This document shows positions 1 to 64,000 of a stretch of 64,000 nucleotides of DNA, piece after piece. The notes beneath the pieces were generated by a model. The model did not search any database. It was not told the origin of the DNA and saw only the letters and a program-made list of their open reading frames with translations. Where the stretch lies: contig JAYFNX010000011.1 of assembly GCA_034933245.1 (NCBI GenBank), forward strand, positions 948-64,947. The letters are read 5' to 3'. Made by a program: the position numbers and the translations under genes. This DNA is from Candidatus Pelethousia sp. (GTDB lineage Bacteria > Bacillota > Clostridia > Christensenellales > CAG-138). How positions within the stretch are numbered: the stretch's first letter is position 1; the number at the start of each line of letters is the position of its first letter.

Positions 1-54
1 CAAGCCGCGCTTATAATATTGCTTCATAAATACCTCCAGGCGTTTCAACCTTCC

Positions 55-82
55 TTGTTATTCTAGCATGTTTCCATATAAT
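55..82 (+). promoter_or_regulatory. Candidate sigma-A promoter for thrC (-35 TTGTTA, 16-nt spacer, -10 TATAAT)
   Basis: TTGTTA at 55-60 and TATAAT at 77-82. A TGTACAAT extended -10 alternative lies at 82-89. Either leaves a leader of about 150 nt before the ATG at 244. Confidence 0.4.
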
Positions 83-243
83 GTACAATGTAAAACAATA
101 TGGCGCAGGGGTAATCATTTCTTACAGTTTCCCTGAAATTTTTCCGCAAGATATCTGTACAAATTCATGCGGATATAGTATGATGGTACCATCAGAAACA
201 AAAAGTTTTTGTCCACTGCTAATTATTTGTAAGAGGTTTTAAC

Positions 244-1476
244 ATGCAACATATTCTTGGTTATAAGTGTACCCTTTGCGGTGCGGAATTTCCGTATACG
301 GAACGTATGACATGCCCTCGCTGTGGCGAAAAGGGCATTCTGGATATCATCTTTGACTATACATACATTAAAAAGCACTTGCTTTCCAGAGAAAGCCTGG
401 CGGAATGCCGCGACAACAGCATGTGGCGCTATAAAGCGCTGATGCCGCTAAAAGATCGCGACTTTTCGCCGTTTTTGCGCGTGGGCTGGACGCCGCTGTA
501 TCCTTCCCGCAGCCTGGTGAAGGAACTGGGACTGAAGGCTTTATATATTAAAGATGACGGCTTGAACCCCACGGCTTCCCTTAAGGACAGAGCTAGCGGC
601 GTGGCCGTAGCCAAGGCCGTGGAGCTCGGCTATGACACCATCGCCTGCTCATCCACGGGCAATGCAGCATCCTCCTGCGCAGGCAACGCGGCCCGCATGG
701 GTGTGAAAACGGTGATCTTTGTTCCCAGCCGCGCACCGGAAGGCAAAGTAGCGCAACTGATGATTTTCGGCGCAAAGGTGGTTTCGGTGCAGGGAGACTA
801 TAAAGCCACGTTTGATTTGAGCAAGGCCGCAATTGATAAATACGGCTGGTATAACCGCAACGCGGGCATTAACCCTATCCTCACCGAGGGTAAAAAAACC
901 GTGGCGCTGGAAATCGCCGAGCAACTGGCATGGGAACCCACGGACTGGGTCGCGTGCTCCGTGGGCGATGGATGCACCATTGGCGGCGTATATAACGGCT
1001 TCCACGACCTGTATGAGATGGGCTTTATTGAGCGAATCCCCAAAATTTTGGGCGTGCAGTCCACCGGATGCTGTCCCTTTGTGGATGCGGCCCGGGAAGG
1101 ACGGGATTTGGTGCCGGCAGAGGAGAACACCCTGGCGGATTCCATTGCCGTAGGTGTGCCGCGCAACCCCAAGAAGGCCCTGCGGGCGGTATCTGCTTCG
1201 GACGGCGCTTGGATCGCCGTGAGCGATGCGCAGATTTTGGATACTATGCGGCTGTTAGGCCGTACGGAGGGCGTATTTGGAGAGCCCGCAGGCGTAACGG
1301 CTACAGCGGGTGTGCGCCAGGCCGTAGCGGAGGGGATCATCAAACCGGGCGAAACCGTTACCACCATCAGCACAGGCAGCGGGCTTAAGGATGTTAAGAA
1401 CGCGCTGCGCGCCGCAGGTAAGCCTACCGCTTGCGAGCCGTCCTTGGAAGCCCTGGAGAAAAGCGGGATTCTATAA
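244..1476 (+). CDS. thrC: Threonine synthase-family PLP enzyme with N-terminal Cys4 zinc ribbon
   Basis: 410-aa ORF. It has CTLCG...CPRCG at the N-terminus, the PLP-lysine motif SLKDRAS, and SSTGNAA and SVGDG motifs of fold-type II threonine synthases. AAGAGG lies 7 nt upstream of the ATG. Confidence 0.8.
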   Translation: MQHILGYKCTLCGAEFPYTERMTCPRCGEKGILDIIFDYTYIKKHLLSRESLAECRDNSMWRYKALMPLKDRDFSPFLRVGWTPLYPSRSLVKELGLKALYIKDDGLNPTASLKDRASGVAVAKAVELGYDTIACSSTGNAASSCAGNAARMGVKTVIFVPSRAPEGKVAQLMIFGAKVVSVQGDYKATFDLSKAAIDKYGWYNRNAGINPILTEGKKTVALEIAEQLAWEPTDWVACSVGDGCTIGGVYNGFHDLYEMGFIERIPKILGVQSTGCCPFVDAAREGRDLVPAEENTLADSIAVGVPRNPKKALRAVSASDGAWIAVSDAQILDTMRLLGRTEGVFGEPAGVTATAGVRQAVAEGIIKPGETVTTISTGSGLKDVKNALRAAGKPTACEPSLEALEKSGIL

Positions 1477-1654
1477 TATATTTGCTAAGTATATGCTATC
1501 TGCCAGCCTTGAAAAAGGCAGGACGTTGTGATACGATAGGCTTTGTTCCGCTGACGGGTATATTCGAGTCCCCTTCGGCCCTCGGCGGAAAATATGGTTG
1601 CTACGCCCGAAGGGTGTAAAAATACAGCAACAAAAATCTAAGGAGGATTACCAA

Positions 1655-2971
1655 ATGAAGAAGTATCTTGCAATCGCGTTGGCGCTTGTAATGGTTCTGA
1701 CCATGGTAGCCTGCTCCAGCACGCCCGCCGCAGAGCCTGCTGCTGAGCCTGCCGCTCCCGCCGAGGCCACAGAGCCCGCTGCCGAGGCCACCGAGCCCGC
1801 CGCCGAAGCTGCCCCCGCTGGTTCCGTTGCCCGCGAGGCCCGGGAGCCCATTGCCGTGGCTGATCTGAAGATTGGCGTTATCCTTGTGCATGACGAGAAT
1901 TCCGGCTACGATATGGCGCATATCGAAGGCGTCAAAGGCGCTATGGCCAACTTGGGCATCAAGGAAGACCAGGCGATCTTCAAGTACAACATCCCCGAGG
2001 ATGAGACCTGCTACGATACCGCCGTGGATCTTGCCGAGCAGGGCTGCCAGATCATTCTGTCCGACAGCTATGGTCACCAGTCCCACATGATGGCTGCCGC
2101 CGCCGAGTATCCCAATGTCATTTTTGTGGCTTGCACCGGCGATACCGCTGCCATGGAGCCCGTAGCAAACGTGGCGAATATCTTCCCCTATACCTTCCAG
2201 AGCCGCTATGTATCCGGCGTTGTGGCTGGTATGAAGCTTAAGGAGCTTATGGATGCCGGCACCGTGACCGATCCTTACATCGGCTACGTGGGCGCTTATC
2301 CCTATGCGGAAGTGGTTTCCGGCTATACCGCGTTCTTCCTCGGCATCCAAAGCATCGTGCCCGAGGCTCATATGGACGTGCAGTATACCAACTCTTGGTA
2401 TGATCCGGTTGCCGAAGGCGAAGCCGCCAATGCTCTGATGAGCAAGGGCTGCGTCATCATTGGCCAGCATGCTGACTCCACCGGCGCTCCCGCGGCTGTG
2501 CAGGCTGCCCAGGATAGCGGAAAAGTCGTTTATAGCGTTGGCTATAATATCGACATGCTTTCCGTGGCCCCCAAGGCTGCTTTGACCTCCGCGCAGAACA
2601 ACTGGGTTGCCCTCTACACCCCCACCCTCAACAACATGATTACCGGCGAAGCCATGCCTGCCGATCTCGCGCTGGGCTATGCTGACGATGCGGTCATGAT
2701 TTCCGCGCTGGGCGAGAGCTGCGCTGAAGGCACTGCCGAGAAGGTAGCCGAAGTAATCGCTGCCCTCAAGGATGGCTCCCTGGAAGTGTTCAACACCGCT
2801 AACTTCACCGTGGGCGGCCAGGCTGTTACGACCTATCTGGCTCTGGATACCGATGGCGACTGGGTTGGTGACACCGGCGAAGCGATTGCCGATGGCATCT
2901 TCCACGAGTCCACCCTCCGCAGCGCGCCTTACTTTGGCCTGCGCATCGATGGCATCACCGAGCTCAACTAA
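1655..2971 (+). CDS. BMP-family (PnrA/Med-like) ABC transporter substrate-binding lipoprotein
   Basis: ATG at 1655 is preceded by AGGAGG (1641-1646). The signal peptide ends in the lipobox MVAC, followed by an Ala/Glu/Pro-rich linker and a BMP-type binding domain. The cognate ATPase and two permeases follow. Confidence 0.85.
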   Translation: MKKYLAIALALVMVLTMVACSSTPAAEPAAEPAAPAEATEPAAEATEPAAEAAPAGSVAREAREPIAVADLKIGVILVHDENSGYDMAHIEGVKGAMANLGIKEDQAIFKYNIPEDETCYDTAVDLAEQGCQIILSDSYGHQSHMMAAAAEYPNVIFVACTGDTAAMEPVANVANIFPYTFQSRYVSGVVAGMKLKELMDAGTVTDPYIGYVGAYPYAEVVSGYTAFFLGIQSIVPEAHMDVQYTNSWYDPVAEGEAANALMSKGCVIIGQHADSTGAPAAVQAAQDSGKVVYSVGYNIDMLSVAPKAALTSAQNNWVALYTPTLNNMITGEAMPADLALGYADDAVMISALGESCAEGTAEKVAEVIAALKDGSLEVFNTANFTVGGQAVTTYLALDTDGDWVGDTGEAIADGIFHESTLRSAPYFGLRIDGITELN

Positions 2972-2985
2972 CATCTAGTCCGAGA

Positions 2986-3020
2986 GAGAGAAGCAGCCTG
3001 TCTGCTTCTCTCTTCCTATC
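2986..3020 (+). terminator. Hairpin after the SBP gene (partial terminator or mRNA stabiliser)
   Basis: gagagaagcag / cctgt / ctgcttctctc followed by ttcct. Confidence 0.5.
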
Positions 3021-3152
3021 ACAATCCACGGCCTTCCGGCCGGCTCCCCTTTCTCACGGCCGGGAGCTTGATATGTTCCTGTAATTCTATTCGGCATCAT
3101 ATTAAAACACAGCTGCGGCCTTCTGGCTGCATGCATAGAAAGGACAATTGTT

Positions 3153-4688
3153 TTGGAAACCCGAAAAGCAATCCAAATGTGTGGGATTACCAAAACCTTC
3201 GGCGAGGTAGTGGCCAACGACTGTGTCTGCCTGGATATTTATTCAGGCGAAATCTTGGCGCTCCTTGGTGAGAACGGCAGCGGTAAAACGACCCTCATGA
3301 ATATGCTGTCCGGTATCTATTTGCCGGAATGCGGCCAAATTTGGGTCAACGGCAACATGCGGACGATCTGCTCGCCCAAAGATGCGTTTGACCTTGGTAT
3401 CGGTATGATTCATCAACACTTTAAATTGGTGGATGTGCTCACCGCCGTTGAAAACATCGTGCTGGGACTCAATGAGAACAAGTTGATTGACCTCAAAAAT
3501 GTGCGTACCCAGGTAAAAGCAATATGTGACCGGTATGGCTTCATTGTGGAGCCTGATAAGAAGGTCTATGATATGTCCGTTTCGGAAAAGCAAACCTTGG
3601 AAATCGTTAAGGTTTTGTACCGGGGCGCCGACATTCTGATTTTGGACGAACCCACGGCCGTGCTTACGCCGCAGGAAACGGCAAAGCTCTTCGCCGTGAT
3701 GCGAAATATGAAGGCCGATGGCAAATCCATCGTGATTATCACCCATAAGCTCCACGAGGTTATGGAGATTTCAGACAGGGTAGCAGTTTTGCGCCGGGGC
3801 AAATACATCGGCGATATCGCTACAAAGGATACGGACCCGCAGCAGCTTACAGACATGATGGTAGGCCGGGCGGTCTCCCTAAACATCGACAGGCCGGAAC
3901 CCCAATCCCCCGCGGAGCGCCTGGTGGTGGAGAATCTTACCGTTCTGGATTCGGATGGGATCAAACGGTTGGACGAAGTTTCCTTTACCGCCTATAGCGG
4001 AGAAATTTTGGGCATAGCCGGTATTACCGGAAGCGGCCAGCGAGAACTGCTGGAGGCCATTGCCGGGCTGCAGCGTATCGAGCCGGGCAGCTCCATTCGT
4101 TTCATCCCGCCGGCAGGGCAGGAAGTGGATTTGGTGGGAAAATCCCCATTGGATATCTATAAGCTGGGCGTGGGCTTGGCCTTTGTGCCCGAGGACCGTT
4201 TCGGCATGGGCTTGGTAGGCTCCATGGATTTGGCGGATAATGTGATGCTTCGAAGCTATAAGAATGGAAAGTCCGCTTTTACAGATAGAAAAAGCCCCAG
4301 GGCTTTGGCTCAGAAGATCGTAGATGATCTGGAGGTGGTAACGCCTAGCCTCAACATTCCTTTGCGCCGTCTTTCCGGCGGAAACGTGCAAAAGGTATTG
4401 GTGGGCCGGGAGATCGCTGGGAAACCCTCCCTGCTGATGACGGCCTATGCGGTGCGCGGGCTGGACATTAACACGTCATACACCATCTACCATCTTTTGA
4501 ATGAGCAAAAGGAGCACGGGGCTTCGGTGATGTTTGTTGGCGAAGATCTGGACGTGCTGCTGGAGCTCTGCGACCGGATATTGGTGCTGTGCGCCGGAAA
4601 AGTGAGCGGCATTGTGGAGGGTCGTAAGGCCAAAAAGGAAGAGGTCGGCCTGCTGATGACACACCTTGGAGAGGAGGCAAAGGCATGA
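3153..4688 (+). CDS. ABC transporter ATP-binding protein with two ABC domains (BMP/nucleoside-sugar type)
   Basis: Walker A GENGSGKT and a second P-loop GITGSGQ, plus signature LSGGNVQK. TTG start at 3153 with AAAGGA 8 nt upstream. An alternative ATG lies at 3177. Confidence 0.88.
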   Translation: METRKAIQMCGITKTFGEVVANDCVCLDIYSGEILALLGENGSGKTTLMNMLSGIYLPECGQIWVNGNMRTICSPKDAFDLGIGMIHQHFKLVDVLTAVENIVLGLNENKLIDLKNVRTQVKAICDRYGFIVEPDKKVYDMSVSEKQTLEIVKVLYRGADILILDEPTAVLTPQETAKLFAVMRNMKADGKSIVIITHKLHEVMEISDRVAVLRRGKYIGDIATKDTDPQQLTDMMVGRAVSLNIDRPEPQSPAERLVVENLTVLDSDGIKRLDEVSFTAYSGEILGIAGITGSGQRELLEAIAGLQRIEPGSSIRFIPPAGQEVDLVGKSPLDIYKLGVGLAFVPEDRFGMGLVGSMDLADNVMLRSYKNGKSAFTDRKSPRALAQKIVDDLEVVTPSLNIPLRRLSGGNVQKVLVGREIAGKPSLLMTAYAVRGLDINTSYTIYHLLNEQKEHGASVMFVGEDLDVLLELCDRILVLCAGKVSGIVEGRKAKKEEVGLLMTHLGEEAKA

Positions 4689-5794
4689 AAATAGAACAGA
4701 AAGAGCCCTTTGTGCGCGTTTCCAAGCGGGGCGTCGTTCTGCCGCTATGGAAATCTTGGGGCATTCGGATTTTGTCATTGGTGGCCGCGCTGATGATCTG
4801 CGCCGTTATCATCTATGCGATTGTGAAGATGAACCCCCTGAAGGTTTACGGCGCCATGCTTGAGGGTGCCTTTGGCACCAACAAGCGCATGTGGGTGACC
4901 ATCCGCGATATGATGATGCTCCTGTGCATCTCCATTGGCCTTGCGCCTGCGTTCAAGATGCGCTTTTGGAATATTGGTGCGGAAGGACAGATCCTCATGG
5001 GCGGTATCGTTTCCGCAGCCTGCATGGTCTATTTAAGCAAAACCATGCCTACCCTTCCCATGATGCTTCTCATGCTCGGGCTCAGCATTCTGGCGGGGGG
5101 CATCTGGGGATTTATCCCCGGCCTGTTCAAAGCCAAATGGAACACAAATGAGACCCTGTTTACGCTCATGATGAACTACATTGCCATCCAAATCACCGCC
5201 TATTTTGTGGCGTTGTGGGAAAATCCCATTGGCTCCAACACCGTTGGCGTGATCAACGCGAAAACCAAGATCGGGTGGTTCCCGGAGATTTTTGGCCAGG
5301 CATATGCTTTAAACGTAATTCTTGTGCTCGCTTTGGCGGTGGGCATGTATGTATACCTGCGCTATAGCAAACATGGCTATGAGGTGGCCGTGGTGGGCGA
5401 GAGCGAAAATACGGCCCGCTATGCAGCCATCAACGTCCCCAAGGTCATTATGCGCACCATGTTCGTCTCCGGCGCGCTGTGCGGCATTGCCGGCTTCCTG
5501 GCCGTATCGGGCGCGAGCCATACCATATCCACCAGCACGGCGGGAGGCCGCGGATTTACGGCCATTATCGTAGCATGGCTGGCCAAGTTCAATTCCTTTG
5601 TGATGATCCTCATTTCCGCCCTGTTGGTATTTCTGGACAAGGGCGCCATTGAGATCGCCTCGCGATACAATTTGAACAACCACGTTTCCAATATGCTGAC
5701 GGGCATCATCCTGTTCTTCATTCTGGGAAGCGAGTTCTTCATCAACTATCAGGTAAAATTGAGAAGCGCCAAGCACAAGGAGGTACAGGCATGA
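4685..5794 (+). CDS. ABC transporter permease
   Basis: 369-aa polytopic membrane ORF. ATGA overlap with the ATPase stop indicates translational coupling. Confidence 0.85.
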   Translation: MKIEQKEPFVRVSKRGVVLPLWKSWGIRILSLVAALMICAVIIYAIVKMNPLKVYGAMLEGAFGTNKRMWVTIRDMMMLLCISIGLAPAFKMRFWNIGAEGQILMGGIVSAACMVYLSKTMPTLPMMLLMLGLSILAGGIWGFIPGLFKAKWNTNETLFTLMMNYIAIQITAYFVALWENPIGSNTVGVINAKTKIGWFPEIFGQAYALNVILVLALAVGMYVYLRYSKHGYEVAVVGESENTARYAAINVPKVIMRTMFVSGALCGIAGFLAVSGASHTISTSTAGGRGFTAIIVAWLAKFNSFVMILISALLVFLDKGAIEIASRYNLNNHVSNMLTGIILFFILGSEFFINYQVKLRSAKHKEVQA

Positions 5795-6774
5795 CCCAGC
5801 TTATATCCCTTTTTCAAGCCGGCATCATGTTCGGCACCGTGATTCTCTTCGGAGCTACAGGCGAGATCCTAGCCGAAAAATCCGGCAACCTCAACCTTGG
5901 TGTTCCCGGCATTATGTACTTGGGCGGCATCATGGGTTTGATGGGCGTATTCTTCTATGAAATGAACAACCCCGAACCCAATAAGATGATTTGCATCCTG
6001 ATTGCCCTCGCCTGTGCCTTTTTGGCCTCTGTTATGGGCGGGCTTATCTATAGCGTGCTTACCATCAGCCTGCGGGCCAACCAGAATGTGACGGGCTTAA
6101 CCCTTACCATTTTTGCCAGCGGGTTCTCGAATTTCTTCGGCGGCTCCCTAAACAAACTGGCAGGCGGTGTAGGCCAAATTTCGGTTTCGGTCGCAAGTGC
6201 CGCTTTCCGTGCTAGCCTCCCCTTTGCGCAGGATCTTCCTCCGGCCTTAAGCATGCTCTTTGGCTATGGCTTTATGGTTTACTTGGCGGTGGTAATGGCA
6301 TTCGTTCTCAATTGGTTTATCAACCGCACCAGCGTGGGATTGAACCTGCGGGCTGTGGGCGAAAACCCGGCTACGGCGGATGCGGCTGGCATTAATGTGA
6401 CCAAATATAAATATCTAGCCACCTGCATCGGGGCGGGTATTTCCGGCCTGGGCGGTCTCTATTACGTGATGGACTATACTAAGGGCACTTGGGATAGCGA
6501 TGGCGGCATTGAGCGGTTGGGCTGGCTGGCCGTAGCGCTGGTTATTTTTTCCAGCTGGAAGCCTAAACGCGGCATTTGGGGCGCATACCTGTTCGGCATG
6601 CTCTCTTGGCTCTATTTCTACCTGCCCGGCCTTACACGGCGGTCCATGGAGTTGTTTAAGATGCTGCCCTATCTGGTTACCGTCATAGTCCTGGTGGTGG
6701 TCTCCCTACGCCGCAGCCGGGAGAATCAACCGCCTGCCGGACTAGGCTTGCCGTACTTCCGCGAAGAAAGATAA
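5791..6774 (+). CDS. ABC transporter permease
   Basis: 327-aa polytopic membrane ORF with a 4-nt overlap with the preceding permease. Confidence 0.85.
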   Translation: MTQLISLFQAGIMFGTVILFGATGEILAEKSGNLNLGVPGIMYLGGIMGLMGVFFYEMNNPEPNKMICILIALACAFLASVMGGLIYSVLTISLRANQNVTGLTLTIFASGFSNFFGGSLNKLAGGVGQISVSVASAAFRASLPFAQDLPPALSMLFGYGFMVYLAVVMAFVLNWFINRTSVGLNLRAVGENPATADAAGINVTKYKYLATCIGAGISGLGGLYYVMDYTKGTWDSDGGIERLGWLAVALVIFSSWKPKRGIWGAYLFGMLSWLYFYLPGLTRRSMELFKMLPYLVTVIVLVVVSLRRSRENQPPAGLGLPYFREER

Positions 6775-6838
6775 CGGACCGGAGGTTGTGCGACTCCACA
6801 AATAACCATCTCTCTTTTCGCAACCATCTGTAAACATG

Positions 6839-6878
6839 AACCGGCCCGTATATGGTAGCATATGCGGGCCGGTTTTTT
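6839..6878 (+). terminator. Rho-independent terminator of the BMP ABC operon
   Basis: aaccggcccg ... cgggccggtt followed by tttttt. Confidence 0.8.
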
Positions 6879-6903
6879 ACAACTTTTGCGCCATATATCA
6901 GGC

Positions 6904-6938
6904 TATAAAAAGGGAGCGCCTTATCAAAGCGCTCCTTC
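6904..6938 (-). terminator. Rho-independent terminator of serC-serA
   Basis: On the minus strand, AAGGAGCGC-loop-GCGCTCCCT followed by TTTTTAT. Confidence 0.7.
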
Positions 6939-6961
6939 TTAATTGGTAAGAGACGGGGATG

Positions 6962-7870
6962 TTATTTGCCAAACCCTTGGATGATATCCACAATTTCCGC
7001 ACCAATGCGTTTCTGAGCCTCCACGGTGGCAGCGCCAATGTGGGGGGTGCAGGAAACGGCGGGATGGGAATAAAGCGCCTTATTGGTGGCGGGTTCGTCC
7101 GCATATACATCCAGGCCGGCGGCACGGATCTTACCGCTGTTCAGCGCATCCAGCACAGCCGCTTCGTCCACGTTGTTGCCGCGGCTGGTGTTGATGAATA
7201 CCACGCCATCCTTCATTTTTGCGATGTTGTCCGCGTTGATAAGGGGTTTGCCATCAATGGCCGGAGTATGGAGAGAGATAAAATCCGCCTTGGCGAGGAG
7301 CTCGTCCATCTCCACATAGTGCATGGTGTCGCACTCCAAACCGTCAAAATGGAAGATATCGTAGGCGAGAACTTGCATACCGAGACCCTGGGCCATCTTA
7401 CCCAACGCCTGACCAATGCGACCATAACCGATTACGCCCAGTGTTTTGCCGCCAATTTCAATGCCCTTGCCGTAAGCCTTCTTCTCCCATTTATCCTCCC
7501 GCATGGTATGGCCGGCAATAGAGATATACCGGGCGCAGGAGAACATGTGGGCCATAGCCAGTTCGGCTACAGACTCGCTGCTGGCCTTGGGGGTATTCTT
7601 TACGGTGATGCCGTTCTTTTCGGCATACTGCACGTCGATATTATCCACACCTACGCCACCGCGAATGATAAGCTTCAGCTTGCCACCCTTGGCTTCATCA
7701 ATGTGCTTGGCGCGCACCTTGGTGGCGGAACGCACCACGCATACGTCGAATTCACGAAGGGCAGCGCCCAGCGCATCGGGCTCGAAGAACTTTTCTACAA
7801 CATCATGACCATTGGCTTTAAGTTGGGCTAGGGCGCTTTTATCCATACCGTCGGTTACGAGAATACGCAT
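6962..7870 (-). CDS. serA: D-3-phosphoglycerate dehydrogenase (short form, D-2-hydroxyacid dehydrogenase family)
   Basis: 302 aa with NAD motif GVIGYGRIGQ and the catalytic R/E/H pattern of the family. It lies directly downstream of serC. Confidence 0.8.
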   Translation of the reverse strand: MRILVTDGMDKSALAQLKANGHDVVEKFFEPDALGAALREFDVCVVRSATKVRAKHIDEAKGGKLKLIIRGGVGVDNIDVQYAEKNGITVKNTPKASSESVAELAMAHMFSCARYISIAGHTMREDKWEKKAYGKGIEIGGKTLGVIGYGRIGQALGKMAQGLGMQVLAYDIFHFDGLECDTMHYVEMDELLAKADFISLHTPAIDGKPLINADNIAKMKDGVVFINTSRGNNVDEAAVLDALNSGKIRAAGLDVYADEPATNKALYSHPAVSCTPHIGAATVEAQKRIGAEIVDIIQGFGK

Positions 7871-7884
7871 TCGTTTGAACCTCC

Positions 7885-8973
7885 TTATTTATGCTCTGCT
7901 TCGAATTTTTTCAGGAATGCTACCAGGGCTTCTACGCCGTCCTTGGGCATGGCGTTGTAAACGGAGGCACGCAGGCCGCCGACGCTCTTATGGCCCTTCA
8001 GGTTGTCATAACCGGCAGCCTTGGTAGCGGCTACGACTTCGGCATCCAGTTCCTTGCTCTCGGTCACAAAGGGGATGTTCATCAAGGAACGGTATTCCTT
8101 ATCCACCGTGCCGCTGAACATCTTGGAGCTATCCAGAAAATCGTACATGACCTTTGCCTTTTCTTGGTTGCGCTTAGCCATGGCTTCAAGGCCGCCAATG
8201 CTCTTGAGGTATTTGAATACCTTGCCGCACACGTAGATGCACCAGCAATTGGGGGTGTTGTACATGGAGCCATTGTTGGCATGGGTGTCATACCGCATAT
8301 AGATGGGCATATGCCCGTCCAGATCGGTGCGGATCAGATCCTCGCGGATGATGGCGATAACCATGCCGGCGGGGCCAATATTCTTTTGTACGCCGCCGTA
8401 GATAAGGCCGTAATCGCTTACATTGCAGGGCTTAGAAAGGAACATGGAGGATTGGTCGGACACAAGAACTTTGCCCTTGGTGTTTGGCAGGTTGCGGTAG
8501 GTTGTGCCGTGGATGGTCTCATTCTCGCACATGTAGACATAGTCCGCATCCGGGCTGATAGGCAGATCGGAGAGATCGGGAATATAGCTGTAGTTCCGAT
8601 CCTCGCTGGTGGCAACCAGGTTGATCTTACCGAATTTCTTGGCTTCTGTGTAAGCTTTTTTGCTCCAAGCGCCTGTTACGATATAGTCCGCCACGCCGTT
8701 TTTCATCAGGTTCATGGGGATCATGGCAAATTGCAGGGTTGCGCCGCCCTGAATAAAAAGCACCTTGTAATTATTGGGAATGCCCATCAGCTCGCGCAGA
8801 TCCGCCTCAGCCTCATCGATGATGGTTTGGAAAACCTTGGAGCGGTGGCTCATTTCCATAACACTCATACCGGAGCCATGATAATTAAGCACTTCGGCGG
8901 CGATTTCTTCGAGGACCGGTTCAGGTAGCATGCTGGGGCCAGCGGAGAAGTTGTAGATACGATCATACTTCAT
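7885..8973 (-). CDS. serC: Phosphoserine aminotransferase
   Basis: 362 aa with the N-terminal YNFSAGPSMLP motif and class-V aminotransferase core. AAGGAG RBS is upstream. Confidence 0.9.
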   Translation of the reverse strand: MKYDRIYNFSAGPSMLPEPVLEEIAAEVLNYHGSGMSVMEMSHRSKVFQTIIDEAEADLRELMGIPNNYKVLFIQGGATLQFAMIPMNLMKNGVADYIVTGAWSKKAYTEAKKFGKINLVATSEDRNYSYIPDLSDLPISPDADYVYMCENETIHGTTYRNLPNTKGKVLVSDQSSMFLSKPCNVSDYGLIYGGVQKNIGPAGMVIAIIREDLIRTDLDGHMPIYMRYDTHANNGSMYNTPNCWCIYVCGKVFKYLKSIGGLEAMAKRNQEKAKVMYDFLDSSKMFSGTVDKEYRSLMNIPFVTESKELDAEVVAATKAAGYDNLKGHKSVGGLRASVYNAMPKDGVEALVAFLKKFEAEHK

Positions 8974-9018
8974 AGTTCGTCACTCCTTATTTTTGTTATT
9001 AGAAGGCTGATATTTGCA

Positions 9019-9042
9019 ACACAAAGGCGGCCTTGGCCGCCG
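9019..9042 (-). terminator. Terminator-like hairpin inside the serC 5' leader (possible attenuator)
   Basis: On the minus strand, GGCGGCCAAGGCCGCC followed by TTTGTGTT. It lies about 45 nt upstream of the serC ATG and downstream of the predicted promoter. Confidence 0.4.
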
Positions 9043-9124
9043 AGAAGGGGGGAATGGGTAACTTTCTATGGAAACTCTATATCGACTCCTTTGTTATCGA
9101 ATAAAAGGCAGGCTTCACGCCTTG

Positions 9125-9153
9125 ATTATATAACAGCCGCCATCGCAAAGCAA
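9125..9153 (-). promoter_or_regulatory. Sigma-A promoter for serC-serA (-35 TTGCTT, 17 nt, -10 TATAAT)
   Basis: Read on the minus strand: TTGCTT tgcgatggcggctgtta TATAAT. Confidence 0.55.
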
Positions 9154-9215
9154 CCGGAAAAAAACAAAACTTTATTAGCAAATCAAAAAATTTTTCAGGC
9201 TGCATAGAAAAAGTG

Positions 9216-9245
9216 GATAAAGAAGAAAAGGGCTAAAATTAGCCC
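9216..9245 (-). terminator. Rho-independent terminator of the zinc-ribbon gene
   Basis: On the minus strand, GGGCTAATTTTAGCCC followed by TTTTCTTCTTT. Confidence 0.7.
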
Positions 9246-9246
9246 G

Positions 9247-9654
9247 TTAATGAAGCTGCGTACCGCAATCGCCACAGAACTTGCAGCCTGCGGCGACCAA
9301 CCCGCCGCAGACAGGACAGGTTTTCATAGCCGCTTCAGGCGGAGTGGGCGCGGGCTTGTAGGCCCTCTGCCTGCCCGTGTCCTTCGCACGCTTAATGGCA
9401 TCGATCTCCTCCCGCATGGACTGCATGTTTTCCTGCCGTTCGCGGATGGCCATGCAGATTACCGTGGTGCGCTCATCCATGGCGACGCCGGTTTGAAATT
9501 TTTCCCAAGTATAATCCCCTAAATCAAACTTGTGCTGTTCAATAGCATCCTCCTCGGCATGAATCCTGGAGTTAAGCTTGCCAATTTCCAGAAGATCGTT
9601 TGTCTTTTCTCCCACATTTTTGGCGAAACCGCCTAATTTATTCAGGAAATCCAT
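9247..9654 (-). CDS. Zinc-ribbon domain protein (coiled-coil N-terminus, C-terminal CxxC...CxxC)
   Basis: 135 aa with C-terminal CPVCG...CKFCGDCG. AGAGGTGA RBS is upstream. Confidence 0.7.
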   Translation of the reverse strand: MDFLNKLGGFAKNVGEKTNDLLEIGKLNSRIHAEEDAIEQHKFDLGDYTWEKFQTGVAMDERTTVICMAIRERQENMQSMREEIDAIKRAKDTGRQRAYKPAPTPPEAAMKTCPVCGGLVAAGCKFCGDCGTQLH

Positions 9655-9696
9655 TTCTATTCACCTCTGCAAAAAATACCTAAAAACACATTTTGT

Positions 9697-9725
9697 ATTA
9701 TGCCACAACAGAGCCTGTTTTGCAA
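9697..9725 (-). promoter_or_regulatory. Candidate promoter of the zinc-ribbon gene (-35 TTGCAA, 17 nt, -10 CATAAT)
   Basis: Read on the minus strand: TTGCAA aacaggctctgttgtgg CATAAT. Confidence 0.4.
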
Positions 9726-9930
9726 CCTACCAGATACTTATAGCTCCATTACGCCTAATTAAGAATATGAAAAAGCGGAAAAAAAGGAGACAAACGATTC
9801 TTTGCATAAAAATATCAACAAAAAAAGGCGAACCGACAGGGGCATAGTCCCTAAAGCCAAGCAAAACATCCGGGGATCGCCACATAAGCGAAGAAATGTC
9901 GGTTAATCACCTGCAAATAGGGCATAGGCA

Positions 9931-9970
9931 AACAAGAAAAAGCCCGGCGCATCTTTCAAATGCACCGGGC
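9931..9970 (-). terminator. Rho-independent terminator of nfnAB
   Basis: On the minus strand, GCCCGGTGCAT-loop-ATGCGCCGGGC followed by TTTTTCTTGTTT. Confidence 0.8.
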
Positions 9971-9996
9971 CGTAGGGGGCGAGAACGTATTCGCTA

Positions 9997-11382
9997 TTAT
10001 TTATTTTGAATATATTCGTCGATGCTGTGCGCCGCTTCCTTTCCTGCGCCCATGGCCAGGATGACGGTGGCGGAGCCGGTAACGGCATCGCCGCCAGCAT
10101 AGATGCCATCACGGGTGGTTTTGCCGGCTTCGTCCGTGACGATGCCGCCCTTGCGGGTGGTCTCCAGCCCTGCTGTGGTGGATTTAATAAGAGGATTGGG
10201 GGAAGTACCGATGCTCATGACAACAGTATCCACGGGGATCTCAAATTCGCTGCCGTCCACGGGTATGGGGCGGCGGCGGCCGCTTTCATCGGGCTCACCC
10301 AGCTCCATCTGCAGGCAACGGATAGAACCCACGCCTTTGTTCTCGCCCGCAAGGATGGCAACGGGGTTGGTAAGGGTTTTAAAGATGATCCCTTCTTCCT
10401 TGGCGTGTTCCACCTCTTCGGCACGGGCGGGAAGCTCGGCATCGCTACGGCGATAGACGATATAAACTTCTTCCGCACCCAAACGCTTGGCGCAGCGGGC
10501 GGCATCCATGGCTACGTTGCCGCCACCGACGACAGCAACCTTATGCACCTTGCGGATCGGGGTGGGAGAGCCGGGCTGGTAAGCCTTCATAAGGTTAATA
10601 CGCGTAAGGAACTCATTGGCGGAATAGACGCCGTCCAAATTTTCACCGGGGATATGCATGAAACTGGGCAAGCCTGCGCCGCTGCCGATGAACGCAGCCT
10701 CATAGCCTTCGCTAAAGAGCTCATCCACGGATTCGGTTCTGCCGATGACCACATCGGTTTCAATGGTAACGCCCAGCTTTTTGAGGGTAGCAATTTCAGC
10801 CTGCACGATGCGCTTGGGCAGACGGAATTCGGGAATACCATACATCAGAACGCCGCCGGGGGTATGCAGGGCTTCAAAAACCGTAACGGTATAGCCGCGG
10901 CGGGCCAGCTCACCCGCACAGGTAAGGCCAGCGGGGCCGCTTCCAATGACAGCTACCTTATGGCCGTTCTTTTTAGGCACTTCCACGGCGCCATTCGTAT
11001 GCTCCATGTGCCAATCGGCCACGAAACGCTCCAGGCGGCCGATGCCGACAGGATCGTGCTTAATTCCACGCACGCAAAACTTTTCACATTGGGACTCCTG
11101 GGGGCATACCCGGCCGCAAACTGCCGGAAGGGAGCTGGCCTTGGCGATAACCTGGTAAGCCGCTTCGAAATCCCCTTCGGAAACCTTTTCAATGAAGGCG
11201 GGAATGTCAATTTTTACGGGGCAGCCTTGCACGCAGGGCTTATTCTTGCAATTTAGGCAACGGGCCGCTTCATCCAACGCGGCGGCTTCTGCATAACCTA
11301 AAGCTACCTCGTTAAAGTTCTTGTTGCGAACATCCGCCTCCTGAGCGGGCATGGGGTTTTTATCAGCACGCATGTTGGGCAT
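9997..11382 (-). CDS. nfnB: NADPH-dependent glutamate-synthase-small-subunit-like Fe-S flavoprotein (NfnB type)
   Basis: 461 aa with N-terminal Cys clusters (CLNCKNKPC...GCPV, CGRVCP) and FAD/NAD dinucleotide motifs GSGPAGL and VVGGGNVAMD. It is paired with the 280-aa NfnA-like gene. Confidence 0.75.
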   Translation of the reverse strand: MPNMRADKNPMPAQEADVRNKNFNEVALGYAEAAALDEAARCLNCKNKPCVQGCPVKIDIPAFIEKVSEGDFEAAYQVIAKASSLPAVCGRVCPQESQCEKFCVRGIKHDPVGIGRLERFVADWHMEHTNGAVEVPKKNGHKVAVIGSGPAGLTCAGELARRGYTVTVFEALHTPGGVLMYGIPEFRLPKRIVQAEIATLKKLGVTIETDVVIGRTESVDELFSEGYEAAFIGSGAGLPSFMHIPGENLDGVYSANEFLTRINLMKAYQPGSPTPIRKVHKVAVVGGGNVAMDAARCAKRLGAEEVYIVYRRSDAELPARAEEVEHAKEEGIIFKTLTNPVAILAGENKGVGSIRCLQMELGEPDESGRRRPIPVDGSEFEIPVDTVVMSIGTSPNPLIKSTTAGLETTRKGGIVTDEAGKTTRDGIYAGGDAVTGSATVILAMGAGKEAAHSIDEYIQNK

Positions 11383-11383
11383 A

Positions 11384-12226
11384 TTACTTTACCTCCTTGG
11401 CGAACAGGTTGCAAGCTTCCTCGCGGGCATGGGCCTCAAAATCACGGTAGGCGGCGCCACGCTGCATCGCCTCGTCAAAATCAACCAAATGACCGTCAAA
11501 ATCAGGGCCATCCACGCAGGCAAACTTGGTTTCGCCGCCCACGGTGAGCCGGCAGCAGCCGCACATGCCCGTGCCATCTATCATGATGGGATTCATGCTT
11601 ACCATGGTTTTAATACCAAACTCCTTGGTAAGCTTACATACAAATTTCATCATGATCAAGGGACCGATGGCGATCACTTCATCATACTTTTCTCCGCTTT
11701 CAATAAGCTGGCGCAGGGCGTCCGTCACCAGGCCCTTTGTTCCCCAAGTTCCGTCGTCACTCATCTTTTTAACCAAGGCGCTAACGGCGTCGAACTCTTT
11801 TTCCAGAATGACAAGATCCTGGCAGCGGAAACCTATAATGGAATGAACATCGCAGCCTTGCTCATGCAATTTTTTCGCTACGGGGTAGGCGATGGCGCAA
11901 CCAACGCCGCCTCCCACCACGGCCACTTTCTTGAGGCCTTCGGTATGGGTGGGCGTGCCAAGGGGCCCGACAAAATCGGGCAGATACTCGCCTGCTTTTT
12001 TATGGGCCAGTTTGATGGTCGTACCGCCTACCAACTGATATATGATGGTAATGGTGCCTTGGTCCCTATCAAAGTCAGCTACGGTAAGGGGAATGCGTTC
12101 ACCCTCATCTTCCACCCGCAGAATAATGAATTGGCCGGGCTGGGCCTTTGCGGCCACTCGCGGCGCACGCACAACCATACGGGATACCGTGGGGTTTAGC
12201 GGTTCATTTAGTACAATCTCAAACAC
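11384..12226 (-). CDS. nfnA: Ferredoxin-NADP reductase-like FAD/[2Fe-2S] subunit (NfnA / sulfide dehydrogenase SudB type)
   Basis: 280 aa with an FNR-like fold and C-terminal Cys cluster GMCGCCR...C. It lies 1 nt upstream of nfnB. GTG start with GGAGGA upstream. Confidence 0.75.
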   Translation of the reverse strand: MFEIVLNEPLNPTVSRMVVRAPRVAAKAQPGQFIILRVEDEGERIPLTVADFDRDQGTITIIYQLVGGTTIKLAHKKAGEYLPDFVGPLGTPTHTEGLKKVAVVGGGVGCAIAYPVAKKLHEQGCDVHSIIGFRCQDLVILEKEFDAVSALVKKMSDDGTWGTKGLVTDALRQLIESGEKYDEVIAIGPLIMMKFVCKLTKEFGIKTMVSMNPIMIDGTGMCGCCRLTVGGETKFACVDGPDFDGHLVDFDEAMQRGAAYRDFEAHAREEACNLFAKEVK

Positions 12227-12527
12227 AGCTCCAAATCCTCCATAAAATGTTGTTCTCCGGGCAAAGCGCAGTTCACCCGTACAGGAACAAAAGGCTAGCC
12301 TTATTTTGCCGCCTGTATCCTGAAACCATCCTTATTGTAATCGTTCCCCGATATAATGTAAAGGGGCCCTGCAATATGCTTTTCCAATAGGTGCTGGGCG
12401 ATTCCGGCCCGGCCGGAGTTGAAGCAATAGAAGGGACATGCGCAAACCAAAATGAATAAAAATTCCTATATACAATTAAAATATGCAAAAAATCCCGGGA
12501 AAAACGAATAATATTTTAAATTAGGGG

Positions 12528-12557
12528 TTGATTTATGCATATAGTATGTATTATAAT
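12528..12557 (+). promoter_or_regulatory. Candidate sigma-A promoter of the amino-acid ABC operon (-35 TTGATT, 18 nt, -10 TATAAT)
   Basis: TTGATT at 12528-12533 and TATAAT at 12552-12557. Confidence 0.5.
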
Positions 12558-12623
12558 AAATTTCATCAACCGGAGAACCGGGAGATAGTTAGCCTTAGAA
12601 ATATTTATTTGGAGGATAATATC

Positions 12624-13493
12624 ATGAAGAATCTGAAACTGATCCTAGCGATTCTGATGGCAGCCATGCTGCTTTGCGTAGGTTGCGCCAGCGCACCCGC
12701 AAACGCGCCTGCTGAGCCCGTTGCCGAAGAGCCCGCAGCTGAGGAAAGCGGAGAGCCCGCCGCTGAGCCCGCTGCAGAAGGCAGCACCCCTACCGTGGAT
12801 AAGATTAAGGCTGCCGGCAAGATGGTAATGCTTACCAACGCAGGATTCGCGCCCTATGAGTTCCTGGGCGATGACAACAGCGTCATCGGCGTGGATGTGG
12901 AAATTGCAAAGGCTATCGCCGCCGAAATGGGCGTGGAGCTGGAGGTTGTGGATATGGATTTTGACGGCATTATTATTGCTGTCCAGTCCGGCAAGGGCGA
13001 TCTCGGTATCGCCGGCATGACCAACACCGAAGAGCGTAGCCAAACGGTGGATTTTTCCGTGAACTATGTGGATTCCCTGCAGATGATCATCGTGCCTGAG
13101 GGCAGCGCCATCACCGGCCCCGCCGATTTGAGTGGAAAGACCGTGGGCGTGCAGATGGGTACTACCGGCGACCTGTTTGTTACCGACAGTGCAACGGGTG
13201 TGAATGTACAGCGCTATAAAACTGGCCCCGATGCCGGCGCTGAGCTGGCCGCAGGCAAACTGGATGCCGTCGTGATCGATGCGGGCCCCGCCGCCCAAAT
13301 CGCCAAAGCCAATCCCGGTCTGGTTGTGCTGGAGACCCCGGCTACCGACGAGCCCGAGCAGTATGCCATTGCCATCGCCAAAGGCAATGAGGACCTGAAG
13401 ACCTTGGTGGACAGCGTGCTGGAGAAGCTCATTGCGGATGGTCAGATCCAGGCTTGGATCGACGAATATAACGTGATTGCAGCGGGAGAGTAA
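12624..13493 (+). CDS. Polar amino-acid ABC transporter substrate-binding lipoprotein
   Basis: ATG at 12624 with GGAGG at 12611. Lipobox CVGC, an Ala/Glu/Pro linker, then a type-3 SBP domain (DFDGIIIAVQSGKGDLGIAGMT). Confidence 0.85.
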   Translation: MKNLKLILAILMAAMLLCVGCASAPANAPAEPVAEEPAAEESGEPAAEPAAEGSTPTVDKIKAAGKMVMLTNAGFAPYEFLGDDNSVIGVDVEIAKAIAAEMGVELEVVDMDFDGIIIAVQSGKGDLGIAGMTNTEERSQTVDFSVNYVDSLQMIIVPEGSAITGPADLSGKTVGVQMGTTGDLFVTDSATGVNVQRYKTGPDAGAELAAGKLDAVVIDAGPAAQIAKANPGLVVLETPATDEPEQYAIAIAKGNEDLKTLVDSVLEKLIADGQIQAWIDEYNVIAAGE

Positions 13494-13530
13494 ACCCGTG
13501 CGTAAAGGACGCTTGACAATTTGATGCTAC

Positions 13531-13561
13531 GAAACAGAGGAAACGTCCTTTCCTCTGTTTC
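13531..13561 (+). terminator. Hairpin after the SBP gene (partial terminator)
   Basis: gaaacagaggaaa / cgtcc / tttcctctgtttc followed by ttct. Confidence 0.6.
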
Positions 13562-13600
13562 TTCTATAACGACACATCCAAGCGAACCATAGGGGGACAC

Positions 13601-14323
13601 ATGTGGGATAATTTTGCACAACAGCTCTATGATAATATCATCCGCAACGAGAGATGGATTATGTACCTGGACGGCCTCAAGAATACGCTGCTCCTGACTT
13701 TGGGCGCTGCCGCCATCGGGATCGTGCTGGGAAGCCTTGTGGCCATCTGCAAGGTATATCTCAAGAACGAAAAGAAGCCGCGCAATCTCTTCGCCCAATG
13801 GCTGGATCGACTGCTGGGTTTCCTTTGCGATTTGTATCTCACCATTATCCGTGGTACGCCTATGATGGTGCAGGTGCTTATCTTCTGCTGGATTATCTTT
13901 GCCAAGTTCCCCATTTCCATGAATTTCTACGCCGCCATGATCGCCTTCGGCATTAATTCTGGTGCGTATGTTGCGGAAATCGTGCGGGCAGGCATCAATG
14001 CCGTCAACATCGGGCAGACGGAAGCCGGCCGGAGCTTGGGCCTCACAGGAGGCATGACCATGCGGTTTATCGTGCTCCCGCAGGCCATTAAAAATATTCT
14101 GCCCGCGCTGGCCAACGAAGCCATTATGCTGGTGAAGGAAACGGCTATCGTGGGCTATGCGGCCCAGCAAGACATCACCTATGTGGCAACCATGATCCGG
14201 TCCCGCACCTATAGCCCGGTACCCCTGCTGTTTATCGCGCTGGTATATCTCATCATCGTGATGCTGATGACCTATGGCACCCGGAAATTGGAGAGGAGGC
14301 TGGCAAGAAGTGATAGAAGTTAA
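13601..14323 (+). CDS. Amino-acid ABC transporter permease (His/Glu/Gln/Arg/opine family)
   Basis: 240 aa, polytopic, with EAA-like loop [12 protein letters not shown]. Confidence 0.85.
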
Positions 14324-15032
14324 GAATTTACACAAATATTTCGGTCAAATCGAGGCGGTAAAGGGTGTGGATCTCTCTATCGCCAAAGGGGAGAAGATCG
14401 TTATCATAGGGCCGAGCGGCTGCGGAAAGAGCACCTTCCTTCGCTGCTTGAACCTTCTGGAAGAACCCACCGGCGGGGAGATCTGGTTCGAGGGCGCGCT
14501 GCTCAACGACCCCAAATGCGATGTGAACAAGCTCCGCCAAAAAATGGGCATGGTATTTCAGCAGTTTAATCTGTTCCCCCATATGACGATTCGAGAAAAC
14601 ATTACCCTGGCGCCCATCAAGCTAAATTTGATGACGCCGGAAAAGGCCAAGGAAAACGCCGAGGCGCTTCTTGGCCGCATCGGCCTGCTGGACAAGGCGG
14701 ATGTCTATCCAGCCCAGCTTTCCGGCGGCCAACAGCAGCGCATCGCTATCATACGAGCGCTGGCCATGAATCCGGATGTCATGCTTTTTGATGAACCAAC
14801 CAGCGCCCTCGATCCCGAAATGGTAGGGGAGGTGCTGGATGTTATGAAGGAGCTGGCCCATGAAGGGATGACCATGGTGGTGGTTACCCATGAGATGGGC
14901 TTTGCCAGGGAAGTAGCCAGCCGGGTCCTGTTCATGGATGGCGGCCAAATGGTTGAACAGGGAACACCGCAGGAAGTCTTCGACCATCCTAAGAGCGAGC
15001 GGCTTCAAAGTTTCCTGGCAAAGGTGCTTTAA
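14310..15032 (+). CDS. Amino-acid ABC transporter ATP-binding protein
   Basis: GTG at 14310 with GAGAGGAGG at 14291-14299. Walker [10 protein letters not shown], signature LSGGQQQR, Walker [12 protein letters not shown]. Confidence 0.9.
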
Positions 15033-15113
15033 GTAGAAAAAAGCGGAGGCCAACCTTGGAAAGCCATCCGCATACAAACCTTACCGCCCGAATTGAGCGG
15101 TTCCTTCCTAAAT

Positions 15114-15151
15114 GGTTTGGCCCGGCACGCTTTTTGCGCACCGGGCCAAAC
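15114..15151. terminator. Bidirectional hairpin between convergent ABC ATPase and dut
   Basis: gtttggcccgg ... ccgggccaaac, T-rich on the plus side. Confidence 0.6.
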
Positions 15152-15655
15152 TTATTTCTCGCTGCTGCCAAGTTTTCCTCCGCCGCGCTCCGAGGCCATT
15201 GCGCAAAGGGCGTCGTAGGAAACCTCCCGCACTTCCGTTTTGGGCACGGGCAGAAGCACCATCTGGGCAATGGCTTTTTCCGCAGGATATAAAAGGCAGG
15301 CACCCGCGTCCACCTCGTCCGCCAAGCGTTTCCTGGCAGCAGGCTTGGCGATATACAGGGGTAGGTTGTTATGGTTGGTAACGGGAATAAACCACTCTCC
15401 CCGGTATCCGCTATCAATCACCCCACAGCGCTGGCCAATGCCTTGGGTTCCGGATGAACCACGCTCATGAATTTGAAAATAATAATCCGGCGAGCAGGCG
15501 CTTGCAATGCCGGTAGGCAGGGCGCGTGTTTCATGCGGGTCCAAGCGGAGCGCATCGTCCTCCAGGCGGATGTAGATATCATACCCCGCATCTTCCGCCC
15601 GTTTAGAAGGAAGAACGGCATCCGGCCGAAGTTTGGAAAAATAAAGGGTTTCCAT
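15152..15655 (-). CDS. dut: dUTPase module; may also be translated on its own from an internal start
   Basis: All five dUTPase motifs are present (AGYDIY, ERGSSG, GVIDSGYRGE, IAQMVL, RGGGKLGSS). The ATG at 15655 is preceded by AAGGAGG with a 5-nt spacer, but no stop codon separates it from the upstream XdhC frame. Confidence 0.6.
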   Translation of the reverse strand: METLYFSKLRPDAVLPSKRAEDAGYDIYIRLEDDALRLDPHETRALPTGIASACSPDYYFQIHERGSSGTQGIGQRCGVIDSGYRGEWFIPVTNHNNLPLYIAKPAARKRLADEVDAGACLLYPAEKAIAQMVLLPVPKTEVREVSYDALCAMASERGGGKLGSSEK

Positions 15656-16690
15656 AGGGCCTCCTTGTTTAAGATGGGTTTCAAATAGGACTTGCCCGGC
15701 CCGGTGTGCAATGAGCTCGGCAGCAATGCTGATGGCAATTTCCGCAGGGGTTTCCGCCAGGATAGGCAGGCCGATTGGGTTGTGAATGCGGCCAATGTCC
15801 CCTTCGGAGAAGCCGGCAGCCAAAAGCGCTGCACGAGTAGCGGCCATTCTGGAACGGCTACCGATGAGCCCGATGTACTGGGCGGGTGAGCGAAGGGATT
15901 GAGCAAGAACCGCGTGGTCCGCCGCATGCCCCCGCGTCATGATGACGATAGAATCCTGGGGCCGTAGGCGCAGCGTTTGTTCAAAAGAGGAAAAATCCCC
16001 CAAAAGAACCTTGGTTGCGCAGGGAAAGAGACGCTTTTGGGCAAACGCGGGCCTGTCCTCAAAAACAACGGGACGGAACTCCAAATGCGCCAATACGCGA
16101 ACGAGCTCTCGCGCAATATGCCCGCCGCCGAAAATATATACGTACCCCGAGCGAACCAGCGGGTTAAGAAAGAAGAAGGAATCGCTTTGTGTTTCCCAAA
16201 GCAACGGTGCCCTGCATGCAAGGGATTCCAATACAACCGGCAAGGGGTCGCCAAAGCGCAGTTGACCGTCCATTCCATATAGCCCCGCACGCCAGGAATC
16301 TCCAGGGCCAGCCTGTAAAGCCAGCCAAACATCCGCATCGTCCACAAGCGCAGAGGCTATCGCTTCAAAGAAAGGCGCTCGACTGGGCGCGCAATGCTGA
16401 AAGAAAATCCATACGCACCCCATATCCGGGGAAGAACCGCCCGCTGGGGGAGAGACGGAGAAGGAGCCGATAAAGGAGCGCCGCACCGCAAGGGCTTCCC
16501 TAGCTTTCTCCCCTGCCAAATGCTCCATAACGCCCCCGCCGATGGTGCCCACCGCTTCCCCGTTTTGCAGCAGAGCCATCATCGCCCCCGGGCCTCTTGG
16601 AACGGAGCCCTGGCTTTTTACCACGGTGCACAAAAGGGCCTCCCGGTCGGCCACAAGCTCTGCGGCCAGGGTTTGAAACAGCTTTTGCAT
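15152..16690 (-). CDS. XdhC/YqeB-like molybdenum-hydroxylase maturation protein fused in frame to dUTPase
   Basis: The N-terminal half has XdhC/CoxI motifs (VVKSQGSVPRGPGAMM, GTIGGG) and the XdhC Rossmann domain (YIFGGGHIAREL). The C-terminal 167 aa is the dUTPase. ATG at 16690 with GGGGAGG 5 nt upstream. The GTG at 16696 is too close to the SD. Confidence 0.8.
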   Translation of the reverse strand: MQKLFQTLAAELVADREALLCTVVKSQGSVPRGPGAMMALLQNGEAVGTIGGGVMEHLAGEKAREALAVRRSFIGSFSVSPPAGGSSPDMGCVWIFFQHCAPSRAPFFEAIASALVDDADVWLALQAGPGDSWRAGLYGMDGQLRFGDPLPVVLESLACRAPLLWETQSDSFFFLNPLVRSGYVYIFGGGHIARELVRVLAHLEFRPVVFEDRPAFAQKRLFPCATKVLLGDFSSFEQTLRLRPQDSIVIMTRGHAADHAVLAQSLRSPAQYIGLIGSRSRMAATRAALLAAGFSEGDIGRIHNPIGLPILAETPAEIAISIAAELIAHRAGQVLFETHLKQGGPMETLYFSKLRPDAVLPSKRAEDAGYDIYIRLEDDALRLDPHETRALPTGIASACSPDYYFQIHERGSSGTQGIGQRCGVIDSGYRGEWFIPVTNHNNLPLYIAKPAARKRLADEVDAGACLLYPAEKAIAQMVLLPVPKTEVREVSYDALCAMASERGGGKLGSSEK

Positions 16691-16946
16691 GCACACCTCC
16701 CCAAACGATTGCTTCTCCTATCATAGCACGAGGAAAAGAATTCGGGAAGGGACGCCGTAACCAGGGGTCCGCAACCAAAAGAATGGCTTATTGGAAGGGG
16801 TGCTATGAATATAAAAATACCGGCGCGAAAAACAGGGGCACAACTTTCCTTCCCGCTGCGATTACATGGCCCATTCCGCTTCGCAAACGGAACTGGAAAA
16901 AAGCAAACATGGTTTTAGGCGCTCCGCACCTGCGACCACCCTTTGC

Positions 16947-17681
16947 CTAAAAGAAGGGATAGACCGCTGCGTTAAACCAGCGATAGCCCAAGTCATATTC
17001 AGGCAGTATGTTTAAATCCATCAATAGGCCCGCCAGGCCCCAAAGCAGACCCAGAACGGCCATTAGGAGAAGAAATATAAACAACACGCCAAAAAAACGT
17101 TTGAAGGGGGAAGTTCGCCGGATAAGCGGCTCGTCATCCCAAACCGAATCCTCCTCGTCGCTGAAAAGGAGGGGTATGGAAGGGGACGAGGCAGGCGCCG
17201 CCTCCAGAGGGGGAGGGCTATCCTCTGTTTGTAAATCATCATCCGCCTCAAAATTCGGTTCGGAGGGGATGGCAAGGTCTTCACACGCCAAAACACAGGC
17301 CGTTGGCGAATCCTCCTCCACACAAGGGCCCGTGGGAACCTCTTTGGGAACTGGGGGCTGAAGGGGGCCCGCAGAACGCAAGACAGGCTGGGGCGACAAG
17401 GGAGGCAGCGGCTGTGCCGGCTTGGCCAAAGCCGCTTGGGAGGCCTGGGACCGGGCCAGGCTAATAAGCCAGTCCTCCATATCGGAGGGGGTATAACCCG
17501 CGGCAATGGATTGGAGGGCTTGGGTGAGAATTCGTTTTGAAAAGGCCGTGGCCTCCTCCGGACTTCCCAGGTAGGCAAGGCCTATATCCTGGACCGTATG
17601 GGCATATTGGACGATCCATGCCCGAATAGCATCGGCATCGCCTTTGCGCAAAGCAGCAAGGCGATCTTCTGATTGCTCCAT
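16947..17681 (-). CDS. Hypothetical membrane-anchored protein with sigma-70 region-2-like N-terminus
   Basis: ATG at 17681 with AAAGGGGGG upstream. The N-terminal 80 aa resembles ECF sigma region 2 (LRKGDADAIRAWIVQYAHTV...). A Pro/acidic low-complexity linker and one C-terminal TM helix follow. Confidence 0.55.
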   Translation of the reverse strand: MEQSEDRLAALRKGDADAIRAWIVQYAHTVQDIGLAYLGSPEEATAFSKRILTQALQSIAAGYTPSDMEDWLISLARSQASQAALAKPAQPLPPLSPQPVLRSAGPLQPPVPKEVPTGPCVEEDSPTACVLACEDLAIPSEPNFEADDDLQTEDSPPPLEAAPASSPSIPLLFSDEEDSVWDDEPLIRRTSPFKRFFGVLFIFLLLMAVLGLLWGLAGLLMDLNILPEYDLGYRWFNAAVYPFF

Positions 17682-17782
17682 GGCCGCGCCCCCCCTTTCG
17701 ACAAAATTCTGCACAAACAATTATATAGCTTTTCTGCCATTGCCGCAACGGAAAAGCCCGGATAAAGGGCAAGACAAACGCG

Positions 17783-17818
17783 TAAAATAGCACAGCGCTG
17801 GGGCGAACCCAAGCGCTG
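17783..17818 (-). terminator. Rho-independent terminator of selD
   Basis: On the minus strand, CAGCGCTTGGG-TTCG-CCCCAGCGCTG followed by TGCTATTTTA. Confidence 0.6.
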
Positions 17819-17857
17819 CCGATATTTTATGCAGTTTAAAGTAGACGCCCGGAAGGC

Positions 17858-18904
17858 TTATTTCACCCAGATAGTCGCCTCGCCTTGGGGAACGGCATGG
17901 CCGATAATCCGGCTCCAATCATTCTGCTCACCTAAAGCGGAAAGGAGACGGTCCGCATCCGATTCCGCAACGCTAATGAGCAGCCCGCCGGCAGTCTGCG
18001 GATCAAACATGAGATCCTGCAGGGCTAGCGGAACGGTTCCTTCAAAGCGAACTTTCTCTTCCATATGGCTGCGGTTACGGTACGCGCCTGCGGGGATAAT
18101 GCCCTCTTGCGCGAAATTCAGGGCATTTGGCATAAGCGGCAGATTTTCCGCCTGCAGGCATATGCTGACGCCGCTGGCCTGCGCCAATTCCTTTGCATGG
18201 CCTAAGAGGCCGAAGCCCGTGATATCCGTGCAGCCATGAACAGACAGCCCCGCCATGGCCTGCTGGGCGCCTGCGCTCAAGGTTGTCATAACCCGGATCA
18301 AAAACGCTTGTTCCGTTTCATCCAGCAAATCCGCTTTCGCTGCGGTAGTCAGGATGCCGCTTCCCAAAGGTTTGGTTAACACCAGCACATCGCCCGGGCG
18401 GGCCCCACTGTTGGCAAGAATCCGATCCGGATGGACAAACCCTGTCACAGAAAGGCCGTATTTCGGTTCCTTATCCTCGATGGTATGGCCGCCGCATAAG
18501 CAAGCGCCCGCCTCCGCCACCTTGCTGGCCCCACCTTCCAAAATGGCGCGAACATCCCGAGGCGGAAGCTTGTCCGAAGGGAAACAGAACAAATTTAACG
18601 CCAGCTTTGGGATGCCTCCCATGGCGTAAATATCGCTTAAAGCATTGGAAGCCGCTACCTGGCCAAAGGAATAAGGATCATCCACCATAGGCGGAAACAA
18701 ATCCACTGTTTGGATGAGAGCGAGATCATCGCTCACTCGATATACGGCTGCATCGTCGCTGGTTTCCATCCCCACCAGCAGGTTGGGATCGGAAATCCGG
18801 GGCAGCCCGGTTAGCATATTCTCTAGGACGCCCGGCCCTATTTTGGCAGCTCAGCCGCCACAAGAGGTCATTTTGGAGAGGTAAATCTTTTCTCCGCTAG
18901 ACAT
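17858..18904 (-). CDS. selD: Selenide, water dikinase (selenophosphate synthetase), Sec-containing form
   Basis: The ORF track begins at 18817. Upstream in frame it reads MSSGEKIYLSKMTSCGG-UGA-AAKIGPGVLEN, which is the SelD N-terminal loop with UGA at the catalytic Cys/Sec position. AAGGAGGG lies 7 nt before the ATG at 18904. Confidence 0.9.
18851..18853 (-). other. In-frame UGA selenocysteine codon of selD
   Basis: TGA is read on the minus strand, three codons before the conserved Lys (U-A-A-K versus C-G-C-K in E. coli SelD). Confidence 0.85.
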
Positions 18905-18938
18905 GAAGGTTCCCTCCTTTCACCAGTTCCTTAATTTG

Positions 18939-18967
18939 ATTGTACCATGGATGGCCCACCGGCACAA
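18939..18967 (-). promoter_or_regulatory. Candidate selD promoter (-35 TTGTGC, 17 nt, extended -10 TGGTACAAT)
   Basis: Read on the minus strand, between the upstream terminator and the selD RBS. Confidence 0.5.
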
Positions 18968-18972
18968 CGCGC

Positions 18973-19009
18973 ATAAACAACAAATCGGGCGGACAAGATG
19001 TCCGCCCGA
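18973..19009 (-). terminator. Rho-independent terminator of the yedE-tusA-DUF3343 operon
   Basis: On the minus strand, TCGGGCGGACA-TCT-TGTCCGCCCGA followed by TTTGTTGTTTAT. Confidence 0.75.
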
Positions 19010-19020
19010 AAGCAAGACGC

Positions 19021-19263
19021 TTATGGATCTTGGTGCCGCCATACCTGCGCATAGCGCGCATCTTCGCAGCGGTAAACCGCTTCCGTATCCTCCACTAAGA
19101 GAGGCGTGAAATCCGCATCCAGGGCGAAGCGTACACAGCTTCCGCAAGAAGCGCTTACGGAACGGGGCGTGGGCATCATCTTGCCGGGGATGCTCAGCTT
19201 TTTTAGCTTCCTGGCAAAAGATAGCGCCGCAAAGTGGGTATAGAAGGTGGCAATATAGTCCAT
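19021..19263 (-). CDS. DUF3343-like small protein (putative Se/S carrier)
   Basis: 80 aa with a CGSC motif. Size and position next to the TusA-like and YedE genes fit the DUF3343 family. Confidence 0.65.
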   Translation of the reverse strand: MDYIATFYTHFAALSFARKLKKLSIPGKMMPTPRSVSASCGSCVRFALDADFTPLLVEDTEAVYRCEDARYAQVWRHQDP

Positions 19264-19268
19264 GGCGC

Positions 19269-19478
19269 TTATTTGGAGATGGTGAGGGTATGGGTGTCGT
19301 CAGCGCCCTGAGCGCTATGCACCTGATAACCGGCGTTTTGCGCGAAACGCGTCACATTGCCGAGCGCAACGGCATTGTCCACCAGCACCTCAATCCCTTC
19401 AGGAGAGACCTTGAGCGCCTGTTTTGTTAGAAGTACGGGTTCGGGGCAGGCCCGGCCACGGGCATCAACCTGTTTCAT
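19269..19478 (-). CDS. TusA/SirA-family sulfur(selenium)transferase, YedF-like
   Basis: 69 aa with N-terminal DARGRACPEP (CPxP active-site motif). Confidence 0.8.
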   Translation of the reverse strand: MKQVDARGRACPEPVLLTKQALKVSPEGIEVLVDNAVALGNVTRFAQNAGYQVHSAQGADDTHTLTISK

Positions 19479-19492
19479 AGGAAAATTCCTCC

Positions 19493-20557
19493 TTAGTCCT
19501 TTTGCTTTTGCAGGTTCATCACGGCGATAAGGGCCACAAGAACCAGGCAGATCATCACGGCGATCTGGCCGTTCAAGGTGGGGCCGTCGCCGGAGGAGGC
19601 CAGCTTGAAGTTGTGGCAGAAGGCGGCGCCTACGGTCATACCCAGCACGGCTACGCCGCTATCCGCATTGCCGCTGCCGGCCAAGATGAGCTGGCGCAGG
19701 GGGCAACCACCCAGCAATACGCTGGCAAAGCCCACCAGGACCATGCCCAGGGCATTCCAAAGGCCGTCCGTATGCGCTACGGGCTGGTCCGCAAAGGAGA
19801 AGTTTACGCCGGCGCCGGTAAGCAGATTGCCGAGCAATACCGCAACGATGATCGCGATGAAACCATAGAGCAGGTGGCCGTCTTTAAACATGATGGCATC
19901 CCGCAGGCCGCCCACCATGCACAGGCGGGACTTTTGAGCCAGCGCGCCCACGACGAGGCCGGCGATCAACGCAATGGCGATGGGAGCACGCATGGAACCC
20001 GGGCCCTTCTCACTGAAGAAGAGGAGGCCTGCGCCGAAAACGAGAAGGATAAACAGGCCCAGCGAGATGGCGCTGGGAATATAACCCTCCAGCTTAGGCA
20101 TATCGTAGGTGCGCTTGAGTGTGAACCCTTTATTTAAGAAGAAGATACCCATGAGAATGCCGATAACAAACCCGACGAGGCCTACGACCGCATTCAGATC
20201 CCCGCCGCCGATACGGATAATCATGCGCAGGGGGCAACCCAGGAACATCAGTGCGCCGACCATTACGGCAAAGCCCAGAACAAACCGGATAAGGGGTGCG
20301 CTGCCGCCCTTGGGAGCAAATTCTTTGCCCACAAGGCTCATGATCAGAGCGCCCAATACCAGGCCGATAATTTCGGGCCGGACATATTGAACCACTTCAG
20401 CGCGGTGCATGCCTACGCCGCCCGCGATATCACGCAGGAAGCATGCGATACAAAATCCCATGTTTTTGGGGTTGCCAAAGGCCACCAGCGCAACGGCGAT
20501 GATGCCCACGATTAGCCCGGTCACGATGACAAGGCCGTGCTTTTTGAAAAAGCCCAT
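19493..20557 (-). CDS. yedE: YedE-family membrane protein (putative selenium/sulfur-compound transporter)
   Basis: 354 aa, polytopic, with paired conserved Cys motifs (FCIACF, LGCPLR, RLCMVGG, GGCPLRQ) typical of YedE/YeeE. Confidence 0.8.
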   Translation of the reverse strand: MGFFKKHGLVIVTGLIVGIIAVALVAFGNPKNMGFCIACFLRDIAGGVGMHRAEVVQYVRPEIIGLVLGALIMSLVGKEFAPKGGSAPLIRFVLGFAVMVGALMFLGCPLRMIIRIGGGDLNAVVGLVGFVIGILMGIFFLNKGFTLKRTYDMPKLEGYIPSAISLGLFILLVFGAGLLFFSEKGPGSMRAPIAIALIAGLVVGALAQKSRLCMVGGLRDAIMFKDGHLLYGFIAIIVAVLLGNLLTGAGVNFSFADQPVAHTDGLWNALGMVLVGFASVLLGGCPLRQLILAGSGNADSGVAVLGMTVGAAFCHNFKLASSGDGPTLNGQIAVMICLVLVALIAVMNLQKQKD

Positions 20558-20673
20558 TAGAAGAATACCTCCTATATATGGATGATTGTGTGTGGTTCCT
20601 TACCAGGTTCATGATATAAAGGCGGGGAGGCAAACTCAAATAGAAATATCAAAAGAAAGGGAGATAACTATCG

Positions 20674-20691
20674 ATTTAATCTATATTAAAT
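20674..20691. promoter_or_regulatory. Inverted repeat ATTTAAT-ctat-ATTAAAT in the divergent yedE/desulfurase intergenic region
   Basis: 7-bp arms with a 4-bp spacer, seen directly in the sequence. Confidence 0.3.
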
Positions 20692-20861
20692 GACATGCAG
20701 ATAGAAAATTGGCTAAAAATTAACCAAAATGCTGCTTTATAAGCAAGACAAATGGGGAAGAACCATTTATAAAATCTATATATAAAGAAAAACCGTACAG
20801 ACAAACCAGGGGTGTTGCGGTATACTTTAAAAGAACAAAGGAACAATCGGGAGGCAAGCGG

Positions 20862-22013
20862 ATGATTTACTTTGACAATGGAAGTACCTCCTTCCCCAAA
20901 GCACCGGGCGTGGGAGAAGCGATGGCGGCGCTTATAGCCACGGGAGCATTTAATATCAACCGGGGGGGATATGAGGGCGCTTACCGCGTGGCGGATATGG
21001 TGCTGGATACGCGGGAGCAAATCTGCCGGCTTCTGGATTGGGAAGACCCCAAAAATGTAGCCTTTACCGGCAACGTGACCCAGTCCTTAAACCTGATTTT
21101 GAAAGGATATCTGAAGGCTGGCGACCATGTGATCGTAAGCTCTCTGGAGCATAATGCCGTTATGCGGCCTTTAAATCAATTGGGCAAGTTGGGGGTTACC
21201 TTTGATGCCGCCCAGGCCGATGCGGATGGCCGTTTGGCCATAGAACGAATAGAAGCGCTTATCCGGCCGCAAACCAAGCTGGTTGTGATGACCCATGCCT
21301 CCAACGTATGCGGCACGGTACTGCCTATCGCGGATGCGGCGGCCCTTTGCCGGGCCCGTGGCCTACGCTTTGTGGTGGATGCGGCCCAAACGGCGGGGGT
21401 TCTGCCGCTTTCCATGAAGGAGCTGGGAGCGGACGCAATCGCATTCACAGGCCATAAGGGAATATTGGGGCCCCAGGGGATCGGCGGGATGGTTCTTACG
21501 GATGAATTCGCAGCCCAGATTGAGCCGTTGCTGAGCGGAGGGACGGGCAGCGTATCGGACACAGAGCAAATGCCCGCTTTTTTACCGGACCGATTTGAGA
21601 GCGGCACCATGAATTTGCCCGGCATTGCGGGGCTGCATGCGGCACTGGAATATATTCTGGAAACGGGGACTGACAGAATTAACCAGGTGGAAATGGAGCT
21701 TTGCAGCCGGTTTTTAGCTGGCGTGCGGGCTTTGCCTGGCGTCCGGATGGTTGGCGTAGACGGCATCCAAGGCAGGGTGGCTACCGTGTCCTTAGATTTT
21801 AGTTCCATGGGGCTGGATAACGCCGTCGTCTCCTATCGGCTGGATGATGAGCATGGCATTATGACGCGTTGCGGCATGCATTGCGCGCCGAGGGCCCATA
21901 AGACTTTGGGTACCTTCCCACAGGGTACCGTCCGCTTCGCCTTCGGCCATAAAAACACGCCCGACGAAGTAGATAGTTGCCTGGAAGCATTGAAAGATAT
22001 TTGCAAGAATTGA
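20862..22013 (+). CDS. Class-V aminotransferase: cysteine desulfurase / selenocysteine lyase family
   Basis: 383 aa. N-terminal IYFDNGSTSFPK, PLP-lysine FTGHKGILGP, active-site RCGMHCAP. GGGAGG RBS upstream. Confidence 0.85.
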   Translation: MIYFDNGSTSFPKAPGVGEAMAALIATGAFNINRGGYEGAYRVADMVLDTREQICRLLDWEDPKNVAFTGNVTQSLNLILKGYLKAGDHVIVSSLEHNAVMRPLNQLGKLGVTFDAAQADADGRLAIERIEALIRPQTKLVVMTHASNVCGTVLPIADAAALCRARGLRFVVDAAQTAGVLPLSMKELGADAIAFTGHKGILGPQGIGGMVLTDEFAAQIEPLLSGGTGSVSDTEQMPAFLPDRFESGTMNLPGIAGLHAALEYILETGTDRINQVEMELCSRFLAGVRALPGVRMVGVDGIQGRVATVSLDFSSMGLDNAVVSYRLDDEHGIMTRCGMHCAPRAHKTLGTFPQGTVRFAFGHKNTPDEVDSCLEALKDICKN

Positions 22014-22032
22014 AGGATCTATTCAAGCAAGC

Positions 22033-22066
22033 AGCGGGCGCTCCAAATGGAACGCCCGCTTTTTTG
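22033..22066 (+). terminator. Rho-independent terminator of the desulfurase gene
   Basis: agcgggcg...cgcccgct followed by tttttt. Confidence 0.8.
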
Positions 22067-22245
22067 TCCATGAAACCATGGCCGCCGGCGTTTCGGTATG
22101 GCCCTGCGGTAGCAACGATGACGGCAAAACAAAGATAGGGAACCGGGAAAAGAGAGGCCCAGGCTTAGAACGGGCAATCGCAAGGGAAAATGGCAAATTT
22201 TAATTTATAGAAGATGCCCCCGCAGGAAGAGCGCATTTTAATATG

Positions 22246-22287
22246 TAAAAAAGACCCACAGGCCTTTGATTAAGGGGCCCGCGGGTC
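22246..22287 (-). terminator. Rho-independent terminator of the M20-PLP operon
   Basis: On the minus strand, GACCCGCGGGCC-loop-GGCCTGTGGGTC followed by TTTTTTAC. Confidence 0.75.
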
Positions 22288-22308
22288 TATATCCGAGGGA
22301 GGGTGGTA

Positions 22309-23778
22309 TTACATATTTTTTAGAACGCCGGTGCGAGCATTGAACTCGTTGATAAGCGCATCGAGATCCGCGGCTTGGGCATGGATATCCGTCCAGTAGT
22401 GCGCATCATACCACTGCTGATTAATCTCTTCAAAGGTCTTCCCCTGCTGCTCAACCCACGTGTAATACTTCAGGTTATGGATCCGCTTACGTTCCTCGTA
22501 GGAGAGCTCCTTCATGCTATCCGTACGAATGCCATGGAGGTGTTCGGAAAAATCGCGTGCAGCCGTGAGCATATCATAGGGCCCCTGCTGTGCATTGAGC
22601 TCATCAACACGGCTGGTATACATGACGTAGGAATCGGTAGCAACCGTAGCCACAACATCCTTTTCGGTAAGCTCGTAGTATTTGGCAAATTTAATACAGC
22701 ACAGAAGATTGGCAATGCCGGAAATGCCCAGCAGTTCCAGATGGTCGATGGTTTCTTGCTCCACGCCAACCACGTCCTTAAGATATTTGTGACCTTCCGG
22801 TGTATTGAACAGGCGGAGGAGGTTTTGGCTGTCATCATCATCAATATCAATAACCATATCCGTATTCTTTACATTATGTACCCAAGGCACATGCTTATCT
22901 CCAATGCCTTCGATGCGATGCCCGCCAAAGCCGTTTTCCAACAGCGTGGGGCACTGCAAGGCTTCTCCTACCGCCAGCTTGGAATAAGGGTATTGTTCCT
23001 TCAGATAATCGCCGGCGCTCATGGTGCCCGCTGAGCCGGAGGTAAAGCAGGCGCCCGCAAAGCGTTTCTCTCCGCTTAAGGATTCATATGCATCCTGTAT
23101 GGCCTTGCCTGTTACCTGATAGTGCCAAAGCACATTACCCATTTCATCAAATTGATTAAAGATGACAACATCTTTACGGGTTGCCCGCAGCTCGTGGGTT
23201 TTATCGAAAATTTCCTTTACATTGCTCTCACAGCCAGGCGTGGCAATCACTTCGCCGGCGATGGATTTTAGCCAATCGAAGCGCTCCTTGCTCATTTCCG
23301 CGGGCAGGATCGCAACGCTTTCACACCCTAACAGCTTTGAGTTGTAGGCGCCGCCCCGGCAATAATTCCCGGTAGAAGGCCAAACCGCCTTGTTATAGGT
23401 TGGATCAAACTGGCCGGTCACCAGCCGGGGAGCAAGGCAGCCGAACGAAGCGCCCACCTTGTGGCATCCGGTGGGAAACCACTTGCCGCAAAGCATAATG
23501 ATACGGGCCTTGACACCGGTCAGGCTTGAAGGCAGCTCAATGTAGTTCACGTTGCCAAAGGTGCCGCCCTGCATCTTTGGTTCGTTGCGCCAAGTTATGC
23601 GGAAAAGATTCAAGGGGTTGATATCCCAAAGGCCCACCTTTTTAAGGGCTTCTTTAATCTTATCGGGGATAAGATCGGGGTTTCGCATCTGCGCAAAAGT
23701 TGGGATGACGATATGGTTTTCTTTTGCCCGCTCGACCGCACGCGAGAGCTTGTCTTCATGGATGGTTAAGTCGATCAT
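22309..23778 (-). CDS. Large fold-type II PLP-dependent enzyme (cysteine-synthase-like core; lyase/thiolase type)
   Basis: 489 aa with PLP-lysine context FPTGCHKVGASF and a cysteine-synthase-like block WPSTGNYCRGGAYNSKLLGCESVAILPAEMSKER. It has a long C-terminal extension. AGGAAGGA RBS upstream. Confidence 0.75.
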   Translation of the reverse strand: MIDLTIHEDKLSRAVERAKENHIVIPTFAQMRNPDLIPDKIKEALKKVGLWDINPLNLFRITWRNEPKMQGGTFGNVNYIELPSSLTGVKARIIMLCGKWFPTGCHKVGASFGCLAPRLVTGQFDPTYNKAVWPSTGNYCRGGAYNSKLLGCESVAILPAEMSKERFDWLKSIAGEVIATPGCESNVKEIFDKTHELRATRKDVVIFNQFDEMGNVLWHYQVTGKAIQDAYESLSGEKRFAGACFTSGSAGTMSAGDYLKEQYPYSKLAVGEALQCPTLLENGFGGHRIEGIGDKHVPWVHNVKNTDMVIDIDDDDSQNLLRLFNTPEGHKYLKDVVGVEQETIDHLELLGISGIANLLCCIKFAKYYELTEKDVVATVATDSYVMYTSRVDELNAQQGPYDMLTAARDFSEHLHGIRTDSMKELSYEERKRIHNLKYYTWVEQQGKTFEEINQQWYDAHYWTDIHAQAADLDALINEFNARTGVLKNM

Positions 23779-23817
23779 GTTCTGGTTCCTTCCTAATTAT
23801 AGTGTATTGTGATGCTT

Positions 23818-25086
23818 TTATTCCGCGATGCCGCACCAGCTTACGATGGTGCGGGCAAGTATTCTTATGGCATGGAGATAATCGGCAAGGTTTACCCACT
23901 CGTTGTTGGCATGCATCTGCTCCGTCATGCCCGGCCCAAAGATGACGGTAGGGGTGTTGCCATATTTAACAAGGTGGCGGATATCGGCCGCACCCTCCCG
24001 GCCCGAGATTACCGGCACTTTGCCCATAACGGCGGCAAAGCTGCCGCATAGTTCGGTTACGATAGGGCTCTCCACATCAATGGCCGCCGGCTCGGCAAAA
24101 TATCCGTTAAAAATGACCGCAGGCGGGTGATCCTTAAACCAGGGTTCCTGTTCGCTGACGCGTTGGGTAATGAAGCGCACAAATTCCGACTTTACCGCAT
24201 CGGAATCCTCCCCGGGAACGGTGGCCATGGACCCCTTGAGGGTACAGCTGTCCGGGAAGGCGCTGGCATAGGTTCCGCTGCTGAACTGGCCGATCATGCA
24301 AGGGATGGAAGCCAGAATATCAGGATAAAGCGGATGTCGAATTTTGGAAACGCGCTCTTTCTCAAATTCGGATACGGCTTTGGTGACAAGATAGCCAAGG
24401 TCTATGGCGTTTACCCCCTCGTAACGCCGCTGAATGCCGGCCGCTTTGCCTTTTATATTGATGGTAAACCAAATGCGGCCAATGGAACCGGGCTGTACCC
24501 GCATGCTGGAAGTTTCGCAGCAAATGCCGGCATCCGCACGATAGCCTTTTGTTACGCAGGCTAGGGTGCCGTTCCCTGAAAGCTCCTCGTCCATAACATA
24601 CTCGAGGATCACATCTCCCTTGAGCTTGATCCCCGCATCTCGCACCAGCTTCACGGCCATGGTCATGGCGGCAACGCCGGATTTCATATCCGCGGCGCCC
24701 CGGCCGTACATTTTCCCATCCGCAATATCCGCCGACCAGCAGCCATGTTCCCAATTGTCCGAAGATCCCTCTGGAATGACATCCACATGCCCATTGAACA
24801 GCAGGGAGCGCCCGCCGCCTTCTCCCTTAAGGACAGCCACCACATTCGGCCTGCCTTCATAAGAATCCACATCGACTTCTACAAAAGCGGGGTGCTTGCG
24901 AAGCGCATCCAATGCAGGGACAAAGCTGTCCACAGCAAGCCCCAGGCGGGTCAAATGCGCGCCTATGAACTCTTGAATAGGCCCCTCGTTGCCTGTGACG
25001 CTGGGGATACGCAAAATGTCCTGTAGAAAATGAATCGATTCTTTTTCTCTGGAGACTATAAAATCATCCAAATTTCCAATATTCAT
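23818..25086 (-). CDS. M20-family metallohydrolase (ArgE/DapE/YgeY-like)
   Basis: ATG at 25086 with AAGGAG 8 nt upstream. Motifs LLFNGHVDVIP and GRGAADMKSG are the M20 metal and catalytic motifs. Confidence 0.8.
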   Translation of the reverse strand: MNIGNLDDFIVSREKESIHFLQDILRIPSVTGNEGPIQEFIGAHLTRLGLAVDSFVPALDALRKHPAFVEVDVDSYEGRPNVVAVLKGEGGGRSLLFNGHVDVIPEGSSDNWEHGCWSADIADGKMYGRGAADMKSGVAAMTMAVKLVRDAGIKLKGDVILEYVMDEELSGNGTLACVTKGYRADAGICCETSSMRVQPGSIGRIWFTINIKGKAAGIQRRYEGVNAIDLGYLVTKAVSEFEKERVSKIRHPLYPDILASIPCMIGQFSSGTYASAFPDSCTLKGSMATVPGEDSDAVKSEFVRFITQRVSEQEPWFKDHPPAVIFNGYFAEPAAIDVESPIVTELCGSFAAVMGKVPVISGREGAADIRHLVKYGNTPTVIFGPGMTEQMHANNEWVNLADYLHAIRILARTIVSWCGIAE

Positions 25087-25194
25087 TCGAAGCGCTCCTT
25101 GTTTAAAGAAATCAGTGGAGATGACCTGCCTTGTATTTGTAAGTTTATCACACCACATAGAGCGATTCAACTGCCGAAAATGCCAGAAAACGGC

Positions 25195-25216
25195 CAAATA
25201 TTACCCGCAATATTTG
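25195..25216. promoter_or_regulatory. Inverted repeat CAAATATT-acccgc-AATATTTG in the divergent M20/PucR intergenic region
   Basis: 8-bp perfect arms. A third AAATATT copy lies about 40 bp downstream. Confidence 0.35.
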
Positions 25217-25425
25217 TATAAAACAAACAATAAGAAAGCGTGATACTCGGCGAGAAATATTGTAATGCAGGATCGAAAATAGTATCATATATTTACGAAA
25301 AATACCGATAATGTACATAAACCACACGAACAAACGATAATACGCGGCAGATCTAACAAATACCAAAACGCCGAATTTACGTGCATGCCATCGTCTTCAA
25401 AATACAAATTCAAGGGGATACCATT

Positions 25426-27108
25426 ATGGGAATATCGTTACTAGAGGCCATGCGTATACCTCCCTTCTCGGAAGCAAAACTGATAGCGGGTGCAGCCGGG
25501 ATTGGCCGCACGGTGGAATCCGCCAACATTCAAGAAGTGCCGGATGTAGACCGGTGGCTGCATGGGGGAGAAATCGTTTTTACGGCAGGGTATGCCTTTC
25601 AAACGACGGAGAACGCGGTGAAGCTACTGGAGCGGATAAACCACAAGGGCGCCACGGCAATGGCGATAAAACCCAGCCCATACCTTCCCTGCATTCCCAA
25701 GGAGATGATTGCATGCGCAGATAGGCTGGGATTTCCCCTTTTTGAAATATCGGAAGACATGCCCTATATGGATTGCATTCTACCGATATTGGAGCGCATC
25801 ACCCAAAGGCAGCTTACGGTTATGAAGCGGGTAGAAAGCGTGCATGAATCCCTGATGCAGTCGATCTTGCGGGATGAGGGCATGGACGGCATTTGCCGGA
25901 CGTTGAGTGGCGTTACGCAAAGCCCTGTTGCCATTCTTTCGCCCCAGGGGTCCATTATGGCCCGTTGGCATGAAGCCGCCCAGGAAGGCGCTTGTGCGCA
26001 AGACGAGGAGGAAGATGTGCGGCTCCAGGCCTTCCTGCGCAGCAGCAATGTACGCCATATGCGCCGGAACCAGTGCAATGCCGTAAACCTTGGGGATAAA
26101 ACAAGGCGCATATGCGTGCCGATCTTTGCACAGGACGCCCATATAGCTTACCTATTGCTGGATAAATCCATGGATGAAATGCTGGATCTCGATCTGATTG
26201 CATTTGAAAATGCCAGCTCTTTTATCGCCATCGAGATTTTGAAGGAAGAGGCGCTCATACAAAAGGAACAGAGAATTCGGGAGCAGTTCCTGGAGGACCT
26301 GTTTATGAAGCGCTATAACGACAACCGGGTTATGTACCAGCGGGGGTTGTATGTTGGCTTTGATATGAGCCGTCCCCATTGCGTTTTGGTGGTGGCGCCG
26401 GATGCTTTTGAAAGTTATATTTATGGCGAGCTGAAAAGCGCGAATGAAACGGAAGTGCAGAACATCAAGACCCGCATCCATAATTGCGTGCGGGACGGAC
26501 TTGCGGCCTATCCTGGTTCGCTTCTTACCATGACGGACGGGGTAAAAGTCGTAGCCATGGCGGAAATTCGAAATCCCGCGGATTTAAAGACCTTAAAGGT
26601 GGTTTTGCAGGAGTTGACGAAGAAGCTGACGAAGGAGTTTCCGCGCTTATTGTTTTCAGCCGGCGTAGGGCGCGTGAAACGCCGCCTTGAGGAAGTGGGG
26701 GTAAGCCGGGACGAGGCGATGCTTGCGCTGCGGGCAAGCCGCAAGACCAAGTTGCATACTGAGGACGAACGGATTATGTTCTTTGAGGATTTGGGGTGCC
26801 TGTGCTTTCTGTGTGAATTGGATGGTTCCACCGCTATGCGCAATTATTACGAGGAGCATATGCGCGCGCTGATAGAGTATGATGCGGAAAACAAGTGCGA
26901 TCTAATCGCAACGCTGGAAGCATACCTCGCGAGCAATCAAAACCTTCGGTTAACAGCAGAACGCCTTTTTGTGCATAAGAATTCCGTTATTTATAGGCTC
27001 CATAAAATCGAGGGGCTTATCGGGCAACGCCTCTCAGATGCAAAGACGGGATTTGATATGCAGCTTTGCTTATATTTACGCAGCATTTTTTCCGAACCGC
27101 AAAGGTGA
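25426..27108 (+). CDS. PucR-family transcriptional regulator
   Basis: ATG at 25426 with AAGGGGA upstream. It has a PucR-type N-terminal domain and a C-terminal HTH (LRLTAERLFVHKNSVIYRLHKIE). Confidence 0.85.
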   Translation: MGISLLEAMRIPPFSEAKLIAGAAGIGRTVESANIQEVPDVDRWLHGGEIVFTAGYAFQTTENAVKLLERINHKGATAMAIKPSPYLPCIPKEMIACADRLGFPLFEISEDMPYMDCILPILERITQRQLTVMKRVESVHESLMQSILRDEGMDGICRTLSGVTQSPVAILSPQGSIMARWHEAAQEGACAQDEEEDVRLQAFLRSSNVRHMRRNQCNAVNLGDKTRRICVPIFAQDAHIAYLLLDKSMDEMLDLDLIAFENASSFIAIEILKEEALIQKEQRIREQFLEDLFMKRYNDNRVMYQRGLYVGFDMSRPHCVLVVAPDAFESYIYGELKSANETEVQNIKTRIHNCVRDGLAAYPGSLLTMTDGVKVVAMAEIRNPADLKTLKVVLQELTKKLTKEFPRLLFSAGVGRVKRRLEEVGVSRDEAMLALRASRKTKLHTEDERIMFFEDLGCLCFLCELDGSTAMRNYYEEHMRALIEYDAENKCDLIATLEAYLASNQNLRLTAERLFVHKNSVIYRLHKIEGLIGQRLSDAKTGFDMQLCLYLRSIFSEPQR

Positions 27109-27387
27109 TACGCTCTAAAAACAGAATCGGTTTGCGCCATTTTAAGCCGTCGGGAGGGTTTCAATATGGAACGATAGCGCTTTTTTTCTTTTTGGGGAAC
27201 TTGATGGATTTTCCTATGAAAATACGCCCAACAGGTTAGCCCATTGGCAATCCAGCGCGCTGCTTACCTTGATTATACCGGGAGGATCAGAACGCATGGC
27301 CACAGCCTAAACTTTGGTCGCCTTATGAAGGGAAAATGAAAATGTACTGCGCCTAATATATGGACCACAATCACAAACATTTTTTAA

Positions 27388-27400
27388 AAACGTTGGTATG
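27388..27400 (+). promoter_or_regulatory. PucR-box-like motif AAACGTTGGTATG
   Basis: It resembles the B. subtilis PucR box WWWCNTTGGTTAA as I recall it (10 of 13 positions). It lies about 150 bp upstream of the DPD-like gene. Confidence 0.25.
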
Positions 27401-27548
27401 GTGTCACAATGACATGAAATCCGCGGATGTGATACGATAGCACCGTAAAAATGATTTAGAAAACAACCATATAAGCGTCTGTACAGAATCGAAAAAGCTT
27501 ATCAAAAAAACCCATCATAAGCACTTAGCATAGGAAAGGTGGAGCACA

Positions 27549-28700
27549 ATGGCAAATTTGGAAGTCTCTTATTGCGGCGTAAAGTTTCGCAATCCTTTGG
27601 TTCTTGCATCCGCAACCCCAGGCTGGGACGGAGAAGGTATGCGCCTGGCAGGAGAAGCGGGAATTGGCGGCGTTATCCCCAAGACGATTGGACCGGAACA
27701 GGACTGGGCTGCGCATCCGCGCAATGGCCGCATCTATTTGCACCGCTATAACGGCAAACCGATTGGACAAGTCAATCTTGAGCTGTTCACAACAATGAGC
27801 CGTGATGCATGGGTAAGGGAACAACTTGCTATCGCCAAAGAAGGCGGCGCTACGATGCAAGTTAGCATATTGGCTATGCCGGAGCCTGAAGAAACCGCCA
27901 AGCTGGTGGAGGAAATTCAGGCGACAGGGCTGGTGGATCTCTTTGAACTTAACGTTTCCTGTCCAATGCCCGCTTCCACGGTAGGCATGCACATTGGGAA
28001 AAGCCCCGAGCGCACCTTTAACCAAGTGAAAATTGCGAAGGCGGCATCCAAAATACCGTTTACGGTAAAAATGACGCCCAATGTAACGGATCTTATCGAT
28101 GTGAGCATTGCCGCAAAAGAAGCCGGCGCGGATGGCATTACCATCAGCAATTCCATCCGCTCTTTTGCAGGGGTGGATATTGAAAGCGGCAAGCCCTATC
28201 TGTGCGGATACGGCGGCTATACGGGCCCCGCAATTCATCCCATCATTATGCGCCATGTATCTGAAGTGGCACGCCATGTGGATATCCCTATCTCGGCTGT
28301 GGGGGGCGTAAACAGCTATAAAGAGGTAATCGAATTCATCATGCTGGGTGCAACGACCGTTCAGATCTGCACCGCCGTTATGTGGAACGGTTATGAACGC
28401 ATCACCCAGATTGTTAACGATTTGAACAAGTGGATGGATGCCAAAGGATACAAATCCTTTGAAGAGATTCGCGGGATTGCGCTTAAGGATATCACCACGG
28501 TGGAGAAGCTGGCGGAGTTGCCGGCCAAGTTCGCGGATGTGGATCGGGAGGCTTGCACCAATTGCGGCCTATGCCAACGCCTGTGTATGTATCGCGCCAT
28601 TCGCGAAAAGGACGGCAAGCGGTTTGTGGAAACCGGCAAGTGCGATGGTTGCGGCGTATGCGCCCAGTGGTGTCCTACCAAAGCAATTACGCTCAAATAA
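27549..28700 (+). CDS. Dihydroorotate/dihydropyrimidine dehydrogenase-like FMN enzyme with C-terminal 2x[4Fe-4S] domain (PreA-like)
   Basis: 383 aa with the class-1 DHOD/DPD barrel (active-site NVSCP, GGVNS) and CTNCGLCQRLC...CDGCGVCAQWCP. GAAAGGTGGAG RBS upstream. Confidence 0.85.
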   Translation: MANLEVSYCGVKFRNPLVLASATPGWDGEGMRLAGEAGIGGVIPKTIGPEQDWAAHPRNGRIYLHRYNGKPIGQVNLELFTTMSRDAWVREQLAIAKEGGATMQVSILAMPEPEETAKLVEEIQATGLVDLFELNVSCPMPASTVGMHIGKSPERTFNQVKIAKAASKIPFTVKMTPNVTDLIDVSIAAKEAGADGITISNSIRSFAGVDIESGKPYLCGYGGYTGPAIHPIIMRHVSEVARHVDIPISAVGGVNSYKEVIEFIMLGATTVQICTAVMWNGYERITQIVNDLNKWMDAKGYKSFEEIRGIALKDITTVEKLAELPAKFADVDREACTNCGLCQRLCMYRAIREKDGKRFVETGKCDGCGVCAQWCPTKAITLK

Positions 28701-28786
28701 TGGAATGGGACGAATTTCATTCCGCCCGGCTTCACGGGGGGAACTGCAATTAAATTACAATAAAACGGGAGGAAAAAGGAGGAAGT

Positions 28787-29878
28787 ATGAAAAAGTATAT
28801 CGCATTATTGCTGACATTCCTAGTTACCGTTAGCATGGTAGCAGGATGCGCAGCCCCGTCCCAACCGGCAGCGCAAGCCCCTGCGGCCCAGGAACCCGCC
28901 GCAACGGAGGCCCAAGCTGCGGAGCCCGCCGCTGCAAGTGAACCCGCTTATGTGTTAAAGATCGGCCACGACCACACTACCACCTCTCCGATTCAAGCTT
29001 CAGCCGAAGAGTTCAAGCGCCTTGTGGAGGAAAATAGCAATGGCCAGATCAGCGTGGAAATTTATCCCGCCCAGCAGCTCGGCAGTTCCCGCGAGATGAT
29101 CGAAAGCCTGCAGATCGGCACGCTGGAAGCGGTGCTGCTCCCCACGGCCAAATTCGGCGGATTCGACCAGCGCCTCAACCTTGCCGATATGCCCTTTATC
29201 GCTGACTCGGAGAAGGACTTCTTAACGATCTTCAACGGCGAGATTGGCCAGGAAGCCATGAGCGGCTTGCCTTCCATCGGCATTACGGGCATTGCGTACT
29301 ACCCCGAAGGATTCAAAGCCATAACCAACAACGTGCACCCCATTGTGACGCCCGCGGATCTGAAGGGCCTCAAGATCAGAACCATGGAAGCGCCTATCAT
29401 AATGTCCATGTTCTCGGCATGGGGCGCAAACCCGGTTCCCGTGGATTTCACCGAAGTTTATAATTCCCTCCAGCAGAACGTTGTGGACGGCCAGGAGAAC
29501 CCGTTCCTGTCCATTCATGATATGAAGTTTTATGAAGTCCAAAAATACATGACCATTTCCAACCATGCGTATTTGTCCTATTTCCTGGCGGCGAGTACCT
29601 CGTGGTTTGATGCGCTCCCCGCCGATCTTCAGGAAGTTGTTAGACAGGCCGGGATAGATGCATCTGCATTTTGCCTTGTTAAGATGAACGAGGCCAATGA
29701 CGGCTATCTCAAGACCATCAAGGACTACGGCGTGGAAGTTTATGAGCTCAGCCAGGAAGAGCGGCAGACATTTAAGGATGCATGTTCCTCTGTCTATGAC
29801 GACTATCGCGATGTTATTGGCGGCGATCTGCTGGACCGTGCGGTTGCACAGGCTGCGGAACTGTCTGCGGCCCAATAA
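28787..29878 (+). CDS. TRAP transporter substrate-binding lipoprotein (DctP family)
   Basis: Lipobox VAGC, an Ala/Gln/Glu/Pro linker, then a DctP-type domain. GGAGGAAG RBS upstream. Confidence 0.85.
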   Translation: MKKYIALLLTFLVTVSMVAGCAAPSQPAAQAPAAQEPAATEAQAAEPAAASEPAYVLKIGHDHTTTSPIQASAEEFKRLVEENSNGQISVEIYPAQQLGSSREMIESLQIGTLEAVLLPTAKFGGFDQRLNLADMPFIADSEKDFLTIFNGEIGQEAMSGLPSIGITGIAYYPEGFKAITNNVHPIVTPADLKGLKIRTMEAPIIMSMFSAWGANPVPVDFTEVYNSLQQNVVDGQENPFLSIHDMKFYEVQKYMTISNHAYLSYFLAASTSWFDALPADLQEVVRQAGIDASAFCLVKMNEANDGYLKTIKDYGVEVYELSQEERQTFKDACSSVYDDYRDVIGGDLLDRAVAQAAELSAAQ

Positions 29879-29913
29879 TAACACCTCGGCTCACGTTTTA
29901 ATGGAAAGGAAAA

Positions 29914-29941
29914 TCGTCTGCCGCGTTTTCGCGGCAGACGA
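29914..29941 (+). terminator. Stable hairpin after the TRAP SBP gene (no clear U-tract)
   Basis: tcgtctgccgcg / tttt / cgcggcagacga. Confidence 0.45.
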
Positions 29942-29967
29942 AAACCGAGTTAGGAGGTGCTTCTTGT

Positions 29968-30495
29968 ATGCTTGAACGGATGGATACCTACCTTTCGCGC
30001 TTTGAAAACGCGATAAACGGCGGCTTGATGCTTGCAGGCGTCGTCGTGTTATTTATAAACGTCATGATGCGTTACCTTTTTCATGCCGCATCTACTTGGG
30101 TGGAAGAAGCCTTGCGCTATGCGATTATCTGGGTGACTTTTTTTGGAGGCAGCCAGTGCGCAAAGAACGGCACACACGTTGGCATTGATCTTCTTACCCA
30201 ATCTCTTCCGGAAACCGGGAAACGGATACTTTCCGCAACGGGCCAGTTTATAGCAGGCGTATTAAACGCATTCTGTACCTATGCGGGGATACAGATGACA
30301 AAGCTCGTGCTGGACACGGCGCAGAAAAGTCCTGCAATTCTCATGCCGATGTGGATTGTGTATATAGCTATCCCCCTCGGATGTGGTCTGATGACGATCA
30401 GGTTCTTTGTTGCAGGCCTAAACATACTCAGGCATAATGGCCCGGGCTCCCTGATTGCCGACGAAGAAGGCCATGTCGATATGTCACGGCTGTAG
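29968..30495 (+). CDS. TRAP transporter small permease (DctQ family)
   Basis: 175 aa with four predicted TM helices, positioned between the DctP and DctM genes. Confidence 0.8.
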   Translation: MLERMDTYLSRFENAINGGLMLAGVVVLFINVMMRYLFHAASTWVEEALRYAIIWVTFFGGSQCAKNGTHVGIDLLTQSLPETGKRILSATGQFIAGVLNAFCTYAGIQMTKLVLDTAQKSPAILMPMWIVYIAIPLGCGLMTIRFFVAGLNILRHNGPGSLIADEEGHVDMSRL

Positions 30496-30504
30496 GAGGC
30501 CCAC

Positions 30505-31788
30505 ATGATAGCAGCATTATTTATTTCCTTATTTGTTCTTTTGATTCTTGGCGCGCCGGTATTCGTAGCGCTGAGCCTGTCCTCGCTGATTGCCATCGTA
30601 GGATTTTCCAACTATCCGCTGATGATCGTGGTGCAGCGCATGGTGGGCGGCGTGGATAAGTTCTCCCTCATGGCGATCCCTTTCTTTATTTTAGGCGCGA
30701 ATGTTATGAAGACAGGCGGGATCGCAAAACGAATTTTAAACTGGGCCCAGACCATGGTGGGCGGCAACACGGGCGGCATGGCCATGACCACCGAGGTCGC
30801 CTGTATGTTCTTTGGGGCCGTGTCGGGTTCTTCTCCTGCAACGGTGATCGCCATCGGCGGCCTTATGTATCCCAAGATGATAGAAAAAAAATACCCAAGA
30901 GGATTTACCACAGGTTTAATTACCTCCAGCGGCTCCGTGGCGTTGCTTATCCCGCCCAGCATTTCCGCTATCGTATACGGATCCGTCACCGGCGCGTCTG
31001 TTGGCGCCCTGTTTATGGCCGGTCTTGGCGCGGGCATTCTTTACGGCATCTGCTTTATAGCCTATTGCTTCTGGTATGCGAAAAAACACAAAATTCCCAA
31101 GGATCCCAAATGCGACGCGAAAGCAAAGTGGAAAGCCACCCTGGACGCCGCATGGGCGCTGGGCATTCCCATTATCATCATGGGCGGAATTTATGCCGGC
31201 GTTTTCACGCCTACCGAAGCATCGGGCGTGGCAACCGTTTATGCGATTGTGGTTAGCCTTTTTGTTTATAGAGATATGAAGCTTAAGGAGCTTTGGGAGT
31301 GCTGTATAGCTTCTGCAGGTTCGACGGCGCAAGTTATGATCCTTCTGGCCGTCGCATCTATCTTCAGCTGGGTCCTCACGGTGGGGCAGATACCCCAACA
31401 GCTTTCCCAGATGATCGTAAACGCGAATCTTTCGGCCGTGGGATTCCTCCTGGTGACAAACCTGCTGCTCATTGTGGAGGGGATGTTTATTGATGGCTCT
31501 TCCGCCATCATCATCACCGCGCCGCTGCTTTACAGCGCAGCCGTGGCACTGGGAATTAATCCGATTCACCTGGGCGTTATCATGGTTGCCAACGCCGCAA
31601 TCGGTATGTTCACACCGCCCTTTGGCCTCAATTTGTTCGTGGCGCAACCTGTTACGGGCAATAACATGAAAACCATTATGAAAGGCGTCATGCCCTTTGT
31701 GCTGATAAGCCTCATCGCCCTGGCGCTGATTACCTATCTGCCGGAGGTAAGCCTATTCCTGCCGAGGCTGGTTTACGGAACCGTTTAA
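30505..31788 (+). CDS. TRAP transporter large permease (DctM family)
   Basis: 427 aa, polytopic, with a typical DctM N-terminus. Confidence 0.9.
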   Translation: MIAALFISLFVLLILGAPVFVALSLSSLIAIVGFSNYPLMIVVQRMVGGVDKFSLMAIPFFILGANVMKTGGIAKRILNWAQTMVGGNTGGMAMTTEVACMFFGAVSGSSPATVIAIGGLMYPKMIEKKYPRGFTTGLITSSGSVALLIPPSISAIVYGSVTGASVGALFMAGLGAGILYGICFIAYCFWYAKKHKIPKDPKCDAKAKWKATLDAAWALGIPIIIMGGIYAGVFTPTEASGVATVYAIVVSLFVYRDMKLKELWECCIASAGSTAQVMILLAVASIFSWVLTVGQIPQQLSQMIVNANLSAVGFLLVTNLLLIVEGMFIDGSSAIIITAPLLYSAAVALGINPIHLGVIMVANAAIGMFTPPFGLNLFVAQPVTGNNMKTIMKGVMPFVLISLIALALITYLPEVSLFLPRLVYGTV

Positions 31789-31798
31789 GGCAAGCAGC

Positions 31799-31823
31799 GG
31801 GCCGTAGCAATACGGCCCTTTTG
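31799..31823 (+). terminator. Terminator/attenuator hairpin between the TRAP genes and the Mo-hydroxylase genes
   Basis: gggccgta / gcaa / tacggccc followed by ttttg. Confidence 0.6.
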
Positions 31824-31869
31824 CCAGAAAATGAATTGATTTATATAAATTGCAGAGGAGCGTGTCAAA

Positions 31870-32724
31870 TTGCGAGTCAATACCTATTATAAACCCGCTA
31901 CCTTGCGGGAAGCATTGGTTTGTATGCGGTCCGGTGGTATCGTAAAAGCGCTTGCCGGCGGAACGGATTTGATTATCGAAATGAACGGAGGAAAGATTGC
32001 GCTGGATGCGCTGGTGGATCTTTCCGCTATATCCGAACTTAAGAACATAGAAGCCAGAGAAGACGGGCTGCATGTGGGCAGCATGGCCACCTTTTCGCAA
32101 ATCGCCAGCAGCGCGCTTGTGCAAAAAATATGCCCTATGCTCGCCGAAGCGGCTGCGATGGTGGGCTCGACCCAGGTGCGGAACAGTGGCACCATTGGAG
32201 GAAATCTGGCAAATGCGGCGACGGCGGCGGATACGGTTCCTGCGTTAATGGCTGCCGACGCCGTTGCGGTCATCAAGAACGCGGAAGGGATGCGCGTTCT
32301 GCCGGTAACCAATATTCCGACCGGGCTGAATACCACATGCCTCGCGGCGGACGAGCTGATTTTTGAGTTAATCATACCCCGGCATACGGGCTGCTTCATG
32401 GCTTTTGAAAAGATTGGACGGCGCAAAGCGCTTGCCATTTCCCGCATTAATATGGGCCTGTTGCTTGAAATGACCGGCAGCACCATTGCGCGCGCTGCGG
32501 TGGCTTACGGAGCGGTGGGAAAAACAGCATACCGCGTAACGGAGCTGGAGACGTTCCTGGAAGGGAAGCAACTCGACGAGGCCTTGATCAAACAGGCGGG
32601 AGATCTGGCGGAAAAAATCGTTACGGAAAAGCTTGCCGGAAGAAAGACCACGCCATATAAACGAAAGATTGCGGCGGCGGTGCTACGGCGTGCGCTTACC
32701 AGGGCGAATGGAGGTGCTGTGTAA
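31870..32724 (+). CDS. Molybdenum hydroxylase FAD-binding subunit (CoxM/XdhB/NdhF type)
   Basis: 284 aa, TTG start with GAGGAG 9 nt upstream. FAD-binding motif LAGGTDLI and TIGGNLAN. Confidence 0.85.
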   Translation: MRVNTYYKPATLREALVCMRSGGIVKALAGGTDLIIEMNGGKIALDALVDLSAISELKNIEAREDGLHVGSMATFSQIASSALVQKICPMLAEAAAMVGSTQVRNSGTIGGNLANAATAADTVPALMAADAVAVIKNAEGMRVLPVTNIPTGLNTTCLAADELIFELIIPRHTGCFMAFEKIGRRKALAISRINMGLLLEMTGSTIARAAVAYGAVGKTAYRVTELETFLEGKQLDEALIKQAGDLAEKIVTEKLAGRKTTPYKRKIAAAVLRRALTRANGGAV

Positions 32725-33189
32725 ATGGTACGCAAGATGACATTCGAAATAAACGGGCAGAACTATACTGTGGAAGTTGACCCTTCCATGCGCCTGTTGG
32801 ATCTCATCCGGGATGTGATTGGCCTTACGGGAACAAAAGAGGGCTGCGCCGAAGGGGAATGCGGCGCCTGCACCGTGATTCTGGACGGGGAAGCCGTTAC
32901 GAGTTGCCTTGTGCTGGCAGGCCAAGCCGAAGGCCATTCGATCATCACCATCGAGGGCGTTTCTCAAAACGGCGAGCTTACCAGGCTCCAGCAGGCTTTT
33001 GTGGATTGCGGCGCGATCCAGTGCGGCTTTTGCACGCCGGGCATGATTCTCTCGGCAAAGGCGCTGCTGGATAAAAACCCTCATCCCACGGACGATGAAA
33101 TCCGCACGGCAATTTCGGGCAACCTGTGCCGCTGCACAGGGTACGTAAAAATTGTGGACGCCGTTAAAAAGGCGGCCCAGGAGGAGTGA
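32725..33189 (+). CDS. Molybdenum hydroxylase 2x[2Fe-2S] subunit (CoxS/NdhS type)
   Basis: 154 aa. CAEGECGAC and QCGFCTPG...CRCTGY cluster motifs. Confidence 0.9.
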   Translation: MVRKMTFEINGQNYTVEVDPSMRLLDLIRDVIGLTGTKEGCAEGECGACTVILDGEAVTSCLVLAGQAEGHSIITIEGVSQNGELTRLQQAFVDCGAIQCGFCTPGMILSAKALLDKNPHPTDDEIRTAISGNLCRCTGYVKIVDAVKKAAQEE

Positions 33190-33192
33190 GCC

Positions 33193-34488
33193 ATGATACC
33201 GACCTCTGAATTCAAAGTAGTAGGAAAGCGGGAAGTCAGGAAGGATTCGCTGCCAAAAGCAACCGGGGCGGCCCGTTATGCGGCGGATATTAAAATGCCC
33301 GGCATGCTGTGCGGGAAGGCGCTTCGGAGCGAATATCCGCATGCGAAGATCCTATCTATCGATACCGATGCGGCCAAGGCGATGCCCGGCGTGCATGCGG
33401 TGCTTACAGCCAAAGATATCCCTGGTATCAATAAGTTTGGCCTGGCAATCGCGGACCAGGAGGTATTGGCCAGCAAAAAGGTGCGCATGATGGGCGACGC
33501 CGTGGCGCTCGTTGCCGCGGAAACGCTGGAGCAGTGCGAGGCCGCACTTCGCCAAATAAAGGTGGCGTATCAGGAATTGCCGGGGGTATTTTCCATTGAG
33601 GACGGCATCAAGGAAGGCGCACCCCTTGTGCATGAAGATGTGCCGGGCAACCTTCTTCAGCATACCATGGTGCGCAAGGGCGATGTTAGCACCGCGTGGG
33701 CGGACTGTGCCTATATTGTGGAAAACGACTATACCACCCAGCGCGTGGAACACGCCTATATCGAACCGGAGGTAGCGGTGGCATACATCGATACCATGGG
33801 CGTTATGAACGTGCTCAATTCAACGCAATATACGTTCCGGGACAGAAGGCAAATTGCCCCGGTCATCGATATGCCGCATAACATGGTGCGGGTGCAACAG
33901 CAGACGACAGGCGGCGGATTCGGCGGAAAAGATGACATCACCTGTGAAATTCAGGCGGCTTTGTTGGCGCTGAAGACAGGGAGACCCGTGAAGGTGGTAT
34001 GGACCCGCAGCGAATCCATGGCCTGCTCCACGAAGCGGCACCCCATGAAAATCCACGTTAAGACCGGATGCGATAAAAACGGAAAATTGCTGGCCATGGA
34101 AGGAACCGTCTATAGCGATAAGGGTGCGTATTGCTCCATCGGCCACTTTATTACCAAAAAAGCCGGGCTGCACCTTGCGGGCCCCTATTATATTCCAAAC
34201 ATTTGTGTGGATACGTATAGCATCTATACCAATAACACAATCTCCGGACCGTATCGTGGGTTCGGAATTCTACAGTCTGCCTTTGCGCACGAATCCCAGA
34301 TGGATCAGCTTGCCGACCTTGTCGGTATGGATCCGCTGGAATTCAGACTTCTCAATTGCCTGAAACATGGGTTATCCACCGCGACAGGACAGGTGTTCAC
34401 CCAGGGCGTGGGGTTTGAGGATACGCTACTGGCCATGAAAGAATATATGGGTGAGACAGACCTGTATGGCGAGGAGGGAGATCAATGA
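33193..34488 (+). CDS. Molybdopterin-binding subunit, N-terminal chain (NdhL-like)
   Basis: 431 aa with an a/b-hammerhead domain plus the first Mo-pterin domain (GGGFGGK motif). It ends at a TGA overlapping the next start (ATGA). Confidence 0.85.
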   Translation: MIPTSEFKVVGKREVRKDSLPKATGAARYAADIKMPGMLCGKALRSEYPHAKILSIDTDAAKAMPGVHAVLTAKDIPGINKFGLAIADQEVLASKKVRMMGDAVALVAAETLEQCEAALRQIKVAYQELPGVFSIEDGIKEGAPLVHEDVPGNLLQHTMVRKGDVSTAWADCAYIVENDYTTQRVEHAYIEPEVAVAYIDTMGVMNVLNSTQYTFRDRRQIAPVIDMPHNMVRVQQQTTGGGFGGKDDITCEIQAALLALKTGRPVKVVWTRSESMACSTKRHPMKIHVKTGCDKNGKLLAMEGTVYSDKGAYCSIGHFITKKAGLHLAGPYYIPNICVDTYSIYTNNTISGPYRGFGILQSAFAHESQMDQLADLVGMDPLEFRLLNCLKHGLSTATGQVFTQGVGFEDTLLAMKEYMGETDLYGEEGDQ

Positions 34489-35498
34489 AAAAACGCGGAC
34501 GCGGAATAGGATGCAATCTTTATGGTGTGGGCTATGGCTTCAGCCGGCCGGACCATTCCGCCGCTACGGTGGAGGTCGCGGACGACGGCACTGCCACCGT
34601 ACTTTCCGGGGCATGCGATATTGGGCAGGGTTCGGATACGGCGCTTTGCCAGATCGCTGCGGAGGAACTGGGTATTCCCTATACGAATGTGCGCATTGTT
34701 AGCGCGGACACGGCCTTTACGCCGGATGCGCTTGCCAGCACCGCAAGCCGCGAAACCTTTGTTTCGGGCCGCGCCGTGCAGCTTGCCGCCAAGGATGCCA
34801 AAACGTATCTTCTCAAATATGCAGCGGAGCTTCTCAACTGTTCCCAGGAGGAGCTGGATGTAAGAGCCAACGCAGTGGTTTCGTCCAGGAATCCGGAAAT
34901 TACCATGCCGTTCCCCGAGCTTTGCGCGCTGGCGCATAATAACGGGAGACGGTTCATTGGGTTTGCTTGGTATGATAACACCACGAAGGATGTGGACCAT
35001 GATACCAACCAGGGGGATGCCTATGCCACTTACATTTATGCGACCCAGGTGGCGGATGTGGAAGTGGATACCGAGACAGGCGATGTAACGGTTTTAAGGG
35101 TAGGCGCAGCCCACGATGTTGGCCGCGCAATCAACCCCATGATGGTGGAGCAACAGGTGGAGGGAGCCGTTCTACAGGGCATGGGGTATGGAATTATGGA
35201 GGAAGTTATCCTGGATAAAGGGCACACGCTGACGCCCAACTTCTCCAAATTCCTCATACCAACCGCAAAGGATGCGCCGAGGATAAAAACCTACATTGTG
35301 GAGTCCGATGTGGGACGCGGGCCTTTTGGGGCAAAGGGCGTAGGGGAAGGGGCCATCATACCGACCGCCGCGGCGGTGGTAAATGCCGTAAACAATGCCA
35401 TAGGCGTGCGCATTCGGGAGTTGCCGATCACACCGGAAAAGATATTGGCTGCCCTTGAAGAAAAAGAAAAAGCGACGCAGCAAGAAGGTAAAAAGTAA
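34485..35498 (+). CDS. Molybdopterin-binding subunit, C-terminal chain (NdhM-like)
   Basis: 337 aa containing the second half of the aldehyde oxidase/xanthine dehydrogenase Mo domain (DIGQGSDT, GVGEGA). It is in a different frame from the L chain. Confidence 0.85.
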   Translation: MKKRGRGIGCNLYGVGYGFSRPDHSAATVEVADDGTATVLSGACDIGQGSDTALCQIAAEELGIPYTNVRIVSADTAFTPDALASTASRETFVSGRAVQLAAKDAKTYLLKYAAELLNCSQEELDVRANAVVSSRNPEITMPFPELCALAHNNGRRFIGFAWYDNTTKDVDHDTNQGDAYATYIYATQVADVEVDTETGDVTVLRVGAAHDVGRAINPMMVEQQVEGAVLQGMGYGIMEEVILDKGHTLTPNFSKFLIPTAKDAPRIKTYIVESDVGRGPFGAKGVGEGAIIPTAAAVVNAVNNAIGVRIRELPITPEKILAALEEKEKATQQEGKK

Positions 35499-35523
35499 CA
35501 TAGAATTCCCATGATTTCAGGCA

Positions 35524-35563
35524 AAACGCCCACGGCACATACTTGTGCCGTGGGCGTTTGATT
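35524..35563 (+). terminator. Strong rho-independent terminator of the hydroxylase operon
   Basis: aaacgcccacggcaca / tact / tgtgccgtgggcgttt (16-bp stem). Confidence 0.85.
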
Positions 35564-35744
35564 AGGTGGTGGCACCGTGTGAAACCCAAATGCGCATGAA
35601 AACAAAAATAATGAAACACAAATATGGCGTGCGTGATAGATTTGCAACCACCGGCGTTGTCCGCATGCAAAATCGGGCTGTATGGGTGTAAAAAAAAAAG
35701 ATTTGTGCAGACTAAAGACCAGAAATCAACGCTGGAGAGATTGT

Positions 35745-35897
35745 ATGTGTAAGCATGGGCGGTATGTCTTTATGTTGCTGATGGCAGGTACGTTGCTAAT
35801 ATTGTCCCTTTTGCTCTATTTAGGCTGGGCAAAACAGGAGGACAAGCCATCCAATGGAACGAAATTTGTCGAGACGGAGGAAGAAGGGAATGTGTAA
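35745..35897 (+). CDS. Hypothetical small membrane protein (50 aa)
   Basis: ATG at 35745 with GGAGAG 5 nt upstream. It has one TM helix (VFMLLMAGTLLILSLLLYLGW) and an acidic tail. Confidence 0.3.
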   Translation: MCKHGRYVFMLLMAGTLLILSLLLYLGWAKQEDKPSNGTKFVETEEEGNV

Positions 35898-36135
35898 AAT
35901 CTATTGTGATATTCCGCCCGCTGGGCCAAACGCTCCTTTGCATACGGAACGGGAGGTGCGCTATAAATCCTATTCGCCCAAGCCACATCTGAAAAAAGAG
36001 AACGATTCGGAAGAGATGCGGATGCAGGGGCAAACTTCCGTAACGCCGTCATAATTCCGAAATTTCGGCGCAGACTATGCCCGAGTAACAAGGATGGAAA
36101 ATTCATAAAATTCAACCACGATGCAAAGGAGTGAA

Positions 36136-36594
36136 ATGCATATGCCCAAGCCCCAGACGGCGCAGCAAAAGCAATATCAACAGCGGGTAAACGAGAAGAT
36201 GCCTCGAAGCAATACCTTTTCCCAATGCGTTCGCGCTTTCATATCCGGCGGGATCATCTGCTGCATCGGCCAGGCGGTGCGGAATTACGGCCTGGGGCCC
36301 CTGGGACTTTCCGAGGACAACGCGGCTGCTTTTACGGCCATGGTTATGGTATTCTTAGGCGCTACGCTCACAGGCATTGGAATTTACGATAAAATAGGCG
36401 CATGGTCCGGTGCGGGCAGCATCGTACCCATCACAGGCTTTGCAAACTCCATCGTCTCCCCGGCAATGGAGTTTAAAAGGGAAGGGTTTGTTATGGGCGT
36501 GGGGGCAAAGCTTTTTTCCATTGCCGGCCCTGTTCTGGTGTATGGTATTAGCGCCTCCGTTCTCGTTGGGCTGATCACCTGCCTAATCAAATAG
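36136..36594 (+). CDS. spoVAC: Stage V sporulation protein AC
   Basis: Conserved SpoVAC core (FISGGIICCIGQ..., PITGFANS). AAAGGAG RBS before the ATG at 36136. Confidence 0.85.
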   Translation: MHMPKPQTAQQKQYQQRVNEKMPRSNTFSQCVRAFISGGIICCIGQAVRNYGLGPLGLSEDNAAAFTAMVMVFLGATLTGIGIYDKIGAWSGAGSIVPITGFANSIVSPAMEFKREGFVMGVGAKLFSIAGPVLVYGISASVLVGLITCLIK

Positions 36595-36611
36595 GAAAGG
36601 GGAGTAGAACA

Positions 36612-37643
36612 ATGAAAAGCAAAGGCGCCGGGCGGCAAACGGTCGTGTTTGTTGCGCCGCCGAGAATCATTTCCTCTGCGGCAATCGTAGGGGATTTGGA
36701 GGGAAAAGGCCCCGTTGGCAGCTATTTTGATGAAGTGCTTACGGATGATACATGGGGAGAGGATAGCTGGGAAAAGGCGGAGCGTAAAATGTTTGAGCAG
36801 ACGGTTCGCCGGGCGTTGGAAAAAGTTTCCTTACAAGCAGGGGATTTGGACTGCCTGCTGGGCGGGGACCTTTTGAACCAGATTATCTCAGCCAATTTTG
36901 CCGCCCGGGAACTGCGCACGCCTTTCCTGGGCCTTTATGGAGCCTGCTCCACCATGGCGGAGGGCCTGCTTTTGGGCAGCATGCTCATCGACGGCGGGTA
37001 TGCGGGCAAGATCGCTTGTGCGGCAACGAGCCACTTTTCCACGGCCGAGCGTCAATACCGCCTCCCTTTGGAAATGGGGGGACAAACGGCACCAACGGCC
37101 CAGCGTACAGTAACGGGGGCGGGTTCCAGCATTTTGACGGACAGCGGCTATACGGGCAAGATGTTATACCGCAATGTGTTTGTGACCGCCGGCACCATTG
37201 GCCGCGTTGTGGATCTTGGCATTACGGATGCAAGCAACATGGGCGCGGCCATGGCCCCTGCGGCAGCAGATACGCTCTCCACACATTTAAGCGATACGGG
37301 CCGCAGCATTCGGGATTACGACCTGGTTGTTACCGGGGATTTAGGAAGCTTTGGCAGCGAGATGTTCCTGGAGCTTTGCCGTGATAACGGCATTGATGCG
37401 GAGCGGCGGCATTTGGACTGTGGCAATTTGATCTTTTCCGGTAGCCAGAAGGTGGATTGCGGAGGGAGCGGCTGTGGTTGCTCGGCGAGCGTGCTAAATG
37501 CCTATCTTCTCCAGCGCATAGAACAAGGGGACTTACGCCGCATCTTGTTCATGGCTACCGGCGCCCTTATGAGCACCACCAGCGGCATGCAAAGCGAAAG
37601 CATTCCGGGCATTGCCCATGGCGTGGTATTAGAGCGCAAATAA
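36612..37643 (+). CDS. spoVAD: Stage V sporulation protein AD
   Basis: 343 aa with a thiolase-like SpoVAD pattern (LGLYGACST). It sits between spoVAC and spoVAE. Confidence 0.9.
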   Translation: MKSKGAGRQTVVFVAPPRIISSAAIVGDLEGKGPVGSYFDEVLTDDTWGEDSWEKAERKMFEQTVRRALEKVSLQAGDLDCLLGGDLLNQIISANFAARELRTPFLGLYGACSTMAEGLLLGSMLIDGGYAGKIACAATSHFSTAERQYRLPLEMGGQTAPTAQRTVTGAGSSILTDSGYTGKMLYRNVFVTAGTIGRVVDLGITDASNMGAAMAPAAADTLSTHLSDTGRSIRDYDLVVTGDLGSFGSEMFLELCRDNGIDAERRHLDCGNLIFSGSQKVDCGGSGCGCSASVLNAYLLQRIEQGDLRRILFMATGALMSTTSGMQSESIPGIAHGVVLERK

Positions 37644-37658
37644 AAGGAGAGAAACGAT

Positions 37659-38015
37659 ATGGATTATGTTTGGGCGTTCCTCATAGGCGGCGGCATTTGC
37701 GTAATCGGCCAGCTGTTTATTAGCCTTACCCGCCTTACACCGGCCCGCATCCTGGTCATTTTTGTAACGGCCGGCGTTTTTCTTACGGCCTTTGGCTTAT
37801 ATGAACCCTTGGTGGAGCTGGGCGGCGCAGGGGCCACCGTGCCGTTAATGGGGTTTGGCTATGCCCTGGGAATGGGAGCCATAGAAGGGGCCATGGAAAA
37901 CGGCGTTATCGGCGCATTCACCGGCGGCATTACGGCCACTGCAGGCGGCGTGGCGGCGGCCATCGTATTTGGCTACCTGAATGCTTTAATTTTTACGCCG
38001 AAAACAAAAAAATAA
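37659..38015 (+). CDS. spoVAE: Stage V sporulation protein AE (SpoVAEb type)
   Basis: 118 aa, membrane protein, homologous in pattern to SpoVAC (PLMGFG). Confidence 0.85.
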   Translation: MDYVWAFLIGGGICVIGQLFISLTRLTPARILVIFVTAGVFLTAFGLYEPLVELGGAGATVPLMGFGYALGMGAIEGAMENGVIGAFTGGITATAGGVAAAIVFGYLNALIFTPKTKK

Positions 38016-38045
38016 AGCGGCATCCATTTCCCGGATAGGCCGATG

Positions 38046-38093
38046 TAAAAAACAGCAAGCACAACGGCAACAATCCGTTGCGCTTGCTGTTTA
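38046..38093 (+). terminator. Rho-independent terminator of the spoVA operon
   Basis: acagcaagcacaacgg / caacaat / ccgttgcgcttgctgt flanked by A- and T-runs. Confidence 0.8.
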
Positions 38094-38119
38094 GGAAGAC
38101 GAAGGAACCTTAATGAAAA

Positions 38120-38296
38120 TTAGTCAATTAAGTATGTATTGACTTTTGATGTCAAAGTATCTAATTTTTCTGAAATATAATTTGCGCTATTAATAAAATC
38201 CGAGTACATTTGCTTGTCTTGTTTTATAGTATAAAACTGCGTACAAACAATAACAGCCAGCAAAATATAAATTAGAGCAAGATGCCGATTGTTCAT
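38120..38296 (-). CDS. Hypothetical 58-aa single-TM protein in an AT-rich islet (below the ORF-track cutoff)
   Basis: Read by hand: MNNRHLALIYILLAVIVCTQFYTIKQDKQMYSDFINSANYISEKLDTLTSKVNTYLID. GAAAGG lies upstream. Confidence 0.35.
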   Translation of the reverse strand: MNNRHLALIYILLAVIVCTQFYTIKQDKQMYSDFINSANYISEKLDTLTSKVNTYLID

Positions 38297-38419
38297 GATT
38301 ACGAGTACCTTTCAAATTGTTGAATTGTGCAAACCATAGAATATATCGGAATTATTTACCACTTTTAGTTTACCATATTGAATAAGAAATATAAATGGCG
38401 TGATCGCTTTTCGCCAAAC

Positions 38420-38440
38420 AGAAAAAAGCCGTAAGGCTTA
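38420..38440 (-). terminator. Terminator hairpin downstream of VanW-1
   Basis: On the minus strand, AAGCC-TTAC-GGCTT followed by TTTTTCTG. Confidence 0.5.
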
Positions 38441-38495
38441 AAAACCCCACGGCAAATCTTAAAACTCGAAACCCTCCCCGGTTACAGGGCGGCTG

Positions 38496-40142
38496 TTATT
38501 GCACTTGTGCATCGGACACGGGCGGGTTGAGCAAAGCGGGATTAGCCAAAGCGGTGCTGCCGTCCGCATTTTGAATGATCTCATAGGCCGGGTCCAGCGC
38601 CGTTCCGGGCAGGAAACCGGGCCATACATAATAGGTTAAAGCATGGGCGTTGTACTTGCTGGTAGCAATTTCCTTGGTTTCAACCACGGTGCCGTCCTTT
38701 TTATAGGTGGCATACGTCTTATAGATATAACCGTCCTTGGCGGATTTATATTTCATCCAGTAAGGTTGGGTTATCCAAGATTGCACTTCGTATACGGTCT
38801 CCGGAGCGGGGAGGGTTTCCGCGAGCTCCGAGGAAAGCTCGATGGTATCAAAGGTATCCGGGAAGGGCTCGCCGTAGATTTCGCACACCACGGTATAGTC
38901 GGCAGTATCCACCCAAGTAAAGACATAGACCGGGCTTTGGGTATTGTTCTTCCACTTAAAATCAATGGTTCCCGTGTTGATGGTGGCGTCCAGCCCACCG
39001 TCTATATAACCGCTGCGGCTGGAGTGGTTGCGCCGGTAGGTAATTTCCATATCTCCCTTGAGGACGGCGTTATAGACCGTGGTGGAGATCTGGCAGACGC
39101 CGCCGCCGGGCTGGTCCTCCGTGCCGGAGCCGCCGCCAATCACCGCAGGGGCCATTTTCCAACCATATTTTTCATACCGGTCGCCCAGAATGGTATTGGC
39201 GGAGAATTCTTCCCCAGGTTGAAGCACCGTGCCGTAAACTAAGCCAGTTGCTTTTTTTAGATTGAAGACGCGGTTTGCGTTGCTGCGGGTACTTTTATAA
39301 GAGGTAAAGGCGCTGCCCCGTAAAACCAGGGTTTCTTTCAGGGTGTCCACCGTTACATCGGCGGGAATGTTTGCCATAACCACATCCAAATCGCCGAAAT
39401 CCTTGCTGGCGGTGCGTTGGTTGACCACCTCCAGCAGGGCGGGAATGTCGATGCCGTATCCATCCACCGAGGGAACGAAATCGAAGAACAGATCCCGCTT
39501 ATCGGTGATGCTTCCATCCTCCGGCAAAGAAATATTCAAGGCGGCCTGGGCCTTGGTATCTTCTTTTATAGGAAGGGACTTGACGCTGACGCTGGCCGGC
39601 ACCGCCGCAGTGGTGAGAGAATCCGCAAAGGTGTGGATATACGCTTCCACGCGGGTGGGCTCCACCGTATAGTCCAACTCATAAGCGCGGCCTTTGGTTT
39701 TAATGTCATCCAGTTCCGCCTTTAAGGAATTGAGGTCGCCGCTGCGAGCCAGGGACAGGGCCTGCTCAATAACCTCTTCGGTATTGAAAGAGATATCGAA
39801 GTAACTACTGTCCGCCAAATAGCTCTTGCCATCGCACTGAAAATTGAAGAAAACGCCGTCTTGAATCTCCTGCTCCACAGCGGCTAAGGCTGTGCGCGCA
39901 TCGGCCGGGGACATGCCCGAAACATCCATGCCGCCGATGGTAACGCCCTCGTGAAAGACACCGGATTCAATGATATTCTGGCGAAGCTTCTCTTTGTATT
40001 CCCCACTTAAATACAGGAAAGCGAACACGCCGCCCACTAGCACAAGAATGCTGAGCAATACGATGATCACCGTCTTAAAAGGCGAGCCGCTTTGGGGATT
40101 CTTCTTCTTTCTCTTCTTTGCCGTACGTACTTCCGTTTCCAT
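38496..40142 (-). CDS. VanW-family protein, membrane anchored (paralog 1)
   Basis: ATG at 40142 with AAGGA 7 nt upstream. It has a basic N-terminus and a TM helix. VanW core GGGVCQISTTVYNAVL...RRNHS. Confidence 0.85.
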   Translation of the reverse strand: METEVRTAKKRKKKNPQSGSPFKTVIIVLLSILVLVGGVFAFLYLSGEYKEKLRQNIIESGVFHEGVTIGGMDVSGMSPADARTALAAVEQEIQDGVFFNFQCDGKSYLADSSYFDISFNTEEVIEQALSLARSGDLNSLKAELDDIKTKGRAYELDYTVEPTRVEAYIHTFADSLTTAAVPASVSVKSLPIKEDTKAQAALNISLPEDGSITDKRDLFFDFVPSVDGYGIDIPALLEVVNQRTASKDFGDLDVVMANIPADVTVDTLKETLVLRGSAFTSYKSTRSNANRVFNLKKATGLVYGTVLQPGEEFSANTILGDRYEKYGWKMAPAVIGGGSGTEDQPGGGVCQISTTVYNAVLKGDMEITYRRNHSSRSGYIDGGLDATINTGTIDFKWKNNTQSPVYVFTWVDTADYTVVCEIYGEPFPDTFDTIELSSELAETLPAPETVYEVQSWITQPYWMKYKSAKDGYIYKTYATYKKDGTVVETKEIATSKYNAHALTYYVWPGFLPGTALDPAYEIIQNADGSTALANPALLNPPVSDAQVQ

Positions 40143-40399
40143 TCTCCCATCCTTCTCTGAAAAATCCAAGGGCTTTCAGATTTTATCAAGGAGCTATGCA
40201 GGTACCCGTTTTGCATATAAAATCAAAACCGGGAAAAATTAATAACACAGCTCTACACTCCCTGATTATACGTGATACGCTTGTGCACTGTAAAGGATAA
40301 GATTATGAAGATTTCTGAAACATTCTACCAGCTTATGCCCGTTTACGAAAGAGCCAGCATGTGGTACAATTGATCAGATATAGTACAAGGAGGCCTCAA

Positions 40400-41017
40400 A
40401 TGGAAAGAAAAACCGACACTCGGAGCCTGGTGCTCTATGCGCTTTTTATTGCCCTCATTTTCCTGCTGGGGCTAACCCCGGTGGGCTACATTATGCTTCC
40501 CATTGCAGCCATTACCACCGTCCATATTCCGGTAATCATAGGCGGGTATGTTTTTGGCCCCAAGGGGGGGGCGCTGCTGGGCTTTTTCTTCGGGCTTACC
40601 AGCCTTATCCGTTGCTTCACAACCCCGGATGCCACGGCGGCCATCGTGCTGGGCACGGGCACAGGGTTTAGCTTCTATAACCTGCTGCTCATTCTGGCCA
40701 TCATCTTCCTCCCGAGGATTCTTACCGGCTTGTTCAGCGCTATGATTTATAAGGGCCTTGAGAAGACCGGCAAGGATGTGCTGGCAATGAGCGTTTCCGC
40801 TTTTGCAGGCAGCCTTACCAACACGGTCTTTTTCCTGGGCGGGCTGTATGTGCTGGCTTTTGATCAGACCGCCGCCGCTTTTGGGGTGCCGGGCGAGGCT
40901 TTGCTGAAAGCGATTCTGGGGGTGGTGGCCCTCAATGGTGTGTTAGAGGCTGTTGCGGCGGTCATCCTATGCTGCGCGGTGGGAAAGGCGCTCAAATTTA
41001 TGCTGGCGCGCCGATGA
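40400..41017 (+). CDS. ECF transporter S component (possibly pantothenate-specific, PanT-like)
   Basis: ATG at 40400 with AAGGAGG at 40387. It has six TM helices and lies next to coaX. Confidence 0.75.
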   Translation: MERKTDTRSLVLYALFIALIFLLGLTPVGYIMLPIAAITTVHIPVIIGGYVFGPKGGALLGFFFGLTSLIRCFTTPDATAAIVLGTGTGFSFYNLLLILAIIFLPRILTGLFSAMIYKGLEKTGKDVLAMSVSAFAGSLTNTVFFLGGLYVLAFDQTAAAFGVPGEALLKAILGVVALNGVLEAVAAVILCCAVGKALKFMLARR

Positions 41018-41094
41018 GAGCCCGGCGGAACGAACAAACTCTTGTGCAATTGTATATTTAATATATTATAGGTAGAAAAGGGGAATACTGCCAC

Positions 41095-41862
41095 ATGCTT
41101 TTGGTCATGGATGTAGGCAATACCAACATAAAGACGGGCCTTTTTCAGGACGGAAAGCTATACTCCTCCTGGCGACTTACCACGAATACCAAGCGCACAG
41201 CCGACGAATACGGCGTGCGCATGGAATGCTTTTTTCGGCACATGGGGATCCCGACGGCCAGTGTAGACGGCCTGATTATGAGCAGCGTGGTGCCGGCTGT
41301 TAACTATACCCTGGAGCATATGTGCGAGCTTTATTTCCATGGCCAGCGGCCTTTGGTAGTAAACAGCAATATGAAGCTGAACCTTCGCATCCTGTATGAT
41401 TATCCGGATAAGCTGGGAGCGGATCGTATTTGCAACGCTGTGGCGGCTTACCATACCTATGGCGGGCCGTTGGTTGTGGTGGATTTCGGCACGGCGACCA
41501 GTTTCTCCGTGGTGAACCAAGATGGGGATTTTGTAGGCGGCCTTATTTGCCCCGGCCTCATGGTATCCGCCGATGCTTTGGTGGAGAATACGGCCCAACT
41601 CCGCAAGGTGGAATTTATTAAGCCCGCTCGGGTGATTGCCACCAATACGGAGGACAGCATCCGCTCGGGTCTTATCCGGGGGTATGTGGGCCAGGTGGAT
41701 TATATTATCCGGCAAATCGAGGGGGAACTGGGCTATGAAATTCGTACCATTGCCACGGGTGGTATGAGCAATATGATCGCCAGCGACACGGACCGTATCG
41801 ATACCATCAACCCTATCCTTACCTTAGAGGGCTTGGCGCGCATCTATGAAATGAACAGTTAA
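41095..41862 (+). CDS. coaX: Type III pantothenate kinase
   Basis: N-terminal LLVMDVGNTNIK and VVDFGTAT / GG motifs of the CoaX/ASKHA fold. Confidence 0.9.
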   Translation: MLLVMDVGNTNIKTGLFQDGKLYSSWRLTTNTKRTADEYGVRMECFFRHMGIPTASVDGLIMSSVVPAVNYTLEHMCELYFHGQRPLVVNSNMKLNLRILYDYPDKLGADRICNAVAAYHTYGGPLVVVDFGTATSFSVVNQDGDFVGGLICPGLMVSADALVENTAQLRKVEFIKPARVIATNTEDSIRSGLIRGYVGQVDYIIRQIEGELGYEIRTIATGGMSNMIASDTDRIDTINPILTLEGLARIYEMNS

Positions 41863-41912
41863 AAGCTGCACGAAAAGCCACCTTTGGGGCGGCATTGCTA
41901 AGAACCGGAAAA

Positions 41913-42113
41913 TTAGGGCGCAGATGGCGGAGACGCGCTTGCATCCGCCTCCAGCATGTCAATGGCGACGCGAACCGCTTCTACAACAAAGGCAGTAAAG
42001 GTACAATCTTTCCCTTGAATGTGGCGTTCGACCGCCTCGATCACATCATTGGGAAAACGGATGCTTTTGCTGGTGGTTTGGGGCACGGTAGGAATCTTAA
42101 ATTTTGTGGACAT
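41913..42113 (-). CDS. Ribbon-helix-helix (Arc/CopG-like) DNA-binding protein
   Basis: Start at MSTKFKIP (42113). Beta-strand KSIRFP followed by two helices (NDVIEAVERHI, FTAFVVEAVRVAIDML). Confidence 0.5.
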   Translation of the reverse strand: MSTKFKIPTVPQTTSKSIRFPNDVIEAVERHIQGKDCTFTAFVVEAVRVAIDMLEADASASPPSAP

Positions 42114-42170
42114 TTCACACCTCGCAATACAAATGTATGACGAAATCCTACTGGATAATATATAAAATGT

Positions 42171-42190
42171 ATGCAATACAAATGTATTGC
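42171..42190. promoter_or_regulatory. Palindromic operator candidate TGCAATACA-aa-TGTATTGCA
   Basis: 9-bp perfect arms. A half-site copy GCAATACAAATGTAT lies at 42123-42137 and CAATCACA direct repeats at about 42214-42235. All are in the RHH-gene upstream region. Confidence 0.45.
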
Positions 42191-42311
42191 AACATTCTTA
42201 CTCTATACATTATACAATCACATTATGCAATCACACTATATTTGCCTATGAGATAATAAAACCGGATTCATGTGTTATGGGGTTATAGCCCCTATGGCAG
42301 AAAGGCGGAAT

Positions 42312-43406
42312 ATGAATACCTCTCGGCTAACGGAGCGATTTCTTCGGTATGTGCGTTGCAGCAGCGAATCCAGGAATGAACAAGCCTTTTGTTTGCTGAT
42401 AGAAGATGAATTCGCTCGTTTGGGTATACCCTTCCGGCGCGATGAGGTTGGGGATAAGATCGGCTCCAACGGCTGGAATTTGATCGCAAAAGTTCCCGGG
42501 GAAGGCGACCCGGTGCTGTTCAGCTGCCATTTGGACACCGTAAAACCCGGAGCGGGAATTAATCCCATTTTGGAGAACGGCATCATTCGCTCCGCAGGGG
42601 ATACGATCCTGGGAGCGGACGATAAAAGCGGCATTGCCGCCGTTTTGGAGGCGCTGGAGAGCATTTTGGAAGAAGGCGCACCCCATCGTCCCGTGGAAAT
42701 TCTTTTTTCGGTGTGCGAAGAAATAGGCCTATTGGGGGCCAGGCATGCGGACTACAGCCGCTTCGAAAGCAAAGAAGGATTGGTACTGGATACCAGCGAG
42801 ATCGGTCTGCTTAAAAACCGCGCACCCGCCATTGTGCATCTTCACGTTCGGGTTCATGGCAAAGCGGCCCACGCGGCAGTGGAGCCCGAGAAGGGCGTAC
42901 ATGCCATCAAGGCGGCTGCCGAAGCTATAACCAATATCCCATGCGGCTATCCGGACGATATGACCGTGATGAATGTGGCCAATTTTGTTTCCCAAGGCGC
43001 TACGAACGTGGTGCCTGATTTGGCCGCGTTTGATATGGAAATCCGCTCTTTTACAGAGACGCATTTACAAAAATATATTCGAGAAACAGAAGAGGCCCTT
43101 CAAAGCGCCTGCCGAACCTATGGCGCCTCTTACGAATTGACAATGGAGCGCCAGTGCGATCCTCTTTTTGTGCCGGAAGACGGCCCGCTAATCCAGAAGA
43201 TCCGGGATCTATATGCCCGGATGGGTATTGAAGTAAAGACCAAGAGCACCTTTGGCGGGTGCGATGCCACGTGGATTTGCGCCCATGGCATCCAAGCGGC
43301 AAACACCGGAACGGGCATGCGCAATGCGCATGGCGTGCGCGAATCCATTGCGCTAGCCGATCTGGAGACGATCACCCGGATGGTGTACGGTGTGATACGA
43401 GGCTAA
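42312..43406 (+). CDS. M20/M25/M40 metallopeptidase (PepT/tripeptidase-like)
   Basis: Motifs SCHLDTV, GADDKSG, EEIGLLG. Start at MNTSRL (42312). Confidence 0.8.
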   Translation: MNTSRLTERFLRYVRCSSESRNEQAFCLLIEDEFARLGIPFRRDEVGDKIGSNGWNLIAKVPGEGDPVLFSCHLDTVKPGAGINPILENGIIRSAGDTILGADDKSGIAAVLEALESILEEGAPHRPVEILFSVCEEIGLLGARHADYSRFESKEGLVLDTSEIGLLKNRAPAIVHLHVRVHGKAAHAAVEPEKGVHAIKAAAEAITNIPCGYPDDMTVMNVANFVSQGATNVVPDLAAFDMEIRSFTETHLQKYIRETEEALQSACRTYGASYELTMERQCDPLFVPEDGPLIQKIRDLYARMGIEVKTKSTFGGCDATWICAHGIQAANTGTGMRNAHGVRESIALADLETITRMVYGVIRG

Positions 43407-43484
43407 CCTTTTCAGAACACACATGTTTATTTGCTTTCCCCGCGCTGGCGCGCGAGGATATAAAAAAACAGGAGGAACCAATCA

Positions 43485-44717
43485 ATGACCAAAAAACTGC
43501 TTTGCTTGGCGCTTGCCCTGGTTATGGCGCTGACGCTGTTCGGCTGCCGCACCCAGACTGCGCCCGCTGCTGCCGAGCCTGCCGCTGAGCCCGCTGCTGA
43601 GGCCGCGGAACCCGCCGCCGAAGCTGCCGAACCCGCCGCTGAAGCTGCTGTTGAGCCCTATAAGATCGGCATCATCACCGGCACCGTGTCCCAGGGCGAG
43701 GAAGAATTCCAAGCCGCCCAGAAGATGGCTGCTCAGTATGACAACATCGTGACAGCTACCTACCCCGATAACTTCTCCACCGAGACGGAAACCACCATTG
43801 CTAACGTAGTGGCTCTGGCTTCCGATCCCGAGGTGAAGGCCATCGTGTTTGTGCAGGCTGTTCCCGGTGCCGCCGCCGCCATCGATAAGGTGCGTGAGAC
43901 CCGGCCCGAGATGCTCTTCATCTGCGGCGTGTGCGCGGAAGATCCCGCTGTTATCGGCTCCAAGGCTGACATCTGCTTCCTGGCCGATGAGCTGACCATG
44001 GGCACTTCTATCCCCACGCTGGCTTCCCAGATGGGCGCCAAGACCCTCATTCATTATTCCTTTGCCCGTCACCTCTCCTATGCGACCATCGCGGCCCGTC
44101 GTGAGAAGATGATTGAGGTTTGCAAGACCTTGGGCATCGAGTTTGTTGACGTAACCGCTCCCGATCCCACTGGTGATGCCGGCGTTTCCGGCGCCCAGCA
44201 GTTCATCCTGGAGGATGTGCCGCGGCAGGTTGCCGAATATGGCAAGGATACCGCCTTCTTCTCCACCAACTGCGCGATGCAGGAGCCCCTTATCGTTTCC
44301 ATCCTGGAGCAGGGCGCCATCTATCCGCAACAGTGCTGCCCCAGCCCCTATCACGGCTATCCCGCAGCTTTGAGCATCGATGTGACCGGCCACGAGGGCG
44401 ATGTACAGTACATGCTGGATTCCATCAAGGCCAAGCTGGATGAAAAGGGCATGGCTGGCCGTATGTCCACCTGGACCACCCCCGTCAACATGGCGATGGT
44501 GGAAGGCGGCGTGCTGTATGCCATCGAGTATTGTGAAGGCCGCACCAACGGCAGCTTTGATCCTGAAGTGCTGAACACCGTTTTCAAGCAGGTTGCCGGC
44601 GAAAACTGCAAGCTGACCCCCTATGCGGATGCCAATGGCACCATCGAGAACTTCTTCATGGTCTTCGGCGAATACTACAACTTCGCTACCGAGACTCCTT
44701 ACGAGTTGAATTTTTAA
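43485..44717 (+). CDS. DUF3798-type periplasmic-binding-fold lipoprotein (ABC SBP, unknown ligand)
   Basis: Lipobox LFGC, an (AEPA)n linker, then a type-I PBP-like domain. AGGAGGAA RBS upstream. Confidence 0.75.
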   Translation: MTKKLLCLALALVMALTLFGCRTQTAPAAAEPAAEPAAEAAEPAAEAAEPAAEAAVEPYKIGIITGTVSQGEEEFQAAQKMAAQYDNIVTATYPDNFSTETETTIANVVALASDPEVKAIVFVQAVPGAAAAIDKVRETRPEMLFICGVCAEDPAVIGSKADICFLADELTMGTSIPTLASQMGAKTLIHYSFARHLSYATIAARREKMIEVCKTLGIEFVDVTAPDPTGDAGVSGAQQFILEDVPRQVAEYGKDTAFFSTNCAMQEPLIVSILEQGAIYPQQCCPSPYHGYPAALSIDVTGHEGDVQYMLDSIKAKLDEKGMAGRMSTWTTPVNMAMVEGGVLYAIEYCEGRTNGSFDPEVLNTVFKQVAGENCKLTPYADANGTIENFFMVFGEYYNFATETPYELNF

Positions 44718-44750
44718 TCTAATCACCGACGGCTAAATAGCCAAATCAGA

Positions 44751-44787
44751 GTCGCCGGCTTGCTCGGCAAGCCGGCGACGTTTTTTT
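44751..44787 (+). terminator. Strong hairpin/terminator after the DUF3798 SBP gene
   Basis: gtcgccggcttgc / tcg / gcaagccggcgac followed by gttttttt. Confidence 0.8.
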
Positions 44788-44890
44788 CAGCGCAGCTATC
44801 ATCGAATTGATACAAATCAGCTATCAGGCCTAGGCCAAATTCGGTTGGGCCTGTGGCCTTATAGCCTTGTATATGATAGGAGGAACAGAC

Positions 44891-46492
44891 TTGGAAAATC
44901 CATATGTCCTGAAAATGGACAACATTTCCAAAGAATATTATGGAAACCGGGTCCTTAAAAACGTGAGCATTTGCGTGAAGCCGGGCGAAATCCATGCCCT
45001 TATGGGGGAAAATGGCGCTGGCAAATCCACCCTGATGAACATTCTGTTCGGTATGCCTGTTATCCACAGCACGGGTGGCTTTGAGGGCACGGTGGAGATA
45101 GACGGCAAGCCGGCCGTTATCGATGCGCCCCACAACGCCATGAACTTTGGCATCGGCATGGTTCATCAGGAATTTATGCTTATTCCGGGCTTTACCATAA
45201 CGGAGAACATCAAGGTGGGCAGGGAGATTTGCCATCCTTCCGCCTTGAGCCGCGTTTTCGGCAAAAGCCTTGAAACGCTGGATACAAAACAGATGGCGGC
45301 GGATGCCCGCAAGGCGCTGGACGATATCGGCATGGACATTGGGGAGTACGTAAAAGTGGCGGGACTGCCCATTGGCTATATGCAGTTTGTGGAAATAGCC
45401 CGCGAAATCGACAAGACGGGCATTCGCCTGCTGGTGTTCGACGAGCCCACCGCCGTACTTACGGAGAGCGAAGCGGACAGGCTGCTGGAGATTATGCGGC
45501 AGATTGCCGCCAAGGGCATTGCCATCATATTTATTACGCATCGGCTGGATGAAGTTATGGCCGTGGCGGACAGCCTCACCGTTTTACGGGATGGCGAGTT
45601 TGTGGCGCGCCGGCAGGTGCAGGACACCAACGTGGTGGAGATTGCCGAGTTGATGATCGGCCGGAAGGTGGAGAAGCTGGTGGACGATTGCGAAGATTGC
45701 CGGCAGCTTTCCGACCAAGATGTGGCGCTTTCCCTCCGCGATTTCCATGTGAATATGCAGGGCGAAATGGTAAAGGGAATCGACCTGGATATCCGCCAGG
45801 GCGAAATTTTTGGGATTGGCGGCCTGGCAGGCCAAGGTAAAATCGGCATTCCAAACGGTATTATGGGCCTGTATGAATCCACGGGCACGGTTAGCGCATT
45901 TGGCCAGGAACTGGATCTTTCCAAATTGGGAGAGGCGCTTTCCCACGGCATCGCATTCGTTTCGGAGGATAGACGCGGCGTCGGCCTGTTGCTGGGGGAA
46001 TCCATCGAGCAGAATATCGCCTTTTCCGCCATACAAGTCAAAGATGACTTCATGCATATTCTGGGCCCCATCAAGCTGTTTAACCAGGCCAAAGCAAAGC
46101 AGCACGCGCTGGATATGATCAAGCTTTTGGATATCCGCTGCACGGGCCCCAACCAAACCGCCGGGAGCCTCTCCGGTGGCAATCAGCAAAAAGTTTGCCT
46201 GGCCCGGGCGCTCACCATCAAGCCTAAGATCCTCATTGTGTCCGAGCCTACCCGCGGCATCGACATCGGCGCAAAAAAGCTGGTGCTCGAGTATCTGGTT
46301 AAGATTAACCGGGAGATGGGCATTACCATCATCATGGTCAGTTCGGAGTTGGTGGAGTTGCGCTCCCTGTGCGACCGGATTGCCATCGTGTCCAGCGGCA
46401 AATTAGTACGCATCATGCGGCCTGAGGATTCAGACGCCGAATTCGGCTTGGCCATGGCCGGCTCCAGAAAGGCAGGTGCCCAGCATGCGTGA
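44891..46492 (+). CDS. ABC transporter ATP-binding protein with two ABC domains
   Basis: TTG at 44891 with AGGAGGA 6 nt upstream. Walker A GENGAGKST, signature LSGGNQQK. Confidence 0.88.
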   Translation: MENPYVLKMDNISKEYYGNRVLKNVSICVKPGEIHALMGENGAGKSTLMNILFGMPVIHSTGGFEGTVEIDGKPAVIDAPHNAMNFGIGMVHQEFMLIPGFTITENIKVGREICHPSALSRVFGKSLETLDTKQMAADARKALDDIGMDIGEYVKVAGLPIGYMQFVEIAREIDKTGIRLLVFDEPTAVLTESEADRLLEIMRQIAAKGIAIIFITHRLDEVMAVADSLTVLRDGEFVARRQVQDTNVVEIAELMIGRKVEKLVDDCEDCRQLSDQDVALSLRDFHVNMQGEMVKGIDLDIRQGEIFGIGGLAGQGKIGIPNGIMGLYESTGTVSAFGQELDLSKLGEALSHGIAFVSEDRRGVGLLLGESIEQNIAFSAIQVKDDFMHILGPIKLFNQAKAKQHALDMIKLLDIRCTGPNQTAGSLSGGNQQKVCLARALTIKPKILIVSEPTRGIDIGAKKLVLEYLVKINREMGITIIMVSSELVELRSLCDRIAIVSSGKLVRIMRPEDSDAEFGLAMAGSRKAGAQHA

Positions 46493-47600
46493 GAAATTGA
46501 AAAACATCTATGGAACCATCGGGCTGCCCCGGGTTATCATCATCTGCTTCTTCCTGCTCCTGCTTCTTTCGGCAGGCCCGCTAAACCTTTCTATTCCAAG
46601 CCTTTTGGGCGATGCTGTCCGGCGATGGGCCATGTATGGCATCTTGGTACTGGCCATGGTGCCTGCCGTGCAGAGCGGCATCGGTCTTAACTTCGGCATT
46701 AGCCTGGGCATTGTAGGCGGATTGTTGGGCGCCACCATGGCGATTGAGTTCAACATTGCGAACCCATGGCTATCATTGGCCACAGCCGTTTTGATCGGCA
46801 CGGGCCTTGCTACCGTTTTCGGCCTGGGATACGGCATGTTGCTCAACAAGGTGAAAGGGTCTGAGATGACGGTTTCTACCTATGTGGGTTTCTCCGTTAT
46901 CGCCTTCATGAATATCATGTGGCTATCCCTGCCTTTCAAAAACGGCGAGTTGATCTGGCCCCTGGGCGGCGAGGGCATGCGTAATACCATTAACCTAAAA
47001 ACCACCTTCGGCGAAGTGCTGAGCAATACGGCCCTCTCCATTAATATTAGCGGCCGAGGCATCGCTTTTGGCAAAGCGGCCGAAGAGCTTAACGCTGTGT
47101 CCGTTGGCTTCTATTTTCCCACCGGAGCGGTGTTGTTCTTCCTGTTCTTCTGCCTGCTTATGTGGCTGTTTATGCGCAGCAAGGTGGGCATGGCGCTGAG
47201 CGCGGCCGGCGCAAACCCCAAGTTTGCCCAGGCAACCGGCATAAACGTAAACAAGATGCGCATTGTGGGTACGGCGATTTCTACAGCGCTGGGCGCAGTG
47301 GGTATCATCCTCTATGCACAGAGTTACGGGTTCCTGCAGCTTTATAATGCGCCCCTCATGATGGGCTTCCATTGTGTGGCGGCGATACTGATCGGTGGTG
47401 CTTCGGTGAGCCGGGCGCGAATATCCCACGTGCTCATTGGAACGTTCCTTTTCCAAGGGATTCTAGCTGTGGCCCTGCCGGTGGCGAACAAGTTACTGCC
47501 CGAGAGCAACCTTTCGGACGTAATCCGCATTATCATCTCCAACGGCATCATACTCTATGCCCTTTCCAAGACCAAGCAAGGAGGCAAAGGCGATGACTGA
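46485..47600 (+). CDS. ABC transporter permease
   Basis: Polytopic membrane protein. Its ATG overlaps the ATPase stop (ATGCGTGA). Confidence 0.85.
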   Translation: MREKLKNIYGTIGLPRVIIICFFLLLLLSAGPLNLSIPSLLGDAVRRWAMYGILVLAMVPAVQSGIGLNFGISLGIVGGLLGATMAIEFNIANPWLSLATAVLIGTGLATVFGLGYGMLLNKVKGSEMTVSTYVGFSVIAFMNIMWLSLPFKNGELIWPLGGEGMRNTINLKTTFGEVLSNTALSINISGRGIAFGKAAEELNAVSVGFYFPTGAVLFFLFFCLLMWLFMRSKVGMALSAAGANPKFAQATGINVNKMRIVGTAISTALGAVGIILYAQSYGFLQLYNAPLMMGFHCVAAILIGGASVSRARISHVLIGTFLFQGILAVALPVANKLLPESNLSDVIRIIISNGIILYALSKTKQGGKGDD

Positions 47601-49080
47601 TCTGAAAAAAACGTATAGGGATTGGATCGGTGAGAACAAGGTCGTCGTATTGTTCGTGCTGCTGTGTGTGGGCGCGATCTATGCTTCCCGTAATCCTCTC
47701 ACCTTCGTGGCTGCAGAGCTATTTACCCGCATTGGCCGAAACGGCTTCACCGTACTTGCGCTGCTCATTCCGGTTCTGGCTGGCATGGGACTGAACTTCG
47801 GCATTGTAATCGGCGCCATCGCGGCGCAGATTGCCGTGTTCTGGGTGGTCTATTGGGGCTTCACGGGCATTGAGGGTTTTCTGCTCTGCGTGCTCATAGG
47901 CACGCCGCTGGCCCTGCTTTTCGGCCTGCTGGTTGGCAAGCTCTTTAACCGGATGAAGGGAGCGGAAATGATCGCCGGCATGGTGCTGGGATATTTTGCA
48001 GACGGTCTTTACCAGCTCTTCTTCCTGTATGTCATTGGTGGCGTAATCCCCATGGGAGACTCTCAGCTCATCATTACGGGCGGCGTGGGCGTGAAAAATA
48101 CGGTGGACCTGGCGCCCAACATCAAGTATGCCCTTGATACCGTATCCATGCTCACCGCACTGGAGATAGCTTTCTATGTGGTCGTTGCAATCACGCTCAT
48201 CAAGCTTGTCTACCGTTTGCTGAAAAAGGATAATGCTTTGGGCGGCAGCATGAAGAAGGAGCTGATCACCCTCGCGGTCGCGGTGGTGGTATATGGGCTC
48301 ACCTATATTCCGGCTGTGGAAGCCTTCCTCTCAACAGACAGGCTGGGCCTTCTGGATGCGGTAACGGGCGTTGCCCTGCTTTCCACCGCGTGGAACCTCT
48401 ATAAACTTGTACGCATAAAGGTTGGCAAGAAGGAGGTTGGCGGCTGGCAAATGCCCTTGATTCGGCTGGGCCTTACGGTGGTGCTTTATGCATTGACCTA
48501 TATTCCGGCCATTGAAACCATTTTGCTGGCTGTAAACATTCCGGTAACGACTTATCTGTGCATCGTAGGCCTGTGCGTGTTCAACAATATTCTGCTCAAA
48601 ACACGGCTGGGGCAGAACATGCGCACCGTAGGCCAGAGCCGCACGGTGGCAAACGCGGCAGGCATCAATGTGGATGGGACCCGCGTGATCGCCATGGTGC
48701 TCTCTACGATGCTCGCCTGCTGGGGCCAGCTGATTTACTTGCAAAACATCGGTACTTTCTCTACCTATGGCGCGCATACGCAGGTTGGCCAGTTTGCCAT
48801 TGCGGCGCTTCTGGTAGGCGGCGCAAGCGTACAAAAGGCCACAAACAAACAGGCGATTCTGGGCGTAATCCTTTTCCACACCCTGTTTATCGTGGCACCC
48901 CAAGCGGGCAAGCAGCTCTTCAATAACGCGCAGCTTGGCGAGTATTTCCGCGTGTTTGTTGCTTACGGCGTAATCGCCATGGCGCTTGCGATGCATGCCT
49001 GGAAAAAAGTGATAAAGCCCAAAGCGGATACTGCCGCGCCTGCCGCGGCTGTACGGCCGCCGAATCCCCTTCTCAAATAA
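47593..49080 (+). CDS. ABC transporter permease with an internally repeated TM-hairpin insertion
   Basis: ATG at 47593 with AAGGAGG upstream, overlapping the previous stop. At 495 aa it is about 130 aa longer than its partner. Confidence 0.85.
   Translation: MTDLKKTYRDWIGENKVVVLFVLLCVGAIYASRNPLTFVAAELFTRIGRNGFTVLALLIPVLAGMGLNFGIVIGAIAAQIAVFWVVYWGFTGIEGFLLCVLIGTPLALLFGLLVGKLFNRMKGAEMIAGMVLGYFADGLYQLFFLYVIGGVIPMGDSQLIITGGVGVKNTVDLAPNIKYALDTVSMLTALEIAFYVVVAITLIKLVYRLLKKDNALGGSMKKELITLAVAVVVYGLTYIPAVEAFLSTDRLGLLDAVTGVALLSTAWNLYKLVRIKVGKKEVGGWQMPLIRLGLTVVLYALTYIPAIETILLAVNIPVTTYLCIVGLCVFNNILLKTRLGQNMRTVGQSRTVANAAGINVDGTRVIAMVLSTMLACWGQLIYLQNIGTFSTYGAHTQVGQFAIAALLVGGASVQKATNKQAILGVILFHTLFIVAPQAGKQLFNNAQLGEYFRVFVAYGVIAMALAMHAWKKVIKPKADTAAPAAAVRPPNPLLK
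48262..48525 (+). repeat. Tandem 65-codon intragenic repeat within the permease
   Basis: LITLAVAVVVYGLTYIPAVEAFL versus LIRLGLTVVLYALTYIPAIETIL (14 of 23 identical), offset by 195 nt. The shared DNA word is acctatattccggc. Confidence 0.7.
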
Positions 49081-49140
49081 TAACGGGGAAGATTTCCCGG
49101 GAAACAAAAGGGAAGCCTTTCTGCATCCCTAAACCTAGCA

Positions 49141-49166
49141 AAAAAGTGGCATCCGCCACTTTTTTG
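49141..49166. terminator. Bidirectional terminator after the ABC operon
   Basis: aaaaaagtggc / atcc / gccactttttt. Confidence 0.7.
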
Positions 49167-49211
49167 CATACGGCAATTTGCCGGGCAACGATTAAAAGAC
49201 AACCGGCCTCG

Positions 49212-49236
49212 TAAAAAGGGGCGCTTAAAGCGCCCC
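49212..49236 (-). terminator. Hairpin with a U-tract on the minus strand
   Basis: On the minus strand, GGGGCGCTTTAAGCGCCCC followed by TTTTTAC. Confidence 0.55.
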
Positions 49237-49646
49237 GAACATAACCGAAGCAGGTAGATACTATGCGCGAAGATACAGAATGATGCTGGCGAAGCTTACA
49301 AGCAACTGCAGGGCAAAAATCCCATAACACAGGTTTCGCCGCAGAGAATCTTCCCTGCGTTTGTAAATCTCCGCGCCGATGAGAGGCACGATGGGTATGG
49401 CGCCTGCGTAAAGCATGAAGGCGATATCCAAGGTTGGCACATCCTTTCTGCTATCCATGGCCGCGGGCTGCGGCTTAGTTACAACCATAGGGTACCATGA
49501 TTTATGCATACCAAGCGATAGGAGTCTCTTGGAAGGTTGGGAAAGCTTTAGGAAAAAGGCTGCAATGCCAAGCAAAGATAGTTGTGTTTTGGAGCGAATA
49601 TGATACACTATAAAATGAGTAAGAAGGCGAAAGGAGCAAAACAGAA

Positions 49647-49931
49647 ATGATTAAGCACATCGTATGCCATAAATATGCGGATAGGGCCCAGGCGGCCGTT
49701 ATTGCCCCCATGTTACGGGGGCTGGTGGGGCAGGTACCCGGCCTTGTGAGCATGGAAGCGGGTGCGGATTTTCTGGGAAGCGCCCGCAGCTATGACTTGG
49801 CTTTGATCGCAACGCTGGAAAGCCGGGCGGCGCTGGAAGTCTATGCAAACCACCCCGCCCATGTTAAGGTGAAAGAATATATCCATCAGCACCTACAAAA
49901 CGGTATTTCGGTGGATTTTGAGGTAGAATAA
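49647..49931 (+). CDS. Dabb-family (stress-responsive alpha/beta barrel) protein
   Basis: 94 aa, MIKHIV...HPAHVKV pattern. AAAGGAG RBS upstream. Confidence 0.7.
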   Translation: MIKHIVCHKYADRAQAAVIAPMLRGLVGQVPGLVSMEAGADFLGSARSYDLALIATLESRAALEVYANHPAHVKVKEYIHQHLQNGISVDFEVE

Positions 49932-49937
49932 GCCCGC

Positions 49938-51950
49938 ATGAACGAATTTAAGGTCGTTTCCCCCTTTGAGCCTCAGGGGGATCAGCCCCAGGCCATCGAA
50001 GCCCTTTCCAAAGGCGTGGAGAGGGGGGATAAGCTGCAGGTGCTCTTAGGCGTTACCGGCAGCGGCAAAACGTTTACCATGGCCAAAGTCATTGAACGGG
50101 TGCAGCGGCCCACGCTGGTTATCGCCCACAACAAGACCCTGGCCGCCCAGCTTTGCGGTGAACTTAAGGAATTCTTTCCGGACAGCGCCGTGGAGTATTT
50201 TGTCAGTTATTACGACTATTACCAGCCGGAGGCATATATCGCCGCCTCCGATACATACATCGAAAAGGTCGCCACCGTTAACGATGAGATAGACAAGCTC
50301 CGCCACAGCGCCACCTGTGCCCTCAACGAACGGCGGGATGTGATCATCGTAGCTTCTGTGAGCTGCATTTATGCTCTGGGCGATCCAGAGGAGTATCTGA
50401 AGCTTTCCATCTCCTTGCGCCCCGGTACGGCTATTGACCGGGACGAGGTGATGCGCCGCTTGGTAGAAATTCAATACCAGCGCAATGAATACGATTTTGC
50501 CCGAGGGACCTTCCGGGCAAAAGGGGATGTGCTGGATATTTTTCCGGCCAATTGGTCGGACAAGGCGCTGCGGGTGGAATTTTTTGGGGACGAGGTAGAG
50601 CGCATCAGCGAGGTGAACGTTCTCACGGGAGAAATCTTGCTAGATCGGGCCCATGTGGCGATATTCCCGGCCAGCCATTATGCTACGGGCAGGGAAAAAT
50701 TAACGGCGGCGCTGGAAGAGATCGAGGGGGATATGCGTCGGCGGGTAGAGGAATTTAAAGCCCAGGATAAGCTGATTGAGGCCCAGCGGTTGGAGCAGCG
50801 CACCCTGTATGATATGGAAATGATGCGGGAAATCGGCTATTGCCAGGGAATTGAAAACTACTCCCGCTATTTCGACGGCCGCAAGCCGGGGCAGCCTCCC
50901 TTTACCCTGCTGGATTACTTCCCTAAGGATTTTCTACTGATGATCGACGAGAGCCATGTAACCATTCCCCAGATACGGGCCATGTACCACGGAGATCTGT
51001 CCCGAAAAACCGAGCTGGTGGAATATGGGTTCCGAATTCCCAGCGCGTTCGATAACAGGCCTTTGAAGTTTGAGGAATTTACCCAGCGGATCAACCAGCT
51101 CATTTGCGTATCTGCAACGCCTGCGGATTACGAGCTGGGCCTTGCTTCACAAGTGGCCGAGCAAATTATTCGACCCACGGGCCTGGTAGACCCGCCCGTA
51201 GAGGTGCGGCCTGTGGAGGGACAGGTGGACGACCTGCTCTCTGAAATTCACAAACAAACGGCCCGGGGGTTCCGTACGTTGGTGACCACCCTTACCAAGC
51301 GTATGGCCGAAAGCCTCACGGAATATTTGGACGGTATGGGCATACGCGTCCGCTATATGCACAGCGACATTGAGACCATCGAACGGATGGAGATCATCCG
51401 GGATCTGCGCTTAGGCGAGTTTGATGTGTTGGTGGGAATCAACCTGCTCCGGGAAGGGCTGGACCTGCCGGAGGTAGGCCTTGTCGCCATCTTGGATGCG
51501 GACAAAGAGGGCTTCCTGCGCTCCGCAACCTCGTTGATTCAGACCATCGGCAGGGCGGCCCGCAATGCCGAGGGCCGGGTTATCATGTATGCGGATGCGA
51601 TGACGCCAAGCATGCGCACGGCTCTTGACGAGACGGAACGCCGCCGGGAAAAGCAAACGGCCTTTAATACCGCCCATGGCATTATTCCGCAGAGCATTGT
51701 GAAGGCCGTACACGGCATTTTGGAAATCAGCAGCCGGCCCAAGGCGGAAAACCTGCCCGAAGCCGACAAAGCTGCCAAGGTGGAGCTTTTGCAGCAGCAG
51801 ATGCGCCAGGCGGCGGCGGAACTGGATTTTGAGACTGCGGCTAAGCTGCGGGATCAGCTTTTTGCCCTAACTGAGCAGGCACAGCATAAGAAAATTGCGC
51901 CCGGCATGCCCGGCAGCAAAAAACCGGCCAGAGGGCGCACCCGTAAATGA
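49938..51950 (+). CDS. uvrB: Excinuclease ABC subunit B
   Basis: N-terminal [11 protein letters not shown], Walker A GVTGSGKT, helicase motifs, and a C-terminal UVR domain. Confidence 0.97.
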
Positions 51951-51981
51951 CAGGGAACATAAATAAGGCAATAGGAGCTAT

Positions 51982-54804
51982 ATGAAAGAACAACTGCGCA
52001 TACAGGGCGCCAGAGAACATAACCTAAAGAATATCGACCTTACGCTGCCTCGCAATAAATTTATCGTGTTTACGGGGCTTTCGGGCAGTGGGAAATCTTC
52101 CTTGGCCTTTGATACCATCTATGCCGAGGGTCAGCGACGGTATGTGGAATCCCTCTCCTCTTATGCCCGCCAATTTTTGGGCCAGATGGAAAAGCCCGAT
52201 GTGGACTACATCGAGGGGCTTTCTCCGGCAATTAGTATCGATCAGAAGAGCACCTCCAACAATCCCCGCTCCACCGTGGGCACGGTTACGGAGATTCATG
52301 ATTACCTGCGCCTGCTCTATGCTCGCGTGGGAAAACCGCACTGCCCCAAATGCGGCAAGCCCATTGCTCGCCAAACAATCGACCAGGTGGTGGACCAAGT
52401 GATGGCCATGGGGGAAGGGCGCATGCAGATCATTGCCCCCGCCGTGCGCGCCCGGAAAGGGGAGCACGGGAAGCTCCTGGAACAGATCCGCAAGGACGGC
52501 TATGTGCGCGTTCGCGTGGACGGCGAGGTTTACGATATCAACGATGTACCCAAGCTGGAGAAGAACATTAAGCACACCATCGATGTGGTGGTGGATCGGC
52601 TATCCATCAAGCCCGGGGTGGAAGGGCGGCTTAGCGAATCCCTGGAAACAGCCTTCGCCTTTGGCGGGGGGCTGGCAAAAGTGGATGTGGTGGGAAAGGA
52701 AGAACTTCTCTTCTCCCAAAATTACGCCTGCCCGGACTGCGGCGTGAGCATTGAAGAGCTCGCCCCCCGGATGTTTTCATTTAACAATCCTTTTGGCGCC
52801 TGCCCGCGCTGCGGCGGTTTGGGCATGCTTATGGAAATGGACGAGACTTTGGTTGTGCCAAACCCCGGGCTGAGCCTGCGCCAGGGTGCTATCAGCGTGA
52901 CCGGTTGGCAAAGCAGTGCCCCGAACAGCATCGCGGGCATGTACTTTAGCGCGATGGCGGAGCGATACGGCTTTTCTTTGGATACGCCCTTTCGGGAGCT
53001 TCCCGAAAAAGCCCGCACGGCCATTCTTCATGGTACAGGCAATGATAAGCTGCATATCGCTTATCAAAAAGAATTCGGTGCGGGAACTTTTGACGCTGCC
53101 TTCGAAGGCATTATTCCAAACCTGGAACGGCGCTACAGGGAAACCCAATCCGAAGCCATGAAGCAGGAGATGGAGGGCTATATGGCCAGCGTGCTCTGCC
53201 CCGCCTGCCAAGGGAAACGCCTAAAACCCGAAAGTCTTGCCGTAACGGTGGGAGGGCTCTCCATCGCGGAGCTGAGCGATAGGACGGTTCTTAAGGCCCG
53301 GGAATTTATCGATGGGCTGGAACTAAGTGAGACAGAGCAGCTCATCGCCGCGCAAATTTTCAAGGAATTAAAGGCGCGCCTGGGGTTTTTGGTGGATGTG
53401 GGGTTGGACTATCTGACTCTTTCCAGGGGGGCCGCCACCCTTTCGGGAGGCGAGGCCCAGCGCATCCGCCTGGCAACCCAGATCGGCTCAGGCCTTGTGG
53501 GCGTTTTATATATTCTGGACGAGCCAAGCATCGGCCTCCATCAGCGGGATAACGCCCGTCTGCTTAACAGCCTAAAAGGCATGCGGGATCTGGGAAATAC
53601 CCTGATCGTGGTGGAGCATGATGAAGAGACCATGCTCAGTGCGGATTATATTGTGGATATCGGCCCTGGAGCCGGGGAGCACGGCGGAAAGATTGTGGCG
53701 CAGGGAACGCCCGCAGAAATTATGGCCAGCGAAAATTCCATTACCGGCCAGTTCCTATCCGGCCGCAGGAGCATCCCCGTTCCTGCGGAGCGGCGGCTTA
53801 GCGAACGTTTTTTGCGGGTAAAAGGGGCCAGAGCAAACAACCTGAAAAGCGTGGATGTGGATATTCCCCTGGGCGTGTTCACTTGCATAACCGGCGTATC
53901 CGGCAGCGGCAAAAGCAGCCTTGTAAACGAGGTGATTAAAAAAACCCTGTTACGGGAACTGAACCGGGCCAAGGTGCGAAACACCGGCACATATGAAGCG
54001 ATGGAGGGCTTGGAGGCGCTGGATAAGATTATCGATATCAACCAGTCGCCTATCGGCCGCACGCCCCGAAGCAATCCTGCGACATACACCGGCCTGTTCG
54101 ACCTGATCCGGGAGGTTTTTGCCATGACGCCGGATGCGAAAGTACGGGGGTATAGCAATGGCCGTTTCAGCTTTAATGTGAAGGGCGGGCGGTGTGAAGC
54201 CTGCCGGGGGGACGGCATCATCAAAATTGAAATGCATTTCCTTCCGGATATCTATGTACCTTGCGAGGTATGCAAAGGGAAACGCTACAACAGGGAAACC
54301 CTGGAAGTAAAGTATAAGGGCAAATCCATCGCGGACGTGCTGGAGATGACCGTGGAGGAGGCGCTGACATTTTTTGCGGCCTTACCCAAGGTCAAACGGA
54401 AGCTGCAGACTCTCTATGACGTTGGCCTGGGGTATGTACGGCTGGGGCAGCCTTCCACTACCCTCTCCGGCGGGGAGGCGCAGCGGGTTAAGTTGGCTAC
54501 GGAGCTTTCAAGGCGTGATACGGGCCGCACCATGTATGTGCTGGACGAGCCGACCACAGGCCTCCATGTGGCGGATGTGGAAAGGCTGCTGGGCATTTTG
54601 CAGCGCTTGGTTACGGGCGGGAGTACGGTGCTGGTAATCGAGCACAATCTGGATGTAATCAAAACGGCGGATTACATCATCGACCTGGGGCCCGAGGGTG
54701 GCGACCGGGGCGGGCGGATCGTAAAGACGGGCACACCGGAGGAGATCGCCGCCTGCAGGGAAAGCTACACAGGGCAATATCTCAAAAAACTATTGGGGGT
54801 ATAA
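51982..54804 (+). CDS. uvrA: Excinuclease ABC subunit A
   Basis: 940 aa. [14 protein letters not shown], zinc modules CPKCG / CPDCG / CEACRGDG, and two ABC signatures LSGGEAQR. Confidence 0.97.
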
Positions 54805-54806
54805 CC

Positions 54807-55553
54807 ATGGCATTCAGCATGGAACGCTGGCACAGCGCAACCCAGGCCCGCTTTTCAGCCCGGCGCTATAAAGCGGAGCCGGAAGAAGAGGAGATGGCCG
54901 CGCTTACGAAGGCAGCCGCCCGGATGGGCGGCCGGGGCGTGCGCATCGCACTGGGAGAAAGCGACAATCTTTTCAAACCCATGTTCCTTTGGTATGGAAG
55001 GATTACAGGCGCGAGCCGCTTCGCGGCTTTCATCGCCGGCCCCGATGCGAGCGACCAAAGTATTGGCTATTTTGGCGAAGCCTTTATTTTGGAGGCGACA
55101 GCTTTGGGCATCGGCACCTGCTGGGTAGGAGCGAGTTACCAAAAAGGGATGGCGAAAACCCTGATTCCCTTGCAGGAGGGGGAGCGGATTGTGGCGGTTA
55201 CGCCTTTGGGTATTTCCGCGCAAAGCTATGTGGGTAGGCCGCGCAAGAGCTTGGAGGAGCTGACGGGTCTATCCCAGGAAGCGCTACAGGCCCTGCCGGA
55301 TTGGCAGCAGAGCGCGCTTTCCTGTGCCCGGCTGGCCCCCAGTGCGGTAAACCGCCAGCCCTGGCGTTTCATTCCCAATGAAAAGGGTATTGAACTCATT
55401 CAGACCGGGAGTAATTTCGGTTATGGCGGCGTGGATCTGGGCATTGCCATGTTGCACATTGAATTGGGAGCGGCCCACTGTTCCGTGAGCGGAACCTGGC
55501 AGGAAAATACAAACGCGGCCCTATTTGTGCCCGATGTGCAAGTGGAAGCATAA
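54807..55553 (+). CDS. Nitroreductase-family protein
   Basis: 248 aa. SARRY near the N-terminus and APSAVNRQPWRF motif. Confidence 0.7.
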   Translation: MAFSMERWHSATQARFSARRYKAEPEEEEMAALTKAAARMGGRGVRIALGESDNLFKPMFLWYGRITGASRFAAFIAGPDASDQSIGYFGEAFILEATALGIGTCWVGASYQKGMAKTLIPLQEGERIVAVTPLGISAQSYVGRPRKSLEELTGLSQEALQALPDWQQSALSCARLAPSAVNRQPWRFIPNEKGIELIQTGSNFGYGGVDLGIAMLHIELGAAHCSVSGTWQENTNAALFVPDVQVEA

Positions 55554-55573
55554 GAAACTGCAAAAGTAGGCAT

Positions 55574-55601
55574 TGCGCAAAAATGGGCGGGGCGCTATAA
55601 T
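55574..55601 (+). promoter_or_regulatory. Sigma-A promoter of rex (-35 TTGCGC, 16 nt, -10 TATAAT)
   Basis: TTGCGC at 55574-55579 and TATAAT at 55596-55601. Confidence 0.55.
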
Positions 55602-55603
55602 GA

Positions 55604-55621
55604 TTGTGAAAAGTTTAATGA
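55604..55621 (+). promoter_or_regulatory. Candidate Rex operator (TTGTGAA-aagt-TTAATGA)
   Basis: The first half-site matches the Rex box TTGTGAA-N4-TTCACAA perfectly. The second half matches at 4 of 7. It lies immediately downstream of the -10. Confidence 0.35.
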
Positions 55622-55669
55622 TTTGGTAATTTACGCGTTGTCAAGGCAGCGTTACATATGGAGGTTATT

Positions 55670-56308
55670 ATGGAGGTTCGCAAGGTATCCGAAGCCGTCA
55701 TCCGCAGGCTTCCAAAGTATTACAGGCAGCTTTTGGTCCTGCAAAAGGCGGGAGTAGAGCGCATTTCCTCCAGCAAGTTAGCTCAGCAGATGCGCCTGAA
55801 CGCATCGCAGGTACGGCAGGACTTCAATTGTTTTGGAGGGGTTGGCCAGCAGGGATATGGCTATAATGTGGTCACCCTTTTGGGCGAAATTAAGAGCATC
55901 CTCGCCTTGAATCGGCCCTATAAGGCCGTGGTGGTGGGCGCCGGCAATATCGGCACGGCTCTGGCTAATTTTGAAGGATTTGAGCGGGACGAAATCAGCA
56001 TTGAGGCATTATTTGATATCAAGCCCACCCTTGTGGGGGAGACCATTAATGGCAAGCCTGTGCTGCATACCGATGAGTTGGAGAAGTACATCCGGGAGAA
56101 TGATATCACCATCGGCATCATTGCCGCGCGGCGCAGTGTGGCGCAAAACGTGGCGGACAGAATGCAGGCTGCGGGCATTCGCGGCATATGGAATTTTGCC
56201 CCCATGGATGTGGCGGAGATGGGTGTTCCCGTGGAAAACTTGCATATGACAGACAGCCTTATCTGCCTGTGCTACAAGATGAGCCACCAAACGTTGGACG
56301 AGGAATAA
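55670..56308 (+). CDS. rex: Redox-sensing transcriptional repressor Rex
   Basis: RRLPKYYRQL winged-helix motif and GAGNIGTAL Rossmann motif. ATG at 55670 is preferred because the upstream ATGGAGGT supplies the SD. Confidence 0.9.
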   Translation: MEVRKVSEAVIRRLPKYYRQLLVLQKAGVERISSSKLAQQMRLNASQVRQDFNCFGGVGQQGYGYNVVTLLGEIKSILALNRPYKAVVVGAGNIGTALANFEGFERDEISIEALFDIKPTLVGETINGKPVLHTDELEKYIRENDITIGIIAARRSVAQNVADRMQAAGIRGIWNFAPMDVAEMGVPVENLHMTDSLICLCYKMSHQTLDEE

Positions 56309-56359
56309 GCGTGGGGCCCATAAAGGGCCGGCTAAAAATAACATGGGGAGGTGTGCGCC

Positions 56360-56470
56360 ATGAAGTTTCGCTGCAAAATATGCGGGTATATTCATGAGGG
56401 GGATGAGCCCCCTGCGGTCTGCCCGGCCTGCAAGGCGCCGGCGTCTTACTTTGAGCCGGTTGAGGAATAA
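56360..56470 (+). CDS. Rubredoxin-like mini-protein (36 aa, below the ORF-track cutoff)
   Basis: Read by hand: MKFRCKICGYIHEGDEPPAVCPACKAPASYFEPVEE with CxxC...CxxC. GGGGAGGTG RBS upstream. Confidence 0.55.
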   Translation: MKFRCKICGYIHEGDEPPAVCPACKAPASYFEPVEE

Positions 56471-56489
56471 GTTGATTTGAACCATTGGG

Positions 56490-56520
56490 GCGGCGCTGCG
56501 TGGATTTTACGCTGCGCCGC
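56490..56520. terminator. Hairpin between the convergent rubredoxin-like gene and VanW-2
   Basis: gcggcgctgcgt ... acgctgcgccgc (one mismatch). No clear U-tract. Confidence 0.4.
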
Positions 56521-56529
56521 ATCTTGCCA

Positions 56530-57867
56530 TCATCCGGAAATTTTTATGAGCCCTTGGATCGAACGATATTTATCCTCCGTGACTTGCACTTTGCGCAGAA
56601 ACTCCCCATCGGCGTTATAATATTCCTTCCAAGTAACGGCGATGCAGCCCCGGCGGCTTTTGCGTACTTCCTCGGTTTCGCCCGGGGCCAAGGTGTGATC
56701 CACGGTATATTCCGTTCCCAGGTCCGCAAGGGTCGCCGTTTTCTTAGAACGCAGTTGAATGGTTACACCGTCCGGGAGAGCGCGGCCGTAAATGCGTACG
56801 GCTATGGTACGGGCTTTTGTATTGGCTTCGGCGGAAATAACGATGGGTACATCCGTGCTGTTGATAAAGCAAAAGTTCGGTCCCCCCGTGCTGATGGTGG
56901 CATCCCGGCCGGCGGCGATGTAACCGAGGGGCCAGGAATGGTGGTACCGCTCCGAAACGGTGAGATCAGCCATTAAAACGGCATTGTACAGGGTGGTAGA
57001 AACCTGGCATACCCCGCCACCATATTCCTGCACATAGGCCCCATCCCGGATTCCCGTGGCGATGCGCCAACCATTCTCCTCATTGCGAGGGCCCAGGGCG
57101 GCGTTCATATCGAATTCTTTTCCGGGTTCCAGAACGGTACCGTCAATGATTGCGGCGGCTTTTTTCATGTTGTGAACCCGGTTCTTTACTCCATAGGTAC
57201 TCCCGGCAAAGGAGGTGGAAAATTCGGCAATCAAGCGCCTGTCTTCTTTGGCCTGTTCGATTGTGTAAGTGGGCGCCAAATCCACAAAAGCGGCTTTAAT
57301 GGGCTCTGTGCCGCCGGATTGGATGCGGCTCTGCATTTCTTGGGCAAGGGTATGCACATCCGTTATACGGCCGGGAATTTCTTCTGTGAACACAAAACGG
57401 CCTTCCACACTCGCATCGTAGGTAGCGGTAGCATTGTGGGCGTTTATGTTTAAGGAAACCGTATGCCGGCTTAAGGCGGCCCGCAGAGGCTCCAACTCCA
57501 CAGAGGGAATGCAGGAAAGCTCACGGGCGCTATCTTTGAGCGAATAGGCGGGGAGAGAAAGCGCTTGCAGGATCACGGCTTCCGTGTTGAAGGAGATGGG
57601 CAAATCGCCGGCGGGGATATCCAGCGCCTCGTCTCCTGCCAAAATACGGTAGCTTTGGGCCGCAAGAGAGTCCTTATGTGCATCTTCCAACCGGGCGGCG
57701 GCTTCCAACGGCGTGAAGCCGGATACGTCCATACTGTCAATGCGGATATTTTCGCCCAGGCGGGCGCCGGCGGCTTCGGCCTCGGCAAGCGTGCCAAAGG
57801 AAGCTTTGGCGCAGGCGCACATGAGAAGGAAAAACACGGCATACAGGCAAATGAGACTTCGTTTCAT
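56530..57867 (-). CDS. VanW-family protein with signal peptide/lipobox (paralog 2)
   Basis: N-terminal MKRSLICLYAVFFLLMCAC. VanW core GGGVCQVSTTLYNAVL...RYHHSWP. Confidence 0.85.
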   Translation of the reverse strand: MKRSLICLYAVFFLLMCACAKASFGTLAEAEAAGARLGENIRIDSMDVSGFTPLEAAARLEDAHKDSLAAQSYRILAGDEALDIPAGDLPISFNTEAVILQALSLPAYSLKDSARELSCIPSVELEPLRAALSRHTVSLNINAHNATATYDASVEGRFVFTEEIPGRITDVHTLAQEMQSRIQSGGTEPIKAAFVDLAPTYTIEQAKEDRRLIAEFSTSFAGSTYGVKNRVHNMKKAAAIIDGTVLEPGKEFDMNAALGPRNEENGWRIATGIRDGAYVQEYGGGVCQVSTTLYNAVLMADLTVSERYHHSWPLGYIAAGRDATISTGGPNFCFINSTDVPIVISAEANTKARTIAVRIYGRALPDGVTIQLRSKKTATLADLGTEYTVDHTLAPGETEEVRKSRRGCIAVTWKEYYNADGEFLRKVQVTEDKYRSIQGLIKISG

Positions 57868-57990
57868 AGGGGCTTCCTTTGCAAGTGATATCTCTCAGTA
57901 TGCCACATACGCATCTTTTTGTTGCATCGGGATGGCCGATAGAATACAATATAAGCAAGCAGTGTATTTGCATAGGAGCAAAGCGCGAAA

Positions 57991-58626
57991 ATGTTTTTTG
58001 ACATGAGCGATAAACAATCGCTAACAACAAAGGTTTACAAACATATTCGGGATGGCATCTTGGACGGTAGCTACGGAATTGGCGATTACCTGGTGGAAAC
58101 TAGGCTGGCCGATGAGTTGGAAGTAAGCCGTACGCCCATCCGAGAGGCGCTCAAGCAACTGGAGCTGGAGGGCTTGGTACAGAGCTTTCCAAATAGAGGT
58201 ATGCTGGTGCAAGGCATCAGTGACGACGACCTATACGACATATATACCATCCGCCTTCTTCTGGAAGGCCAGGCGGCATGGTGGGCCGCACAAAGGATTG
58301 AGCAGGAGCAACTGGATAAACTGGCAGAAACCTTGGAACTAATGGAAATGTATACAAGGCGGAAGGATGTGGCCCAACTTGCCCGGTTGGATACGCAGTT
58401 TCATGATGTGCTTTACAGCGCAACCAACAGCCGCATGCTCAAGCATATATTGGCGTCCCTCCATCAGAATGCGCGGCGCGCCCGCCGTTCCAGCCTGACG
58501 GTACCGGAACGGCCTAACGAATCCCTGCAAGAGCATAAACAGATATTTCGCGCGCTGGAAAGCCACCATCCGGAAGAAGCGAAAGTGGCCATGGAGAAGC
58601 ATGTATCCAACGCCCATCTTAAGTAG
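57991..58626 (+). CDS. GntR-family transcriptional regulator (FadR/FCD subfamily)
   Basis: HTH ELEVSRTPIREALKQLELEGLV followed by an all-helical FCD-type domain. An alternative start lies at 58003. Confidence 0.85.
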   Translation: MFFDMSDKQSLTTKVYKHIRDGILDGSYGIGDYLVETRLADELEVSRTPIREALKQLELEGLVQSFPNRGMLVQGISDDDLYDIYTIRLLLEGQAAWWAAQRIEQEQLDKLAETLELMEMYTRRKDVAQLARLDTQFHDVLYSATNSRMLKHILASLHQNARRARRSSLTVPERPNESLQEHKQIFRALESHHPEEAKVAMEKHVSNAHLK

Positions 58627-58801
58627 GATATGGAATGAAAATAACCCCGACGAGGTCTGCGCTGGGGCTTTTTCCTAATTTTTTAAATGAATAGAACGTT
58701 ATAGCAGCCGGAAAGATAAGGTTAATTTTTCGCCTATCGTTGGTTTTTTCAAATCTAAAGATCAAATCGGGCAGTGAACGTATGGGCAAGGAGAAGCGGA
58801 T

Positions 58802-59977
58802 ATGGGTAGAATAGCCTGCTTGGGCGAGTCTTTCACAATGGAAGGCGGCGGACGGTTTATTTTGGCACGGGCACAGGAGGCGGCGGATGTGCTGTTGCAA
58901 GGGTATACGGGCCGGGTGCAGACCATTTATTTGGATCCCCCGTTTGGAACGGGGGATACTTTTTCTGCTCGTTTGGGCCAAGGAGCGGAACAGTTGCGAG
59001 TACCCGCCTATACGGATGTTCTTGATCGAGAAGCTTATTTGGAAATGATGAGAGAGGTGCTGGCTTTATCCCACCAATTGCTGGCGGACACGGGCAGCCT
59101 ATATCTGCATATCGATCATCGCATGAGCGCCTATATGCGGCTGCTGTTGGATGCGGTTTTCGGGCCGGAGAATTTCGTGAACGAAATCATCTGGTCATAC
59201 CGTTCAGGCGGGCGTTCCACCCGGTATTTTTCACGCAAGCATGATAATATCCTACTCTATCGAAAAAGCTGCCGTATGTATTTTGATATCCGATCGGTGG
59301 GATTACCCAGAGGCCCCCAGCGACGAAACCATATGAAACGCACGGTGGATGAACAAGGGCGGGTGTGCTATTCGATCCATGCCAACGGGAAAGAGTATCT
59401 TTATCATGAGGACACGCTGATCTATCCAGGCGATGTTTGGAATGATATCGAGCATCTTCACCAGCGGGACCCGGAACGGACCGGCTACAGCACGCAGAAA
59501 CCGGAGGCGCTCTTAGAACGCATCCTAAAAGCCTCCAGCCAACCTGGCGATTTAGTGATGGATCTGTTTTCGGGCAGCGGTACGACTGCGGCGGTTGCCG
59601 CCCGGCTAGGGCGCACCTGGGTAGCCGTGGACCCATCACCAGTAGCCCTGTTAGTTCTTCGGAATCGAATGCTGCACGCGCAGCGGGAGCCGAACATTTT
59701 CTCTAAAATGAGCGAGCTGCGACTGGAATACCATGCGGACTTACCCGCTTACCCCATGCCAGCATTGAAGATAGAACGAAAAGGGCGGGAAATAAGCGTT
59801 TCCCCGCAGCAAAAGGGCTTGGCGTACCTGGCCTTGGGCCAGGTTCGGGACAGAATCTTCTACCCGTTCTCTTATGACCTTCAGCCCATGGCGGATAGGC
59901 GGATTACCGCGGGGGCGGAAGCTTGGGCGGTGCAGGCGGCGGATATGTTTGGCGGAAATGGAATATGGGAGCTGTAA
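58802..59977 (+). CDS. Beta-class N4/N6 amino DNA methyltransferase with C-terminal extension; no partner endonuclease seen
   Basis: Motif [12 protein letters not shown] lies N-terminal to motif [14 protein letters not shown]. About 100 extra C-terminal residues. Confidence 0.85.
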
Positions 59978-59982
59978 AGACC

Positions 59983-60016
59983 GGAAAGGGACGGTGCACA
60001 CCGTCCCTTTCCTTTT
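59983..60016. terminator. Bidirectional terminator between the methyltransferase and aminotransferase genes
   Basis: ggaaagggacgg / tgcaca / ccgtccctttcc followed by tttt. Confidence 0.8.
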
Positions 60017-60063
60017 AACCACGATCCGCCTCCGAAGAAGCCCGAACCTTGGCCGTTTGCCGT

Positions 60064-61254
60064 TTAGCGGGCATTATACTTTTCAATAGCCAGCTTGAGC
60101 AGATCCATCGCCCGCTCTAGATCCTTGCAGTTGAGCACATAGGCGAAGCGAACTTCGTCGATTCCCTTACCGGGGGTGCCGTAGAAACCGGCGCCGGGGG
60201 CATACATAACGGTCTCATTGTTATCCTGGAACTCGGTGAGCAGCCAGGTTTGGAATTTATCGGTATCATCTACGGGGAGCTTTACCATCATATAGAAAGC
60301 GCCCTTAGGCTCCTTGCATACCACACCGGGAATTTCTTGCAGTTTGCGGTAGATGGTGTCCCGGCGATTCTTGTATTCCTGACGCACAGCATCGAAGTAG
60401 GAAGGATCCACATCGTAGAGGGCGGCGGAGGCGATTTGATCCAGCGTGGCCACGGAGAGACGGGCTTGGCAGATCTTCAATGCCTGTTGCTGGAGCTCTT
60501 TGTTCTTGGTAATAACCGTACCGATACGGGCGCCGCAAGCGCTGAAGCGCTTAGACACGGAATCAATAATGATTGCATTCTGGGTGATATCCTGGAACTG
60601 ACCGATGCTCTGGAGGGGCTCGCCGCCATAAACGAACTCGCGATACACCTCGTCGCCAATGAGGAAAAGGTCATGCGCTTTGGCGATATCGGCAATCAGG
60701 CGCATTTCCTCGGGCGTGAGCACCACGCCCGTGGGGTTGCCGGGGTTCGTGAACATGATGGCGCGGGTTTTGCTGGTGATGAGGGGCTCAATCTTTTCCC
60801 GGCTGGCATAGTGGTAGCCTTCCTCGGGGGTGGTATGGATGGGCACGATCTTACCGCCGGTGCAGTTCACAAAGGTATTATAGTTGGGATAGAAGGGCTC
60901 GGGGATAAGGATTTCATCGCCATCATCCAGGATGCAGTTGAGGACGATTTGCAACGCTTCGCTGCCGCCGGTGGTAACAAGAATATCGTTGGTTTCGTAT
61001 TGGATACCGATGCGAGCATAATATTTTTTGATCGCTTCAATCATCTTCGGAATACCGGGGCTGGGTGCGTATTCCAGAACTGGCTGCTGAAAACTGCGAA
61101 TAGCCTCGAAATAGGCCGGAGGCGTTTCAATATCGGGCTGCCCAATATTGAGGTGATAGATCTTTATGCCCTTCTTATCGTACTCCACCTGGTAGGGATA
61201 GAATTTACGGATTGGAGAAAGATGGCATTTTTCAATCTTGCTGGAAAACTTCAT
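60064..61254 (-). CDS. Class I/II PLP-dependent aminotransferase (aspartate aminotransferase-like)
   Basis: Start at MKFSSKIEK (61254). LSPIRKF and SVSKRFSACGARIG (PLP-lysine) motifs. Confidence 0.88.
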   Translation of the reverse strand: MKFSSKIEKCHLSPIRKFYPYQVEYDKKGIKIYHLNIGQPDIETPPAYFEAIRSFQQPVLEYAPSPGIPKMIEAIKKYYARIGIQYETNDILVTTGGSEALQIVLNCILDDGDEILIPEPFYPNYNTFVNCTGGKIVPIHTTPEEGYHYASREKIEPLITSKTRAIMFTNPGNPTGVVLTPEEMRLIADIAKAHDLFLIGDEVYREFVYGGEPLQSIGQFQDITQNAIIIDSVSKRFSACGARIGTVITKNKELQQQALKICQARLSVATLDQIASAALYDVDPSYFDAVRQEYKNRRDTIYRKLQEIPGVVCKEPKGAFYMMVKLPVDDTDKFQTWLLTEFQDNNETVMYAPGAGFYGTPGKGIDEVRFAYVLNCKDLERAMDLLKLAIEKYNAR

Positions 61255-61493
61255 GGCTAAAGCTGACCTCCTGATTGTGGTTTTATTTAAAATGTATTCA
61301 CGGCAAACAGGGCGTACAGGGAACACAGTAGCCTCGAAAAAAATAATTCGCTAGAAACGAATGGGCTACGGCGCCAACAATGAATGGGAAATGGTTCTTC
61401 TCTTATCTTGCTTTAATTATAACACTCTTTGTGCAACAAAGAAAGGCCCTTCCTGTAGAAAAAGCCCGGTATGGGTATAAGATTTCGTTAAGG

Positions 61494-61525
61494 CATAAAC
61501 AAAGAGGCGCGCATATGCGCGCCCC
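61494..61525 (-). terminator. Rho-independent terminator of VanW-3
   Basis: On the minus strand, GGCGCGCATATGCGCGCC followed by TCTTTGTTTAT. Confidence 0.7.
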
Positions 61526-61541
61526 ATAACGTTTGCAGGGA

Positions 61542-63143
61542 TCATTGGGCTGCGGGATTGGTGGGCGGCGGGAGGGTAGCATCACCTGTTCCACGGATGA
61601 TTTTCTGCGCAACGGCCCGATACCGGTCAGTATAGATCAAATCTTTTGAAACCAGTTCATCGCCTTGGTAGGTGTTTATGTATACATCCGCAACATAGCC
61701 CACCCTGTCTTTCGCTTCAACTTGTTCATACCCAACGGGCCAGTCGGGATTGTCCGTATACTCCGTTTCGCCGGGGGCCAATTCTTCCACGGTAATGCCT
61801 TCCGGCACGTAACGCACGCCCTCTGGAAGGGGCTGGCCGTATATATAGATGGTCATTTTGTAGTTTACCTGGTCGCAGTCCGCAAAAATATAAAGGGGCG
61901 TATCCATCTGGTTGATAAACACCAGATTTTTACCGCCGGTAGATACCGTGGCATCCAAGCCTCTGTCCGCATAGGCGCTGGGCCAGGAATGCTTGTTGCG
62001 CTCGGTAATGTTGATGGGCGCGGCAAGGGCGGTCTCTGCCGAGGCCTTCACATCGCTGCGCACGGCGCCGGCCTCCAGCAAGGAAATATACAGCGTTGTG
62101 GAAACTTGACAAATGCCGCCGCCAGGCTGCATTTCATACCGGTCGCCATTAACGATGCCGGGAGCCAGCGGCCAGCCGCCCGCTTCCGTGCGAGGCCCGA
62201 TGAACTCGTTAAAATCCAAGGTCTCCCCAGGCTGCACCACCGCGCCGTTTAACAAGGTGGTGGCCTTTTGAATGTTGCCTACTCGGTTCTTTTCCCGGCC
62301 GCTGCGGCTGGAAAAGTCGGTTTGGTAGGTGGCGCGCAGCTGGGTATTTGCTTGTATCTGATTTAGCGTGGTCTTAGGCTCGGTAAGCACCAATTCAGGA
62401 TCAAGCTGGGCTTGATAATTGCCGGCGCTAAGGCAAGCGAGGATCTCCTTGGCCAAGGTGGTCTCATCCAGTATATAACCGTTTACGCCTTCCGCATAGG
62501 TAAAAGAGGGAAGTTTGCTCTCGCTGGAAGCCCAGAAGGCATAGGGCTCGGCGGAGGGCTCTACGGGCAGCGTATCGATAGTCCGGCCGATGGTTGCAAG
62601 ACGCGCAACCAAGGCGTCTTCATCTGCTGTAAAGGTAACGGTAAACTTGCGCCCGTTTTCTTCCAAATCGCGCAGCACTTTTCTGTTTTCAGAACGGGTG
62701 CCGCTCCGGCCCACAAGCATGGCCTCGGCCAGAACGGTATCCAGGTTACTTTTTGCCTTTAAGTCTGCCGCGGTGAAAAGCCAAAGGGAGTTTTCATGCC
62801 GTATACCGATGTTGATGATGGCCGCGGATGCCTCTACATGCGGTAGAAGAGCCTCTCGTGCTTCGGCAATGGTCATACCGGCCACGTTTTTATCATCTAT
62901 GACAATCCCGTTTAAAAATGTACCTTTATTCAAATATTTCTGCAATTTTTTATCGCTTGGAAGTGCGCAAACCTGCCCCCAAGCCACAAGTGAGGCTATG
63001 AACAGAACGGCCAATAAAATAAGTGCGTGGCCAGCCAGCCTCATAAGGCGGGGTAACCGGGAACGACGGTGCCTTTTTTGCGGGGGCACCTGCTGTGGAC
63101 GATGCATTTGGCCGGTGGGACGGTGGGTTGGGGAAACGGACAT
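61542..63143 (-). CDS. VanW-family protein, membrane anchored (paralog 3)
   Basis: The preferred start is MSVSPTHRP (63143), with AAGGAGAG upstream. It has a basic N-terminus and a TM helix. VanW core GGGICQVSTTLYISLL...RNKHSWP. Confidence 0.8.
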   Translation of the reverse strand: MSVSPTHRPTGQMHRPQQVPPQKRHRRSRLPRLMRLAGHALILLAVLFIASLVAWGQVCALPSDKKLQKYLNKGTFLNGIVIDDKNVAGMTIAEAREALLPHVEASAAIINIGIRHENSLWLFTAADLKAKSNLDTVLAEAMLVGRSGTRSENRKVLRDLEENGRKFTVTFTADEDALVARLATIGRTIDTLPVEPSAEPYAFWASSESKLPSFTYAEGVNGYILDETTLAKEILACLSAGNYQAQLDPELVLTEPKTTLNQIQANTQLRATYQTDFSSRSGREKNRVGNIQKATTLLNGAVVQPGETLDFNEFIGPRTEAGGWPLAPGIVNGDRYEMQPGGGICQVSTTLYISLLEAGAVRSDVKASAETALAAPINITERNKHSWPSAYADRGLDATVSTGGKNLVFINQMDTPLYIFADCDQVNYKMTIYIYGQPLPEGVRYVPEGITVEELAPGETEYTDNPDWPVGYEQVEAKDRVGYVADVYINTYQGDELVSKDLIYTDRYRAVAQKIIRGTGDATLPPPTNPAAQ

Positions 63144-63376
63144 TAAGGGTGGCACTCTCCTTGTGGTAATATGCGCGCCTACGCGTGCCGTAACCAACAT
63201 TATATCGTAGTCCGTCTTGCGCTTCAACCTTAACATAAAGATCCCTGCTGGGAAATACAGGAAGAATTTCGGGGCTACTCTACAAAGAAGCCGGGTTGTG
63301 CATAAGGAAATAAAAAGGGAAACATAGCCGGGAATATGATATAATATGCAAAAACACGGCGAAAACGGGGTGCAAA

Positions 63377-63889
63377 ATGATTGATACGGAACGGTGCCAT
63401 CTGCGGAGATTTGAGGAAAAAGATCTAGACGCATTTATGGAATACAGAAATAATGCCCTTTGGATGCAATACCAGGGGTTTAAGGGTTTAGGCAAGGAGG
63501 CGTATTGCAGCGTGCTGCTGGCAGCGTTTAATCTGGATAAAGGCGTGCAGATCGCTATTATCCACAAAGCGGAGCAGCGGCTAATCGGCGATTTATATAT
63601 GAAGCAAGATGGGAACGAACTTTGGATTGGCTATACGATTCACCCTATGATGGCCGGCCAAGGCTATGCATATGAAGCGGTTAACGGGATGCTCGCATGG
63701 ATTCGGAAGCAAGGCTTTCGAAGGGTGCGCGCCTTGACCCTTCCCCAAAACCTTGCTTCCATTAAGCTGCTTAAAAAACTGAAATTCGGGTTCGAAGGCA
63801 CAAACGATGTGGGGGAGGAGCTTTATGCCCTGGATTTATCCCGCGCAACTGACGGGGGCGCACAGCCCGAAGCGGGAGCTTCCTTGTAG
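63377..63889 (+). CDS. GNAT-family N-acetyltransferase (RimJ/RimL-like)
   Basis: 170 aa. N-terminal TERCHLRRFEEKDLDAF and the acetyl-CoA loop MAGQGYAYEAV. Confidence 0.8.
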   Translation: MIDTERCHLRRFEEKDLDAFMEYRNNALWMQYQGFKGLGKEAYCSVLLAAFNLDKGVQIAIIHKAEQRLIGDLYMKQDGNELWIGYTIHPMMAGQGYAYEAVNGMLAWIRKQGFRRVRALTLPQNLASIKLLKKLKFGFEGTNDVGEELYALDLSRATDGGAQPEAGASL

Positions 63890-64000
63890 CCTCCTGGCCG
63901 GCCTGGACAACCTGAAATTGCCTCCAATCATAGCCCGTATACGCCTCGGCATAAGCGCCAAGCCGCGCCGCAGCCAAGAAACGGACCCTCCGGCAGGCCC

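Follow-up and report, generated by a model that had tools for sequence, protein, structure and literature searches.

An in-frame fusion of xdhC and dut, probably arisen by the loss of one stop codon, in a species of Candidatus Pelethousia

The window that we analysed is a stretch of 64,000 nucleotides from a genome of Candidatus Pelethousia sp. (GCA_034933245.1, contig JAYFNX010000011.1), and the gene described here lies on its minus strand at positions 15152..16690. The gene consists of 512 codons and a TAA stop (15152-15154), and it starts with an ATG at 16688-16690 that is preceded, 5 nt upstream, by a GGAGG Shine-Dalgarno (SD) sequence (16696..16700, minus strand). In the ORF listing the open frame extends over 15152..16696 on the minus strand and would encode 514 amino acids with a GTG start, or 512 amino acids from ATG 16690. 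We took ATG 16690 as the start because the N-terminus MQKLF is common to all relatives.

The frame encodes two proteins in succession. Residues 1-336 (15683..16690, minus strand) are an XdhC moiety, as identified by Pfam and Foldseek, and all six congeneric XdhC proteins end at a similar point (336-340 residues). Both of its Pfam domains score above their cut-offs and stand in the usual order: XdhC_CoxI at residues 14-72 (16475-16651, minus strand; PF02625, 58.3 bits vs a cut-off of 24.3) and the XdhC_C Rossmann domain at residues 184-326 (15713-16141, minus strand; PF13478, 136.7 bits vs 29.7). Residues 346-512 (167 amino acids; 15155..15655, minus strand) are a dut moiety with an ATG of its own at 15653-15655. 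Its dUTPase match (PF00692) covers residues 360-449 (15344-15613, minus strand) and passes the cut-off of 22 bits both within the fusion (41.3 bits) and when residues 346-512 are taken by themselves (46.0 bits); the alignment spans profile positions 5-92 of 129, being partial because of an insert in the dUTPase domain. The ORF listing and Pfam thus agree with an earlier note on this DNA, which had described one uninterrupted 512-codon frame containing an XdhC N-domain, a Rossmann domain and a dUTPase.

A scan against NCBIfam (E ≤ 0.01) returned two XdhC models and two dut models, none of which reached its cut-off. For the XdhC half these were NF045664 (XdhC_rel_AOR, 245.9 bits vs a cut-off of 350) and TIGR02964 (xanthine_xdhC, 117.9 vs 161.6), suggesting that the protein is a member of the family whose client enzyme is not nameable at the NCBIfam equivalog level. 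For the Dut half they were TIGR00576 (58.2 bits vs 102.55) and NF001862 (55.5 vs 103); by its sequence this Dut is assigned to a divergent subfamily, the same one as the free-standing Dut of the congeners. Because only XdhC-type and dut models were found, the label 'YqeB-like' in the earlier note found no support, in an NCBIfam release that may hold no YqeB model.

The fused gene closes a minus-strand operon whose first gene encodes a YedE-like transporter and whose further genes encode a TusA-like protein, a DUF3343 selenium/sulfur carrier, SelD and a 257-amino-acid protein without a Pfam match, the last of which lies directly upstream of xdhC-dut. When its two moieties are counted separately, the fused xdhC is the penultimate cistron in this selD-containing operon. 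Directly after the stop codon lies a GC-rich hairpin with a 16-bp stem (15115..15151, minus strand; -33.7 kcal/mol, z = -5.85). It separates dut from the ABC-ATPase gene that converges on it, is without a clear T tract, and is the probable end of the operon. A four-subunit molybdenum hydroxylase (FAD, 2Fe-2S and split MoCoBD subunits) is encoded on the plus strand at 31870-35498, about 15 kb from the fused gene, and is a plausible client of the XdhC.

The XdhC/CoxI family comprises chaperones for the insertion of the molybdenum cofactor, such as XdhC of Rhodobacter capsulatus and PaoD of E. coli. The fused protein resembles these in both Pfam domains, in its fold, in the operon with selD and the YedE-like and TusA-like genes, and in the neighboring molybdenum hydroxylase. 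It differs from them in its C-terminal dUTPase, in its scores below the equivalog cut-offs, and in lacking the xMxCGG motif that follows the N-domain in most of the family. An AlphaFold2 model computed on a 31-row alignment had a pLDDT of 80-97 over most of residues 1-300, a pLDDT below 50 for the linker (residues 335-368), and a moderately confident dUTPase-like C-terminal domain. Foldseek matched the two halves separately, the first to XdhC-family structures (2WE7/2WE8 and 3ON5; E = 2.5e-22 for 2WE8_A and 9.9e-21 for 3ON5_A, over about 350 columns) and the second to dUTPases. The model is uncertain at residues 85-88, right at the place where the sequence departs from xMxCGG.

All five dUTPase motifs, which had been claimed from the sequence before, were found in the C-terminal part: AGYDI (368-372), RGSS (410-413), GVIDSGYRGE (423-432), AIAQ (473-476) and RGGGKLGSS (502-510). 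By the usual motif definitions, Asp426 of motif III is the catalytic residue, Tyr429 is the sugar-gating residue, and the Gln marks motif IV. In the variant motif V of this protein, Leu replaces the usual Phe, and about 30 extra residues stand between motifs III and IV. Motifs I-III and IV-V of residues 346-512 align with the dUTPases of FIV, M. tuberculosis and E. coli, the FIV enzyme being the PDB entry that matched best by sequence, and the only end-to-end alignments in the PDB were with the Duts of the staphylococcal phages 80alpha and phi11, whose sequences likewise carry extra residues between motifs III and IV. With the moderate-confidence model, Foldseek gave a probability of 1.0 for the dUTPase beta-jelly-roll of the FIV, M. 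tuberculosis, E. coli, human and phage enzymes. The C-terminal half is therefore like the homotrimeric dUTPases of E. coli, M. tuberculosis and phages 80alpha/phi11 in its five motifs and its fold, and like the two phage enzymes in its insert; unlike them, it stands behind 345 residues of XdhC plus linker, and its motif V reads GKLGSS instead of GFGS(T/S)G.

The fused dut is the sole match to PF00692 or PF08761, and thus to either class of dUTPase, in this genome, which is 98.8% complete, and the earlier question whether another dut exists in it is thereby answered in the negative. The split dut genes of two congeneric species (G002 and G006; the handles are those of our genome collection) are also the only dUTPase genes in their genomes. 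Because it is the sole dUTPase both here and in these two relatives, the dut is the housekeeping dUTPase of the lineage and not a prophage extra.

On the coding strand the junction reads CAA GTC CTA TTT GAA ACC CAT CTT AAA CAA GGA GGC CCT ATG. An SD sequence, AAGGAGG, occupies 15660-15666 (minus strand) and is followed after four bases by the ATG at 15653-15655, and so the SD and ATG (15655) that the earlier note had placed at the junction are indeed present. The linker is shorter than the 12 residues given there. By the position of the stop codon in relatives it has nine residues, Glu337 (GAA, 15680..15682, minus strand), which we infer to be the site of the lost stop because the stop of the sister clade aligns with it, and THLKQGGP (residues 338-345; 15656..15679, minus strand), which is the translated former 24-nt spacer and includes the dut SD. 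The longest homopolymer in the linker is 3, and an alternative frame of the linker contains a TGA and a TAA.

Such a fusion would be an error of sequencing or assembly if a stop codon or an indel of 1 nt had been missed at the junction. The source genome is a draft of 65 contigs, which, like the TGA and TAA of the alternative frame, would speak for such an error. Independent assemblies nevertheless carry the same frame. A protein from the same 90% protein cluster, NCB30533.1, encoded on contig SABH01000073.1 of the metagenome-assembled genome GCA_009929065.1, has the same 512 residues in length, is identical at 504/512 positions without gaps, and has an identical linker. Its gene differs at 22 nucleotides (14 synonymous and 8 non-synonymous) and has no indels. 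Over this 6.9-kb contig 57/6,926 positions differ and there is one gap (99.16% identity), showing that GCA_009929065.1 comes from the same species but from another strain. A Logan contig of 29.9 kb (SRR27243495) encodes the identical 512-amino-acid protein, with 1 mismatch in 4,815 nt. Because a second strain has the same frame and linker, the Logan re-assembly repeats it, and no homopolymer in the linker exceeds 3, an artefact is very unlikely; since, in addition, the sense codon aligns codon for codon with the stop of relatives and no indel is needed, we give this explanation almost no chance. The fusion is a real allele at the species level, in the sense that it is known from two clearly distinct strains, which does not imply fixation in the species.

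The genus is represented in the genome collection by eight species representatives, this species and seven others. In 6/7 of the others, xdhC and dut are adjacent, co-oriented and separate, and between them lie one or two stop codons and a spacer of 12-41 nt that includes an SD. The gene order is the same in these six: the 257-amino-acid protein, xdhC, dut, and the convergent ABC ATPase. Their free-standing Dut proteins share 78-82% identity with the C-terminal part of the fusion. In G002, G005 and G007 the frame of dut differs from that of xdhC, and the gene begins 19-41 nt past the xdhC stop. In G003, G004 and G006 it is already in the frame of xdhC, from which it is separated by one TAA (G003), by a TAA and a TAG (G004), or by one TAG (G006), suggesting that several lineages are one or two mutations away from a fusion. 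A scan of metagenome contigs added seven more xdhC-dut loci of the same synteny, in every one of which stop codons separate the two genes, and this brings the split loci in relatives to thirteen. The seventh congener, G001, is without the xdhC-dut pair and has a dimeric-type dUTPase instead.

The relatives thus show the order xdhC, stop, SD, ATG, dut at the same position, as expected if, in the words of the earlier note, two adjacent genes had come to lack the stop between them. Separate genes in close relatives were one part of what that note had named as speaking against a genuine fusion, and they are found; the other part, a fusion unique to this assembly, is contradicted by the second strain and the Logan contig. 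Searching related genomes for other fusions, as the note had proposed, gave split genes in the relatives and fused genes in this species only. One candidate for a second fusion was rejected: the 480-amino-acid frame of G022 is an N-terminal extension at xdhC, and the gene that follows it is an overlapping one for a 192-amino-acid P-loop protein and not dut. Outside the genus, different genes follow xdhC. In G024, which belongs to another genus of the same family, the Dut is 55% identical and has the same insert, and its dut follows mazG and hup. The adjacency of xdhC and dut does not extend past the genus.

The XdhC tree places this species as the sister of a group formed by G002, G003 and G006 (SH-aLRT 87). 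The ninth codon after the conserved His of HRA is TAA in G002, TAA in G003, TAG in G006 and GAA here. Because GAA is aligned with the TAA/TAG of the sister clade, one T-to-G substitution suffices to turn a stop into the sense codon, and the 24-nt spacer that follows is a multiple of three and free of stops in the xdhC frame. We infer from this alignment a single-base origin of the fusion. A frameshift origin was rejected, as GAA sits exactly at the stop of the relatives and no indel is needed.

These comparisons point to a young, species-specific translational fusion of operon neighbors that is most likely neutral or nearly so, and we consider this account probable. The ancestral xdhC would have ended in TAA or TAG and been followed by a short spacer with an SD and by the start codon (ATG) of dut; its stop would have changed to GAA in this species, most simply by one T-to-G change. 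Fusions of this kind are known from the histidine genes, where hisIE and hisNB are operon neighbors fused by loss of the intervening stop. The present case is like them in that neighboring genes of one orientation, only a short spacer apart, have become one frame and that relatives have them split, and unlike them in that hisIE and hisNB each unite enzymes acting in a single pathway and have been kept throughout large clades, whereas XdhC and Dut have unrelated functions and are fused in one species.

Ribosomes that start at xdhC (16690) would now run into dut and produce an XdhC-linker-Dut protein of about 56 kDa. Both start signals of dut, the SD and the ATG, remain intact, and free Dut of 18 kDa would probably still be made by internal initiation, although with ribosomes translating through it the internal start may go unused; free XdhC cannot be made from the fused gene. 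The earlier note had suggested that both a fusion protein and free Dut could be produced, and the relatives bear this out to the extent that the SD and ATG inside the fused frame are the signals from which dut started in the ancestor, and these products are predicted from them. Internal in-frame initiation gives two products in E. coli infB (IF2 alpha/beta), clpB and cheA (long/short). Like these genes, the fused gene could give a long and a short product with a shared C-terminus; unlike them, its internal start would be left over from a separate gene, and its products are predictions. The predicted mRNA fold around the junction was no better than that of shuffled sequences (z = 0.15), which gives no support to a structure that hides or exposes the internal SD. 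A consensus scan for an internal dut promoter gave 2 promoter-like sites vs 1.2 expected.

XdhC is a dimer-forming protein and Dut a trimer-forming one, and a protein that joins the two may not fold properly. Trimeric dUTPases are known to tolerate N-terminal partners, as in the betaretroviral nucleocapsid-dUTPase, the FIV enzyme embedded in Pol (PDB 1DUT/1F7D) and the extended human isoforms. The viral enzymes differ from the present protein in their polyprotein context and bear no relation to XdhC. Because other trimeric dUTPases tolerate N-terminal extensions and fusions, and because the linker is predicted to be flexible, the fused Dut likely keeps its activity, possibly in mixed trimers. 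That both moieties stay active would be supported by the flexible linker, by the intact dUTPase motifs and by the same tolerance. For the XdhC half this may be wrong, as its xMxCGG motif is lost. Both strains have DMGCVW (residues 89-94) and a 2-residue deletion in its place, and xMxCGG itself is present in all six congeners and in 225/246 retrieved homologues; the motif is no formal family definition, and about 8% of XdhC homologues are without CGG.

The altered motif is one of two observations that might suggest a decaying xdhC, released from constraint after a second XdhC took over, with the lost stop as one symptom and the frame now a dut behind a long dispensable leader peptide. The other is that the genome does encode a second, canonical XdhC (342 amino acids, with GMICGG) on contig C46, adjoining an Mrp/NifX-like gene. 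Among the genus members searched only this genome has a second close full-length XdhC match, G001 giving a distant partial one. The naturally CGG-less homologues weaken the first of these observations, and the XdhC frame itself does not look like that of a decaying gene: its 336 codons are intact in both strains, its Pfam scores are strong, and its domain is modelled for the most part at high pLDDT. Between the strains the XdhC part has 9 synonymous and 5 non-synonymous differences and the Dut part has 5 and 3, numbers that are small but compatible with purifying selection on both parts. The XdhC and Dut trees place the species differently; when one topology is imposed on both, the branches are similarly long for the two proteins, and the comparison of their relative rates gave no clear acceleration specific to XdhC. 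We therefore regard decay as unlikely, and continue with the reading of a recent and nearly neutral fusion.

To look for other proteins with XdhC and dUTPase, residues 300-512 were scored in a word-indexed HMMER search over 5.8 billion protein clusters that admitted candidates of 282-896 amino acids. Apart from the cluster of the fusion itself, which has 2 members, both of this species, no such protein was found; the other long dUTPase matches in that search carry unrelated extensions. A phmmer search, run exhaustively on 1.84 billion representatives, gave 17,852 matches, and among the best 150 there is none that spans both halves, a result that covers matches down to about 185 bits, below which more distant fusions are possible. 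In the databases searched the architecture was not found elsewhere; the kind of event that would have produced it is a known one. Recurrence in independent lineages, the mark of a 'Rosetta-stone' functional fusion, was not seen. None of the papers searched mentions both XdhC and dUTPase, which, together with the end of the adjacency at the genus border, accords with the statement in the earlier note that no functional link between the two is established.

These searches bear on the idea of an adaptive bifunctional protein, in which, for example, a Dut trimer would scaffold three XdhC subunits, or a moonlighting, regulator-like Dut would control the insertion of the molybdenum cofactor. Three observations are in its favor: the adjacency of xdhC and dut is kept across the genus, the fusion is found in two strains with an excess of synonymous changes (14 vs 8), and the Dut has its insert between motifs III and IV, where staphylococcal phage Duts, the only ones to align over the full length, have an extra motif. 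The fusion differs, however, from the ancestral state by a single mutation and is confined to one species, its linker is only translated spacer, and neither the very large searches nor the literature gave another instance of the combination. Even the adjacency is absent from G001 and from G024, the latter with its dut behind mazG and hup. An adaptive bifunctional protein is, in our opinion, improbable. It is highly improbable that the fusion itself has been selected, whether because tethering XdhC to a trimeric Dut, or to a moonlighting Dut with an insert of the phage type, alters cofactor delivery to the neighboring molybdenum hydroxylase or because it couples expression of the sole dUTPase to the pathway; if it were so, the genus-wide adjacency would reflect a real functional tie. 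We saw no evidence that the fusion is under selection as such, and it is most likely a tolerated accident.

As such an accident, the fused gene is a clean and datable case in which one base change in a stop codon and an in-frame spacer would have created a new multidomain protein, with the split and the fused states both visible inside one genus. The organism evidently tolerates having its sole dUTPase partly or wholly tethered to a 38-kDa partner. On present evidence the fusion gives no new link between maturation of the molybdenum cofactor and nucleotide sanitation, and its functional consequence is probably small. For annotation, the gene product is best described as an XdhC-family protein fused to Dut; the database record of the protein from the second strain calls it a 'hypothetical protein'.

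The XdhC moiety of the fusion carries DMGCVW, together with a 2-residue deletion, at the position of the xMxCGG motif (residues 89 to 94; window 16409-16426, minus strand). This change was common to the window's genome and to the metagenome-assembled genome GCA_009929065.1, a second strain of the same species with the same fused frame. An xMxCGG motif was found at that position in all six congeners in which xdhC and dut are adjacent but separate, and in 225 of the 246 XdhC homologues retrieved, where the commonest forms were GMICGG and GMVCGG.

The window's genome also encodes a second, unfused and canonical XdhC of 342 aa with GMICGG present (41% identity), on contig C46 (26483-27532, minus strand; 1462-2490 of locus L002), with a Mrp/NifX-like gene upstream. 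A search of the six xdhC-dut congeners for a counterpart of this copy gave no equivalent match.

Between selD and the fused xdhC lies a gene for a 257-aa protein (window 16947-17720, minus strand), which had no Pfam match at E <= 1e-5 and is kept upstream of xdhC in two congeners, G005 and G007, at 36-40% identity. The selD gene itself (window 17861-18904, minus strand) encodes 348 aa only if its single in-frame TGA (18851-18853, codon 18, context SCGGUAAK) is read as selenocysteine; an ordinary ORF call begins at Met 18817. In the record of the second strain the gene is likewise called at 348 aa, in agreement with the selenocysteine reading. In G022, which belongs to another genus of the same family, xdhC is followed by a gene for a 192-aa P-loop NTPase that overlaps the xdhC stop codon (2520-3098 of locus L012, contig C36, plus strand). 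This NTPase is a possible accessory factor in the Mo-hydroxylase system.

In the Dut moiety some 30 inserted residues separate motif III from motif IV (residues 439-471; window 15278-15376, minus strand), at the same position at which the dUTPases of staphylococcal phages 80alpha and phi11 carry an extra motif, and its motif V reads GKLGSS rather than GFGS(T/S)G. Both features were also found in the free-standing Dut of the congeners and of G024, from another genus of the family. G001, the sole congener without the xdhC-dut pair, has in its place a dimeric-type dUTPase (PF08761, 75.9 bits; in locus L025, which is contig C21, 2979-6221), and therefore the dUTPase type has been exchanged within the genus. 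Related dUTPases of 285-417 aa (P0003-P0012) were encoded on AT-rich metagenome contigs. Their extensions are long, unrelated and either N- or C-terminal, one with a 5'-nucleotidase-like domain (PF06941), and these dUTPases resemble proteins of phages or plasmids.

Follow-up and report, generated by a model that had tools for sequence, protein, structure and literature searches.

The minus strand of the window, by which we mean the whole 64,000-nt stretch of Candidatus Pelethousia sp. DNA that was analyzed, carries a selD gene whose reading frame contains a UGA codon close to its 5′ end. The assembly from which the window is taken (G000; 2.51 Mb in 65 contigs, 98.76% complete) yields none of the genes by which such a codon could be decoded as selenocysteine (Sec). 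The question raised by this locus is whether the UGA is a Sec codon and, if so, how its decoding can be squared with the gene content of the assembly. Read by hand on the minus strand, the sequence runs from an ATG at 18904-18902 through MSSGEKIYLSKMTSCGG to a TGA at 18853-18851, and from there through AAKIGPGVLEN to a Met codon at 18817-18815 (the coordinates of all features are collected in Table 1). The selD frame is open from the ATG at 18904 to a TAA at 17860-17858, and the TGA at codon 18 is the only one in frame. The table-11 open reading frame (ORF) list gives only 17858 to 18817 (319 aa) at this gene. An in-frame UGA missed by the ORF track was the central claim of the initial annotation, and both its coordinates and its hand translation proved to be exact.

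Table 1. Positions of the selD features in the window and of the other UGA-containing genes of the source assembly
Feature	Position	Strand	Evidence or remark
Full-length selD coding sequence, 348 codons with predicted Sec18, plus TAA stop	17858..18904	minus	TIGR00476, AIRS/AIRS_C, and 3U0O match
True start codon, ATG	18902..18904	minus	Equivalent Met opens all orthologs
Shine-Dalgarno sequence AAGGAGGG, 7 nt before ATG	18912..18919	minus	Read from sequence
In-frame UGA, predicted Sec18, equivalent to E. coli Cys17	18851..18853	minus	Codon alignments
Lys21 codon, counterpart of E. coli SelD Lys20	18842..18844	minus	Alignment to 3U0O
Internal Met30, false start of stop-to-stop ORF callers (319-aa product)	18815..18817	minus	Table-11 ORF list
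Candidate SECIS apical hairpin, UAGGGC-CGGGC-GUCCUA	18824..18840	minus	Stem 10 nt and loop 16 nt after UGA
Extended consensus stem-loop, lower helices enclosing UGA	18801..18859	minus	RNAalifold
Intrinsic terminator of the upstream yedE-tusA-Se/S-carrier unit, separating that unit from selD	18985..19009	minus	Terminator scan
grdA, ECFV-U-TAAGAMDLENQ	L060:959-1429 (G000 C42)		In-frame UGA
Second grdA	L062:5954-6424 (G000 C29)	minus	In-frame UGA
grdB-type gene, ST-U-GTCTRCGATM	L062 about 3168-4478 (G000 C29)	minus	In-frame UGA

By its profile matches, the window gene is a SelD equivalog. The read-through product scores 393 bits against TIGR00476 (cutoff of 125), with a match that begins at residue 9, upstream of the UGA, and 343.3 bits against NF002098 (cutoff of 299). 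The N- and C-terminal AIRS domains of SelD, which have a PurM-like fold, are recovered by PF00586 (89.9 bits) and PF02769 (69.2 bits), respectively. A phmmer comparison with E. coli SelD (3U0O) gives an E value of 6.5e-75 and places U18 on Cys17 and K21 on Lys20. This alignment agrees with the earlier proposal that the UGA occupies the Cys17 position, three codons before the essential Lys. Both Cys17 and Lys20 are known to be indispensable to the E. coli enzyme.

The position of the UGA is conserved among relatives of the source organism. Within a panel of 40 related genomes that includes 7 other species of the genus, selD carries exactly one in-frame TGA in 6 of the 7 congeneric species (78 to 83% amino acid identity) and in one genome of another family; the remaining congener and the rest of the family have a selD without an in-frame TGA. 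Codon-level extraction sets the TGA in register with the TGC or TGT of the Cys-type genes; an alignment of the extended N terminus to Sec- and Cys-type SelD proteins had been proposed as a check in the initial annotation. A single register is shared by 45 UGA-type and 22 Cys-type selD genes, and the coding sequence is conserved on both sides of the UGA. Of 400 genomes sampled evenly across the class, 67 have selD, and exactly one TGA occurs in most of the selD matches. The same TGA, followed by 33 identical nucleotides, recurs in four independent conspecific assemblies (99.0 to 99.9% nucleotide identity). Its presence in these four assemblies and in 6 of the 7 sister species shows that the TGA did not arise from a sequencing error. 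In the conspecific assembly GCA_009929065.1, NCBI calls a 348-residue product over exactly this coding sequence; the Logan gene calls for the conspecific selD give 319 residues.

The same comparison brought out some variation around the Sec position. In the genus, a Cys stands three residues before Sec (S-C-G-G-U, a CxxU motif; codons 15 to 17, window 18854-18862); the motif is S-S-G-U in most other Sec-type SelDs of the class and C-x-G-C (CxxC) in Cys-type relatives from the same family. Several genomes (G089, G141, and G337) hold two UGA-type selD copies. In two copies (G337:C163:648-1664 and G353:C48:6879-7838), an extra TAG or TAA occurs beside the TGA, and these may be pseudogenes.

A Sec-type selD implies that a Sec-decoding system is encoded elsewhere in the genome, as the initial annotation had pointed out. 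When G000 was searched for selA, selB, and selC, none was found, which is formally the outcome that the initial annotation had named as speaking against its own reading. No selA was detected with either TIGR00474 or PF03841. The best selB match reaches 184.7 bits (cutoff of 242.25), covers the GTPase domain only, and is EF-Tu-like, with no SelB winged-helix domain. Neither Rfam nor ARAGORN detected a tRNA-Sec in G000, and none of its 45 tRNAs has a UCA anticodon. One marginal Rfam match to tRNA-Sec, on contig C18 (47.9 bits), was rejected as an ordinary tRNA-Ser(UGA).

The relatives of G000 show where these genes would be expected. All 7 congeners have selA, and in 6 of the 7 a selB winged-helix domain adjoins it; selA is likewise present in every UGA-type selD genome of the 40-genome panel (n = 8) other than G000. 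The order selA, selB, tRNA-Sec is found in four congeners, and the tRNA-Sec was confirmed in three of the UGA-type congeners. In the UGA-type congeners G002, G005, and G006, the sel locus runs on into a grd operon that is syntenic with G000 contig C42; in G006, a selenium-associated LysR gene precedes selA, and grdE/G-type, grdB-type, and trxB genes follow the tRNA-Sec. Base 1 of C42 lies inside trxB, of which a 5′-open fragment encoding the C-terminal 170 aa remains, followed by trxA, grdA, grdC, and grdD. No foreign or insertion sequence is present at this contig end (C42:1-513, L060).

Contigs from the same species extend past this end. Contig L063 of GCA_009929065.1 was found through the exact sequence of the C42 thioredoxin; its positions 6646 to 8662 are 99.5% identical to C42:1-2018 (other congeners, about 80%). 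Upstream of this stretch, L063 carries trxB, grdB, grdE, grdX, a glycine riboswitch, tRNA-Sec (found by ARAGORN and, at 73.3 bits, by Rfam), selB, and part of selA. Two further contigs (99.9 to 100% identical) extend about 200 nt beyond base 1 of C42. Logan contig L133, from run SRR27243495, encodes LysR, a complete SelA, SelB, tRNA-SeC, GrdX, GrdE, and GrdB, and the same run also gives a 99.9%-identical selD contig. Exact-sequence look-ups of the 319-aa product, GrdC, and SelB returned nothing new. The predicted Sec-decoding genes are thus absent from the G000 assembly but present in the species, on L063 and L133. As an observation on the operon itself, the riboswitch of L063 (positions 2882 to 2982, 60.6 bits) has tRNA-Sec on one side and grdX on the other, so that the glycine reductase operon of this contig is probably induced by glycine.

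Because C42 breaks off within trxB, beside the expected sel locus, and because conspecific contigs carry selA, selB, and selC, we favor truncation: to judge from these contigs, the absence of selA, selB, and tRNA-Sec is very probably an assembly artifact. The data are best explained if G000 misses at least 9 kb, unassembled or unbinned, comprising the LysR gene, selA, selB, tRNA-Sec, the glycine riboswitch, grdX, grdE, grdB, and the 5′ half of trxB. A recent loss of selA, selB, and selC in this strain, after which the UGA would stop translation after 17 codons and selD and the grdA and grdB genes would be fresh relics, would also account for their absence from so complete an assembly. The far flank of the presumed gap, for which no other G000 contig provides an anchor (none in G000 matches L133 at high identity), fits such a loss as well. 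We nonetheless regard a recent loss as very unlikely, since C42 opens within trxB rather than at a foreign or insertion sequence and aligns from its first base to longer conspecific contigs, since all four UGA-bearing genes of G000 are intact, and since the sample with the 99.9%-identical selD also has the sel cluster. In addition, G000 lacks tRNA-Val(GAC) and tRNA-Gln(CUG), both neighbors of the sel cluster in two congeners, suggesting an unassembled region.

The remaining readings concern how, and from where, the frame is translated. Translation of the real product from the internal Met (18817), with the upstream frame serving as an untranslated leader, has in its favor the table-11 ORF and the identical report of the Logan gene callers, but we find it scarcely credible. 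Ahead of the internal ATG stands only 'CCTAGAGAAT', which offers no usable Shine-Dalgarno sequence, and the sequence agrees with the initial annotation that a strong one (AAGGAGGG) precedes the ATG at 18904 and that nothing comparable precedes 18817. Shine-Dalgarno sequences of the AGGAG type stand before the same start codon in 8 of 8 UGA-type orthologs checked. In all 21 orthologs examined, the start Met lies about 17 codons upstream of the UGA or Cys codon; none begins at the internal Met. Orthologs that consistently did so and lacked the glycine-rich loop were what the initial annotation had named as speaking against its reading. At the protein level, the 29 upstream codons are conserved between genera, with the SelD profile matched from position 2 onward, and a product begun at 18817 would lack the loop with the equivalents of Cys17 and Lys20. 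The 319-aa ORF is an artifact of stop-to-stop ORF calling. Equally improbable is a reading of the UGA as Cys, Trp, or Gly, by a variant code or by near-cognate read-through without Sec machinery, which would suit the lack of that machinery in the source assembly but is opposed by the lack of any UCA-anticodon tRNA, by the use of TGA as an ordinary stop in the genus (it ends the selD of two congeners), by the confinement of in-frame TGAs to canonical Sec positions of known selenoproteins, and by the selA genes that accompany UGA-type selD in the panel.

Apart from selD, G000 has three genes with a UGA at canonical Sec positions, namely, two grdA genes and one grdB-type gene (Table 1). The grdB-type gene on contig C29 contains a match to Rfam SECIS_4 (L062:3397-3434). 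A gene for a BCCT-type transporter adjoins it, pointing to a reductase of the betaine or sarcosine type. The genes yqeB and yqeC are adjacent on contig C34, and selU was not found in G000. An orphan UGA-type selD that would serve the YqeB/YqeC trait only, with no Sec machinery, was considered and dropped on the strength of the C42 synteny and the conspecific sel contigs.

A SECIS element within about 60 nt downstream of the UGA had also been predicted. For the 8 closest UGA-type selD genes, RNAalifold gives an apical hairpin with the consensus UAGGGC-CGGGC-GUCCUR, set on lower helices that enclose the UGA. All 4 conspecific assemblies share the apical hairpin unchanged. Across the 8 orthologs, 96% of cells in the consensus stem-loop are paired, compared to 38 to 57% when the partners are slid. 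Within the genus, covariation in the stem-loop was not significant (66 of 500 shuffles), and neither was synonymous-site constraint after the UGA (P of about 0.3 to 0.4). A hairpin does lie at the distance expected of a SECIS, and we describe the structure as a well-placed, conserved candidate for the selD SECIS.

A broader comparison was made between Sec- and Cys-type genes. Relative to dinucleotide shuffles, nucleotides +7 to +45 have a mean z score of −1.83 in 45 Sec-type genes versus +0.35 in 22 Cys-type genes, with an MWU P value of 8.5e-7 that overstates independence, as the selD sequences compared are related; in the control window of +46 to +90, the folding of the two types does not differ. 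Two hairpins underlie the +7 to +45 signal. The proximal one is present in most Sec-type genes, including the window selD. The distal one (GGCACAG-GUU-CUGUGCC, at +29 to +47) shows compensatory changes in other families and is absent in this genus. Taken alone, the proximal hairpin fails to set Sec-type genes apart from the Cys-type genes as a whole (P = 0.30), since GC-rich Cys-type genes encoding KVGAGVL form a hairpin at this place from their codons alone; the two types are separated only in the wider +7 to +45 window and in matched-peptide controls. Cys-type genes encoding K-I/L-G/S-P fold weakly (0 to −4 kcal/mol versus a mean of −5.4), and in the Cys-type congener L027, which encodes the identical AAKIGPGVL peptide, the stem is broken by two synonymous differences. 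This congener (G001:C23) has a Cys-type selD (TGC) yet has kept selA, selB, and tRNA-Sec. From its sequence, the L027 selD seems to have been converted from Sec to Cys, the two synonymous changes having done away with the proximal hairpin.

A scan of the selD UGA region with Rfam returned no family at gathering score and none at an E value of ≤10. The scan itself works, as RF01990 matches grdB-type genes, and the selD element thus lies outside the modeled families. With the distal hairpin absent in the genus, SelB would have to recognize the short proximal hairpin. We tentatively suggest, at somewhat less than even confidence, that the selD SECIS of the genus has been remodeled into a compact variant outside Rfam, in which SelB would recognize the proximal hairpin together with the lower helices that enclose the UGA. 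The distal hairpin, for its part, shows clear compensatory changes in L067 to L097, from other families of the class, such as GGCGCAG/CUGCGUC, GGCUCAG/CUGAGUC, and UGCUCAA/UUGAGCA. Rfam has no family for this hairpin, from which a covariance model of the selD SECIS could be built. A further local hairpin, UGGCGGC-UGA-GCUGCCA (window 18845-18861, minus strand), holds the UGA in a 3-nt loop and competes with the lower SECIS helix, GCUGCC recurring at +47 to +52. Its core, GGCGGC-UGA-GCUGCC, was rejected as an element in its own right; the Gly-Gly and Ala-Ala codons probably produce it incidentally, and the Ala codons, which make up its 3′ arm, vary freely among congeners.

We thus consider it highly probable that the window gene is a Sec-type selD, that its UGA is read as Sec with a downstream stem-loop, and that the sel genes of the assembly were lost to contig truncation. 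Translation would begin at the ATG at 18904, behind the strong Shine-Dalgarno sequence, and the ribosome would reach the UGA at codon 18. SelB with Sec-tRNA(Sec) would then bind the stem-loop, that is, the apical hairpin (18840-18824) and probably the UGA-enclosing lower helices, and Sec would be placed in the glycine-rich N-terminal loop (SCGG-U-AAK), at the site of the catalytic Cys17 of E. coli. The resulting selenophosphate would have two uses. The first would be the Sec of SelD itself, of the two GrdA proteins, and of one or more GrdB-type proteins, and the second would be the YqeB/YqeC selenium-dependent molybdenum hydroxylase trait.

The neighborhood of selD was also surveyed. Upstream lies a terminator-bounded unit encoding YedE-type (Sulf_transp), TusA, and Se/S-carrier proteins, and beyond it a divergent gene for a class-V aminotransferase/desulfurase. 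Downstream of selD is an XdhC-dUTPase fusion gene, a single 514-aa frame (window 15155-16696, minus strand) with XdhC_CoxI, XdhC_C, and dUTPase domains. The initial annotation had placed terminators on both sides of selD, of which the upstream one was called by the terminator scan and the downstream one was not, the latter being visible by eye as a stem at about 17818-17793 with a T-rich tail. The promoter assigned to selD itself (18967-18939; TTGTGC-N17-TACAAT) fails the scan criteria, with a −35 element that matches at 3 of 6 positions; an extended −10 element, TGn-TACAAT, can be seen by eye.

Sec-type selD genes are already known, and the window gene is a routine member of the family, annotated as such in GCA_009929065.1; the NCBI pipeline is therefore already right on the selD of this species. 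Stop-to-stop ORF tracks and Prodigal-type callers, on the other hand, cut the gene to 319 aa and lose the catalytic loop. The locus also counsels caution on absence calls in draft genomes, given that a 98.8%-complete assembly is without three Sec-machinery genes, with one contig cut beside them. A naive trait call would here produce the false paradox of a selenoprotein gene with no Sec decoding.

Compared to E. coli SelD (3U0O), the window product aligns over residues 6 to 339 with an identical loop register, but E. coli has GCGCK, with Cys, where the window gene has GUAAK, with Sec; as such, the E. coli gene needs no SECIS. The SECIS of E. coli fdhF is a minimal 17-nt upper stem-loop set 11 nt after the UGA. 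The selD candidate is likewise a 17-nt hairpin; it starts 10 nt after the UGA, its loop is rich in G, and its lower helices can enclose the UGA. It differs in sequence, in having no evident bulged U, and in matching no Rfam model. The SelD of the distant lineage Aquifex aeolicus (2YYE/2ZOD; E value of 1.1e-64) has the same SSG-C/U-AAK-VGPG loop, its SSGCAAKVGPG being matched by the window selD. The native A. aeolicus protein is of the Sec type and was crystallized as a Cys variant. Among the Clostridia, most sampled Sec-type SelDs have S-S-G-U in place of the C-G-G-U found here, and the second hairpin is missing here. The family and the site of the UGA in the N-terminal Gly-rich loop are the same, and neither difference is an essential one. 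Sec-type SelD is a very widespread bacterial selenoprotein, and Sec-containing SelD is listed for Clostridium difficile, C. perfringens, Thermoanaerobacter tengcongensis, and Moorella thermoacetica (PMC1794560). In a 2022 review, SelD, GrdB, and GrdA rank within the five selenoprotein families of widest distribution, and SelD with YqeB and YqeC is treated as the marker of the cofactor trait (PMC9312934). The selenoproteome of SelD, GrdA, and GrdB found in the present genome is also the one that Zhang et al. described, with GrdB-type proteins, for several Clostridia (PMC1794560).

Follow-up and report, generated by a model that had tools for sequence, protein, structure and literature searches.

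Genes of the kind considered here have been linked to selenium use before. The association of the module was described by Lin et al. 2015 (PMC5322559) and by Haft and Self 2008 (PMC2276186), who also proposed roles for these proteins. YedE is confined to genomes having selD (Lin et al. 2015, PMC5322559), as it is here, and homologues of it are found in Sec-only organisms (PMC5322559, PMC11097638). DUF3343 homologues are known from organisms without selD (PMC5322559). In M. maripaludis, yedE mRNA is up 5.3 log2-fold under selenium starvation, and deletion of the gene gives only a mild phenotype, with no selenium species assignable (PMC11097638).

The window analyzed is a stretch of 64,000 nucleotides from Candidatus Pelethousia sp. 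The original prediction placed five selenium genes within 4.2 kb of it, and all five open reading frames (selD, DUF3343, TusA-like, yedE and desulfurase) are present at 17858-22013, with the motifs that had been quoted: CGSC, CPEP, paired cysteines in YedE, and HK and HCAP in the desulfurase. The set is a real, common and previously described selenium module. Its features and their context are as follows.

15152-16696, minus strand: XdhC-family Mo-cofactor chaperone gene joined to dut (dUTPase); PF02625, PF13478 and PF00692; context
17858-18907, minus strand: selD, selenophosphate synthetase; 349 codons with Sec19 and Lys22, from read-through translation and the ribosome-binding site
18824-18840, minus strand: candidate minimal bacterial SECIS, hairpin UAGGGC-CGGGC-GUCCUA, beginning 10 nt after the UGA
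18851-18853, minus strand: in-frame TGA (Sec codon) of selD, matching Cys17 of E. coli SelD in position
18939-18967, minus strand: putative selD promoter read from the sequence, TTGTGC-17 nt-TACAAT, with TG at the extended -10
18975-19009, minus strand: terminator-like hairpin and T-run between DUF3343 and selD, 11-bp stem with 8 G-C pairs
19021-19263, minus strand: DUF3343/Se_S_carrier small protein, 80 aa; PF11823
19269-19478, minus strand: short SirA/TusA-like protein, 69 aa, with CPEP cysteine; PF01206; partner of YedE
19493-20557, minus strand: YedE-family membrane protein, putative selenium transporter, 354 aa; TIGR04112
20558-20861: AT-rich stretch separating yedE from the desulfurase gene, a divergent promoter region containing a conserved TATAG-N3-YTATA dyad
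20862-22013, plus strand: EF2568/SclA-like class-V PLP enzyme, 383 aa; TIGR01977
31870-35498, plus strand: Mo hydroxylase operon of four genes, 10 kb from the module
31870-32724, plus strand: its FAD subunit
32725-33189, plus strand: its 2Fe-2S subunit
33193-34488, plus strand: its split Mo subunit L
34485-35498, plus strand: its split Mo subunit M

The identities and family memberships of the genes are established, as the models for SelD, YedE, DUF3343, TusA and the EF2568 family are all matched above their curated cut-offs. YedE scores 506 bits on TIGR04112 (cut-off 200), has the Sulf_transp fold (PF04143, 62 bits) and carries the paired motifs FCIAC/RLCMVG and GCPLR x2. On two models of the thiosulfate transporter TsuA it scores 28 and 22 bits (cut-offs 400 and 645), in keeping with a placement of the genes in selenium rather than sulfur-only subfamilies. 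Conserved cysteines are also established in both small proteins. The 80-aa protein (PF11823, 52 bits, cut-off 25) contains the motif SCGSC, and its Cys40, invariant in DUF3343 (CGSC in this protein), is predicted by an AlphaFold model (pLDDT 93) to lie at the end of an exposed loop. The 69-aa protein (PF01206, 62.6 bits, cut-off 28.6) contains the motif ACPEP and the invariant residues D5, A6, G8, C11, P12 and P14. It matches only the N-terminal domain of TIGR03527 (55 bits, cut-off 110) and is below the cut-offs of both YedF models. Of its predicted label, TusA/YedF-like, the first half is retained and the second is not. Its identification as a two-domain YedF was rejected; it is a short SirA/TusA-type partner of YedE, and a two-domain YedF is encoded, together with a second DUF3343, at a separate locus on contig C41.

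The product of selD scores 363 bits on TIGR00476 (cut-off 125; a 319-aa part was scored). The start at 18817 in the ORF list was rejected as truncated; reading through the TGA at 18853-18851 leads to the ATG at 18907, which is preceded by AAAGGAGGG, and gives the N-terminus MSSGEKIYLSKMTSCGG-U-AAKIGPG. The TGA is kept in six of seven genus-mates and in G032, and is replaced by TGC or TGT in G001 and 11 other family members. The selD of the present genome groups with that of a Sec-only genome, apart from the yqeB-linked Cys type. The hairpin after the UGA is the consensus fold of eight UGA-type selD genes; it lacks covariation because its sequence is invariant in these genes, and its single-sequence fold is no better than that of shuffles. 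It is considered a candidate minimal SECIS. The TACAAT box of the putative promoter recurs in three related genomes (G004, G006 and G007), which also have an equivalent GC-rich hairpin and T-run of different stem sequence. The terminator-like hairpin implies that DUF3343 and selD are not strictly co-transcribed.

Promoter-like sites between yedE and the desulfurase gene lie at 20639-20611 on the minus strand and 20798-20826 on the plus strand, and motifs in this region, including the putative dyad, are conserved among genus-mates. The desulfurase scores 414.7 bits on the EF2568 family model TIGR01977 (cut-off 377), has GHK and HCAP, and matches SufS/NifS models more weakly. From its sequence it is probably a selenocysteine lyase. 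It reaches 393 bits on the SclA model NF040779, below the cut-off of 525, and EF2568-type enzymes are above cut-off in five genomes without selD, so its selenium specificity is putative.

Gene order and its conservation are likewise established. In 80 other species, the TusA-like gene directly follows yedE in every case and is followed by DUF3343 in 79; divergent transcription of the desulfurase gene away from yedE is seen in 46, and in 26 the yedE unit has selD no more than 10 kb away. Among 41 relatives, YedE is present in 17 of 21 genomes with selD and in none of the 20 without it. Co-occurrence with selD is borne out for YedE; it does not extend to the desulfurase, given the five selD-less genomes.

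These proteins are likely to form a module for general selenium acquisition and activation, which makes selenophosphate for every selenium-using pathway of the cell. We infer transport, relay order and delivery to SelD as follows. YedE, which has the YeeE/YedE membrane-protein fold, would take up a reactive selenium species, and selenium would pass to the CPxP cysteine of the TusA-like protein and from there to DUF3343, at the cysteine in its exposed loop. In parallel, the SclA/EF2568-like PLP enzyme may salvage free selenocysteine as an enzyme-bound perselenide. SelD, through Sec19/Lys22, would accept the selenium and use ATP to make selenophosphate, which could serve both the synthesis of selenocysteine, needed by SelD itself as well as by GrdA/GrdB, and, via YqeB/YqeC, the labile Mo=Se cofactor of hydroxylases of the XDH family, the nicotinate-dehydrogenase-like (NDH-like) one of the window being an example.

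Both selenium traits are present. An in-frame TGA occurs in two grdA genes of the genome, as in selD, and selA is found in seven of seven genus-mates. The module is carried by eight family genomes having yqeB and lacking selA, and in other lineages it adjoins selA/selB. The present genome encodes six Mo subunits of the XDH family, among them that of the NDH-like hydroxylase in the window; its two chains find their best PDB matches in chains A and B of 3HRD (383 and 300 bits, full length); this hydroxylase is a likely user of the selenium cofactor. No yqeC had been predicted in the window, correctly; the gene is at C34:18303-19025, adjoining yqeB, both above cut-offs. The gene at 15152-16696, predicted to be XdhC/YqeB-like, belongs to the XdhC family (PF02625 and PF13478), below the XdhC equivalog cut-offs, and was rejected as YqeB because the only TIGR03309 match of the genome is on contig C34. 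In genus-mates the XdhC-like gene and dut are two separate genes.

Dedication of the module to the labile-selenium-cofactor trait (YqeB/YqeC and Mo hydroxylases), without Sec synthesis, is unlikely. A link to this trait is supported by the family, in which yqeC-yqeB-selD is frequently clustered with sclA<>yedE-tusA-DUF3343: yqeB adjoins selD in nine other genera, the YedE unit joins the cluster in six, and in G019 all six genes, yedE-tusA-DUF3343-yqeC-yqeB-selD, run head to tail on the same strand. YedE is also present in eight family genomes with yqeB and without selA and absent from G032, which has selA and no yqeB, and the window itself holds an XdhC-family gene and the NDH-like hydroxylase. 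These related genomes are, however, non-independent samples. The selD of the module is of the Sec type and groups with that of a Sec-only genome, yqeC/yqeB are elsewhere in the genome in this genus, and YedE homologues occur in Sec-only organisms (PMC5322559, PMC11097638). Within 10 kb of the module in the 80 other species, selA (11 loci) and selB (9) are more frequent neighbors than yqeB (3). The match to the cofactor trait made in the original prediction thus survives as a link, given yqeB/yqeC in the genome, the NDH-like hydroxylase and the family clusters, but not as an exclusive one. Its statement that the neighborhood does not fit Sec synthesis alone is not upheld, in view of the UGA in selD itself, the two grdA genes with TGA, the selA of all genus-mates and the neighbors in the 80 other species.

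True loss of selA, selB and selC, with a decaying module in which selD and grdA are UGA-interrupted relics or are read otherwise, is very unlikely. Neither selA, nor a selB above cut-off, nor a SelB winged-helix domain, nor tRNA-Sec was detected in the assembly, which is rated 98.8% complete. Four genus-mates, however, carry selA-selB about 3 kb from trxB, and in the present genome contig C42 begins within trxB, whose 5' half is nowhere in the assembly, so that sequence is lacking at precisely this place. The absence of selA and selB is explained by this contig break. tRNA-Ile is likewise missing, and apart from their UGA codons neither selD nor either grdA gene is disrupted.

Detoxification, in which YedE would export surplus selenium and the small thiol proteins would buffer its reactive forms rather than supply SelD, is most improbable. 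Export by YedE and detoxification by YedF were raised as possibilities by Lin et al. 2015 (PMC5322559), and buffering by Cys-rich small proteins is conceivable, but selD and an enzyme of the Sec-lyase type, which consume or provide biosynthetic selenium, are closely linked to the unit, YedE is missing from all 20 selD-less genomes searched, and yedE of M. maripaludis is induced by selenium starvation, not excess (PMC11097638). Sulfur-only trafficking, by thiosulfate or persulfide uptake of the TsuA/TsuB type and a cysteine desulfurase beside selD by coincidence, would account for the Sulf_transp fold, the TusA-like partner (as in TsuB), the SufS/NifS matches and the EF2568-type enzymes without selD, but it is extremely improbable in view of the TsuA scores, the restriction of YedE to selD genomes and the repeated clustering of the unit with selD, yqeB/yqeC or selA/selB.

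In the thiosulfate pair TsuA (YeeE)/TsuB (YeeD), the gene for a membrane protein of the YeeE/YedE fold lies beside that for a TusA-like single-Cys protein. By analogy, the pair is a plausible mechanistic template for general selenium acquisition, in which a chalcogen anion would travel along a cysteine-lined pathway and be passed to a carrier in the cytoplasm. The present unit differs in its near-universal third component, DUF3343, and in its genomic association with selD rather than with sulfur assimilation. The hydroxylase resembles E. barkeri nicotinate dehydrogenase (3HRD), which likewise has four subunits and a Mo subunit split into about 430 and 335 aa. It differs in its surroundings: the genes next to it encode PucR, an M20 peptidase, a TRAP transporter, a PLP enzyme and an enzyme resembling PreA, and no other nicotinate-fermentation genes were recognized among them.

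The clusters of Lin et al. 2015 (PMC5322559), for example Shel_25110-25130 of Slackia heliotrinireducens, contain the same families in the order YedE-SirA-like-DUF3343, and a Sec-lyase-family gene and selD are associated there too. Here, by contrast, selD comes directly after DUF3343 but is set off from it by a terminator-like hairpin and a putative promoter of its own, the two-domain YedF and second DUF3343 are apart on C41, and the assembly lacks the LysR_Se-selA-selB block, which is not linked to the module. The orphan-selD/SDMH locus EF_2563-EF_2570 of Enterococcus faecalis (PMC2276186) also has selD beside an EF2568-family enzyme and a TusA-domain protein, in a genome with yqeB, yqeC and XDH-family hydroxylases. 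Its TusA-domain protein is a two-domain YedF (TIGR03527), where the present locus has the short TusA-like protein with YedE and DUF3343; its SelD is of the Cys type and it lacks the Sec trait, whereas here SelD is of the Sec type and the trait is present in the genus; and its yqeB/yqeC are within the locus, whereas here they are on another contig.

The five genes proposed as a selenium-trafficking module in the original prediction (selD, a gene for an 80-aa DUF3343 protein, one for a 69-aa TusA-like protein, yedE and a divergently transcribed desulfurase gene) are all present at 17858-22013 with scores for their families. The CGSC and CPEP motifs, the paired cysteines of YedE and the HK and HCAP motifs of the desulfurase can all be read in the translations. 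Assignment of YedE, a 354-aa membrane protein, to a sulfur-only subfamily is dismissed by profile scores of 506 bits with TIGR04112 (seleno_YedE, cut-off 200) versus 28 bits (cut-off 400) and 22 bits (cut-off 645) with two models of the TsuA thiosulfate transporter. The desulfurase (383 aa) scores 414.7 bits with TIGR01977, the EF2568 family (cut-off 377), and 393 bits, under the cut-off of 525, with the SclA selenocysteine-lyase model NF040779. Its GHK motif holds the PLP lysine and its HCAP motif the active-site cysteine.

The 69-aa protein had been described as TusA/YedF-like, and only the first half of that description holds. It contains a TusA domain (PF01206, 62.6 bits, cut-off 28.6) with the conserved CPxP cysteine; all 16 orthologues compared share C11, P12 and P14, and D5, A6 and G8 are likewise invariant. 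YedF proteins have two domains, one SirA-like and one DsrE-like with a CGXC motif. The match to the YedF model TIGR03527 covers positions 1-66 only, the N-terminal domain, at 55 bits versus a cut-off of 110, and the E. coli-type YedF model NF008242 gives 26 bits (cut-off 79). The protein is therefore a short SirA/TusA-type partner of YedE. A true two-domain YedF (194 bits, CGTC motif) is encoded on contig C41 (C41:15138-15725), divergent beside a second DUF3343 paralogue with a single cysteine (L072:2206-2469), so that small carrier proteins associated with selenium come in two sets in this genome.

The 80-aa protein matches PF11823 (DUF3343, now Se_S_carrier) at 52 bits (cut-off 25). All of 51 aligned sequences share its Cys40. 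Within the family both cysteines of CGxC are always kept; in a wider set of 79 orthologues every one has the first cysteine and 49 have the second. A confident AlphaFold model built from the 51 sequences (pLDDT 93.4, pTM 0.82) predicts a small beta-alpha-beta-beta-beta-beta domain in which Cys40 ends an exposed PxPR loop. Sequence searches of the PDB returned nothing for either DUF3343 or YedE, and a Foldseek comparison of the DUF3343 model with the PDB gave no significant match, only a weak ferredoxin-like/PII/ACT resemblance (best E 0.026, TM ≤0.56). The predicted structure fits a persulfide or perselenide carrier.

SelD was identified by profile searches (TIGR00476, 363 bits, cut-off 125; AIRS domains PF00586 and AIRS_C PF02769). 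The in-frame TGA reported for its gene at 18853-18851 is confirmed, and the start of the gene needs revision. The ORF annotated from 18817 is truncated; once the TGA is read through, the true start is the ATG at 18907, upstream of which lies a strong AAAGGAGGG. The N-terminus then reads MSSGEKIYLSKMTSCGG-U-AAKIGPG, and only with this read-through is the glycine-rich loop SCGG-U-AAKIG seen with its catalytic residues, Sec19 and Lys22. Six of the seven genus-mates (protein identity 75-79%) keep this TGA, as does the relative G032; G001 and 11 more members of the family carry TGC or TGT at the Sec position. Starting 10 nt past the UGA, the alignment has a conserved 6-bp hairpin whose loop reads CGGGC; it shows no covariation, as the sequence is invariant there, and single-sequence folding of the UGA region performs no better than shuffles. 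No Rfam family reaches its gathering score anywhere in the window, so that no curated SECIS element or riboswitch is recognized there. The SelD tree reveals a split supported at 100/100 between this genus plus G032 (SCGG[U/C]AAKIGPG) and 11 yqeB-linked, Cys-type SelDs (KCAGCGAKVGAG). This unrooted tree, in which long branches were flagged, would fit replacement of the Cys-type gene of the family, next to the module, by a selD of the Sec type.

The genes yedE, tusA-like and DUF3343 are spaced by 14 and 5 nt, and DUF3343 is followed by the feature below.

19009-18975, minus strand: terminator-like hairpin with an 11-bp stem, 8 G-C pairs and a T-run

Past the hairpin come a TGnTACAAT -10 box and then the selD ribosome-binding site. 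The same hairpin-plus-TACAAT layout recurs with differing stem sequences in three genus-mates (G004, G006 and G007), which suggests that selD is probably a transcription unit of its own. Between selD and the xdhC-family gene, 16947-17720 (minus strand) encodes a 257-aa protein that has a Pro-rich linker and, at its C-terminus, a membrane segment; it has no Pfam or NCBIfam match and occupies the same place in G006 at 50% identity. Elsewhere in the window, long ORFs of near-equal length overlap on opposite strands at 1598-2974 (457/457 aa) and 43482-44726 (414/410 aa), and the plus-strand ORFs of these pairs have no NCBIfam match.

The intergenic region between yedE and the SclA-like desulfurase gene contains no conserved short ORF with a ribosome-binding site and in-frame UGA in this genome or six genus-mates. 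A TATAG-N3-YTATA dyad at 20690-20710 is conserved there among genus-mates. The dyad has 17 matches genome-wide, with four sites matched on both strands. Its interpretation as a LysR-type operator of a selenium regulon is unsupported, the 17 matches missing grdA, yqeC, yedF and selD. A perfect palindromic copy is found on contig C23 (C23:78151), about 320 nt upstream of a thioredoxin gene.

The genome carries the complete gene set of the labile-selenium-cofactor trait of selenium-dependent molybdenum hydroxylases: selD, yqeB, yqeC and an XDH-family hydroxylase. The window had been reported to lack yqeC, and yqeC (131 bits, cut-off 73) is instead adjacent to yqeB (369.5 bits, cut-off 220) on contig C34, distant from any hydroxylase. 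At C34:17977-19812 the two genes, which overlap by 23 nt, come after a gene for a 117-aa ModE-like HTH protein; a small gene of this type also accompanies yqeC/yqeB in G010, G014, G017 and G022. The gene at 15152-16696 (minus strand), called XdhC/YqeB-like in the original prediction, is a member of the XdhC family that scores under the cut-offs of the XdhC equivalog models. It is not YqeB, for the only TIGR03309 match in the genome at E ≤0.001 is C34:19033-19791. It runs together with dut (dUTPase) in one 514-codon ORF. A functional XdhC-dUTPase fusion is rejected, since six genus-mates have xdhC and dut side by side as separate genes, divided by a stop codon; the fusion therefore looks like the result of a lost stop codon specific to this species. 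The selenouridine trait is not represented by any SelU/YbbB, the best TIGR03167 match scoring 19.8 bits versus a cut-off of 219.75.

Six XDH-family Mo-binding subunits are encoded in the genome, and only one of them is split. It belongs to the following locus, 10 kb from the module.

31870-35498, plus strand: four-gene Mo hydroxylase operon with FAD subunit, 2Fe-2S subunit and a Mo subunit in two parts of 431 and 337 aa

The best PDB matches of the two Mo subunit proteins are chains A and B of 3HRD, the nicotinate dehydrogenase of Eubacterium barkeri, at 383 and 300 bits over the full length; the next enzyme scores 209/189. 3HRD has a solved Mo=Se site, and the resemblance makes the 31870-35498 enzyme a candidate labile-selenium hydroxylase. 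The interval between module and hydroxylase (22309-31788) encodes a 489-aa PLP (PALP) enzyme, an M20 peptidase (PRK06915-like), a PucR-type regulator, a PreA-like dihydropyrimidine dehydrogenase and a TRAP transporter. As a group, these genes look like a catabolic island for some N-heterocycle. The M20 peptidase and GltD-like genes were also considered as the trait markers YgeY and YgfK, and both fall far under those cut-offs.

Selenocysteine (Sec) decoding is indicated by the in-frame UGA of selD and by two grdA genes with one TGA each. In the assembly (65 contigs, rated 98.76% complete), searches turned up neither selA nor tRNA-Sec, no SelB winged-helix domain, and nothing for selB above cut-off. 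Loss of the trait would account for these absences, and the comparison with genus-mates argues against it. All seven have selA (549-584 bits), and four share the order lysR-like gene, selA, selB, three genes, trxB. Positions 1-510 of contig C42 are the 3' half of trxB, at 88-91% identity to the genes of genus-mates, and synteny continues onward; the 5' half, including the CATC site, is absent elsewhere in the assembly. One of the TGA-bearing grdA genes (C42:968-1408) lies beside this gap. Aragorn found no tRNA-Ile in the whole assembly; the regions of the rRNA operons have probably failed to assemble, which makes a missing RNA gene weak evidence here. Scanning metagenome contigs for exact matches to the first 35 bases of C42 returned nothing. 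The presence of selA in genus-mates, the start of C42 within trxB, the two retained grdA genes and the missing tRNA-Ile together indicate that the missing Sec machinery is not evidence of loss. By synteny, the predicted Sec locus probably lies in unassembled or unbinned sequence at the start of C42. Sec machinery "missing" from a draft genome can thus be an artefact of a contig break, and caution is needed in inferring trait loss.

The original prediction held that the neighborhood fits the cofactor trait and not Sec or selenouridine synthesis alone. The positive part is borne out within the family. Of 21 relatives with selD, 17 have YedE; of 20 that lack selD, none does (these 41 relatives are not independent samples). 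Eight genomes with selD and yqeB and no selA have YedE; G032, with selD and selA and no yqeB, lacks it. Gene-order maps reveal the yedE-tusA-DUF3343 trio in nine genera of the family, with the desulfurase divergent beside yedE in seven. In nine genera outside this one yqeB adjoins a Cys-type selD, and in six of them the YedE unit is in the same cluster; in G019 yedE-tusA-DUF3343-yqeC-yqeB-selD run head to tail on one strand. As judged from these gene orders, the family is real support for a link between the module and the cofactor trait. A reviewer's comment printed with Haft and Self (2008; PMC2276186) asked whether selD is co-organized with genes for these hydroxylases outside E. faecalis, and the repeated yqeC-yqeB-selD adjacency in this family answers that question.

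The exclusion of Sec does not stand. The UGA codons of selD and grdA speak against it, as does a wider census of 80 other species, fetched through YedE, in which the Sec genes are the commoner neighbors: selA was nearby in 11 and selB in 9, versus yqeB in 3 and yqeC in 2. In the same census the TusA-like gene follows yedE in 80/80 and DUF3343 comes next in 79/80; the desulfurase is divergent in 46/80, and selD lies within 10 kb in 26/80. EF2568-type enzymes above cut-off are also found in five genomes without selD. Given the census markers and these enzymes, the module is best read as a putative trait-neutral supply upstream of SelD, attached to whichever trait the lineage has and serving both here. 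Depending on the lineage, the yedE-tusA-DUF3343 unit is found with either the Sec trait or the Mo=Se cofactor trait, a pattern that speaks for a shared supply line upstream of SelD.

The wider question behind this locus is by what means bacteria acquire selenium specifically and pass it safely to selenophosphate synthetase. Taking the genes, their conserved cysteines, the gene order and the two traits as the observations, we infer every step of the following route. YedE would import reactive selenium species, which would be relayed through Cys11 of the TusA-like protein and Cys40 of DUF3343. The SclA-like enzyme would salvage selenium from selenocysteine, SelD would make selenophosphate with Sec19 and Lys22, and SelA and YqeB/YqeC would then consume it. 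A 2024 mutant study notes that a transporter specific for selenium is not known from any organism, and reports that yedE mRNA rises on selenium starvation and that the deletion phenotype is only mild (PMC11097638). A bolder proposal, to which we give somewhat less than even credence, makes YedE, the short TusA-like protein and DUF3343 the three obligate parts of a relay for selenium uptake, which would be the first import system specific for selenium. In that case DUF3343 would be a carrier domain of unsolved fold, with no TsuA/TsuB counterpart, that hands selenium directly to SelD. The order of the trio (80/80 and 79/80), the invariant loop cysteine and the absence of a significant PDB match are compatible with such a relay. 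As yedE-tusA-DUF3343 is an invariant unit, tests should treat the three as one system.

The kind of module found here is already described, and curated HMMs are named for it. Published support for such modules consists of comparative genomics (PMC2276186, PMC5322559) and the one mutant study (PMC11097638). The locus brings no novel type of system. What it contributes is a clear definition of the invariant trio, linkage to yqeC/yqeB at the level of the family, and a warning about reading trait loss from draft assemblies.

Follow-up and report, generated by a model that had tools for sequence, protein, structure and literature searches.

The window analysed here, a stretch of 64,000 nucleotides from Candidatus Pelethousia sp., contains an eleven-gene cluster whose ORFs run from 22309 (the stop of a minus-strand PLP enzyme gene) to 35498 (the stop of the last gene of a molybdenum hydroxylase), the limits given in an earlier note on this DNA. 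Coordinates and domain matches agree with that note's description of a PucR-family regulator between two divergent units, with M20 hydrolase and 489-aa PLP enzyme genes leftward and reductase, TRAP transporter and Mo hydroxylase genes rightward. The features of the cluster, preceded by four genes that lie outside it, are as follows.

15152-16696, minus strand: XdhC-like maturation factor (NCBIfam match)
about 17858-18904, minus strand: SelD with an in-frame TGA (NCBIfam match; translation TSCGG*AAKIGPG)
19493-20557, minus strand: YedE (NCBIfam match)
20862-22013, plus strand: SclA-like desulfurase (NCBIfam match)
22309-23778, minus strand: 489-aa fold-type II PLP enzyme, PLP489 (Pfam PALP, 37.7 bits)
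23818-25197, minus strand: M20 (ArgE/DapE-type) metallo-amidohydrolase (Peptidase_M20 and M20_dimer)
25381-27108, plus strand: PucR-family transcription regulator, divergent from the M20 gene (PucR, 102 bits; GGDEF_2; HTH_30)
27393-27414, plus strand: promoter/operator-like element, TTGGTAT-N6-ACAATGACA, with the reductase gene 135 nt downstream
27549-28700, plus strand: DPD/PreA-type reductase, FMN domain and 2x[4Fe-4S] (DHO_dh, 130.9 bits; Fer4 domains)
28787-29878, plus strand: TRAP solute-binding lipoprotein DctP (DctP, 292 bits)
29914-29941, no strand assigned: palindromic hairpin (stem of 12 bp) in the dctP-dctQ spacer (terminator-like scan)
29968-30495, plus strand: TRAP membrane subunit DctQ (113.7 bits)
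30505-31788, plus strand: TRAP membrane subunit DctM (398 bits)
31870-32724, plus strand: FAD subunit NdhF (FAD_binding_5 and CO_deh_flav_C)
32725-33189, plus strand: 2x[2Fe-2S] subunit NdhS (Fer2 and Fer2_2)
33193-34488, plus strand: split molybdopterin subunit NdhL (best solved relative 3HRD chain A, 383 bits, 44% identity)
34485-35498, plus strand: split molybdopterin subunit NdhM (best solved relative 3HRD chain B, 300 bits, 47% identity)

Conservation was surveyed with the DPD/PreA-like reductase as the anchor; a pattern scan gave 57 loci, with 33 usable orthologous loci, all in other genomes, from Christensenellaceae, Oscillospiraceae, Lachnospiraceae, Peptococcaceae, Moorella-type bacteria and other MAGs. 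The regulator, the four-subunit Mo hydroxylase and the M20 hydrolase recur with the reductase orthologue in 25, 20 and 18 of the 33 respectively, an arrangement that is therefore beyond chance, and the cluster is real and common to many anaerobic bacteria; no description of it was found in the searchable literature. The gene-neighbourhood conservation that the earlier note proposed to survey is found for this core and not for the whole locus, in which the TRAP transporter (10-11 of 33 loci) and PLP489 (no more than 10 kb from the reductase gene in seven) are optional. Nramp-like or Liv-type ABC transporters take the place of the TRAP system in other loci. UbiD and adenine-deaminase-like genes adjoin the cluster in some loci, and have no place in the pathway proposed below.

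Where present, the PucR gene almost invariably comes immediately before that of the reductase. The composite element that precedes the reductase gene in the window is also present 5' of it in L005, L009, L010, L012, L013, L014 and L015, and L014 has a further copy 5' of PucR; all other matches in the 1.9 Mb searched, both strands included, are weaker, and most are intragenic. This conserved element may act as a promoter/operator, and the hairpin between dctP and dctQ could perhaps stabilize the mRNA of the binding protein.

The two chains of 3HRD are the large (A) and medium (B) subunits of nicotinate dehydrogenase (NDH). NdhM retains the catalytic glutamate (Glu288). The residues that correspond to bovine Glu802 and Arg880 are Asp247 and Lys323 in NdhM but Leu and Arg in NDH; the Asp/Lys pair is clade-specific and occurs in all 25 cluster-linked hydroxylases, as do C-N-L at further pocket positions that are S-M-W in NDH. 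In a neighbour-joining tree NDH branches outside the cluster hydroxylase clade, as its sister. The hydroxylase is thus not a generic one, being NDH-like in gene order and in the split of its Mo subunit but with a distinct pocket. SelD, YedE, the SclA-like desulfurase and the XdhC-like factor sit directly upstream of the cluster, and to that extent its placement in a selenium island is correct for this genome; it does not extend elsewhere, as in the 57 other loci none of these accessory selenium and Mo-cofactor genes comes closer to the cluster than 10 kb. The hydroxylase is probably selenium-dependent.

In the reductase a DHO_dh domain is followed by two CxxCxxCxxxC motifs, at Cys336-346 and Cys365-375. 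The protein matches the PreA model NF006183 with 290 bits, below the cut-off of 335, stands alone without a PreT partner, and has pig DPD (residues 532-848) and class 1B DHODH as its best solved relatives. The catalytic cysteine of the NVSCP motif (Cys138), Asn76, Asn135, Asn201 and the eight cluster cysteines do not vary among 14 orthologues, so that the DPD catalytic cysteine and the three asparagines that bind the ureide ring are retained. We propose that the enzyme reduces a C=C bond of an oxo-heterocycle with electrons at the ferredoxin level; a ferredoxin-dependent DPD without an NAD(P)H module has already been characterized (PMC7332683).

DctP has a VAGC lipobox and an Ala/Pro-rich linker, and retains Arg198 and Asn238, which bind the carboxylate. 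In 4P47 numbering, Ser replaces an acidic residue at position 76 and Lys replaces Arg at position 152, deviations that match the orotate-binding 4NN3, the sole relative otherwise reported with both. The retained Arg/Asn pair and the orotate-binder-like deviations both fit a heterocyclic acid.

The M20 protein, which probably starts further downstream than the listed TTG, matches TIGR01910 with 264.9 bits, above the cut-off of 217.6, whereas YgeY models give only 115 and 74 bits, far below their cut-offs of 321. Its orthologues (58-72% identity) vary in position and orientation among the 18 loci that have them. DUF6282 is encoded in eight loci, six of which also encode a two-Cys racemase-like protein (a match to the EutA model in the sister loci, 83 bits), and is never found together with M20 (Fisher p = 5e-4, a value that overstates independence since the loci are phylogenetically related); such alternation is expected if both fill one pathway step. 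We propose that M20 hydrolyses either the reduced ring or an N-carbamoyl/N-acyl product, although ring opening is not known from M20 enzymes, which counts against the pathway proposed here. As the earlier note had reported, no cyclic amidohydrolase is present among the annotated ORFs of the window (most of those of at least 140 aa).

The core of PLP489 is of CysK/CBS type (beta-substituted-alanine synthase/lyase), and the protein has about 170 residues more; its CysK/CBS NCBIfam matches are weak and far below cut-offs. Its AlphaFold2 model (pLDDT 94) finds CysK and beta-cyanoalanine synthase as best Foldseek matches (TM about 0.8, 21-26% identity), and Lys106, in an FPTGxHKVG motif, is nearly invariant. 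We propose that it is a terminal C-beta-N lyase. Homologues of about 80% identity occur in unrelated contexts, beside a ThrC-like gene and a Bmp ABC transporter or beside DUF1538, and its role may be broader than the cluster. Elsewhere a true 2,3-diaminopropionate ammonia-lyase (DpaL) substitutes for PLP489. This is seen in hydroxylase-free modules of Lachnospiraceae and one Eggerthellaceae MAG that contain only regulator, transporter, reductase, M20 and DpaL genes: L019 reads PucR-M20-reductase-DctPQM-DpaL between SecA and PrfB, and L006, L007 and L010 comprise M20, PucR, reductase, an Nramp-like transporter and DpaL, with the DpaL of modules of this type matching the diaminopropionate ammonia-lyase model at 503 bits (cut-off 276). 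Reductases (77-79% identity) and M20 proteins (68-69%) of the hydroxylase-free modules are as close to those of the window as are those of hydroxylase-bearing loci.

On balance we think that PucR here controls a catabolic module whose substrate is a small N-heterocyclic carboxylate, a reading that includes an imidazole-type version. The earlier note had arrived at a heterocyclic-carboxylate pathway, with which the conserved core and the DctP pattern agree; its substrate and order of steps we infer as follows. The TRAP system would import the heterocyclic acid, and the four-subunit NDH-type hydroxylase would add an oxo group to the ring carbon adjoining N. The PreA-type reductase would then saturate the ring C=C activated by hydroxylation, with electrons from ferredoxin or from the hydroxylase, in which case the two steps would be jointly redox-neutral. 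M20, or in other lineages DUF6282, usually with the racemase-like protein, would cut an amide or urea bond in the ring, after which a fold-type II PLP enzyme (PLP489, or DpaL elsewhere) would remove the beta-nitrogen to give pyruvate and ammonia.

DpaL in the hydroxylase-free modules suggests a diaminopropionate-type product, and thus an imidazole-type substrate rather than a pyridine, with the skeleton N-C(COOH)=C-N. DpaL is absent from all 20 hydroxylase-bearing loci, and all six DpaL loci are without hydroxylase, so this clue comes only from the hydroxylase-free modules. Imidazole-4-carboxylate, for example, would be converted to 2-oxo-imidazoline-4-carboxylate, 2-oxoimidazolidine-4-carboxylate, and then 2,3-diaminopropionate and CO2. 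A single hydrolysis of an N,N'-disubstituted cyclic urea frees a carbamic acid that loses CO2, so one hydrolase would suffice, and the overall balance holds (C4H4N2O2 + 3 H2O -> pyruvate + CO2 + 2 NH3). Our literature search turned up nothing on how imidazole-4-carboxylate or its 2-oxo form is catabolized, or on natural pools of either, and the closest solved hydroxylase takes a pyridine, nicotinate, which counts against an imidazole.

The latter point would favour a variant nicotinate or picolinate fermentation, with C6 hydroxylation by Ndh, the DPD-like enzyme in place of 6-hydroxynicotinate reductase, M20 or DUF6282 in place of enamidase, and later steps encoded elsewhere in the genome. Eubacterium barkeri NDH is the best solved relative of both Mo subunits, with split and gene order shared; C4=C5 reduction of 6-oxo-1,6-dihydropyridine-3-carboxylate chemically resembles uracil reduction; and nicotinate is a common compound, acids being taken up by TRAP systems. 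We nevertheless think it unlikely, given that the pocket differs from that of NDH in 25 of 25 linked hydroxylases, with NDH outside their clade, and that the DpaL ending the hydroxylase-free modules has no role in pyridine breakdown. No dehydrogenase, Fe-S dehydratase, B12 mutase, isomerase or lyase like those of E. barkeri is present among the annotated window ORFs or the recurrent families of the 57 loci, and the 57 pattern-scan matches include no E. barkeri locus.

Improbable too is a branch of purine or pyrimidine metabolism, with a purine-hydroxylase-type enzyme, a reductase acting on uracil, orotate or an oxopurine, M20 as a ureidopropionase, ureidosuccinase or YgeY analogue, and ring opening by housekeeping or distant amidohydrolases. 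The PucR family of the regulator, the kinship of the reductase to DPD and PreA, the orotate-binder-like DctP, the adenine-deaminase-like genes beside the cluster in L013-L015 and the parallel of M20 and DpaL with YgeY and YgeX are all consistent with it, and four subunits are also a feature of the selenium-dependent purine hydroxylase of Gottschalkia purinilytica. However, genes for SsnA, HyuA, YgeW, YqeA, YgfK and dihydropyrimidinase are absent from the window and close orthologous loci, dihydropyrimidinase-like genes adjoining only distant reductase relatives (42-55% identical), and unrelated genes bound the minimal modules. Uracil and orotate routes lead to beta-alanine or aspartate and need neither DpaL nor a CysK-type enzyme, and, on sequence comparison with the DHODH and DPD motifs, the reductase has a DPD-type loop where DHODH binds the orotate carboxylate.

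That the two transcription units are unrelated neighbours, with a heterocycle pathway encoded by the rightward operon alone and M20 and PLP489 acting on amino acids or peptides, is suggested by the other neighbourhoods of PLP489 homologues, the small share of loci (7 of 33) in which PLP489 accompanies the reductase and the lack of a shared operator in the M20-PucR spacer, where one was looked for, but is very improbable given the recurrence of M20 in several positions and orientations, its alternation with DUF6282 as for one shared step, and the recruitment of PLP489 beside M20 or the reductase in distant lineages (L025, L029, L051 and L059).

The module that we favour resembles several known systems in part. 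The E. barkeri nicotinate cluster (NdhFSLM, 6-hydroxynicotinate reductase, enamidase and later enzymes) follows the same logic of hydroxylation beside the ring N, reduction and hydrolysis. The gene set as a whole matches neither this cluster nor the Escherichia coli ygeW-ygfT cluster, as had been claimed, but the hydroxylase genes do reproduce the reported F-S-L-M order of E. barkeri, with the Mo subunit split at the equivalent place. The differences lie in a hydroxylase of a sister clade (Asp/Lys rather than Leu/Arg), a PreA/DPD-type reductase, M20 or DUF6282 for enamidase, and PLP lyases instead of downstream carbon-skeleton enzymes. The 2,8-dioxopurine pathway (E. coli ygeW-ygfT and Clostridium sporogenes) likewise combines an NDH-related, selenium-linked Mo enzyme, a flavin/Fe-S ring reductase, an M20 enzyme and a fold-type II PLP lyase, and ends with formation of diaminopropionate by the M20 enzyme YgeY and its conversion to pyruvate by YgeX (PMC12507026). 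The locus described here differs in lacking YgfK, SsnA, HyuA, YgeW and YqeA, in having a carboxylate transporter, in its FAD subunit and split Mo subunit (the dioxopurine dehydrogenase is without FAD), in an M20 protein far below YgeY cut-offs, and in a window PLP enzyme that is CysK-like rather than DpaL. PydAc of the Clostridium chromiireducens reductive pyrimidine pathway is also a DPD-family FMN/[4Fe-4S] enzyme that uses low-potential electrons without an NAD(P)H/FAD module and has the same catalytic Cys and Asn triad, but it carries an N-terminal ferredoxin domain that the reductase here lacks, and here there is neither a dihydropyrimidinase nor a PydC-type partner, a Mo hydroxylase and carboxylate transporter being linked instead. 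Finally, the ectoine/hydroxyectoine clusters (TRAP/ABC uptake, EutA, the PLP dehydratase EutB and hydrolases), although they are without a Mo hydroxylase or DPD-type reductase and use hydrolases of other families (M24/M14), likewise serve catabolism of a carboxylated N-heterocycle with a TRAP transporter, an Asp/Glu-racemase-family protein and a fold-type II PLP enzyme.

The gene layout described in the earlier note, two transcription units with a PucR-type regulator between them, proved exact in the ORF map, and all of its family assignments were upheld by Pfam and NCBIfam. The cluster is organized as follows:

22309-23778 (-), PLP489, a 489-aa ORF with a PALP domain (fold-type II PLP enzyme)
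23818-25197 (-), M20, a 459-aa ORF for an ArgE/DapE-type hydrolase, 39 nt upstream of the PLP489 ORF
25381-27108 (+), PucR regulator, a 575-aa ORF with PucR, GGDEF_2 and HTH_30 domains
27549-35498 (+), rightward operon, eight tightly spaced ORFs after a 440-nt spacer behind the PucR gene

The regulator's PucR, GGDEF-like and HTH_30 domains score 102, 49 and 63.5 bits respectively, each above its Pfam gathering score. According to Pfam and NCBIfam, the rightward ORFs encode a reductase with a DHO_dh domain and two ferredoxin-type cluster motifs, the transporter proteins DctP, DctQ and DctM, and the FAD, 2x[2Fe-2S] and Mo-binding subunits of a hydroxylase of the xanthine-dehydrogenase-family type. 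The dctP-dctQ spacer holds a hairpin (29914-29941), a perfect palindrome with a 12-bp GC-rich stem. Scans of the entire window returned no Rfam RNA element and no tRNA gene, tRNA-Sec included, and generic promoter and terminator counts are at chance level in the window. An element TTGGTAT-N6-ACAATGACA lies at 27393-27414, 135 nt ahead of the reductase gene, and is followed by an extended -10-like TGTGATACGAT; the composite is conserved in several genera, recurring 5' of the reductase gene at loci of other genomes (L005, L009, L010 and L012-L015) and 5' of the PucR gene in L014; the remaining matches in the 1.9 Mb scanned are weaker and mostly intragenic. This element likely combines the -35 region of a promoter and a site for an activator, and its TTGGT core is reminiscent of the B. 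subtilis PucR box. A search of the M20-PucR spacer revealed no counterpart of it, and a palindrome upstream of the reductase gene, TGTCA-N3-TGACA, was rejected as an operator, its exact form being conserved in three loci at most.

A scan with 14 aligned reductase orthologues (68-81% identical), searching one genome per species, yielded 57 loci with at most 10 kb on either side, in which we sought the window proteins by tblastn and sorted all ORFs into clusters. The earlier note had treated the two units as one catabolic locus, and in the 33 loci that offer 9 kb or more of sequence and a reductase of at least 58% identity this holds for the PucR regulator (25/33), the hydroxylase Mo subunits (20/33) and M20 (18/33), but not for the TRAP genes (10-11/33) or PLP489 (7/33). 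Transporters vary among the loci, which have TRAP genes, an Nramp-like protein or a Liv-type ABC system. Among the carriers are Christensenellaceae, Oscillospiraceae, Lachnospiraceae, Peptococcaceae/Desulfotomaculia and Moorella-type bacteria, as well as an Eggerthellaceae MAG and a deltaproteobacterial MAG, and a 'Clostridia bacterium' MAG encodes a protein that matches the window reductase at 100% identity. Some Oscillospiraceae loci have UbiD-type and adenine-deaminase-like neighbours. UbiD-family decarboxylase genes, with a small gene beside them that may be UbiX, adjoin the cluster in L013, L015, L022 and L040, and adenine-deaminase-like amidohydrolase genes do so in L013-L015. Four further loci (L043, L054, L057 and L058) combine distant reductase relatives (42-55% identity) with a dihydropyrimidinase-like amidohydrolase, an enolase and a glycerate-kinase-like (DUF4147/MOFRL) protein, and in the two Thermococci MAGs among them with an unsplit Mo hydroxylase; these probably represent a different pathway.

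One informative variation of the cluster is a minimal module that lacks the hydroxylase. A Lachnospiraceae module has M20 diverging from PucR, the reductase, an Nramp-like transporter and a PALP protein (M20 < PucR > reductase > Nramp-like transporter > PALP protein), and one in the Eggerthellaceae MAG (L019) consists of PucR, M20, the reductase, DctPQM and a PALP protein, bordered by SecA and PrfB; the large proteins flanking L019 were rejected as alternative Mo enzymes, being SecA, a sensor protein and PrfB. The PALP protein of these minimal modules is a true diaminopropionate ammonia-lyase (DpaL), the L007 copy scoring 503 bits against an NF006058 cut-off of 276; this family is found in sister loci and not in the window, and among the 33 loci DpaL and the hydroxylase never occur together. 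At L006, a Lachnospiraceae module, a pyruvate,phosphate dikinase gene (7824-10322) lies about 700 bp, with one short ORF between, downstream of the DpaL gene. The reductase (77-79%) and M20 (68-69%) of the hydroxylase-free modules resemble the window proteins no less than do their counterparts from loci with a hydroxylase. Three enzymes are therefore enough to turn the compound on which the reductase acts into a central metabolite, and the hydroxylase probably makes this same compound.

A second variation concerns the hydrolase. A 294-aa DUF6282 protein is encoded 3' of the reductase gene in 8/33 loci, and it and M20 are mutually exclusive (both, M20, DUF6282 and neither in 0, 18, 8 and 7 loci; Fisher p = 5e-4 for loci that are related by descent). 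A pattern of the sort that metal hydrolases typically have, DxHxH...KCHHE...H...H...D, is invariant in the DUF6282 proteins, and a profile of the family gave chance matches only against PDB sequences, with no detectable solved relative. In six of the eight DUF6282 loci an Asp/Glu-racemase/Amdase-family protein with both catalytic-type cysteines (GCTSAG and SCTNF) is encoded upstream of the reductase. The window M20 protein contains both Peptidase_M20 and M20_dimer and scores 264.9 bits with TIGR01910 (cut-off 217.6), and it reaches no equivalog cut-off in NCBIfam, the YgeY models giving 115 and 74 bits against 321.

For the DpaL of the minimal modules to act, an N-C(COOH)-C-N skeleton is needed, and imidazole-4-carboxylate is the simplest fit. 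Hydroxylation of a carbon between two nitrogens is the C8 reaction of xanthine dehydrogenase, and a cyclic urea needs to be hydrolysed just once to yield a carbamic acid, which decarboxylates, so that a single hydrolase is enough. The gene content, the intact catalytic motifs, the co-conservation, the alternation of hydrolases and of PLP lyases and the hydroxylase pocket signature are observed. What we propose, as a tentative reading with a low chance of being correct, is a new anaerobic fermentation that would yield pyruvate, CO2 and ammonia from imidazole-4-carboxylate or from a closely related carboxylate of the azole or ureide type. In outline, a heterocyclic carboxylate would be taken up, a ring carbon adjoining nitrogen hydroxylated, the C=C bond of the resulting enamide or ureide reduced, and the reduced ring hydrolysed before beta-elimination by a PLP enzyme. 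With imidazole-4-carboxylate, the split selenium-type Mo hydroxylase, as a new specificity class, would form 2-oxo-imidazoline-4-carboxylate; the stand-alone PreA-type reductase would yield 2-oxoimidazolidine-4-carboxylate; M20 or the DUF6282 family, acting as a cyclic ureidase, would release 2,3-diaminopropionate and CO2; and DpaL or the new 490-aa CysK-like lyase would complete the pathway to pyruvate and 2 NH3. The route is supported by a sum that is atom-balanced and redox-neutral and by chemistry that is established, although we know of no M20 enzymes acting as ring openers. The passage from an M20 enzyme (YgeY) through diaminopropionate to pyruvate by YgeX has a precedent in the 2,8-dioxopurine pathway (PMC12507026). 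Literature searches on DUF6282, on imidazole and oxo-imidazolidine carboxylates and on the cluster's genes in combination returned no description of the gene cluster and nothing on such a substrate in nature.

The hydroxylase (31870-35498) has products of 284, 154, 431 and 337 aa, NdhF, NdhS, NdhL and NdhM, and is similar to the nicotinate dehydrogenase (NDH) of Eubacterium barkeri in its four subunits, in an F-S-L-M gene order (PMC10331938) and in a Mo subunit split alike (~425 + ~330 aa). Its best solved relatives are 3HRD_A for NdhL (383 bits, 44% identity, aligned over residues 4-415) and 3HRD_B for NdhM (300 bits, 47% identity, aligned over residues 1-330), and the catalytic glutamate, NdhM Glu288 in GAKGVGE (equivalent to bovine Glu1261), is invariant in the reductase-linked clade and in NDH. 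Such a likeness would suit a variant of nicotinate or picolinate fermentation, but we consider this unlikely. Mapping of the NdhL pocket via an alignment to bovine xanthine oxidase places Asp247 at the position of bovine Glu802 and Lys323 at that of Arg880, whereas NDH has Leu243 and Arg319, and the Asp/Lys pair is present in 25/25 reductase-linked hydroxylases at identities as low as 48%; NdhM residues 10-12, which we take from the bovine F1009-T1010-V1011 motif to be the N-terminal active-site strand, are C-N-L as opposed to S-M-W in NDH. Furthermore, NDH lies outside the linked clade, as sister of the whole of it in a rough neighbour-joining tree, the downstream nicotinate genes are all absent from the annotated window ORFs and the recurrent families of the loci, and the minimal modules end in DpaL. 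Since the pocket differs while the architecture matches, the enzyme is NDH-like in build without having the pocket of a nicotinate dehydrogenase.

The reductase (27549-28700) has a DHO_dh domain (130.9 bits) with Cys138 within NVSCP, and this residue and the cluster cysteines of the C-terminal 2x[4Fe-4S] domain (336/339/342/346 and 365/368/371/375) are invariant in 14 orthologues. Its nearest solved relatives are the FMN domain of pig DPD and class 1B DHODH, and it keeps the NxSCP cysteine and the three asparagines by which, as established structures show, DPD holds the ureide ring; the loop behind Asn76 (NLELF) is DPD-like and unlike the orotate-carboxylate loop of DHODH. With the PreA equivalog model it scores 290 bits against a cut-off of 335. 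No PreT/PydA1 partner lies beside it in the window, nor is there a recurrent partner gene among the 57 loci. The sole GltD/PreT-like window gene, 16 kb away at 9997-11382, encodes a GltD-like protein (Fer4_20 and Pyr_redox_2) and sits beside a PyrK-like (DHODB_Fe-S_bind) gene in a pair (9997-12226, minus strand) that resembles NfnAB; as half of such a pair it was rejected as the PreT partner, and the reductase is thus without one. A ferredoxin-dependent DPD lacking an NAD(P)H module has been characterized (PMC7332683), which makes it plausible that a low-potential reductase works alone here.

DctP, DctQ and DctM each exceed their Pfam/NCBIfam cut-offs. DctP has the VAGC lipobox of a lipoprotein and a linker rich in Ala and Pro, and its best solved relatives are 7BBR (2-keto-3-deoxygluconate), 4P47 (ligand unknown) and 4NN3 (orotate). 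The carboxylate-binding Arg198/Asn238, equivalent to Arg173/Asn213 of 4P47, are kept in the window protein and its cluster-linked orthologues, which have Ser, Ala or Gly at 4P47 position 76 in place of the usual acidic residue and Lys (one His) instead of Arg at position 152, deviations reported at these two positions for an orotate binder only (PMC11668362). This pattern would fit, as modest evidence, a ligand that is a heteroaromatic carboxylate, flat and lacking a hydroxyl neighbour. Together with the PucR regulator, the DPD-like reductase and the adenine-deaminase-like neighbours, it would also suit a purine, pyrimidine or orotate branch, which strikes us as improbable given that the ring-opening enzymes are missing and that the products need none of these PLP lyases; as the earlier note had said, no cyclic amidohydrolase occurs among the annotated window ORFs (most of at least 140 aa). 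Orotate itself was rejected because it leaves DpaL, PLP489 and the hydroxylase unexplained.

For the fermentation of an azole carboxylate proposed here, PLP489 would take the place of DpaL. It belongs to a compact family (329 representatives at E < 1e-30) that is ~80% identical across many Clostridia. Its AlphaFold2 model (pLDDT 94) has a core that matches CysK, beta-cyanoalanine synthase and CBS (TM ~0.8, 21-26% identity), with a conserved Lys106 and ~170 extra residues that have no counterpart, and its CysK/CBS NCBIfam scores are far below the cut-offs (80 against 351). On this model PLP489 appears to be an enzyme of the beta-substituted-alanine synthase/lyase type, and it has been recruited to the cluster repeatedly and not obligatorily. 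That the two transcription units are adjacent by chance is only weakly tenable for PLP489 and contradicted for M20, the position and orientation of which vary relative to the reductase, arguing for selection and against inherited synteny.

A ThrC-like PLP protein that bears a Zn-ribbon at its N-terminus and a Bmp/PnrA-type ABC transporter directly adjoin a PLP489 homologue in two other genomes; the same block exists in the window (244-6774, plus strand), and a ThrC-like gene neighbours PLP489 in two cluster loci (ThrC cases overall: L001, L002, L038 and L047), which may point to a functional link that does not involve the hydroxylase. Directly downstream of the cluster are spoVAC/AD/AE and a VanW gene, and the window encodes three VanW-domain proteins in all; the spoVA and VanW genes lie within 36121-40169, 56530-57867 and 61542-63434. 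The adjacent spoVA genes hinted at dipicolinate as the substrate, which was rejected as a coincidence of the backbone because spoVA and VanW also flank a PLP489 homologue in L003 without the rest of the cluster; their adjacency looks like genome backbone.

The 'selenium island' of the earlier note is real: the cluster is preceded by genes for an XdhC-like maturation factor, SelD, a YedE selenium transporter and an SclA-like desulfurase (NCBIfam). Translation of the SelD frame (17858-18904, minus strand) reveals an in-frame TGA at the canonical Sec/Cys position (TSCGG*AAKIGPG), and SelD is therefore itself a selenoprotein, the listed 319-aa ORF being truncated at its N-terminus. The XdhC-family factor (15152-16696, minus strand) carries an extra C-terminal segment (residues ~351-450) that matches dUTPase models. 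Between its gene and SelD is a 257-aa ORF (16947-17720, minus strand) with no Pfam/NCBIfam match, which is not YqeC; it is Pro/Ala/Ser-rich with a hydrophobic segment at its C-terminus, and looks membrane-anchored and of low complexity. The YqeB and YqeC models have no match among the scanned window ORFs. From this gene context the cluster hydroxylase is probably selenium-dependent, a trait that in NDH goes with a terminal selenido ligand on Mo; in the other 57 loci none of the genes for SelD, YedE, the SclA-like and the XdhC-like proteins lies near the cluster, within at most 10 kb on each side.

To our knowledge, the breakdown of N-heterocycles without oxygen is known in detail for few substrates only, namely nicotinate, purines and pyrimidines, and numerous anaerobic Bacillota carry the module, among them gut- and digester-type MAGs of Lachnospiraceae, Oscillospiraceae and Christensenellaceae. 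If correct, the proposed fermentation would give NDH-type Mo hydroxylases a new, probably selenium-dependent, substrate class, would provide both DUF6282 and a highly conserved PLP family of 490 aa with a first function, and would constitute a second independent route to 2,3-diaminopropionate and pyruvate, beside the newly found uric-acid pathway. The minimal modules, of five to seven genes, make the hypothesis directly and easily testable in vitro.

Gene content also agrees with the earlier note that the cluster matches neither the E. barkeri nicotinate cluster nor the E. coli ygeW-ygfT cluster. The E. barkeri enzymes 6-hydroxynicotinate reductase, enamidase and those leading from 2-formylglutarate to propionate and pyruvate do not occur among the annotated window ORFs (most of at least 140 aa) or among the recurrent gene families of the 57 loci. 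The ygeW-ygfT/2,8-dioxopurine cluster has a set (YgfK, SsnA, HyuA, YgeW, YqeA, YgeY and YgeX, with an FAD-less XdhD/DOPDH) that is not found here, no carbamoyltransferase or carbamate kinase being present among the annotated window ORFs; the window hydroxylase, in contrast, has an FAD subunit, and DpaL is not the PLP enzyme of this cluster. None of the papers searched describes this combination of parts, the clade to which the hydroxylase belongs, the alternative with DUF6282 and a racemase-like protein, or the PLP family of 490 aa, while the underlying logic of hydroxylation, reduction, hydrolysis and deamination is already known from the fermentations of nicotinate, purines and pyrimidines.
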